Shown here: positions 1 to 33,938 of the stretch, one piece after another | How positions within the stretch are numbered: position 1 is the stretch's first letter | Layout: every line of letters begins with the position of its first letter | Source of the DNA: an uncultured Rhodospirillaceae bacterium | GTDB taxonomy: Bacteria > Pseudomonadota > Alphaproteobacteria > UBA7887 | DNA length: 33,938 nucleotides | Direction: 5' to 3' | Assembly: GCA_913045505.1 (NCBI GenBank) | Contig: CAJWQN010000003.1 | Location: forward strand, 1-33,938 | Program-made: the position numbers and the translations under genes | Notes under the pieces: model-generated | The model's database searches: none | What the model was told of the DNA's origin: nothing | The model's input: only the letters and a program-made list of their open reading frames with translations

Positions 1-723
1 CGCCGGGGCCGGCAATCGGGCGACCCGCGCGGTCACCGGGCGGGCTCCAAGATCGGTGTCGTCGCGCAACTGATCCGCCGCCACCCGTTCGATCCCCGGA
101 TGATCGACGGTGACCGCGTTGGCGATCAGGGTCGCGGCGGCATCCGATCCGGCGGCGGTCGCGGCCAGTACGGTGACCGAATCGGCGATGCCCAGGGACA
201 GTGAGCGTCCCCGCCAGCCCGAGGTGGCGAGGCCACGGACGGGCGCGTGATGGGGCAGGTGGATCAGGGCGTCACGGGCCGGCGCGTCGAGATCGGCGAC
301 GAGGCCGGCGTCGAGCGCCTGGCCGGGGGCGAGGTGGAAGGCGATGTCGCCGCCGTTGTTGACATAGGCTTTGCTGAGGGCGCGCCCGGCTGTCAGGGTG
401 GCCAGCACGTCGTCCGCGACCGCGCCGGCGACCGCGGCCATCGGGGTGATGAATTCGCGCCGGTGGGCCCAGACCGCGGCCGCCATCCGCCGCGCGACCG
501 GGCCGTGGAGGACCGGCGGCGCGGCGCCGATGGGGCTCCGGAGCACGTCCAACTCCCCGACCAGGGTCTCCAGAATATCCTGGAATCGATCGACCGCCTG
601 GCGGTACGCGGCCCAGACTTCGCGCTCGGCGCCGAATGCCTGGGCGATGATATCGATCGGCCCGTGCTGCATGTGCAGCCGACCGGTTTCGGCGAGCAGC
701 ATCGCCCGGGGGCCGCCGGTCAC
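1..723 (-). CDS. UPF0280 family (ApbE-superfamily) protein, 3' end runs off the window
   Basis: Not in the ORF track because it has no stop in the window. Read by hand from a GTG at 723 that overlaps the upstream TGA (GTGA). Translation: MTGGPRAMLLAETGRLHMQHGPIDII...FITPMAAVAGAVAD...KAYVNNGGDIA...GLATSGWRGRSLSLGIADSVTVLA...DAAATLIANAV. These are UPF0280 motifs. Confidence 0.88.
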   Translation of the reverse strand, partial: MTGGPRAMLLAETGRLHMQHGPIDIIAQAFGAEREVWAAYRQAVDRFQDILETLVGELDVLRSPIGAAPPVLHGPVARRMAAAVWAHRREFITPMAAVAGAVADDVLATLTAGRALSKAYVNNGGDIAFHLAPGQALDAGLVADLDAPARDALIHLPHHAPVRGLATSGWRGRSLSLGIADSVTVLAATAAGSDAAATLIANAVTVDHPGIERVAADQLRDDTDLGARPVTARVARLPAPA

Positions 724-2162
724 GGCCGGTCTCCGGGCCACGGTGTCGCCGAATCCCATGGCGTGGTGGCGTGGCGGGTCTCGGCCAACACCTCCTCCAG
801 CGCCACGATCGAAGCCACATGGCCGCCGAGAGCGGCGTGATCGGCCCGCGCCATGGTGAACTCGATCGGGGCGACCAGGGCCGGGGTCGGCACGTAGCCG
901 AACGATCGCGCCGGCATTTTCGTGACATCGACCATGAAGGTGATGCCGCCGCCCGGCCAGACATAGACCGGGGCGCCGCCGCAGGTCACTTTGGTCAGCG
1001 CCTGCTTCACCGAACGGGTCAGCCGAACCGGATTTTCGGTCACGCCCGAGCGCAACGAGCCACCGGCCCCGGCCATGAACAGCACCGTGCACAAGGCCGG
1101 CTCGCAGTTCTCGGCGATCCGCGCGACCGCTTGCGCGATCGGGGCCGGCATCGCCTCGGGTCGCGGTGTCAAGCCTTCGTCGAGCCGGTACCAGGCCGCG
1201 TCCTCGCCGGTGGTCGAGACCATCAGCAGACGGAGCCCCGGCCAGGCGGCGGCCGGATCGATCCGCTCGATGATGTCGAGCGGATCGGAGATATCGGTGC
1301 CGCCCCAGCCCGCGCCCGGTTCGGCGACCTGGAAGTAGCGGCCCGGCGTGGACCGCCGTCCGCGCACCCGTATGCCGGCCGGCCGCATGTCGAGAAAGCG
1401 CCCGGCCTGATGCTCGGTGAGCACGCCGGTGATGTGATCATCGACCACCACCACCTCGTCGGCATGGCCGTGCCATTGCCGGGCGAACATGCCGATGGTC
1501 GCCGACCCGCATCCGACCCGCATCCGCTCTTCGGTCTCGCCATCGACCACCGGAGGGGCGCCGGCCTCGATCACGACCTCGGCGCCGCTCTCGACAGCGA
1601 CCGTGACCGGCGCGCGGTTGCACAGATCGAGCAGCGCCCGGCAGGTCACCGTCCCTTCCCGCTTGGAGCCGCCGGTCAAATGGCGGACACCGCCCAACGC
1701 CAGCATCTGGGAGCCGTACTCGGCGGTGGTGACATGGCCGATCTGGGCGCCGTCGCTGAGTACGCGCGCCTGTTCGGGGCCGAGATAGCGGTCGGTGTCG
1801 ATTTTCACCTTGAGCCCGCAATAGCTGAAAATGCCCTCCGAAACGACGGTCACCATGTCGACGTCGCCATGGCGGCTGGCGACGACGAACGGCGCCGGCT
1901 TGTAATCGGGATAGGTGGTGCCGGCGCCGATGCCGGTAACGAAGCGATCGGCTGGGCCGAGCACCTCACCGTTCCAATCGGCGCTGGCCTCGGCGAACGG
2001 TACCAGCCGTTCGGCACGCTCCGCCACCACCAGCGGATCGACCCGGGTCAGCACCCCGTCGCAGTTGGCGTAGCGGTCGCAGGCGCCGGCCTTGCCCGGG
2101 CGAATCCGACACAGCACCGGGCAGGCGTCGCAGCGGACCAGGCCGTCGTCGCCTTCAGCCAT
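720..2162 (-). CDS. hnr: 6-hydroxynicotinate reductase homolog (Fe-S flavoprotein)
   Basis: N-terminal Cys cluster CDACPVLC...GACDRYAN, plus GAGTTYPDYKPAP, RVGCGSATIG, VVVVDDHITG, STPGRYF and VYVWPGGGIT. Lies between a Mo-hydroxylase gene and a UPF0280 gene, the usual arrangement in proteobacterial nicotinate clusters. Confidence 0.85.
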   Translation of the reverse strand: MAEGDDGLVRCDACPVLCRIRPGKAGACDRYANCDGVLTRVDPLVVAERAERLVPFAEASADWNGEVLGPADRFVTGIGAGTTYPDYKPAPFVVASRHGDVDMVTVVSEGIFSYCGLKVKIDTDRYLGPEQARVLSDGAQIGHVTTAEYGSQMLALGGVRHLTGGSKREGTVTCRALLDLCNRAPVTVAVESGAEVVIEAGAPPVVDGETEERMRVGCGSATIGMFARQWHGHADEVVVVDDHITGVLTEHQAGRFLDMRPAGIRVRGRRSTPGRYFQVAEPGAGWGGTDISDPLDIIERIDPAAAWPGLRLLMVSTTGEDAAWYRLDEGLTPRPEAMPAPIAQAVARIAENCEPALCTVLFMAGAGGSLRSGVTENPVRLTRSVKQALTKVTCGGAPVYVWPGGGITFMVDVTKMPARSFGYVPTPALVAPIEFTMARADHAALGGHVASIVALEEVLAETRHATTPWDSATPWPGDRP

Positions 2163-4905
2163 TGGCCCGCTCCATGTCTCGAATGGCGGCGCGCAGCCGG
2201 TGCGGCAAGGCGGGCACGCGGGTGACGCGGACGCCGGTGGCGTGACGGATCGCGCCGAGGATGGCCGGCGCGGTCGGAATCAAAGCCGGCTCGCCGACGC
2301 CCTTGGCACCGAACGGTCCCAGCGGCTCGGCCTGCTCGATCAAGGTCACCGTGATCCCGGGCATGTCACAGAAGGTGGGGATCAGATAGTCGTGCAAGTT
2401 CTCGGTCCGTCCCGGCAGATATTCCTCCATCAAGGCAAGACCCAGACCCTGGGCGATGCCGCCGTGAATCTGACCTTCGGTCAAAGTTGGGTTGATCGCC
2501 CGGCCGACATCATGGGCGGCGTGGATATAGACAGGCCTGGTCATGCCCAAGGCCAGGTCCACATCGACCACCGCCATTTGGGCGGCGAAAGCGTAAGTCG
2601 CGTAGGGCGTGCCCTGGCCGTCGGCGTCGAGCGGCGTGGTCGGTGGATCGAACCGGCCCGCGCCGGCGAGCACCGCCCCATCGGCGTCCTCGGGCAGGGC
2701 GGTCAAATCGATCCGGTGCCGCGCGCCGCCGTCGGTCACGGTAAGACTTGGCCCATCGAGGTCGAGAGAAGCGTCGGCGCCGGCGTTGACCAGGCGCAAT
2801 ATCCGCTGCGTCAAGTCTTCTCCGGCAAGCTGCGCGGCGCGGCCGGAGATGAAGGTCTGGCGGGAGGCCGAAGTCTTGCCGGCATCATCCGTGCGGTCGG
2901 TGTCGCCAACCACCATCCGGACCCGATCCACCGGGACGCCCAGCGTATCGGCGACGACCTGAGCCAGGACGGTGCTCGATCCCTGGCCGATATCGACCGC
3001 GCCGTTGTAGAGCGTGAGTGTCCCATCGCGCGACAGGGCCAGACGCATGGTTGAGGGATTGCTCGGTGCCGTATTGCCGATGCCGTACCACATGCAGCCG
3101 ATGCCGACGCCGCGTCGGCTCCGGGGGTCGGCGGCGTTGAACGCCTCCGCCTCGGCCAGCGCCGCGTGCCAATCGGGGAGGAGCGCCTCCAGGCAGGCGG
3201 CGAGGCCGACACTGTCGCCGAGAACTTGCCCGGTCGCGGTCCGATCGCCGGGCCGGAGCGCGTTTCGCGATCGAATCTCGAGACGGTCGATGTTCAAGCT
3301 CGCGGCCAAATCGTCGATCAGCGCCTCATGGGCGATCGCGGTCTGGGGCACGCCGAAGCCCCGGAAGGCGCCGGCCGGGGCGGTATTGGTAAAGTAGGCC
3401 CGACCCCGCGCCCGAACATTGGCCAGCCGGTATGGCCCGCAGCCGTGGATCGGCACCCGGCCGGCAACGGTCGGCCCCCAAGACGCATAAGCCCCGGTGT
3501 CGAACACCGCATCCACGGACGCCGCCCGCAACCGGCCCTCGTCATCGGCGCCGATCCGGGCGGTGATCCGCGCGGCGTGGCGCTTGGTCGAGGCGGCCAT
3601 GCTCTCGGGCCGGTCGAGGACCCAGGCCACGGGTCTCCCCTCCAACCAGGCGGCGCGGGCGATCAGGGGCTGGACCAGCAGATCGAGCTTGCCGCCGAAG
3701 CCGCCGCCGCAAGTGGTGGGAACGATCCGCACCTGGTCCGGGGCCAAGCCCAGAACATGGGCGGTCTCGTCACGATCCATATAGGGGGTCTGGGTGCTGA
3801 CGTGGATTTCAATCCGATCGCCCGTGCGCCGCGCCCAGCCGGCCTCGGGCTCGATATAGGCGTGCTCCACGGCCGAGGTCTCGAACACGCCTTCGGCCAG
3901 GGCCGCGCAGTCGGCCCATGCGCGGTCCGCGTCACCGCTGACGACACCGCCCTCGACAAGCAGATTGCCGGGCTTGTCGGCCTGGACCCGGGGCGCATCC
4001 TTGGCCATGGCCGCGTCGAGACCATGGACGGCTTGAATCGGCTCGTAGGACACCGGCACCGAGCCCGCGTCGACCAGGGCCAGGCTGTCGCGGTCGCCGA
4101 CGAGGGCCAGCACCGCCTCGCCCCGATACCGGGCCAGGCCGTCGGCGAGCACCGGCTGATCCCTGAGTTCCGGGTAGATGCCGAAAGCGTTACAGGGCAG
4201 GTCGGCGGCGGCGAGCACCCGGACCAGGCCCGGATGGGCGGCGCGGAGTGGGCCCAGTTCGCCGACGGTGAATCGGGCCGGATAGGGGGCGCGCACCGCC
4301 TTCAGCCACAAGGCTCCGGTCGGCACCGCGTCGGCGCCGAACCGGGCTTCGCCGGTCAGCTTGGCGATGCCGTCCACCTTGACGGTCCGGGCGCCGACCG
4401 CGGCCCCGGAGGATGGCACCTTACCTCCGTCATCACCTCCCACGTCGAGCACTGCGTCGACGATTTTCCGATACCCGGTGCATCGGCACAGGACGCCGCC
4501 GAGGGCATCGGCAACTTCTTGCTCGGTGGGCGCCGGTGTGTGGCGCAACAAATCGGTGGCCGCGATCAGCAGGCCCGGCGCGCAGATGCCACATTGCGCC
4601 GCGCCGTGGCGGTGAAACGCGGCCTGGAGCGGGCCGAACTCGAGTCCCTCGACCGTGGTCACTTCGGACCCGGCGATGCGGCCCAGGGGCACCAGGCAGC
4701 TACAGAACTGGGCGCCGTCGATCAGCACCGTGCAGGCGCCACAGTCACCGGCGTCGCAGCCGACCTTGGTGCCGGTCAGGCCCAGATCGTCGCGCAACGC
4801 GGCGGCGAGCCGTTTGGCTGGCGCCGCCGCCACCGTGATCGGCCGCCCGTTGACCGTGAACGCGATGGCTTCGGCCCCGGCGATCGGGGCAGTGGCATCG
4901 TTCAT
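2155..4905 (-). CDS. Xanthine-oxidase-family molybdenum hydroxylase with fused 2x[2Fe-2S] and molybdopterin-binding domains (probable nicotinate dehydrogenase)
   Basis: Fe-S motifs GTKVGCDAGDCGAC...SC and QCGICAPG...LCRCTGY. Mo-domain motifs GGGFGGK, AFRGFG, GQG and AKGVGEP (catalytic Glu). Substrate is inferred from the adjacent hnr. Confidence 0.9.
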   Translation of the reverse strand: MNDATAPIAGAEAIAFTVNGRPITVAAAPAKRLAAALRDDLGLTGTKVGCDAGDCGACTVLIDGAQFCSCLVPLGRIAGSEVTTVEGLEFGPLQAAFHRHGAAQCGICAPGLLIAATDLLRHTPAPTEQEVADALGGVLCRCTGYRKIVDAVLDVGGDDGGKVPSSGAAVGARTVKVDGIAKLTGEARFGADAVPTGALWLKAVRAPYPARFTVGELGPLRAAHPGLVRVLAAADLPCNAFGIYPELRDQPVLADGLARYRGEAVLALVGDRDSLALVDAGSVPVSYEPIQAVHGLDAAMAKDAPRVQADKPGNLLVEGGVVSGDADRAWADCAALAEGVFETSAVEHAYIEPEAGWARRTGDRIEIHVSTQTPYMDRDETAHVLGLAPDQVRIVPTTCGGGFGGKLDLLVQPLIARAAWLEGRPVAWVLDRPESMAASTKRHAARITARIGADDEGRLRAASVDAVFDTGAYASWGPTVAGRVPIHGCGPYRLANVRARGRAYFTNTAPAGAFRGFGVPQTAIAHEALIDDLAASLNIDRLEIRSRNALRPGDRTATGQVLGDSVGLAACLEALLPDWHAALAEAEAFNAADPRSRRGVGIGCMWYGIGNTAPSNPSTMRLALSRDGTLTLYNGAVDIGQGSSTVLAQVVADTLGVPVDRVRMVVGDTDRTDDAGKTSASRQTFISGRAAQLAGEDLTQRILRLVNAGADASLDLDGPSLTVTDGGARHRIDLTALPEDADGAVLAGAGRFDPPTTPLDADGQGTPYATYAFAAQMAVVDVDLALGMTRPVYIHAAHDVGRAINPTLTEGQIHGGIAQGLGLALMEEYLPGRTENLHDYLIPTFCDMPGITVTLIEQAEPLGPFGAKGVGEPALIPTAPAILGAIRHATGVRVTRVPALPHRLRAAIRDMERANG

Positions 4906-5747
4906 GGGTTCGCCGCCAGGGATTCGAGGGTCCGGCGGATCACGGTCAGGGCGGCGTCGCGGCGATATGCGGCGCTGGCGCGCGCATCGTCGATCGGCGC
5001 CAGGGGCCCTAGATGCGAATCCTGGGCGATCCCGCCCAAGGCCGAGGTCAGCGGCTCACCTACCAGGGCCGCCTCGAGCGCGGGTAGCCGGCAGGCGAGG
5101 GGCGAGCAGGCGCCGACCGCGACCCGCGCCGCGACCACCACGCCCGCCAACGACACCTCGATCACGGCCGCGACCATGACGATCGATATCACCAGAGAGG
5201 CCCGGGCGCCCAATTTGGTGAACGCGCCATACGCGCGGGGCGCGGCCGGCTTGGGGATCAGGATCGCGGTCATCAATTGGTTGGGGCGGCGTGCGGTCCT
5301 GCGGTTGCCGGTGACGAACTGGCCCACCGGCAAGGTCTCGATGCCCCCGACCGATGACAGTTCGACACGGCCATCAAGGCTCATCATAGCCGGAATCCCG
5401 TCGGCCGCGGGCGATGCGTTGCACAAATTGCCGCACAGGGTACCGGCGTTCTGAATCTGGATGCCGCCGATCGCGGACGCGGCGCATTTGAGACCGTCGA
5501 ACAGCGCCGGCAGCGGCGCCCGCGACAGATCGGTCCAGGTCGCCAACGCGCCGACGCGCCAATGATCGCCCCGGTCCGCGATCCCGCGCAGTTCGGCCAC
5601 GGCGCTGATGTCGAGGAGGTCGCCGGGGACCGCCCGGCCGACATGGGCCGGATAGACGTCGGTGCCGCCAGCGATGACGGTGGCGGTGGCGCGGTCTAGC
5701 GCCGCCAGCGCCTCGGATAGTTTTGTTGGCCGTGCGTAGCCGACCAT
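4902..5747 (-). CDS. Molybdenum hydroxylase FAD-binding subunit (CoxM/XdhB/NdhF type)
   Basis: IAGGTD, IQNAGTLCGNLCNASPAADG and PIDDARASAAYRR motifs. Start moved to ATG 5747, downstream of GGAGG at 5765-5761. ATGA overlap with the next gene. Confidence 0.9.
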   Translation of the reverse strand: MVGYARPTKLSEALAALDRATATVIAGGTDVYPAHVGRAVPGDLLDISAVAELRGIADRGDHWRVGALATWTDLSRAPLPALFDGLKCAASAIGGIQIQNAGTLCGNLCNASPAADGIPAMMSLDGRVELSSVGGIETLPVGQFVTGNRRTARRPNQLMTAILIPKPAAPRAYGAFTKLGARASLVISIVMVAAVIEVSLAGVVVAARVAVGACSPLACRLPALEAALVGEPLTSALGGIAQDSHLGPLAPIDDARASAAYRRDAALTVIRRTLESLAANP

Positions 5748-5772
5748 GGCTGCAAGCGAGCCTCCGCCACAA

Positions 5773-5794
5773 GATCGTTTGTACACATACGATC
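5773..5794. promoter_or_regulatory. 22-bp imperfect palindrome, putative MarR (NicR-like) operator
   Basis: GATCGTTTGTACACATACGATC matches its reverse complement at 18 of 22 positions. It is AT-rich and lies just upstream of the RBS of the first nicotinate gene. Confidence 0.6.
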
Positions 5795-5847
5795 ACCGAC
5801 GGGCGCGCGAATCAAGGTTTTGTTGGGCTTGGACAGGCGGCCGGGGT

Positions 5848-6306
5848 TCAGGTCAGCTTCTTGAGCAGGTCCAGAAACAGGGCGCGGTCGGCCGGCGACA
5901 AGGGCTCCAGGATCGCGTCGCTGACCCGGAATCCGTTCGGGATCAAGCGTTCGACCAACGCCGTCCCGGCCGAAGTGAGGCGCAGCAGATTGCGGCGGCG
6001 GTCGTTGGGATCGGGACGGGTGGCGATCAGGCCGCGATCGATAAGGCGCCGGGTCACGCCTTGGACCGTGGCCGGGTCCATGGCGGTGAGGCGGCCGAGG
6101 TGATTCTGCGACAATTCGCCGCCATCGGCCAGCTCGACCAGGGCGGCGAATTGGGTCGGCGTGATCCGGGGATCGCCGATATGGGCTTGGAAGTGGGCGG
6201 TCGCGCGTTGATGGGCGCGGCGCAGCACATGGCCGACTTGATCTTCAAGCCGGTATGGAAGTTCCGCCGCCGCCGGGGCAGCCGGCTTCGATCCCGAATG
6301 CGCCAT
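5848..6306 (-). CDS. MarR-family transcriptional regulator, NicR/BpsR-like
   Basis: YRLEDQVGHVLRRAHQR...ITPTQFAALVEL...SQNHLGRLTAMDPATVQGVTRRLIDRGLI...DPNDRR winged-helix pattern. Adjacent to the nicotinate genes. Confidence 0.9.
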   Translation of the reverse strand: MAHSGSKPAAPAAAELPYRLEDQVGHVLRRAHQRATAHFQAHIGDPRITPTQFAALVELADGGELSQNHLGRLTAMDPATVQGVTRRLIDRGLIATRPDPNDRRRNLLRLTSAGTALVERLIPNGFRVSDAILEPLSPADRALFLDLLKKLT

Positions 6307-6418
6307 AGCCCGTCTCTATCACAGCCCGAGGGCCGCCGACAGGGCGTCGGTATGGGGGCTGTCGCGATCGGGGTCCGTGGGATAGTCTCGCGCTCTGGCA
6401 GCCACCGGAGGCGAAAGC

Positions 6419-7300
6419 GTGACTTCAACGACTTCCGATCATGCGGTAACCGTGGTTATTCCGGCGTTCAACGAGCAGGACGGAATCGGCGATCAAATCG
6501 TCAAGGTTCGCGAGGCTCTCGGCGAGACCGACTGGCGGCACGAGCTGATCGTGGTCGATGACGGATCGACCGATGACACCGCGGCCGAGGCCGCCCGGCA
6601 CGACGTTCGGCTGATCCGCCAGCCGCACAATCACGGCTACGGATCGGCCTTGCGCAAGGGGATCGCCGCAGCCGAAACCGAATGGGTGCTGATCATCGAC
6701 GCCGACGGCACCTACCCGGCGAGAGCGATCCCGAGCCTGCTCGCCCAAAGCCCGGACCACGACATGGTGATCGGCGCCAGAACCGGCTCCGAGGTTCACA
6801 TCCCCTTGATCCGGCGGCCGGCCAAATGGCTGCTCAACAAGCTCGCCAATTACCTCGCCGAGCAGAAAATTCCGGATCTCAACTCGGGCCTGCGCCTGAT
6901 GCGCAAACCGCTGGTCGCGCGCTACGAACATATTCTGCCGCTGGGTTTTTCCTACACCACCACCATCACCTTGGCGGCGTTGTGCAATGGCCATGAGGTC
7001 AGTTACGTGTCGATCGACTATTTGCGCCGGGTCGGCCGCTCCAAGATTCGACCGGCTCATGCCCTGCAGTTCGCGATTCTGATCATTCGCACCATCACCT
7101 TGTTCAATCCGTTGCGCATTTTCATTCCAGCCGGCGCGGTCCCGTTCCTGGGCGGCCTGGCCAAGCTCGCTTACGACCTGAGAGACGCCAATATTTCCGA
7201 TGGCGCGATCATGGGACTTCTGGCCGGATTGCTGATCTGGTCGGTCGGTATTCTGGCCGACGCGGCCGCCCGGATCACGTTCGGCTTCCGGCCCAAATGA
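6419..7300 (+). CDS. Glycosyltransferase family 2, polyprenol-phosphate glycosyltransferase (DPM1/GtrB-like)
   Basis: VVIPAFNE, IVVDDGSTDDT, NHGYGSA, DxD motif IDADGTY, DLNSGLRL, and two C-terminal hydrophobic helices. GGAGG RBS at 6407-6411 before the GTG. Confidence 0.92.
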   Translation: MTSTTSDHAVTVVIPAFNEQDGIGDQIVKVREALGETDWRHELIVVDDGSTDDTAAEAARHDVRLIRQPHNHGYGSALRKGIAAAETEWVLIIDADGTYPARAIPSLLAQSPDHDMVIGARTGSEVHIPLIRRPAKWLLNKLANYLAEQKIPDLNSGLRLMRKPLVARYEHILPLGFSYTTTITLAALCNGHEVSYVSIDYLRRVGRSKIRPAHALQFAILIIRTITLFNPLRIFIPAGAVPFLGGLAKLAYDLRDANISDGAIMGLLAGLLIWSVGILADAAARITFGFRPK

Positions 7301-8220
7301 GCCCCGGCCGATTGATTCCGATCGCCGGTAGCGCGGTGTTGCTGGTGGCGCTGGCGATGTTGCTCCCGCTTGCCGAGATATGGCGCGGACTGGGCGCGGT
7401 GCCGGTCGAGGTCTGGCTGCTGGCGGTTGGCGGGTTTCTGGCCTGTCACGGATTGGGCGCTCTCAAGTGGTCGCGCATGCTCGAGGTCGCGGCGGTGCGC
7501 CTGCGGTTTCGGAACGTGCTGCGGTACTACCTGGCCGGCCTGGCGGGAAATCTGATGTTGCCGTCGGTGATCGGTGGCGATGTGATCAGTGTCGGTCTCG
7601 CCGCGCGCCGGGCCGACAATTCCGCCGGGGCGATCTTGGGCTCGGTCCTCAACCGGCTCCTTGACGCCGGTGCGCTGGCCCTGTTTGTCGCCATCGGCCT
7701 CGCCGCTCTGCCCGGCGGATTGGTGGCGTTGAATATCGACCTGCCCTGGAATTGGCTCGCCGTGGCCGTGCTCGCGGTGGTCCTTCTCGGTGGATTCGGC
7801 ATCCCAGCGGCGCTCAGGCGGTTGCCGCGCCGCCAGCGGGTGCATCTGCGCCAAGCTACACGAGCAATCGTGGGGCAACCGTTGCCGATCCTGGCCGCGT
7901 TCGGCCTCGGCGTGGCGATGCAAGCGGGCTTGATCGCGTTGACCATTCTGCTCGGCACCGCGGTCGGCCTCGAGCTGCCGCTGTCGGTTTGGCTGATGGC
8001 CTGGGCTCTGGCGAAGCTGGCGGCATTCCTGCCGATCAGCCAGGCCGGGATCGGCACCCGCGAGGTGGCGTTCGCGATCGCCATCGCGCCGTTTGGCGCG
8101 CCTCCATCCCTGGCCGTGGCGGCGGCGCTGGCCTGGAACGCGGTCCTGGTCTGCGGCTGCGCGCTCGCCGGACTACTCGCCGGCCTGATTCCGCCCGCGG
8201 GAGTCTCCAGCGAGTCATGA
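7297..8220 (+). CDS. Lysylphosphatidylglycerol-synthase TM / UPF0104 flippase-like membrane protein
   Basis: Highly hydrophobic, with family motifs [15 protein letters not shown] and [16 protein letters not shown] overlap with GT2. Confidence 0.8.
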
Positions 8221-9134
8221 AGTTATGGGAACGGGCAGTCCTGTTCGCCCCGCCGGTGGCGATTCTGGCGGCCAGCCTGATCGCCACCGGATTGGACACC
8301 GGCACGGTTCGGCTTTGGCGGGTGCCGGTTCACGAGGACGGCCGGCGAGATCTGTTGGAGACGGTGTTCTATTTCGAGCACGCGGTGCGCGAGCTGCCCC
8401 TGGATCTGGTGTTGGGCATTGGCCTGGCGGCGGCGATGGCGGCCTTTTATCCGCGCGCGCGCCCCGGTCCGCGCCCGACCCGGTGGTGGGTCTGGACGGC
8501 CTTTGTGATCACGGTTCTTCTGATCGGATCGGTGGTCAGCGTCGGTGCCGTGGCGAGTCTGCAAAATCTCTCGCAGATGCCGACCCGACCGGGCGCGCCG
8601 TTGGCCTGGGGGCACCATTGGCAATATCATTTGCTGAGCCGTTTGGCGGTGCTGTTGGCCGGATTCGCGGCCGCGGGCCTGCTTGGCGACCGCGGCGGCG
8701 CCGGCAGCCCGCGTCCGTTCGCCGCCACGCTGATCGGGTTCGCGGCGCTGACGGCGATCTTTATCCCGGGCTTGGAGCCGTTCATGGACCCGCTTTACCT
8801 GGGCCACCAGGCGCGCGAGCTGTTCACCCAAGCATTGGTCACCATGCCGCTCGGCCTCGGCGTTTGCCTTTGGCTTGCCGGGCGGGACAGCAGCGAAACC
8901 GCGCCCCCGCGACGGGGCGCGATCATGTTGTGCGGCGGCGCGGCGGCGGCGATCGGCGCCTACCTGGCCGGCGGAATACTCCTCGCCGAGTCCTATGCCC
9001 TGCGCCAGAGCCCCGGATTCGTGCCGGTGGTGTTCGGGCATTTTCTGGAGAGCGTTCCGACCTTCGTGGTGGTGCCGCTGGTGGCCGGGGCGGTCTACCT
9101 GCGGCTTGCCGGGGCGGGGCGCGGGGCGCGATGA
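8217..9134 (+). CDS. Uncharacterised multi-pass membrane protein (about 305 aa)
   Basis: ATG at 8217 overlaps the upstream TGA and its stop overlaps the next ATG. About 8 hydrophobic segments. No family recognised. Confidence 0.75.
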
Positions 9135-10537
9135 CGCCTCATGTGGTGATCCTGGGCGCCGGCCCGGCCGGCTTGGGCGCGGCCTACCGCCTCCGCCAGG
9201 CCGGCACCGCCGCCGCCACGGTGATCGAACGCGGCGCCACCGTGGGCGGCAACGCCGCGAGCTTTCCCCTGGCCGGCATGCAGGTCGATTACGGCAGCCA
9301 CCGCCTGCATCCCCAATGCGACCCGGCGGTGCTGGGCGACCTGCGGAGCCTGCTCGGGGCGGACCTGATCGAACGCCCCCGTCACGGCCGCATCCGGTTA
9401 CGCGGCAGGTGGATCGGATTTCCCCTCGCGCCCCTCGACCTGTTACTGCATCTGCCGCCGGGCTCCGCCGCCGGCGCGGCCTGGGACATGGTCCGCGCGC
9501 CGTTGCTCGGGCCCGCCCCGGAACAAGACAGTTTCGCGACCGTGCTCGAACGCGGCCTGGGCCGCACCATCTGCCGGGATTTCTATTTTCCCTATGCCCG
9601 TAAGATCTGGGGTGTGGCGCCGGAGCAGTTGTCGCCGGTCCAGGCCCGCCGCCGCGTGGCCGCGAGCTCGTCGGCGCGCCTGATCGCGAAGGTGCTGTCC
9701 GCGGTGCCCGGGCTGGGCGGCAAGGCCGCCGGCCGGTTCTTCTATCCGAGACATGGCTTCGGGCAGATTTGCGCGCGCCTGCGCGACGCCGCGGTCGCGG
9801 CCGGAGCGGAGGTGCTGACCGGCACCGAAGTCACCGCGGTCAGCCACCGCGACGGCGCCGTCACCGGCATCACCGCAGGCGGGCACGCCCTCGACGCCGA
9901 TCACGTCTGGTCGACGATTCCGATCACGACCCTGGCCCGGCTGATGACCCCGCCGGCCCCGGCGGACCTTCGACAAGCAGCCGGGCGACTGTCCTATCGG
10001 GCCATGATCCTGGTCTATCTGGTGGTCGCCACGCCCCGGTTCACGGAGTTCGACGCCCATTATTTTCCCGAAGCCGCGATTGCGATCAGCCGCCTGTCGG
10101 AGCCCAAGAACTATGGCCTGGCCTCGGAACCCGCGGCGCGGACCGTGCTGTGCGCCGAATTGCCCTGCGCCGTGGACTCCGAGGTCTGGCGGATGAGCGA
10201 CGAGGATTTGGGCGCCCTGGTTCTGGACGCCCTGGCGGGTGCCGGCATCCCGGTGCGGGCGCCGGTCGAAGCGGTGATCAGTCGCCGTCTCGCCCAGGGC
10301 TATCCAATTTACGAGCGCGGATTCGAGCACGCGTTCGATGCGCTGGACCAGTGGCTCGGTGGATTTGACCGCCTGCTCACGTTCGGACGGCAAGGATTGT
10401 TCGCTCACGACAACACCCACCACGCCTTGGCCATGGCCTATGCCGCCTGCGATTGCCTGCGTGCCGACGGAGCGTTCGACAAGGCCCTGTGGCACCGCCA
10501 CCGCCGGGCATTCGAGCACCATGTCGTGGTCGATTGA
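9131..10537 (+). CDS. FAD-dependent oxidoreductase, UDP-galactopyranose-mutase/protoporphyrinogen-oxidase-like
   Basis: Real start is ATG 9131 ([15 protein letters not shown], Rossmann fold). Also [32 protein letters not shown] and [14 protein letters not shown]. Confidence 0.85.
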
Positions 10538-12210
10538 TGATCCGAGCCGTATCCGCCTTGATCGGAGGCGGCTTGCTGCTCGGCATCGCCCATCTGGCGG
10601 CTCTGCCGCCCTGGGAAGGTTTCGACGAGACCGCCCATTACGCCTATATCCAGTATCTGGCCGACGTCCATGACCTGCCGCCGCGCGCCACCGCGGTGCT
10701 ATCGACCGACGTCGAGGCCTTTGAAGGCATCGGGCCGACCCGCTATAAGCCCCAGCCTCCGTTCGACCCCTTCGGTACCTACAGCTACCGGACGTTCTTC
10801 GCCGCGCCGGACGACGTGATCGTCCAGGCCGGGACCTATCTCAACCAGCCCCCGCCCGAACCCCGCCGCTACGTGCCCGCCCGGCGCGCCAATTGGCAGT
10901 CGCAGCACCCGCCGCTCTATTACCTGCTCATGGCGCCGTTGTACCTGGCCACCAAGGGTATGAACTGGGTCGATCATCTGCTCCTGGTGCGGATGGCGTC
11001 CTATCTCATGGCCTGTGCCGCCCTCGTCGTCGGAGTCCATGGCGCCCATTTGGCGACCAACCGCTACCGACTGATTCCGGATCGGATCGCGCCGCGCGCG
11101 CGCCATGGCGGCGTGGTGCTCGGGATCGCGCTCTGGCCGGTGCTGTTTCCGATGTGGATTCCGGAGATGGCCCGGCTCGGCAACGATTCGCTGTCGGCGT
11201 TGATCGTCGCGCTGGTCTGGCTGAGGCTGGTGCATCTTCTCGGGCATGGCGATCGGGCGCGCGACTATGCGTGGCTGGGGGTGATACTCGGCTGCGGGCT
11301 GCTGACCAAGGTCCTGTTCGCGCCGATCGCGTTCGGCGTTGGCGTGTTCCTCGCGGCCCGCGCCTGGCGCCGGCTGTCGTGGCACCGCGCGGGCACGGTG
11401 CTGATGGTGTTGGCGGTGCTGGTCGCGGTCACGGTTGGGATTGGCGGCTGGTGGTACGTGGGCAATTTCCTCGACACCGGCTCTTTTGTCGGCAGCACCC
11501 ATTTCGTTCGTCTCGGCCAGGCGGGCGGCGTGGCCATGGTCCTGGACACCCCGGTCACTGCCGGGCGCCTGCTGGAAGGCCTGGCGGTGATCGCCATGAC
11601 CTTCGTTTGGGGCGGCACCTGGTCGTTCGCATGGCCGAATTACGCGGCCATGGTGGGCCTCGCCCTGGTACCGTTGGTGCTGGCCGGCGCCTATGGGATC
11701 GGGCTCCGCCGCGCCCGGATCGATTCCCTGACCTGGCTGCCGGTGTTCGTGCTGGTGCCGGTCGCGATCGCCATCGTCATCAACCTGTTCGTGAAAATGG
11801 CGCTCTACCGGGAGGGGTTCAACGTTCCGGGCTGGTACCTTCATTTGCTGGCGGTGCCGCTGGGCGCCGCGCTCGGGATCGGCATCGCCGCGTGCTGGCC
11901 GGCGCGCTGGTTTCGACTCAGCCTGTCGATCCTGGGCGGCTATGCCCTGGCGTTCGCGGCCTGGGCGAGCGCGAGCCAGGTCTTGCTGTACACCGGATTT
12001 GCGATCAAGGCCGGTGATCGGGGCGCGTTCCGGCTGGCGCCGGAGCTGCCCAGCATTGGCGATTTGGTGGCCCAGGTCGGCGAACGCCTGGCCGTGATCG
12101 CCTCGCCCAATTTGGCCGCGGCGGCGTTCGCGGCCGGGGCGGTGCTTCTGGTGGTCGGTTCGGGTTTGGCCTGGCGCGGCTATGCGACCTTGGAATCGGA
12201 TTCGACGTAG
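10537..12210 (+). CDS. GT-C-fold integral membrane glycosyltransferase (ArnT/PMT/DUF2142-like)
   Basis: Start at ATG 10537 (TGATG coupling). First-loop acidic motif PPWEGFDETAHYAY, then QHPPLYY, LGNDSL, GLLTK and WWYVGN. More than 10 TM segments. Confidence 0.75.
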   Translation: MIRAVSALIGGGLLLGIAHLAALPPWEGFDETAHYAYIQYLADVHDLPPRATAVLSTDVEAFEGIGPTRYKPQPPFDPFGTYSYRTFFAAPDDVIVQAGTYLNQPPPEPRRYVPARRANWQSQHPPLYYLLMAPLYLATKGMNWVDHLLLVRMASYLMACAALVVGVHGAHLATNRYRLIPDRIAPRARHGGVVLGIALWPVLFPMWIPEMARLGNDSLSALIVALVWLRLVHLLGHGDRARDYAWLGVILGCGLLTKVLFAPIAFGVGVFLAARAWRRLSWHRAGTVLMVLAVLVAVTVGIGGWWYVGNFLDTGSFVGSTHFVRLGQAGGVAMVLDTPVTAGRLLEGLAVIAMTFVWGGTWSFAWPNYAAMVGLALVPLVLAGAYGIGLRRARIDSLTWLPVFVLVPVAIAIVINLFVKMALYREGFNVPGWYLHLLAVPLGAALGIGIAACWPARWFRLSLSILGGYALAFAAWASASQVLLYTGFAIKAGDRGAFRLAPELPSIGDLVAQVGERLAVIASPNLAAAAFAAGAVLLVVGSGLAWRGYATLESDST

Positions 12211-15200
12211 CGGCTCAACTCCTCGGCCACCGACGCGGCGTCGCGGTCGCGGTTGAGGCCCTTGAAGAGTTCGATCGCCTCCTCGAATTTCCGCTCGGGC
12301 TTCTTGCCCTCCAGAATCAACAACTGAGCTTCGAGCCGGGCCGCCTCGGCCAAATCGACCGCCCGGTCGCGTTCGGTGGCGATGGTGCGCGCCCGGACCA
12401 GATGGTCACGGGCGGCGGCCCCGTCCCCCTTGCGGACATAGACCGTGCACAAGGCCAGTTCGTTGGCCAGGATCTTGGTCTCGAGCCCCAACTCGCGGTG
12501 CATGCGCATGGCGCCCAGAAGCGCGCTTTCGGCCTCGTCCAGCCGGTCCAGGTCGATATAGCACCGACCCTTCAGCATCGCCGCCGACCCGGCACCGAAC
12601 AGGTTGCCGATCCGATCCATGGTCTCGAACGCCTTGTCGAAATAGTCCAGCGCCTCCTCCAATTCGTCGCGCTTGCGGTGGAGGTAGCCCATCGACAGGT
12701 AGACGTTGCCGCTTCGCCGCTTGTTGCCCATTTCGATGGTGAGCTCGAGACTTCGCCGGTTGAACTCGAGCGCCTTTTCGAGGTCGCCCATGTGCTCGAA
12801 GACCACGGCCAAATTGTTGCACACCTGGGCGGTTTGCTCGGTCGCCTGCTGGGCCTCGAAAATCTCCAACGCCCGTTCGGCCTTTTCGACCGCTTCCTCG
12901 TGCTGGCCGATCTGGTTCAGAACCCAACTCTGATTCATCATCAGCAGGCCGGCCTCGATGGTATCCGGATGATCGGCGAGCAGCGCCGAGGCCTGTTCGT
13001 AGACTTCGATCGCCTGGTCCTTCGAGCCCAGCTTCTCCTCGATACGACCGATGTTGCGCATCGCATCGGCTTTGCGCAGGTCGTCGTCGATCAATTCGAT
13101 CGCCTGACGCCAGGATTGAATCGCCCCATCCAGATCGCCGAGCAATTCCTGGGTATCCGAATAGGCAATGTAGATATCCTGGAGCGCGGTCGCGGGATGG
13201 GCCAGACCCTGCCCGACCTCGAGCGCTTCTTGGAAATATTTCGCGGCGTTCTGATTGGCATAGGTGGCCTTGGCCTTGAAGCCGCTTTTCACCAGGTATT
13301 CGAAGGTTCGCTCGTCATCGTCGGCAAGCCGATAATGCTCGGCCAGCACTTCGAAATGATCTTCCAGGCGGGCGCCGTAAAGCGCCTCCATCTCGCGGGC
13401 GACGATCTGATGCAATTCCTTCCGCTTCTTGAGCAGCATGGTCGAATAGACCGCTTCCTGAATCAGGACGTTGCGGAAGCTGTATTCGATCTCGGGGAAC
13501 GAACTCGACTCGAAAATCAGCCCCATGTCGGCCAGCTGGCTGAGTTTGTCGTCGATGTCGGCCAAGGTGACCAGCCGCTGAATCAGGGCCTGCTTGAACA
13601 CCGGCCCGACCACGGAGGCGGTGTGCAAGATATCCTTCAGCCCGCTTTGCAGCTTGTCGATGCGGGCGATGATGATGCCCTGGATCGAACTCGGAATCGC
13701 GATCTGGTCGAGATCCTTGGCGATGCGGATCTCGCCATCGCCGACCTTCTCGACCACGCCGTCGTCGAGCAAGCTGCGGACAATTTCCTCGATGTAGAGC
13801 GGATTGCCCTCGGCGCGGCCGCGGACCAGCTCCAACACCGCGTCGGCAACGGTTTCGCAGCCCAACAATTGCCCGACCAATTTATCGGATTCGGCGGCGG
13901 TCAACCGTTCGAACGTGATCTGGGTGCAACCGGCGCCGAGCGCCTTTTCCGCGATTAGCGGCAATTTGTCGGACGCGTGCTCCTTGACCGGGCGCATCAG
14001 CACCAGCATCATCACCGGATCGTCCTTGAGCGCCTCGAACAAATAGGCGAGCATCTCGACCGAGGTGTTGTCGGCGTGGTGCAGGTTCTCCAGCACCAGC
14101 AACAGCGGCTTTGCCCTGGCCAAATTCTTGAACAACCAGGCGACCGCCCTGAAGGTCGACATCTTCAGTTCCTGAGCGTCCATTTCATCGACCGGAACGT
14201 CGAACTGCTCGGCCAACTGAAGGCCCAGGATGGCGCCGATGAACACCACGGCCTCGCGCGCCTCCGAATCCAGCGCCTCCGGGTCGAGGTGCAGCAGCAA
14301 CGGCAGATTCTTGGCGATCTTCGCGGCCATGAAGCCCGGCAGGTCTTCCGAATCGATGTCGCACAGGTTCTTGACGATGTCGGCGAACACGTAATAGCTG
14401 GTGGTCTGGCCGAACGAGGGGCACATCCCCTCGATGACCTGAATATCGCCTTCCTTGAGCCGGCCCTTGAGTTCGGCCTGGACCCGGCTCTTGCCGATTC
14501 CGGGGTCCGAGATCAGAAACACCGCCTGACCCTGTTGGTCGACCAGCCATTGGGCGCATTGGTCGAGGGTCTTGAGTTCCTGGTCGCGCCCGACCAGCGG
14601 TGCCGCCACCGCGCCGGCCTTGCGGGCCTGGCCCTTCAGGCTTCGGGCCTTGACCACCTCGTAGACCGCGACCGGATCTTTCTTGCCCTTGACCTTGATC
14701 GGCTCATGGGCGGTGAAGTCGAACAGGCTTCGGATCAGATTGTGGGTGTAACTCGAGATGAAAATCTGTCCGGTTCCGGCGATCGATTCGAGTCGCGAGG
14801 CCAGATTCACGGTGTCGCCCATCACCGTGTAGTCCATCTTCTGATCGGAGCCGACGCCGCCTGCGATGACCATGCCGGAATTGATACCGATATGCAGGGT
14901 CAGGGGCTTCTCGAGCTTGATCGGCAAATCGTCGTTGTAGTGCTCGAGATCCTTGCGCATGTCGAGGGCCGCGCGCACCGCCAGTTCGGGATCGTTCTCA
15001 TGGGTGATCGGGGCGCCGAAGATGGCCATCACGCAATCGCCGATGAACTTGTCGACATAGCCTTCGTAGCGGACCACCGTATCGGCCATCAGCTTCAGGC
15101 AGCCATTCATGATCGTGGTCACGTCCTCGGGATCGAGCTTTTCGCTCATCGCCGTGAAGCCGGAGATGTCGGCGAACAACACCGTGACGTTCTTGCGCTC

Positions 15201-15455
15201 GGACTCGATCTCCTGTTCGGCGCCGGCCGGGGCCAGCGCCGGGGCGCCCGCGGAGGGGCGCGCGCCATCGGCCGGGAACGGTGGCAGGGCCGTTCCCGAC
15301 CGGTGATGAATGCGCGCGCCGCAACCGGCGCAATATCTGTCGCCCTCGACCACGGCCGCGCTGCATCGCAGACAGAACAAATACAGGGCGGCACCGCAGC
15401 CGGTGCAGAACTTGGCTTCGTTCCGGTTGTCGCAACCGCAATCAGAACACTTCAC
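12180..15455 (-). CDS. Class III adenylate cyclase with N-terminal double zinc ribbon, STAND/AAA ATPase and C-terminal TPR repeats
   Basis: Four CxxC pairs at the N-terminus. Cyclase motifs FADISGFT, DKFIGDCVMAIF and YTVMGDTVNLASRLE. LVGRDQEL, Walker A PGIGKS, GNPLYIEE and IARIDKL, followed by TPR helices. Confidence 0.93.
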   Translation of the reverse strand: MKCSDCGCDNRNEAKFCTGCGAALYLFCLRCSAAVVEGDRYCAGCGARIHHRSGTALPPFPADGARPSAGAPALAPAGAEQEIESERKNVTVLFADISGFTAMSEKLDPEDVTTIMNGCLKLMADTVVRYEGYVDKFIGDCVMAIFGAPITHENDPELAVRAALDMRKDLEHYNDDLPIKLEKPLTLHIGINSGMVIAGGVGSDQKMDYTVMGDTVNLASRLESIAGTGQIFISSYTHNLIRSLFDFTAHEPIKVKGKKDPVAVYEVVKARSLKGQARKAGAVAAPLVGRDQELKTLDQCAQWLVDQQGQAVFLISDPGIGKSRVQAELKGRLKEGDIQVIEGMCPSFGQTTSYYVFADIVKNLCDIDSEDLPGFMAAKIAKNLPLLLHLDPEALDSEAREAVVFIGAILGLQLAEQFDVPVDEMDAQELKMSTFRAVAWLFKNLARAKPLLLVLENLHHADNTSVEMLAYLFEALKDDPVMMLVLMRPVKEHASDKLPLIAEKALGAGCTQITFERLTAAESDKLVGQLLGCETVADAVLELVRGRAEGNPLYIEEIVRSLLDDGVVEKVGDGEIRIAKDLDQIAIPSSIQGIIIARIDKLQSGLKDILHTASVVGPVFKQALIQRLVTLADIDDKLSQLADMGLIFESSSFPEIEYSFRNVLIQEAVYSTMLLKKRKELHQIVAREMEALYGARLEDHFEVLAEHYRLADDDERTFEYLVKSGFKAKATYANQNAAKYFQEALEVGQGLAHPATALQDIYIAYSDTQELLGDLDGAIQSWRQAIELIDDDLRKADAMRNIGRIEEKLGSKDQAIEVYEQASALLADHPDTIEAGLLMMNQSWVLNQIGQHEEAVEKAERALEIFEAQQATEQTAQVCNNLAVVFEHMGDLEKALEFNRRSLELTIEMGNKRRSGNVYLSMGYLHRKRDELEEALDYFDKAFETMDRIGNLFGAGSAAMLKGRCYIDLDRLDEAESALLGAMRMHRELGLETKILANELALCTVYVRKGDGAAARDHLVRARTIATERDRAVDLAEAARLEAQLLILEGKKPERKFEEAIELFKGLNRDRDAASVAEELSRYVESDSKVA

Positions 15456-15634
15456 GGTCCCACCTTTCCCGTGATCGCCGGGCGCACGCCATAGCCGGCT
15501 GACCGGCCCGCCGCCCCGCTCTCATCCGGCTCTCATAATGCGCTTTGGCGCCCGCTTGTACACTATAACACTGGGTTTGGCGCCGGCCACGACCAGAGGT
15601 GGGCGGCAAGATCATCGCCGCCCTCTGGCGGCGA

Positions 15635-16228
15635 TCACGGGCAGCGGGTCGAATCGATCAGTCGCGCGGTCGGTCCCCCGGCCGAATCGGGAGGACCGTC
15701 GAACGCCAGCAACGACCGATCCGTGGCCTTGAAGCAGTTGCCCGTTATCGAGTCGCAAATCCGCCGCGCCGGCCTCAGTCGAGGCCGGGCCGGAATCCGG
15801 GCCGCCATTTCCGGACCCGCCGTTCCTCCGGCCAGGCTATCGAGGTCCACGCCGGCGGCCGCGAGTCCCTGCTCGGCGGCCCGCCGCAGCCACCGGGCCG
15901 CTTGGTTCCCATCCTTGGCCACACCGGTCCCGGTCGCATACATCAGGCCGAGCGCGTATTGGGGCTGGGCTAGGCCCTGCTCGGCCGCGCGTCGATACCA
16001 AATCGCCGCTTCCTCCAGATTCCGGGGCACGCCCATCCCGCGAAAATAAGAATCCGCGAGGCCCCATTGGGCGGCCGCGTCGCCGGCCAGGGCCAGCGCC
16101 CGATAGTCCCGAACCTGGGCGGTGGCACAGCCGAGCGCCACCGCCGGGCCGGACAGGGCCAGCCAGACCACGAGGCCGGCAATCCCAAGGCTAAGCTTGA
16201 GCCCGAATCGAACACCATCCATCCGCAT
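15635..16228 (-). CDS. Exported Sel1-repeat protein
   Basis: Signal-like N-terminus (…LVVWLALSGPAVA) and two Sel1 repeats ending WYRRAAEQG and WLRRAAEQG. Confidence 0.85.
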   Translation of the reverse strand: MRMDGVRFGLKLSLGIAGLVVWLALSGPAVALGCATAQVRDYRALALAGDAAAQWGLADSYFRGMGVPRNLEEAAIWYRRAAEQGLAQPQYALGLMYATGTGVAKDGNQAARWLRRAAEQGLAAAGVDLDSLAGGTAGPEMAARIPARPRLRPARRICDSITGNCFKATDRSLLAFDGPPDSAGGPTARLIDSTRCP

Positions 16229-16312
16229 GACGCCATGGTAACATGTTTAACCGTCGCCGCGGCGCGCCATGAGCTCGCGGCGACCGGACAACGACGGACG
16301 GGAGATCAGGCC

Positions 16313-16810
16313 ATGGCAACGATCAAGGACGCGGCCGGCCGGGCGGTGGTCCTGCAACCGGGCGACGGGCCGTCCTACTGGCAGCCGATGCCGGCCAACG
16401 GCTTCAGCGAGATCAAACTGACGCCGGAGAACACCGGATACGGTGCTTTGTCGTCGGGATTTCAGACCATCGCCGCTGGCGGCCATATCCGGGCCCATTC
16501 CCACGACGAACAGATCGAGATGCTGGTCTTCTTCCGGGGCCGGGGCCGGGTCGTCGTCGATGGCGAGAGCCACCCCTGCGAGCCCGGCACGACGTTTTTC
16601 CTGGGCCCCCATGTCCGCCACCAGATCATCAACGATTCGGACGCCGATCTGGTCATGTTGTGGATGATCTCGCCACCGGGACTGGAAGACTTCTTCGCCA
16701 CCATCGGCCGCCCCCGTTCCCCCGGCTCACCGGCCCCAGCCCCCTTCGCCCGACCCGACGACGTGACCAAGGTCGAGCACCGAATGGGCTTCCGCGATAT
16801 CGGGGATTAA
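16313..16810 (+). CDS. Cupin-domain protein
   Basis: ATG 16313 follows GGGAGA. Metal-binding motifs HSHDEQIE and PHVRHQIIN, and ISPPGLEDFF. Confidence 0.88.
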   Translation: MATIKDAAGRAVVLQPGDGPSYWQPMPANGFSEIKLTPENTGYGALSSGFQTIAAGGHIRAHSHDEQIEMLVFFRGRGRVVVDGESHPCEPGTTFFLGPHVRHQIINDSDADLVMLWMISPPGLEDFFATIGRPRSPGSPAPAPFARPDDVTKVEHRMGFRDIGD

Positions 16811-16815
16811 GGGGT

Positions 16816-17910
16816 TCAAAACACCGGTACGATGTCGTCGGGGTCGAAGGCGACGGTCTCGCCGTCGATGCCGATCTCGGGGATGGCCGGGAAGGCGATG
16901 CCGTAGGGCTCGATGACCCCTTTCATCCTGAGCACGGCGGCGCGCCAGTTCTCGGCCCGTTGCTCCAGGCTGAGCACACCCAGCCCGGCATCGCGGGCAC
17001 AGTCCTCGAGCAGCCGGTGGGCCGGGGTGAAGGTCTCGGGCAGGTCCCAGAACTGGTCCGGCGGCTCATAGAGGATGCCGGAGAGAAACACGTAGCCGGC
17101 GCGGAGCTGGCGGGTGATCATCAGGCGTTGTTCGTCGTCGAGCGCCGGCAGCAGCTTGCGGATCATGGCCATGCAGATGCCCATATGGCGGGCCTCGTCC
17201 TTGCCGATGCAGCGGAACGCTTCCGCCAGAACCGGGATACTGGTGTTTAGATGCATGCCGTGAAACAGGGTCGCGGCCGCCAATTCGCCCATCAGAAAAG
17301 ACGTGAACAGGATCGCCAGGGGATATTTGCCGATACTGCCCTTGAACCCGGTCCAGTAGCGGGCGCCATTGTGGTAGTACCAACGCACATTGTTCTGGGC
17401 CAAGCGACCGAGCGCGGTCTCGGGGGTATAACCGAGCGGGCCGCCGGGGGTGAGGCGCGCGATCACCCGCTGGCAGATTTCCTCGTGATTGACTTCGTCG
17501 CGGGTGACCGAGAAGAAGCATTTGCGGACCGGGTCCTCCTCATGGGTCTCGTAACTGTGGATCATGGCCCGGGCGAACACCGCGGGTCCCGAGGAATCGA
17601 ACACCGAGAGGAGCGCGAACCAATAGGCGATGGCATAGCGCTGATCGGGGCTGAACGACTCCTTCTTCAGGCTCTCCCATTCCAGCAGATGGGGCGCCCA
17701 GCCGGGATCGCGGGCGGCCTCGTAGATATCCACGAGCTTGGCGGTCTCGACCGTCCATTGGAGCGGGAAGATGTTATGCTCGGGAAACGGCGGTGGCTCG
17801 GTGGTTCCGAACAGAATCTGCTCTGGCTCCGGACGCCCCTCGGCACCAAGCGGTGGCGGCTTCAGCCCGGCGGCCAGCGCTTCCGCCCCCTTGGACGCCT
17901 CGGTGCTCAT
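16816..17910 (-). CDS. Ferritin-like diiron-carboxylate protein
   Basis: Two ExxH motifs (RDEVNHE and KDEARHM) with an intervening MGE. Start chosen at ATG 17910 (MSTEASKG); the exact start is uncertain. Confidence 0.8.
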   Translation of the reverse strand: MSTEASKGAEALAAGLKPPPLGAEGRPEPEQILFGTTEPPPFPEHNIFPLQWTVETAKLVDIYEAARDPGWAPHLLEWESLKKESFSPDQRYAIAYWFALLSVFDSSGPAVFARAMIHSYETHEEDPVRKCFFSVTRDEVNHEEICQRVIARLTPGGPLGYTPETALGRLAQNNVRWYYHNGARYWTGFKGSIGKYPLAILFTSFLMGELAAATLFHGMHLNTSIPVLAEAFRCIGKDEARHMGICMAMIRKLLPALDDEQRLMITRQLRAGYVFLSGILYEPPDQFWDLPETFTPAHRLLEDCARDAGLGVLSLEQRAENWRAAVLRMKGVIEPYGIAFPAIPEIGIDGETVAFDPDDIVPVF

Positions 17911-18103
17911 GCACCGGCCCCGGTCATGGCCATATCGTCTCCCGTCGCCGACAATGTCTTGGTCCGGCTCATTCCCCGATATTAGGGTCTCGACAACCGT
18001 CAACCAAGCCCGATGGCGGCCACCTTCGAGACTTGCAAATCGAGGCCGCATGGTCGAGGAAACCTCGAGCAAATCATGCGATCGCACGAAGGGAACGCTC
18101 GTT

Positions 18104-19012
18104 ATGGCGGTGAGAGGCATTGGCCAGGCTGACGACAGCCCGATTTCAAAGAGTGCGATGCTGTTGGTGACGGCTTGTGCCGTGGTTTCGAAGGATCCGG
18201 TTTACGCGCGGACCTTTCAAGACCCCTACGCGGCCTGGTTCGCGGCCGCGATCTCGGACGAAGCGGCCGAGCGCCTGCCGACCCTGGACGACCTGGCGGC
18301 ACGCGCCGCCTTCATCGAGGAGACCGAGCGCGATCTCGATGGTCTGGTGACCCATGTCGTCTACCGCAAGCCCTGGATCACCGATCGGGTGCGCGGCGCC
18401 TTGGAGGCCGGCATCGGACAACTGGTGATACTGGGTGCCGGGTGCGACACATTATCGCTAAGGCTCGAGAAGGCCCTGGCGGGCGTCGAGGTCTTCGAGT
18501 TCGACCGGACGCCGGTGATCGACTTTCGGCGCCGGGTGCTCGGACAACATGGCGCCTTGGCCGAAAACGTCCGGCTTCTGACAATCGATTTCGACGAGGA
18601 CGACCTGGGTACGGTCCTGGGCGCCAACGGCTTCGACCGGGACAAGCCCGCGATCATCGTCGCCGAAGCGGTGGTCGAATATTTAACCGGAGATGGGGTC
18701 GAGGGATTGTTCGCTTCCGCGCGCCGGATGGGGGCACCGGACAGCCGCTTGATTTTCACATTCCTGGCCAACAAGGTTTACGAACCGGGCAAGTTCGACA
18801 CCCTGCGCGATAGGCTCGACGAAGGCGGCGAATCGCTGAAGTTCGGTCTGGTTCCGTCTGAAATCGAGCATTTTCTCGACGCGCGCGGATTTCGTTTCCT
18901 TGAAATGGCGACCCCCGAGACGATCGAACGCGAGATCGTCCCGTTGGTTGGCGCGCCGGTCGGGATCATTCCCGGTTGGCATTTGGTGCTCGCCGAGCGC
19001 CACATGCGCTGA
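18104..19012 (+). CDS. Class I SAM-dependent methyltransferase (leucine carboxyl methyltransferase/Rv0731c-like family)
   Basis: FQDPYA, QLVILGAGCDT, VFEFD, LLTIDF and IVAEAVVEYL motifs. ATG 18104 follows GAAGGGA. Confidence 0.85.
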   Translation: MAVRGIGQADDSPISKSAMLLVTACAVVSKDPVYARTFQDPYAAWFAAAISDEAAERLPTLDDLAARAAFIEETERDLDGLVTHVVYRKPWITDRVRGALEAGIGQLVILGAGCDTLSLRLEKALAGVEVFEFDRTPVIDFRRRVLGQHGALAENVRLLTIDFDEDDLGTVLGANGFDRDKPAIIVAEAVVEYLTGDGVEGLFASARRMGAPDSRLIFTFLANKVYEPGKFDTLRDRLDEGGESLKFGLVPSEIEHFLDARGFRFLEMATPETIEREIVPLVGAPVGIIPGWHLVLAERHMR

Positions 19013-19074
19013 GCAGACTCTCAGTCTATAAGGTCGGACCCCGGTTCTTGCCGGTGTCGCGGCGAGGAGCCCCC

Positions 19075-19671
19075 GTGACCGAAGACAACCAAGACCTGCT
19101 GCCGTTCCGCTTGTCGATTTGCGGCCTCGACGAGCTGGCCGCGCTCGCCGGCGCCGGGATCAGCCACGTGGTTTCGATCCTGGACCCGGAATGGCCCGAT
19201 CCGGAGGCGTTTGCGGCCTATCCGGATCACCGGCGCGAAACGTTCCGGTTCGATGACGTGATATACGAGCGGCCCGGCTACGTGTGGCCGCGCCGGGCCG
19301 ATATCGAGAACATCCTCCGGTTCGCCGGCCGGCTGCCGGGCGAGGCGGTGCACCACCTTCTGATTCACTGCCACGCCGGTGTTTCGCGCTCGACCGCGGC
19401 GGCGGTGATCGTGATGGCGGCGCTGAACGGGGGCCGGGAAGCGGAGATGTTCGACCTGATCGACGGCTTGCGGCCCCGAAGCTGGCCCAACAGCCTGATG
19501 ATCGGCCTCGCCGACGAGATGCTCGACCGCGACGGCGCGCTGCTCGGGGCCATGCGCGCCCACCACGCCCGCGTCGCCGCCCGCCACCCGGACCTGGCCG
19601 AAATCATCCGCCTCCACGGCCGCGCCCACGAAGTCCCGGGGTTGGCCCAGCCCCCTACACCTTCGGCTTGA
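19075..19671 (+). CDS. Cys-dependent protein-tyrosine/dual-specificity phosphatase-like protein
   Basis: CX5R loop [13 protein letters not shown], plus [12 protein letters not shown] and WPN. GTG start follows GAGGAG. Confidence 0.88.
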
Positions 19672-20053
19672 GCGATAATGCCCCGGAGTTGAGGCAGTAG
19701 CGGAGGCCGGTGGGGGCGGGGCCGTCTTCGAACACGTGGCCCAAATGGGTGTCGCAGCGGCTGCACAGGACCTCGGTGCGGATCATGCCGTGACTGGTGT
19801 CGGTCTCGGTCGCGACAATCTCGGGCGCGATCGGCTGGAAGAAGCTCGGCCAGCCGGTGCCGGAATCATATTTGGTCCCCGAGTCGAACAAGGCCTGGCC
19901 GCAGCCCGCGCACAGATAGGTGCCGGAGGTCTTGGTGTTCCAATAGGCGCCGGAGAACGCGGGCTCGGTGCCGTGCTGGCGGCAGATCGCGTATTGCTCT
20001 GGGGTCAGGGCCTGGCGCCACTCGGCGTTGGTCTTGGTGACTTTTTCGGTCAT
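19655..20053 (-). CDS. msrB: Peptide-methionine (R)-S-oxide reductase
   Basis: GTEPAFSG, CxxC pairs CAGC and [25 protein letters not shown] and RYCLNS. ATG 20053 follows GAAGGAG. Confidence 0.97.
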
Positions 20054-20064
20054 CGCCGACTCCT

Positions 20065-20733
20065 TCAATGGCTGATCACGAAGCTCGAGAACCGGACCGG
20101 CAGGATTTCGCGGGTGTGGCTGCGCCCGCTCGGGTCCTTCTCGACCAGAATCAACTGCTGGGCGTCCTCGATCCCGGCCGGGATCACCATCCGCCCGCCG
20201 GGCTTGAGCTGCTCGATCAGGGCGGGCGGAATCAGCTTGGGCGCGGCGGTGACCATGATCTTGTCGAACGGCGCATGGTCCGCCCAGCCATGGGCGCCGT
20301 CGCCGATTCGAATTGAGATGTTGCGGTAGCCCATCTTGCGATGTCGATGTTTGGCCTCCTCGGCCAGTTCGGGGAAGATCTCGACGGTGTAGACCTGATC
20401 GGCGAGCTCGGCCAGGATCGCCGACTGGTAGCCGAGGCCGGTGCCGATCTCGGCCACCGTGTCATCGGGCGCCAACTCAAGAAGATCGGTCATCAGGGCG
20501 ACGATGAACGGCTGCGATATGGTCTTGCCGCAACCGATCGGCAACGGCGAATCGGCATAGGCGTATTTGCGCATCTCGGTGGGCACGAATTCGTGGCGCG
20601 GGACCTTGGCCAGCGCGTCGATCACGGTCTGGTCGAAGTACGGGCGGCCGGTCTCGTCCGCGACCATGCCGGCATGGGCCTTGATCTCGACGATCATCTC
20701 CCGGCGCAGCACGGCGAAATCGGAATCGTTCAT
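20065..20733 (-). CDS. pcm: Protein-L-isoaspartate(D-aspartate) O-methyltransferase
   Basis: [43 protein letters not shown] and [11 protein letters not shown]. Confidence 0.95.
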
Positions 20734-20871
20734 GACCGTTCCAGCTTAGCGCAGCCTCGGGGCCGCGTCCGCAAAGAATGGGCCAGGGGGCCTGGATTCC
20801 CCGGCTCGGCTGGGTAATGCTCGGCACGCGCCTCGCGCCCGCAGGCGGACCTGTCCCCGGAGCCCCGATCG

Positions 20872-21789
20872 ATGCTGGCGAAATTCATCGACTGTCCCCA
20901 GTTCTTGGCCGACCTCTACGGCCCCGATTTGCGGCGCATCGTTCCCGACCTGGTGGTCAATGTCGGCGACCCCTCGGAAGCCGAGGCGCTGGCCCTGCTC
21001 GCCGATTGCGGGGTGGTCGTGAACGACCATACCCGGCTGAGCGCGGCGATGTTGGCGGCCTGCCCGGATTTGAAGGCGATCGTGTTCATGGGCACCGGTG
21101 CGTCGAGCTATGTCGATATGGACGCCGCCGAGCGGCTCGGGATTCGGGTGCGCACGATCAGCGGCTACGGCGACCGGACGGTCGCCGAACATGCGGTGGC
21201 GTTGATGTTCGCCGCCGCCCGCAAGGTCGCCGAGATGGACCGGGCGTTGCGCGGGGGCATCTGGGAGACCCGCGACAGTGTCGAGCTGGCCGGCAAGACC
21301 CTGGGCGTGATCGGCACCGGCGGTATCGGCCGGGCGATGGCGGAGCTGGGCGCCGGCCTCGGCATGCGGGTGATCGCCTGGAACCGCTCGGGTCTGCCGG
21401 CGGGCGTGCCGGCCCAGGCCTCGGGCCTGGACGCGCTGGTTGCCGAGGCCGACGTGATCTCCCTCCATCTCGCGCTGAACGAGGAGACCGAGGGCCTGAT
21501 CGGGAGCGACCGCATCGCGCTGATGGGTCCGGGGACGATCCTGGTCAACACCGCCCGCGGCGCCCTGATCGACGAGCCGGCGCTGATCGAGGCGCTGGCC
21601 GCGGGGCGCATCCGCCATGCCGCGCTCGACGTGTTCGCGGCCGAGCCGCTGGCCGCCGATCATCCCCTTCTCGCGCTCGACAACGTGACCCTCACCCCCC
21701 ACGCCGGCTTCATGACCGCCGAGGCCTCGGCGCGCCTGCTCGAAATGGCCCTGAACCTGGTCGCCGAAGAGCGCGCGGCGGCGGGTTGA
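20872..21789 (+). CDS. D-isomer-specific 2-hydroxyacid dehydrogenase family protein
   Basis: TVAEHA, Rossmann GVIGTGGIG, and the Arg/Glu/His triad in NTARG, LDVFAAEP and TPHAG. Confidence 0.92.
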   Translation: MLAKFIDCPQFLADLYGPDLRRIVPDLVVNVGDPSEAEALALLADCGVVVNDHTRLSAAMLAACPDLKAIVFMGTGASSYVDMDAAERLGIRVRTISGYGDRTVAEHAVALMFAAARKVAEMDRALRGGIWETRDSVELAGKTLGVIGTGGIGRAMAELGAGLGMRVIAWNRSGLPAGVPAQASGLDALVAEADVISLHLALNEETEGLIGSDRIALMGPGTILVNTARGALIDEPALIEALAAGRIRHAALDVFAAEPLAADHPLLALDNVTLTPHAGFMTAEASARLLEMALNLVAEERAAAG

Positions 21790-21798
21790 GCCGATAGG

Positions 21799-23016
21799 TC
21801 ACTCTTCGATCGTGAACCTCAGATGCCCGTGCGCCTGGCGGAGGGCGGCCTCGACCGTGGCCGGGTCGGCGGCATGGGCGAAGATGAAACCCAGATATTT
21901 GCGCCCCTCGGGCAGGGGCACCAGGTTCTCGCCGATCGGAATGGTGATCGTGACATCACCGATGCCGGCGACGGCGCGCGCTCGGCCGAGGCCGTCGATC
22001 GCCTTCAGGGTGCCGGCGACGGGGATCGGGATCATCATCACCCCGCCGGCGTCGCGCTCGCGGATCAGGTTGTCCTGGGGCAGGCCGAGGGCGTGGCGCA
22101 GGATCACGTCTTCGAGAGAGATGCCGGCGCCGAAACGGAGCGCCCGCGCGCACAGGCCCCCGATCGAGCGCGCGGCCATGTCGACCACCCAGAGGTGGTC
22201 GCGGTCATGGCGCAATTCGGCATGGATCGGACCATGATGGAGGCCAATGGCGGCGGCGGCCCGCTCGGTGGCGGCGGCGATCCGCGCTTGCATCCGTGCC
22301 ACCAGGCGTGACGGCGTGACGTAGAGGGTTTCCTCGAAATAAGGACCGATAAGGGGATCGGGCTTGTCGAACAGGGCCAGTACCCGCAAATGCCCGGCGT
22401 CCATCAAACCTTCCACGGCCACTTCCTGGCCGGGAAGATAGTCCTCGATTAGAATCCGCAGTGGATCGTCCGGCCCGAGGAGGCCCGAGACGCGCGCGAA
22501 GGCGGCTTCGAATCCGGCCCGGTCGTCGGCGCGAATCACGCCCCGGCCGCCGGCCATGGCGAGCGGCTTGAGCACGCAGGGATAGGTCTGGGCGCGGGCC
22601 ACCGACCGCGCGTCCTCGGTGGCGCCGACCAGGCGAAAACCCGGTGACGGCAACCCGCCGGCGGCCAGCGCGGCGCGCAGGAGATGCTTGTCCCGGGTCG
22701 CCCGGACCGCCTCGATGCCATTGTGGCGAAGGCCCAGCGCCGCCGCCGCGTGGGCGGCGAGAACCACGCCCCCATCATCGACCGCGACCACCGCATCGAA
22801 CAGGCGGTTGCCGGCATGGGCGGCAATTTGCCGGGCACCGGCCTTTCCGTCGGCGAAGTCGAACCGCGCCACCCCACCGTCGGAGAATGCTTCCGAGGCC
22901 TGAGCCCGATCGGTCCCGACCACGACTTCGACCTCGACCGGCAGTCGGCCGGCGGCGGCCATGAAATCGGATGCGCGGTAGGTGTCCGACGGCACCAGCA
23001 ACAGCAAGCGTTTCAT
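21799..23016 (-). CDS. ATP-grasp enzyme, L-amino-acid-ligase-like architecture
   Basis: TRDKHLLR, YPCVLKPLAMAGGRGV, LIEDYLPGQE, GPIHAELR and AARSIGG, with a C-terminal YLGFIFA domain. Confidence 0.88.
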   Translation of the reverse strand: MKRLLLLVPSDTYRASDFMAAAGRLPVEVEVVVGTDRAQASEAFSDGGVARFDFADGKAGARQIAAHAGNRLFDAVVAVDDGGVVLAAHAAAALGLRHNGIEAVRATRDKHLLRAALAAGGLPSPGFRLVGATEDARSVARAQTYPCVLKPLAMAGGRGVIRADDRAGFEAAFARVSGLLGPDDPLRILIEDYLPGQEVAVEGLMDAGHLRVLALFDKPDPLIGPYFEETLYVTPSRLVARMQARIAAATERAAAAIGLHHGPIHAELRHDRDHLWVVDMAARSIGGLCARALRFGAGISLEDVILRHALGLPQDNLIRERDAGGVMMIPIPVAGTLKAIDGLGRARAVAGIGDVTITIPIGENLVPLPEGRKYLGFIFAHAADPATVEAALRQAHGHLRFTIEE

Positions 23017-23053
23017 GATGGGCCTTGGGTGAGGCCGATTGTGGCGACAGTGA

Positions 23054-24460
23054 TCAAACGGCGGCGCGCTGGGCCGCGGTCGGCTCGGCGCAGCAGTACC
23101 AGGGCTCGCTCATGCGCGGCACCGGCGCCCGAGACCGAGCCGGCGGCAACCAGTCCGGCACCGGGTCGAGCCCACCGGCGCGGCGGGTGAGGGCGACGAT
23201 CTTGGCGAAGGTCCCGGCACGGTCTTCGCCGATCCCCTCGGCTCCCTCGACCGCCGCCGCGACAGCCTGGCTCAGGGCCTCGACTCGCGGGTCGGGGTTG
23301 CGCCAGGGATAACTCAATGCCTCCGGCTGGTAGGGGCCCAGGCCGCGGCGCAACGCGGCCAAGCCGCGCAGACGCGAGCCCTGGGGCACCAGCAGCCGGA
23401 TCGCGAGCTGGATCGGGGCGACCTCGGCGATCAGGTCGAGAGCCGCGATCTCGCGCAAGAGATCGTGGTAGCCCTCGAGAGTTGTCCAAGGCGTGAACGG
23501 AATGAAGGTCGGCGACAGGGTGAGCCCGGCGTCGCGGGCAAGCGCGACAGCGCGCAGGAAATCGACCCGGCTGTGGCCCTTGTCGAGCAGGGCCAGCACC
23601 TCGTCGTCGAGCGATTCGACGGCGGTGGTGACCAACAGGCATCCGGTCTCGACCAGGGTCCGGAGATGGCGCCGCTGGCGGAGCAAATGCTCGACCTTGA
23701 TGGTGGCGTCGTAAGTGATTTCGGGATCGGCCGCGTGCACGGCCCGGACCAGGCGCAGGGCGTGACCGACGCCGTTGAAGAAATCCGGATCGCCGAAGCT
23801 GATGTGTCGGGCTCCGGCGGCGATTTGGGTCGCGATATCGGCCATCACCACGTCGTGCTGGACGACGAAGAACCGGCCGTCATAGACCGGCACCACCGGG
23901 CAGTGCCGGCACCGGTGCTTGCAGCCCCGGCTGGCCTCGGTATAGCCGCTCCGGCGGTGCTCGTCTCCGATCTGAAGAGTCGCGTAGTTGTCGAGGCCGG
24001 GCAGGCCGGCGCGCTCGGGCATCCGGAACCGTTGCTTGGCGAGCGCGACCACTGGCGCCACCGTCGGCGCCTCGGATATCACCTGCCCGTCGTTGGCGAC
24101 CAACCGGTGATAAAGATCGACCAATGGGGTCTCGAATTCGCCGCCAATAATCGACTGCCCGCCCAGGTCCCGCAGATAGCCGGCGTTCATCGGCGCGTAG
24201 AGCCCGTAAAAGCAGAGATGGGCGCCGGGATTGAGGTCGCGGATGCGCGCGATCACGTCGCCGGCGAGTCGGGTCGCGGTGTGCATGGGCAGGTGGATCG
24301 CGATCATCCCGGCGGCGGCCACGGCCGCCGCATCGAGGTCTTCGACCGCGAGGTCGTTGCAGGTCACCCGCGCCCCGGCCTGGCGCAGCCACGCCGCGGG
24401 CGAGGCCAGCCCGAACGGCTGGTGGCCCAGATCGTAGGTGGACAGCAGCAGGACGTTCAT
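23054..24460 (-). CDS. CUAEP/CCAEP-tail radical SAM protein (Cys form) with an N-terminal B12-binding-like domain
   Basis: CxxxCxxC motif SRGCKHRCRHCP. N-terminus LLSTYDLGHQPFGLAS...HLPMHTATR; also FGDPDFFN and FIPFTPWT. C-terminal EPWYCCAEP encoded by TGC TGC at 23095-23090. ATG 24460 preferred over TTG 24472. Confidence 0.88.
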   Translation of the reverse strand: MNVLLLSTYDLGHQPFGLASPAAWLRQAGARVTCNDLAVEDLDAAAVAAAGMIAIHLPMHTATRLAGDVIARIRDLNPGAHLCFYGLYAPMNAGYLRDLGGQSIIGGEFETPLVDLYHRLVANDGQVISEAPTVAPVVALAKQRFRMPERAGLPGLDNYATLQIGDEHRRSGYTEASRGCKHRCRHCPVVPVYDGRFFVVQHDVVMADIATQIAAGARHISFGDPDFFNGVGHALRLVRAVHAADPEITYDATIKVEHLLRQRRHLRTLVETGCLLVTTAVESLDDEVLALLDKGHSRVDFLRAVALARDAGLTLSPTFIPFTPWTTLEGYHDLLREIAALDLIAEVAPIQLAIRLLVPQGSRLRGLAALRRGLGPYQPEALSYPWRNPDPRVEALSQAVAAAVEGAEGIGEDRAGTFAKIVALTRRAGGLDPVPDWLPPARSRAPVPRMSEPWYCCAEPTAAQRAAV

Positions 24461-24494
24461 CGGCCGTCCCAATGGCGGCGCGTCGTCGGTGCCG

Positions 24495-25337
24495 CTATTT
24501 CGAGGGCTGATAATAGGGGTTCGTGCCGCCCGCGTGATCGGTCACGTCCAGCACATGAACGATGTCCGGCGCGGCGCGCTTGATTTCGCCCTCGACCCCC
24601 TGTTTGAGGGTCACGTCGGCCATGCCGCAGCCCTGGCAGCCGCCCTCGAGCCGGATGTAGACGGTGTCGTCGGTGACGTCGACCAGGGCGATATGGCCGC
24701 CATGCATGGCCACCGAGGGGTTGATCCGCTGATCGAGCACGTCGCGGACCGCGAGGCCGGTCGGTGTCTCCAGGCCCGGCTTCGGGATCAGGTCGCGGTG
24801 GTCGATGACCTGCTCGACCTCGGCGATGTAGTGGCGGAGCATGTTCTCGATCCCGCTCCTCAGCCCGAACGCGGCGCCGCTCATTTCGAGCGCCACCTTG
24901 CCCTCGGAGAAGCCGTGGAACACCGCTTCGCCGCCGTTCTGGGCGAGAGCCGGGCGGACCCGGGAGTCCAGCAAGTCCTTGATCTGGGCGACCAGCTCGG
25001 CGTCTTCGGGGGCGAAATCCTCCTCGATTTGGGAGTCATCGGCGCCGGAGGCGGCGGTCACGGCCGGCGCGCCGGACATGAAATGCTCCATGATCGCGCT
25101 CAGAATCGCCGGCTTGAGCACTTGCCACTCCGTGTCCCCGGCCTTGGTGACGCTCACCAGATCGACCCCCAACGTGACCGCGACCACATTCTCGATCTCG
25201 AACAGCCGCGCCGCCAGCGGCGAGCGCGCGCTCGATTCGCGGTCCGGAAAACTGACGGTTCCGGCGTCCATGACCGTGCGCCCGGGCAGGAATTTGAGCA
25301 CCGCCGGGTCGGCGTCGGCCTCGGTCTGAATAAACAT
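24495..25337 (-). CDS. NifU/NfuA-family Fe-S cluster carrier: Nfu N-terminal domain plus two NifU domains
   Basis: Nfu N-terminal domain MFIQTE...LKFLPG...SPLAARLF...WQVLKPAIL. First NifU domain RVRPALAQNGG has no CxxC. Second is INPSVAMHGG...GGCQGC...DVTDHAGGTNPYY. GGAGG RBS at 25347-25343. Confidence 0.9.
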   Translation of the reverse strand: MFIQTEADADPAVLKFLPGRTVMDAGTVSFPDRESSARSPLAARLFEIENVVAVTLGVDLVSVTKAGDTEWQVLKPAILSAIMEHFMSGAPAVTAASGADDSQIEEDFAPEDAELVAQIKDLLDSRVRPALAQNGGEAVFHGFSEGKVALEMSGAAFGLRSGIENMLRHYIAEVEQVIDHRDLIPKPGLETPTGLAVRDVLDQRINPSVAMHGGHIALVDVTDDTVYIRLEGGCQGCGMADVTLKQGVEGEIKRAAPDIVHVLDVTDHAGGTNPYYQPSK

Positions 25338-25373
25338 GGCGACCTCCATCGCGGGGATTTGGTCTCAAGGTCT

Positions 25374-25402
25374 ATAATCGGGGCTTCCGCGCCCAGTTCA
25401 AC
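25374..25402 (-). promoter_or_regulatory. Possible RpoH (sigma-32)-type promoter for the nfu operon
   Basis: Minus strand reads GTTGAA-CTGGGCGCGGAAG-CCCCGATTAT, resembling TTGAA-N13..17-CCCCATNT, about 37 nt upstream of the nfu ATG. Confidence 0.35.
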
Positions 25403-25419
25403 CCCAAGCCCGCCGACGA

Positions 25420-25848
25420 TCAGAAAATCGGATCCGATCGCGTCGCCGTGGTCAGGAATTCGAGCAGGTTGCCGTCGGGATCTCGGAAATATACGGATTG
25501 GCCCCACACACCGTCGGCCGCCGGACGCGGCACCGGGCCTTCGATGATTTCCACCCCGCGATCGGTCAAATAATCCACCGCTGCCTCGATATCGGCGTCC
25601 CAGCGAAAACACAGGTCGACGGAGCCTGATTCCAAACGGTCGGCCACTATATATGCCGGATCGTCGAGTTTTTGCAGATTGACCACGGCGCCGCCCAGCA
25701 CGACCTGCATGACCTTGACCTTTCCTTCGCGGTAAGCGGATTCGAACGGCAAGGCACCACCCAGGACATCCCGATAGAAAACAATCGAGCGTTCGATATC
25801 GCTTGCCATGATAACGACGTGATCGATGTTGCGAATCGGGATGGCCAC
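25420..25848 (-). CDS. VOC (glyoxalase/bleomycin resistance) family protein
   Basis: IDHVVIMASDIERSIVFYRDVLG, GSVDLCF and SVYFRDPDGNLLE. Confidence 0.9.
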   Translation of the reverse strand: MAIPIRNIDHVVIMASDIERSIVFYRDVLGGALPFESAYREGKVKVMQVVLGGAVVNLQKLDDPAYIVADRLESGSVDLCFRWDADIEAAVDYLTDRGVEIIEGPVPRPAADGVWGQSVYFRDPDGNLLEFLTTATRSDPIF

Positions 25849-25986
25849 TCGCGCTGCCCCTCTGGTTGCCTGGTAATACCGTAGTCCGTCACCAAACCGC
25901 TCACAAGCCTTGCCGCGGGCGCGGAATCATGGCAAGGCTCGGGGCCGTGGCAAGGGCCGCCGCCAATGCGAGGAGGTTCGGACGTC

Positions 25987-26358
25987 ATGAGCACGGCGGA
26001 GATCGATACCGACTTCGATCAAAGTCCGATCACGGGCTATCACGCCCATATTTACTACGATCCGGCGAGCCGGGAGACGGCGGCGCGGATTCGCGAAGCG
26101 CTGGGCGCCAGGTTCGAGGTCGAGCTCGGCCGCTGGCGCGAGGAGCCGGTCGGGCCGCATCCCCAATCGATGTATCAGGTCAAGTTCGCGCCCGCTCAGT
26201 TCGCCCTGGTGGTGCCGTGGCTGATGCTCAATCGCGACGGGCTCGACGTGCTGGTCCACCCCTCGACCGAGGATGCCTATGCCGACCACAGCCATCGGGC
26301 GATGTGGCTGGGCGAAAAGCTAGTGCTCCGGCTCGACGGCCTGGACTCGCCCAGGTGA
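25987..26358 (+). CDS. DOPA 4,5-dioxygenase family protein
   Basis: YHAHIYY, PVGPHP, WLMLNR, VLVHP and DH...AMWLG. ATG 25987 follows AGGAGG. Confidence 0.88.
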   Translation: MSTAEIDTDFDQSPITGYHAHIYYDPASRETAARIREALGARFEVELGRWREEPVGPHPQSMYQVKFAPAQFALVVPWLMLNRDGLDVLVHPSTEDAYADHSHRAMWLGEKLVLRLDGLDSPR

Positions 26359-26572
26359 GCCAACCTCGGTAGTCGGTCTCGAGCGAGAAGATCGGACGCG
26401 GCTTGGGATCGCCGGGGCGGACCGCGCGGCCCTTGGGCGCACACCCCCGAAGGCTAGGCGAAAGCCGACAAAACGGACCGATGTGATTTTGGTCACATAT
26501 GGACGCGCGGCGCTGTGCGTGAATGGGTCGGTACTCGGGAGCGATCCCGCGAAACCCGGAAGGCGGAAGGCC

Positions 26573-28381
26573 ATGATCGGTCTCGGCAAGTTTCTTGGCT
26601 TGATGGTCTTGGCCATGGTCGAACGGATCGATCGGCAATCGATACCGCTGATGTTTCAGAGCCTCGACATTCGGCGCAAGGACGTGATGATGCGCAACGT
26701 GGTCCTGAACAGCTTCGACGGTATCATCGCCATCGACGATTCCGGCGCGATCGAGGTGTTCAATCCGGCGGCCGAGCGTATGTTCGGCTACCGCAGCGAC
26801 GAAATCATCGGCCGGCCGGCGGCAATTCTTTTTCCCGAACTCGAAGGTCCCGAACTCGAAGGTCGGGACAACTCCCAGGCACAGCGCGACGTGCGCGAAA
26901 TCGATGGCGATCTGCGCGAGATGGCGGGCCGGGGCAAGGATGGCCGCACGTTCCCGGTCGAGATGGCTCTCAGCGAGGTGGCGATCGACGACCGCGGCCT
27001 GGTGACCATGTTCGTTCGCGACATCACCCGCCGCAAGGCCCAGCAGCATCGCCTGGAGCATCAGGCGCTTCACGACGCGCTGACCGGCCTGCCCAATCGC
27101 ACCCTGTTTCAGGATCGGGTTCAGCAGACGATTCTGTCGGCGGCGCGCAACCGGGAATCGTTCGCGGTCCTTTTGCTCGACCTGGATCGCTTCAAGGAAG
27201 TCAACGACACCCTCGGTCATCATATCGGCGACCTTCTGCTCCAGCAGGTGGCGACGCGGCTGGGCGACGTCATGCGCGCATCCGACACCATCGCCCGGCT
27301 CGGCGGCGACGAATTCGCCCTGCTGTTGCCGGAGATGGAGAACGCCGAGGCCGCCCAGCGGGTCGCCGAGACCATCGTCGAGGCCCTGCAACGCCCCTAT
27401 GCCCTGGCCGGACTGACCATCGAGGTCGGTTCCAGCACCGGTATCGCCATGTTTCCCGCCCATGGTGACGAGCCCGCGGTTCTGATGCAGCGCGCCGACG
27501 TGGCCATGTACGCGGCCAAGCAGGCCGATGCCGGGACTCAAATCTACGACCCCGAGATCGATCGCCACGGTGTTCGCGATCTGACCTTGGCCGGTGAACT
27601 GCGCCGGGCCATCGACAACGACCAACTGGTGGTCCACTACCAGCCCAAGGTCGATCTGAGCAAACGGCGGATCATGGGCGCCGAGGCGCTGATTCGCTGG
27701 CAGCACCCGGAGCACGGCTTGCTGCCGCCGGGCGATTTCATCGACACGGCCGAAAAGACCGGGTTGATCGAGCCGCTCACCCTTTGGGTGCTGAACACCG
27801 CCCTCGCGCAGTGCGCGGCGTGGCGCCGGGCCGGGATCGACATCGAGATGGCGGTCAATATCTCGGCCAAGATGCTGGACGATCCGTCGCTCGGGCCCAA
27901 GGTCGAAGGCCTGCTGCGGGCCTGGCGCGTGCCGGCGGAAGTGCTGGTCCTGGACGTGACCGAGAACGCCTTGATCGCCGACCCCGACCACGCCATGGAG
28001 ACCATCGTCGCCATATCCGAATTGGGCGTGCGGGTCGCCATCGACGATTTCGGCACCGGCTACTCCTCGCTCGCCTACCTGTCCCGGCTTCCGGCCGACG
28101 AACTGAAGATCGACAAGAGCTTCGTGTCGGGCATGATCGGCGACGCCAGCAACCGGACGATCGTCCAATCGACCATCGACATGGCTCATAATATGGCTCT
28201 CAAGGTCGTGGCCGAAGGCATCGAGAGCGATGCGCTGATCGAGGCGCTGGCCGGGATGGGCTGCGATATCGGCCAGGGCTTCCGGTTCGCGCGCCCCTGT
28301 CCGGCCGACAAGTTCGAAGCCTGGCTCACCGAATCGCCGTGGGGCGCCCGCGACATGAACGTCTTGGCCCTGGCCGCATGA
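26573..28381 (+). CDS. PAS-GGDEF-EAL diguanylate cyclase/phosphodiesterase
   Basis: PAS (FNPAAERMFGY...GKDGRTFPVE), HDALTGLPNR, DLDRFKEVNDTLGH, RxxD I-site RASD, GGDEF, EAL, DDFGTGYSSL and AEGIE. Start uncertain (26573 follows GGAAGG). Confidence 0.93.
   Translation: MIGLGKFLGLMVLAMVERIDRQSIPLMFQSLDIRRKDVMMRNVVLNSFDGIIAIDDSGAIEVFNPAAERMFGYRSDEIIGRPAAILFPELEGPELEGRDNSQAQRDVREIDGDLREMAGRGKDGRTFPVEMALSEVAIDDRGLVTMFVRDITRRKAQQHRLEHQALHDALTGLPNRTLFQDRVQQTILSAARNRESFAVLLLDLDRFKEVNDTLGHHIGDLLLQQVATRLGDVMRASDTIARLGGDEFALLLPEMENAEAAQRVAETIVEALQRPYALAGLTIEVGSSTGIAMFPAHGDEPAVLMQRADVAMYAAKQADAGTQIYDPEIDRHGVRDLTLAGELRRAIDNDQLVVHYQPKVDLSKRRIMGAEALIRWQHPEHGLLPPGDFIDTAEKTGLIEPLTLWVLNTALAQCAAWRRAGIDIEMAVNISAKMLDDPSLGPKVEGLLRAWRVPAEVLVLDVTENALIADPDHAMETIVAISELGVRVAIDDFGTGYSSLAYLSRLPADELKIDKSFVSGMIGDASNRTIVQSTIDMAHNMALKVVAEGIESDALIEALAGMGCDIGQGFRFARPCPADKFEAWLTESPWGARDMNVLALAA
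26833..26864 (+). repeat. Perfect 15-bp in-frame tandem duplication (TCCCGAACTCGAAGG x2)
   Basis: Seen directly; encodes PELEG-PELEG inside the PAS domain. Confidence 0.9.
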
Positions 28382-28460
28382 TTCCTCGCCATCGGGTGGC
28401 GGAAGGCGGAAGGCTCGGCTAAGCTCGGCCCCAGTGGCAGGGGCGCTGCTGGGGAATGCC

Positions 28461-29741
28461 GTGAGCGCGGGAACCAAGTTGCTAATTGCCGGCGCGATGG
28501 TCGCCTGGGCCGGCGCCGCGCAGGTCTCGGCGGCGGCCACACTCACCATCGCCTGCGCCGCGGTCGGCATCGAACAGCGGTTGTGCCGGGATGGCGCCGG
28601 GGCCTGGGCGGCGCGGACCGGCCATCGGGTCACCCTGATCCAGACTCCGAGCCTCGCCAACGAACGTCTGGCCCTGTTTCAGCAACTGCTCGCCGCCGGC
28701 TCGTCCGATATCGACGTGCTTCAGATCGACGTCATCTGGCCCGGAACCCTGGGACGCTATTTCACCGACCTCAGCCCCCATATCGACGCCGAAGTCCGGG
28801 CCCGGCACTTCGCGGCGCTGATCGACAACTACACCGTTGACGGCGCGCTCACGGCGATGCCGTGGTATGGCGATGTCGGGCTGCTTTATTACCGGAAGGA
28901 TCTTCTGACCCGTTACGGCCACGGCGTCCCCGAAACCTGGGACGATCTGGCCGCGACTGCCGCCGCCGTGGTCGCGGCCGAGCGCGCCGAGGACGCCGAG
29001 GGCGCGGCGCGGATGGTCGGCTACGTGTTCCAGGGCAAGGCCTATGAGGGGCTGACCTGCAACGCGCTCGAATGGATCGTCAGCCACGGCGGCGCCATTC
29101 TGGCGGCGGACGGGTCGCCGGCGATCGACCGGGCGCCGGCGGTCCGGGCGATCGAGACCGCCGCATCCTGGATCGGCGCCATCGCGCCCAAGGGCGTGCT
29201 CAACTATGCCGAGGAAGAAGCCCGCGGCACCTTCCAATCCGGCCAGGCGGTGTTCATGCGCAACTGGCCCTATGCCTGGGCGCTGGTCAACGGCGCCGGC
29301 AGCCCGGTCGCGGGCAAGGTCGGCATCGCCCCGCTGCCGAGGGGCGAGGGTGGCGAGAGGGTCGGTACCCTCGGCGGCGGCGGGCTCGCGGTCTCCAAGT
29401 TTTCCGCCCATCCCGCGCTCGCCGCCGATCTGGTCGCCGATCTGACCGGCTATGACGAACAGATCCGCCGCGCCATCGCCGGTGCCTTCAACCCGACCCT
29501 GCCGGCGGCCTATGACGACCCGGACCTGCTTCGCGCCCAACCGATCATGGCGGCGCTGCGGCCGGTGCTGACCGGTGCGGTGGCCCGGCCGGCGCGGATC
29601 GCGGGTGACCGCTACAACGCCCTCAGCGCGCTCCTCTGGAACGCGGTCCACGACAGTCTTGCCGGTCGCGGCGACGCCGCCGGCAATCTGGAAGCGGCGG
29701 CGCTGCGCATCAAACGCCTGCGCCGCGGCGGGCAATGGTGA
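28461..29741 (+). CDS. Sugar ABC transporter substrate-binding protein (trehalose/maltose type, ThuE-like)
   Basis: Signal peptide, then DVLQIDVIW, LYYRKDLL, QGKAYEGLTCNALEW and FMRNWPYAW. Start (GTG 28461) is uncertain. Confidence 0.88.
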   Translation: MSAGTKLLIAGAMVAWAGAAQVSAAATLTIACAAVGIEQRLCRDGAGAWAARTGHRVTLIQTPSLANERLALFQQLLAAGSSDIDVLQIDVIWPGTLGRYFTDLSPHIDAEVRARHFAALIDNYTVDGALTAMPWYGDVGLLYYRKDLLTRYGHGVPETWDDLAATAAAVVAAERAEDAEGAARMVGYVFQGKAYEGLTCNALEWIVSHGGAILAADGSPAIDRAPAVRAIETAASWIGAIAPKGVLNYAEEEARGTFQSGQAVFMRNWPYAWALVNGAGSPVAGKVGIAPLPRGEGGERVGTLGGGGLAVSKFSAHPALAADLVADLTGYDEQIRRAIAGAFNPTLPAAYDDPDLLRAQPIMAALRPVLTGAVARPARIAGDRYNALSALLWNAVHDSLAGRGDAAGNLEAAALRIKRLRRGGQW

Positions 29742-30636
29742 GGCCGGCCACGGTCGCGCCGCTTCGCCGGCACCGCACCCGACTGGCCTGGGCGGCGCTG
29801 GCGCCGGCGCTGGCGGCGGTCGCCGCGGTCGCCGGCTGGCCCTTGCTCAGAACCCTGTCGCTGGCGTTCACGGACGCCCGGCTGGCGACCATCGAGACGG
29901 CCCGGTGGGTCGGGCTCGAAAATTTCGCCTGGACCCTCAGCGATCCGGACTGGTGGCGGGCGGTCTTCAACACGCTGGTGTTCGCGGTCTGCTCGGTGTC
30001 TCTGGAGTTGGTGCTGGGGCTGGCCTTCGCCTTGCTGCTGAATGCCGGACTGCGCGGCCAGGGCGCGCTCCGGGCGGTGGCGCTGGTGCCCTGGGCGGTG
30101 CCGACCGTCGTCGCCGCCCAGGTGTGGCGGTGGATGTATCACGACGTCCATGGGGTGGTGAACGAACTGTTGCTCGGGCTCGGCGTGATCGCCCAGCCGG
30201 TCGCCTGGCTCGCCGATCCGGCGCTGTCCCTGGCGGCGGTCATTCTGACCGACGTCTGGAAGGCGACCCCGTTCGTCACCCTGCTGCTGCTGGCCGGATT
30301 GCAGACCATCCCCGCCCCGGTGATCGCCGCCGCGCGGCTCGATGGCGCCGGGCCGCTCGATCTGCTGATCCGGATCATCCTGCCCCTGCTGCGCCCGGCG
30401 ATCGTGGTCGCGGTACTGTTTCGCGCGCTCGATGCGCTGCGCGTGTTCGACCTGATCTACGTCATGACCAGCAACAGCCGGGCCACCGCCACGGTCTCGA
30501 TCTACACCCGTCAGGCCCTGATCGACTTTCAGGACCTGGGCGCCGGATCGGCGGCGGCGGTGCTGACCTTCGCCCTGATCGGCATGGTCGCGGTCGCCGC
30601 CGTGTTCGCGCTCAGGCCGGCGACCGGGGTGGCGCG

Positions 30637-30640
<4 letters not shown>
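29735..30640 (+). CDS. Carbohydrate ABC transporter permease (MalF/ThuF type)
   Basis: WVGLENF, PWAVPTVV, DVWKATPF, EAA-loop AARLDGAG and DALRVFD. Confidence 0.92.
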
Positions 30641-31467
<827 letters not shown>

Positions 31468-31470
31468 TCG

Positions 31471-32562
31471 ATGGCCGCGATCACCCTGGAAGGGGTGAGC
31501 AAGCGCTACGGCCCCGTGATCGCCCTGGACGAGATCGATATCGCCATCCCGGACCGCGCCTTGACCGTGGTGGTGGGGCCCTCGGGCTGCGGCAAATCGA
31601 CCCTGCTCAAGGTCATCGCCGGGCTCGAGGAGGCCGACTCGGGCCAGGTCGCGATCGGCGGCGAGCGGATCGATCACCTGCCGCCGGCGCGGCGCAACGT
31701 CGCCATGGTGTTCCAGGCCTACGCGCTCTATCCCCACATGACCGCGGCCGAGAACATGGCGTTTCCGCTGCGCATGGCCGGCCTCGGCCGTGCCGCGATC
31801 GCGACCCAGGTGCGGGCGGTGGCCGAGACCTTGCGCATCGCGGACTTGCTCGACCGCAAGCCCGCCGCGCTCTCGGGCGGCCAGCAGCAACGGGTGGCGA
31901 TCGGCCGGGCGCTGGTCCGCGATCCGGCGGCGACCCTGCTCGACGAGCCGCTCAGCAATCTCGACGCCCAGCTCCGCGCCGACATGCGCGCCGAAATCGC
32001 CGGGCTGCAAAAACAATTGGGCGCGACCATGGTGCTGGTCACCCACGACCAGATCGAGGCGATGACCCTGGCCGAGCGGATCGTGGTTCTGAACCATGGC
32101 CGCGTCGCCCAGACCGGCGGCCCCCTCGATCTCTACCACCGCCCCGCCAACCGCTTCGTCGCCGGCTTCATCGGCGCGCCGCAGATGAATTTTCTCGATT
32201 GCCGGATCACCGCCCTCGGCGCCGACGGCATCGCGGTCGCGCTGGCCGGAGACCTTACTCTCACCATCCCCGCCGATCCCGGCGCGGCGCGGGTTGGTGT
32301 TGCGGCGACCCTCGGCATCCGCCCCGAGCATCTGGCCCTTGGCGAAACCTCGGACCCATCGCTTGTTTGCGCCGTCACCCGCGTCGAGCGCCTCGGCGCC
32401 AGCGCCCATATCACCGTCGACTCCGCGGCCGGCCCGCTCCGGGTCGCGATTGCCGGCGAGCCGTCGCTCAAAGAGGGCGAATCCCTCGCCCTCGGCCTGG
32501 CGCCCGCGCGCTGCCATCTGTTCGACGCCGACGGCATCGCACTGGCGTCGAGAACGCTGTAA
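31471..32562 (+). CDS. Carbohydrate ABC transporter ATP-binding protein (MalK/ThuK type)
   Basis: Walker A GPSGCGKST, VFQAYALYPHM, LSGGQQQR, LLDEPLSNLD, VTHDQ, FVAGFIG and GIRPEH. Confidence 0.95.
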   Translation: MAAITLEGVSKRYGPVIALDEIDIAIPDRALTVVVGPSGCGKSTLLKVIAGLEEADSGQVAIGGERIDHLPPARRNVAMVFQAYALYPHMTAAENMAFPLRMAGLGRAAIATQVRAVAETLRIADLLDRKPAALSGGQQQRVAIGRALVRDPAATLLDEPLSNLDAQLRADMRAEIAGLQKQLGATMVLVTHDQIEAMTLAERIVVLNHGRVAQTGGPLDLYHRPANRFVAGFIGAPQMNFLDCRITALGADGIAVALAGDLTLTIPADPGAARVGVAATLGIRPEHLALGETSDPSLVCAVTRVERLGASAHITVDSAAGPLRVAIAGEPSLKEGESLALGLAPARCHLFDADGIALASRTL

Positions 32563-32799
32563 TACGGGGACAGATGATACGGGGACCGTAATACGGGGAC
32601 AGTTTACTTAATTGCGCCAAATCATCGCCGCCATAGGGGCCGCGATTATTCCGCCCTCAATCTTCGAAATCCTCGAACCCGCTTCTCAACAGCGGTCTAA
32701 TTAAGTAAACTGTCCCCGCAATAGGGCAGACGAAACCTGTTCGTTGGATATAATTAAGTAAACTGTCCCCGCAATAGGGGCTGTCCCCGCAATAGGGGA
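32559..32799. repeat. Intergenic cluster of inverted and direct repeats (REPIN/MITE-like)
   Basis: CGGGGACAGTTTACTTAATT (32594-32613) is the perfect inverse of AATTAAGTAAACTGTCCCCG (32699-32718 and 32752-32771). ATACGGGGAC occurs at 32562, 32577 and 32591. A 29-bp direct repeat lies at 32698-32726 and 32751-32779. An 18-bp tandem lies at 32763-32780 and 32781-32798. Confidence 0.88.
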
Positions 32800-32823
32800 A
32801 TGATGCTGGCCCCGGGCGGCCCC

Positions 32824-33786
32824 TCAGGCCGCCGCCGGGACCGTGCCTCGGGCGGTGATGCCGGCTTGCTCGAGGGCGGTGGCGAGGCGGGCGATCTCGG
32901 TCGCGTCGAGCTTCATCAGCGGCGGTCGGACCACCGCCCTGGGCAGGCGGCCCAAGAGGACCAGGCATTCCTTCATCCGGTTGTGCATGTCCAGGAACGG
33001 CGGCGTGTAGAACGCCTGGACGATCGGCACGATCCGGTCGTTGACCGCCTGGGCGCGGGCCAGGTCCTTGGCCCGCACCGCGTCCCAGAGCGCGACCTGC
33101 AGGTCCGCGATGACGCTTCCCGCCCCCGACAGCAGCCCGTTGCAGCCCATCACCAGGGACGACATCAGCCATGCCGAATGGGTGCTGAGCACGTTGACCG
33201 GGCGCGGCAGGGATTGAAGGGCGCGGATATGGCGTTCATGGAGCATCGGATCGTTGCACCAATCCTTGATCGCGCGAATCCGGGGGATGGTCTCGACCAG
33301 CTCGAGCAGGGTCTCGAACGGCGTGCCCAGGCCGCCGGCCATCGGATACTGGAACAGGATGATCGGCAGGTCGGTGGCTTCGGCGATGGTCTCGAAATGG
33401 ACCCGCGCCATCTCCGGGCGGAGCTGGCCGCCCATGGCCATGGAGTTGGGCGGAAACACCAGCAACGCGGCGGCGCCGTGGCCGGCGGCTAGGCGGGCGA
33501 GGTCGGCGGCCCGGGCGCTGCCGTCGGCATAGATGCCCGAGATCACCGGAACCCGCGCCCCGATCTCGTCCATGGTGATGCCCAGCAGCCGGTCCTGCTC
33601 GGCGAAGCTGCAGGCATGGACTTCCGAGGCATGGGCGTTGACCGTCACCGCCGAGATACCGGCGACCGAGGCGACATCGCGCAAATGGCCGCGATAGGCG
33701 GCCTCGTCGATCTCCCGGTCATCGTCGAAGGGCAGCAGGCAGGCGGGAATCACCCCTTGGGGCCGGTCATCCTCGAAGCGCGCCAT
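32824..33786 (-). CDS. Dihydrodipicolinate synthase (DapA/NAL) family aldolase, non-canonical
   Basis: GVIPACLLPF, IDEAAYRGHL, PVISGI, LPIILFQY (Tyr) and AIKD (Schiff-base Lys), VRPPL. ATG 33786 follows GAGGAGG. Confidence 0.88.
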   Translation of the reverse strand: MARFEDDRPQGVIPACLLPFDDDREIDEAAYRGHLRDVASVAGISAVTVNAHASEVHACSFAEQDRLLGITMDEIGARVPVISGIYADGSARAADLARLAAGHGAAALLVFPPNSMAMGGQLRPEMARVHFETIAEATDLPIILFQYPMAGGLGTPFETLLELVETIPRIRAIKDWCNDPMLHERHIRALQSLPRPVNVLSTHSAWLMSSLVMGCNGLLSGAGSVIADLQVALWDAVRAKDLARAQAVNDRIVPIVQAFYTPPFLDMHNRMKECLVLLGRLPRAVVRPPLMKLDATEIARLATALEQAGITARGTVPAAA

Positions 33787-33870
33787 GGCTCCAAGCCTCC
33801 TCATTTCCTGATCCGATCCCCGCCATGGTAGCACCCCGCGCCAGGCCGGTCATCCGCCGCGAAACGGGGT

Positions 33871-33938
33871 TGTCGCTAGCAGGTGATATGTCCGGTTTAT
33901 GTAGCACATGATCTGTCCGGTTTATGTTCGAGCCTTTT
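33871..33938. mobile_element. Probable insertion-sequence terminus (TGT start plus two subterminal direct repeats), cut by the window edge
   Basis: TGTCGC at 33871, then TGAT(A/C)TGTCCGGTTTATGT at 33884-33902 and 33909-33927 (18/19 identical, 25-bp period). GC content drops abruptly here. Confidence 0.45.

Follow-up and report, generated by a model that had tools for sequence, protein, structure and literature searches.

ArsL is, to our knowledge, alone among CX3CX2C radical SAM enzymes in having been shown to generate a 3-amino-3-carboxypropyl species. Two preprints describe how ArsL cleaves SAM to MTA and a 3-amino-3-carboxypropyl group, and how its cysteine tail binds As(III) (bioRxiv 10.1101/2024.02.01.577332; 10.64898/2026.04.29.721666), in agreement with the chemistry given in the original prediction for the DNA analyzed here. 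ArsL without its tail keeps its Fe/S content, and the product of the enzyme is MTA, not 5'-dA (bioRxiv 10.1101/2024.02.01.577332). A second group of known proteins, the L-amino acid ligases (BL00235, BacD/YwfE, and DdaF), is defined by ATP-grasp_4 and LAL_C2 domains. A third consists of the Fe-S carriers, of which E. coli NfuA reportedly rebuilds the consumed cluster of lipoyl synthase LipA. Two articles describe Nfu carriers as serving those radical SAM enzymes whose Fe/S is consumed (PMC9585516, PMC12501116).

All three kinds of protein meet in the window, the 33,938-nucleotide stretch of contig CAJWQN010000003.1, from a marine bacterium, that was analyzed, in an operon of three co-oriented minus-strand genes, nfu followed by a radical SAM gene and an ATP-grasp gene, with gaps of 34 and 37 bp (Table 1). 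The operon is confirmed: its layout, as first described, was borne out by the ORF coordinates, and the three gene identities (Nfu, CCAEP-tail radical SAM protein, and amino-acid-ligase-like ATP-grasp protein) by NCBIfam and Pfam searches. It had also been noted that no precursor peptide lies adjacent; indeed, no precursor-peptide ORF was found in the three-gene operon, and the gaps are too short for one to fit. Because a consensus promoter scan did not list the TTGAAC-N17-ATTATA site, the stretch upstream of nfu is at most a putative promoter, and a search for a conserved regulatory motif upstream of nfu yielded none. The searchable literature contains no described function for this radical SAM/ATP-grasp module.

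Table 1. Features of the nfu-radical SAM-ATP-grasp operon, in window positions
Feature	Position	Strand	Basis or comment
Long-form Nfu gene, 280 aa	24495..25337	minus	Pfam and NCBIfam; ORF 24495-25349, conserved MFIQTE start at 25337
CCAEP-tail radical SAM gene, 468 aa	23054..24460	minus	NF040546; ORF 23054-24472, conserved MNVLLL start at 24460
L-amino-acid-ligase-type ATP-grasp gene, 405 aa	21799..23016	minus	ATP-grasp_4 and LAL_C2; PDB 3vot match
nfu upstream intergenic region	25338..25419	minus	GGAGG ribosome-binding site and promoter-like TTGAAC-N17-ATTATA, read by eye
CKHRCRHC, CX3CX2C motif for the radical SAM [4Fe-4S] cluster (C180, C184, C187)	23900..23923	minus	80/80 members
Cys274 in barrel	23639..23641	minus	Invariant in family, missing from ArsL
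EPWYCCAEP tail motif (C456, C457)	23081..23107	minus	Followed by TAAQRAAV and stop
CQGC cluster-binding motif, C-terminal NfuA-type domain	24627..24638	minus	Residues 234-237

The radical SAM protein is a member of the rSAM_CUAEP family (NF040546; E 3e-186 over positions 1-467 of 468, its score of 619.7 bits exceeding the cut-off of 500). Its suspected kinship with ArsL held up in the HMM search, in which the ArsL model NF040542 was the second-best family (259.6 bits, below its cut-off of 450; E 6e-77, residues 3-405). The homology extends over the full length, with 31-32.5% identity to annotated ArsL/RCCLKC-tail genes. Judged by these matches, the protein is homologous to ArsL, yet it is not ArsL, and the CUAEP/CCAEP-tail radical SAM family is a sister family of the arsinothricin enzyme. 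Both share a three-part architecture, CX3CX2C, several other motifs, and a Cys-rich C-terminal tail. However, the RCCLKC tail of ArsL has three arsenite-binding cysteines, whereas the tail here, EPWYC[C/U]AEP plus approximately eight residues, has two Cys/Sec residues, the linker is approximately 40 residues longer than that of ArsL, and ArsL has no counterpart of Cys274.

Among 80 family members, the invariant cysteines are C180, C184, C187, C274, and C456, together with C/U457, and the C[C/U]AEP columns are as invariant (80/80) as those of CX3CX2C. In the window, the tail reads CCAEPTAAQRAAV, and the third invariant Cys, C274, is located in the barrel. Position 457 is selenocysteine, encoded by an in-frame TGA, in 44/80 members, so that more than half of them are selenoproteins; the original prediction had mentioned selenocysteine in the tails of some members. 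The tail is constant in length and ends in a hydrophobic residue.

An AF2 model (pLDDT 88.8, with the tail modeled confidently at pLDDT ~82) places an N-terminal Rossmann-like domain before the radical SAM core and the conserved C-terminal tail. AprD4 (PDB 6fd2; TM 0.64, E 1e-16) was the best structural match, and it shares with TsrM and OxsB, the other closest solved folds, a Rossmann-like N-terminal domain preceding the radical SAM barrel; identity to these three is only 14-18%, and none of them has a CC/CU tail. MiaB, RimO, and lipoyl synthase were also among the best matches. It may be observed that AprD4, TsrM, OxsB, and MiaB are canonical 5'-dA or cobalamin enzymes, which runs counter to ArsL-like transfer. 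Assignment to the cobalamin-dependent (class B) radical SAM enzymes was rejected because the PF02310 B12-binding match is below the Pfam threshold (22.5 vs 32.1 bits). The B12-like domain of AprD4 itself is not known to bind cobalamin.

The third protein matches PF13535 (ATP-grasp_4, 95.7 bits) and PF18603 (LAL_C2, 58.4 bits), the domains found in the L-amino acid ligases, and among solved structures it comes nearest to the L-amino acid ligase BL00235 (PDB 3vot, E 7e-32, residues 72-395). These matches point to an enzyme of the L-amino-acid-ligase type, which may join free amino acids into dipeptides in an ATP-dependent reaction. Its nearest named relatives, BacD and DdaF in NCBIfam and BL00235 and BacD in PDB, are all dipeptide-antibiotic/L-amino acid ligases, and it reaches no NCBIfam equivalog cut-off (BacD, 64 bits vs 850; DdaF, 40 vs 840). 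Unlike BacD and DdaF, the group to which this ligase belongs is tied to a radical SAM enzyme and Nfu/YggX rather than to antibiotic clusters.

The arrangement of the radical SAM and ATP-grasp genes is not due to chance. Conservation was counted at the best 80 related loci, drawn from several phyla, whose genomes are related and hence are not independent samples; the two genes adjoin in 62 of these loci, while five other window neighbors tested (a glyoxalase-family VOC protein, 2-hydroxyacid dehydrogenase, DOPA dioxygenase, the protein-L-isoaspartate methyltransferase PCMT, and MsrB) were each conserved in 0/80. All 93 genomes with the radical SAM gene that were tested also contain the ligase. 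In the order to which the window belongs (23 genomes), both genes are present, and adjacent, in the same nine genomes and absent from the other 14. The ligase accompanies the radical SAM gene in 7/7 genomes of a sample of 301 Alphaproteobacteria, and in 74/74 of a sample of 201 Terriglobia, in which two further genomes have the ligase only and 125 have neither. Distances in Terriglobia, read by eye from coordinates, were 1.5 kb or less in 59/74, and in all three Bryobacteraceae genomes whose radical SAM gene is unlinked, the ligase gene is found at another site, adjoining YggX. A second sample, selected by the ligase and restricted to metagenome loci with at least 1.6 kb on either side, gave the radical SAM gene in 25/27. 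Thus, the two genes are inherited together across several phyla. Non-conservation of the pair had been named at the outset as grounds for refutation, and the very strong co-occurrence now measured does not refute the original prediction on those grounds.

Seven genomes have the ligase without the radical SAM gene and the converse was found in 0/93, which makes the ligase the more basal partner. For this reason, the proposed order, in which the radical SAM enzyme makes an amino acid that the ligase then consumes, is insufficient on its own.

The module lies in or beside genes for Fe-S biogenesis and iron trafficking, the set of which differs among phyla. A gene of this kind (Nfu/NfuA, SUF, YggX, or Rrf2) was present in 54 of the 80 best loci, a raw count uncorrected for background, and in 70/80 when the Fe-S enzymes NadA, MoaA, and aconitase and a NuoB-like protein were included. 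The partner is Nfu in Alphaproteobacteria and YggX with Rrf2 in Acidobacteriota; in Latescibacterota and Gemmatimonadota, the module is accompanied by the SUF operon, Rrf2, and an NfuA-like gene. This association might be regulatory or historical, an Fe-S-hungry pair having been co-regulated or simply parked there while its product plays no part in Fe-S homeostasis. Such an origin would account for the Rrf2 regulators beside the pair in 19/80 loci and for neighbors that are themselves Fe-S enzymes (NadA, MoaA, aconitase). It is nevertheless rather unlikely, as the recruited Fe-S genes differ from phylum to phylum and were acquired independently, the domain architecture of Nfu is altered exactly where the module is present, and it is the ligase, which needs no cluster, that stays beside Nfu or YggX.

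The gene context also bears on the metalloid product envisaged at first, which could be an arsenic, antimony, or similar amino acid built on the vicinal-thiol tail and turned by the ligase into a small "Trojan horse" peptide antimetabolite. Searches for seven ars island proteins (ArsC, ArsB/Acr3, ArsR, ArsQ, ArsM, aquaporin, and ArsN1) at E <= 1e-5 found none in 81 stretches (the 80 loci and the window), whereas a genuine arsL is located among arsQ/arsM/ars resistance genes within an ars island, and no exporter or self-resistance gene recurs among the related loci. Homology to an enzyme whose Cys tail binds As(III) and the dipeptide-antibiotic ligases nearest to the ATP-grasp protein speak for such a product, as does Haft's preprint, which ties the rare CU motif to organometallic biochemistry. 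However, the tail has two Cys/Sec residues to the three of ArsL, with the third invariant Cys in the barrel; the ligase also occurs on its own; and the module is present in 74/201 sampled Terriglobia and lies beside housekeeping SUF and Nfu genes. Of the small-peptide idea, therefore, the gene identities, ArsL kinship, and pairing survive, while its metalloid component is now given little credence.

In the Nfu protein (PF01106, NifU, 127.1 bits), Pfam finds Nfu_N and two NifU stretches, of which one is degenerate, having lost CxxC, and the other is an NfuA-type domain containing CQGC. It resembles NfuA/Nfu carriers in having Nfu_N and a NifU domain with CxxC, and at its C-terminus it matches positions 109-190 of the NfuA model, which is 190 positions long, but the three-domain form is unusual, in that the resident alphaproteobacterial NifU no longer has CxxC and an NfuA-type domain has been gained as a second one. 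It was rejected as an NfuA equivalog (TIGR03341, 103.1 bits vs a cut-off of 269), the N-terminus being Nfu_N and a degenerate NifU rather than a degenerate A-type domain. In Latescibacterota and Gemmatimonadota, similar NfuA-like proteins are encoded ahead of the radical SAM gene. No NifU-domain gene other than this long-form nfu was found in the genome of the window, and, within the order, the sole Nfu is the remodeled 280-aa form in exactly the nine module-bearing genomes and an ordinary 188-aa form in the other 14. Furthermore, eight alphaproteobacterial loci lack the radical SAM gene altogether or have it at another site; in seven of them, the long Nfu is directly upstream of the ligase, in one case after sufBD-sufS-sufU-sufT. 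In Alphaproteobacteria, then, the ligase goes with the remodeled Nfu even in the absence of the radical SAM gene. Nfu, originally proposed as supplier of the [4Fe-4S] cluster, is more than a radical SAM helper, the whole module being found among Fe-S biogenesis genes in several phyla. Because Terriglobia carriers mostly lack an NfuA-type domain (2/76 module carriers vs 21/125 others), the Nfu link is lineage-specific.

The persistence of ligase and long Nfu side by side without the radical SAM gene raises the idea of a protein-modifying pair, in which the ATP-grasp enzyme would add an amino acid to a protein carboxylate (for example, the conserved Nfu C-terminus or the radical SAM tail), as do RimK and LysX, and the radical SAM enzyme would modify the same target. 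The NfuA-type domain does end in a conserved TDHAxGxNPYYQ tail, extended to TDHAxGxNPYYQxxK, the radical SAM tail has its fixed length and hydrophobic end, and the ligase gives weak matches to the RimK (E 2.5e-6) and LysX (E 3.5e-6) models. The ligase is, however, far nearer to ligases of free amino acids (LAL_C2; BL00235, E 7e-32), and Terriglobia hold the pair without Nfu, making such protein modification a slim prospect.

A different role for Nfu would follow if the radical SAM protein were a canonical 5'-deoxyadenosyl enzyme in which C274, C456, and C/U457 formed an auxiliary Fe-S cluster or redox relay for sulfur insertion or redox chemistry on the ligase product, Nfu rebuilding the spent cluster. 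The three extra invariant Cys/Sec residues would suit this, although selenocysteine would be an unusual cluster ligand, and the fold matches to AprD4, MiaB, RimO, and lipoyl synthase are offset by ArsL, the closest characterized relative, which keeps its Fe/S content without the tail and makes MTA, not 5'-dA. Similarly, four phyla show linkage between the module and an NfuA-type domain, and Nfu carriers serve Fe/S-consuming radical SAM enzymes, but most Terriglobia carriers lack Nfu. On balance, a canonical enzyme is unlikely, albeit worth keeping in view.

The explanation that we tentatively favor, at somewhat less than even confidence, joins these features in a coupled module of ArsL-sister radical SAM enzyme and ligase, with ArsL-like transfer and a role in Fe-S/iron homeostasis. 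By analogy with ArsL, the radical SAM enzyme would cleave SAM to MTA and pass the 3-amino-3-carboxypropyl group to a soft nucleophile held by the three conserved thiol/selenol groups (Cys274, Cys456, and Cys/Sec457), with the vicinal Cys/Sec perhaps serving as a resolving residue. On the basis of gene context, a sulfur or selenium species mobilized by the Fe-S machinery would be preferred to arsenic as this nucleophile; gene context and analogy to the ArsL tail suggest such a substrate with low confidence. Within this process, amide bond formation by the ATP-grasp enzyme would be the more basal step; the ligase would either produce the radical SAM substrate or consume a homocysteine-like amino acid that is also available from elsewhere. 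The product would function in Fe-S or iron homeostasis rather than as an antibiotic. A more far-reaching version, in which SUF or Nfu delivers a persulfide or perselenide to Cys274/Cys456/Cys-Sec457 for transfer of the SAM 3-amino-3-carboxypropyl group and the ligase builds a homocysteine-type thiol/selenol peptide cofactor, is quite improbable. If true, it would provide a second non-canonical CX3CX2C enzyme, forming a carbon-sulfur or carbon-selenium bond, and a new small-molecule cofactor, widespread among bacteria of soil and sea, for the trafficking or repair of Fe-S clusters.

The obligate ligase partner, the Fe-S biogenesis setting, and the remodeled Nfu carrier narrow the likely products and offer enzymologists a testable system, which may reveal a new accessory branch of Fe-S/iron homeostasis or carbon-chalcogen bond chemistry. 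The CUAEP/CCAEP family is far commoner than ArsL, with at least 8000 database candidates scored, all at E <= 1e-10. Finally, in Thermomicrobium roseum, where the ligase was not found on the 918-kb replicon that was searched, a family member with 45.7% identity is located beside an aminotransferase and an MFS transporter.

The operon comprises three co-oriented genes, nfu, a radical SAM gene and the gene for an L-amino-acid-ligase-type ATP-grasp (hereafter the ligase), with gaps of 34 and 37 bp between them. The original prediction of three co-oriented genes with short gaps, and of their family identities, was correct in every detail, because coordinates, gaps and NCBIfam and Pfam assignments agree. 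The radical SAM protein scored 619.7 bits (cut-off 500) with NCBIfam model NF040546, "CUAEP/CCAEP-tail radical SAM (seleno)protein," followed by the model for ArsL (NF040542), the radical SAM enzyme of arsinothricin biosynthesis, at 259.6 bits, under its cut-off of 450. Its C-terminus is EPWYCCAEPTAAQRAAV, so that 8 residues follow the CCAEP motif. The Nfu protein consists of Nfu_N and two NifU stretches (NCBIfam, Pfam). For the ligase, the best match among solved structures is BL00235, an L-amino acid ligase (PDB 3vot, E 7e-32), with BacD next in the PDB (E 1.6e-13), and matches in the ESM Atlas were to unnamed ATP-grasp/LAL clusters only. The flanking glyoxalase-family and 2-hydroxyacid dehydrogenase genes are neighbours of the module in none of 80 related loci, and inspection by eye of 16 upstream regions (14 alphaproteobacterial loci and the window) found no shared operator upstream of nfu.

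Features of the window and of related loci (L, loci; G, genomes)
Feature	Location	Strand	Remarks
nfu	window 24495-25337	minus	conserved MFIQTE start, GGAGG before the start
Radical SAM gene	window 23054-24460	minus	NF040546
ATP-grasp (ligase) gene	window 21799-23016	minus	ATP-grasp_4 and L-amino-acid-ligase C-terminal domain
Glyoxalase-family gene	window 25420-25848		upstream of operon
2-Hydroxyacid dehydrogenase gene	window 20872-21789		convergent
MsrB (SelR domain) and protein-L-isoaspartate O-methyltransferase genes	window 19658-20733	minus	overlapping protein-repair genes
1091-aa protein	window 12183-15455	minus	zinc ribbon, adenylate/guanylate cyclase, AAA ATPase, TPR repeats
Molybdenum hydroxylase set	window 723-5786	minus	FAD subunit, then fused 2Fe-2S and MoCo subunit (916 aa)
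67-aa ORF beside ligase	L090:5499-5702	minus	genome G055
Decayed radical SAM copy beside ligase match	G373:C6:536030-538520		model positions 1-249 only; 3 TGA and 1 TAA inside
Unlinked radical SAM gene preceded by DUF169 gene	L099:4189-7925		genome G182
Unlinked radical SAM gene preceded by DUF169 gene	L100:4221-6434		genome G326
Two long-form Nfu genes in tandem	L007:2060-3847		upstream of radical SAM/ligase pair
Thermomicrobium roseum family member	L088:8935-10371		NC_011961.1, WP_012643191.1
Sulfotransferase-ligase fusion	L101:14-2185
Sulfotransferase-ligase fusion	L102:7001-9145		adjoins CUAEP-family radical SAM gene

The only mention of this radical SAM family in the searchable literature is Haft's 2022 preprint, which calls it uncharacterised, in line with the original prediction, and remarks on the rare CU motif. 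The searchable literature yielded no description of a pairing with a ligase or of an Fe-S context; it likewise held nothing joining the 3-amino-3-carboxypropyl radical, ATP-grasp and radical SAM, nothing joining radical SAM, selenoprotein and ATP-grasp, and, among the papers listed, nothing joining an L-amino acid ligase with Fe-S clusters, radical SAM and Nfu. The NCBIfam model of the family is known; the ligase partner and the Fe-S context appear to be new. The family has at least 8000 members at E <= 1e-10 (all scored candidates from a collection of 5.8 billion proteins), the best 120 of these 8000 sharing 57-66% identity.

Scanning prokaryotes at one genome per species recovered 502 radical SAM relatives, and the best 80 of the 502 loci, which span Alphaproteobacteria, Acidobacteriota, Gemmatimonadota, Latescibacterota, Calditrichota, Verrucomicrobiota and Eremiobacterota (taxa as in database records), were analysed. 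In 62 of them, tblastn with the window ATP-grasp gave a match beside the radical SAM gene; several of the other 18 end at contig edges. Within the window's order, nine of 23 genomes carry both genes, adjacent, and 14 carry neither. Among 301 evenly sampled Alphaproteobacteria, a ligase orthologue (>515 bits) accompanied the radical SAM gene in all seven genomes that have it. A sample of 201 Terriglobia (named as in database records; the class of an Acidoferrales carrier) held the radical SAM gene in 74 genomes, every one also with the ligase, which occurred in 76; 125 genomes had neither gene, and coordinates placed 59 of the 74 pairs within 1.5 kb on the same contig. These tallies include three unpublished genomes with both genes (G401, G423, and G432), and become 71 and 73 of 198 when the three are excluded. 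Three Bryobacteraceae genomes with a ligase-free radical SAM locus each have one ligase orthologue elsewhere (47-50% identity). Furthermore, when metagenome loci were sampled by the ligase, and those flanked by 1.6 kb or more on each side were counted, 25 of 27 had the radical SAM gene. The anticipated co-occurrence of the two genes was, therefore, borne out both by adjacency and by the presence of the ligase in 93 of 93 distinct radical SAM-bearing genomes tested, for which no statistics are offered because related genomes are not independent. Prediction of a complex between the two proteins gave a score of 0.00 against a mark of 0.32, which speaks neither for nor against binding.

A possible exception to the pairing is Thermomicrobium roseum, whose family member (45.7% identity) lies on a 918-kb replicon, the one covered by the search, that yielded no ligase match. 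The gene adjoins those for a PLP aminotransferase and an MFS transporter, with no ATP-grasp neighbour. As annotated, the protein ends in ...TESWFC, one residue before the second Cys/Sec position of the motif, and its sequence suggests a selenoprotein cut short in annotation.

Clustering of the neighbouring ORFs of all 80 loci, with clusters named by Pfam, placed the module among genes of Fe-S metabolism. The Fe(2+)-trafficking protein YggX was found near the module in 27 loci, Nfu in 26 and Rrf2 regulators in 19, along with the SUF components SufS (11), SufU (10), a SufT-like DUF59-type Fe-S assembly protein (10), and SufB/D (9) and the Fe-S enzymes MoaA (16), NadA (12), a NuoB-like protein (10), and aconitase (9). 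Genes for Fe-S biogenesis or iron trafficking, one or more per locus, occurred in 54 of 80 loci, and Fe-S neighbours in 70 of 80 when Fe-S enzymes are included, both as raw counts. The argument from context rests on different phyla having recruited different Fe-S genes. The alphaproteobacterial order is nfu, radical SAM, ligase; in Latescibacterota and Gemmatimonadota a suf operon is followed by Rrf2, NuoB-like, NfuA-like and radical SAM genes, with the ligase convergent; and in Acidobacteriota the pair is flanked by YggX and often by Rrf2 or DUF169. Where the pair is split in Bryobacteraceae, the radical SAM gene lies by nadA and moaA and the ligase gene still adjoins yggX. An association with Fe-S genes that is regulatory only appears quite unlikely. 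DUF169, which adjoins the module in five Bryobacterales loci, surfaced in the searchable literature only in a figure legend, beside Nitrospina hgcA.

The Nfu protein itself has been remodelled in the window's order. The window genome, a MAG of 3.05 Mb and 86.6% completeness, has a single NifU-domain gene, the nfu of the operon. All 23 genomes of the order encode a full-length Nfu; one of them shows a further match that is weak and partial (E 2e-13). The full-length Nfu of the nine module-bearing genomes is a 275-280-aa form adjoining the radical SAM gene, and in the 14 module-free genomes the match is limited to residues 1-177. Alignment showed that the resident NifU domain of the long form lacks CxxC (EMSGA..AFGL in the window versus EMHGACSGCPSS in a relative) and that an extra, second NifU domain carries GGCQGCGM and a conserved C-terminal TDHAxGxNPYYQxxK. 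Latescibacterota, Gemmatimonadota and Calditrichota have this added domain in the NfuA-like proteins that precede their radical SAM genes. In seven of eight alphaproteobacterial loci from which the radical SAM gene is missing or has a separate location, the long nfu immediately precedes the ligase gene, which makes Nfu and ligase the tightest pair in this class; in one such locus it follows sufBD-sufS-sufU and a DUF59 gene. In the locus with tandem long-form Nfu genes, the ligase gene has an Rrf2 gene, SufB/D-family genes and sufS on its downstream side. An NfuA-type domain as a universal third partner was ruled out, as in Terriglobia it is rare (23 of 201 genomes, 2 of the 76 ligase carriers) and found mostly in genomes without the module.

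An asymmetry emerged between the two partners. Ligase carriers that lack the radical SAM gene number five of 12 in Alphaproteobacteria, in genomes 88, 100, 86, 98, and 98% complete, and two among the 201 Terriglobia, where one of the two ligases is a contig-edge fragment; a lenient search turned up no radical SAM family member in four of the five Alphaproteobacteria and, in the fifth, nothing but a 67-aa 3' remnant. None of the 93 radical SAM-bearing genomes lacks the ligase. The linear order of the original prediction, radical SAM enzyme first and ligase second, does not fit this distribution if the former is the sole source of the latter's substrate, and the ligase, therefore, either acts first or has further sources of substrate. 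It is concluded with high confidence that the radical SAM/ligase pair is a conserved module, with the ligase its more basal member, that resides in Fe-S biogenesis loci and is tied to a special Nfu domain in some lineages.

Several loci may record gain or loss of the radical SAM gene. The 67-aa ORF encodes only the last ~65 residues of the protein, with the SEPWYCCAEP tail intact, and the rest of the gene was not found upstream of it; it is probably a deletion remnant, or may be a stand-alone tail peptide. In G373, the ligase match beside the decayed radical SAM copy covers model positions 5-356 of 422 without internal stops, and the radical SAM gene may have been lost there and the ligase kept. 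The DUF169-radical SAM pairs of L099 and L100 have a GC3 of 0.62-0.66, below most neighbouring ORFs (~0.7-0.9), and in L099 Pfam-confirmed IS3-family transposase genes follow the radical SAM gene. These pairs look like recent horizontal arrivals in genomes already holding Nfu and ligase.

Conservation in the radical SAM enzyme was assessed in 80 members (79 loci and the window). The tail motif is CCAEP in 36 and CUAEP, an in-frame TGA followed by AEPT..Q.A.V, in 44, in agreement with the expectation that some members contain selenocysteine; by our own count, 56 of the 74 Terriglobia matches have exactly one TGA. C180, C184, and C187 of the SAM cluster, C274, C456, and C/U457 are among the columns shared by 95% or more of the members. 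An AlphaFold2 model (mean pLDDT 88.8, pTM 0.90, tail ~82) predicts a Rossmann-like domain plus barrel architecture, for which Foldseek returned AprD4 as nearest (TM 0.64), then TsrM, OxsB, MgmA, CysS and MiaB. The Pfam score for a B12-binding domain was under threshold, and a PDB sequence search found Elp3 only (E 5e-5).

The proposed relation to ArsL was confirmed, since the ArsL model ranks second and an ArsL annotated on a plasmid of Pseudomonas amygdali can be aligned to the family throughout. As described in two preprints, ArsL splits SAM into MTA and a 3-amino-3-carboxypropyl species, binds As(III) with its three tail cysteines, and retains unaltered Fe/S content upon removal of the tail (bioRxiv 10.1101/2024.02.01.577332; bioRxiv 10.64898/2026.04.29.721666). 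ArsL ends in RCCLKC and has LGLA at the family's TGCL (C274). Hence, both families have three thiol/selenol groups besides the cluster ligands, in the RCCLKC tail of ArsL versus C274, C456, and C/U457, and their placement differs. The CUAEP/CCAEP protein is an ArsL-like enzyme with another tail, another partner and another context.

This homology is also the sole point in favour of the metalloid-containing amino acid, ligated into a small peptide, that the original prediction raised as a possibility. Against it, ArsC, an arsenic transporter, ArsR, ArsQ, ArsM, an aquaporin and ArsN1 had no match at E <= 1e-5 in the 80 loci or the whole window, all 81 of which were matched by ArsL, as expected of a homologue. 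Moreover, genes for export or resistance do not recur around the module in the 80 loci. The kinship with ArsL stands, and a metalloid peptide is very unlikely. The preferred reading, advanced with low confidence, is ArsL-type chemistry on sulfur or selenium species. The radical SAM enzyme would cleave SAM in the manner of ArsL and pass its 3-amino-3-carboxypropyl group on to a soft nucleophile bound by C274, C456, and C/U457; the context favours a sulfur or selenium species from the Fe-S machinery as this nucleophile, and the vicinal Cys/Sec might serve as the resolving residue. The ligase could form an amide bond with the product or supply the acceptor. It is unlikely that the enzyme instead follows canonical 5'-dA chemistry and has a sacrificial or auxiliary site maintained by Nfu, and modification of a protein by the pair is very unlikely. 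A second sulfur-related hint comes from natural fusions of an N-terminal sulfotransferase (PF13469/PF00685) to the ligase, present at L101 and L102 and in proteins P0123, P0124, P0126, P0129, and P0130.

In a further single protein, P0122 (1176 aa), the ligase is joined to a sulfite-reductase-like part. Apparent radical SAM/ATP-grasp fusions were rejected: in P0125, P0128, and P0139 the radical SAM C-terminus is partly in a shifted frame, and the junctions of P0133 and P0134 consist of spurious arginine-rich sequence, as in frameshift or gene-call artefacts. All five most likely derive from frameshifted or mis-assembled contigs.

Nine public runs contained at least half of the sampled words of the stretch (a tenth, 0.48). 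Of these nine, eight carry a seawater or marine metagenome label, and two may be the window's own source. Metatranscriptome libraries X14 and X15 yielded exact contigs of 150-155 nt within the radical SAM gene (23406-23555) and nfu (25022-25176), which are not counted as expression or as an operon transcript because DNA carry-over is possible; stretches without coverage likewise carry no weight. Elsewhere in the window, the protein-repair genes lie 1 kb downstream of the operon, past the dehydrogenase gene, and the molybdenum hydroxylase set is followed by a gene for a 480-aa Cys-rich protein without a Pfam match, with a MarR regulator divergent.
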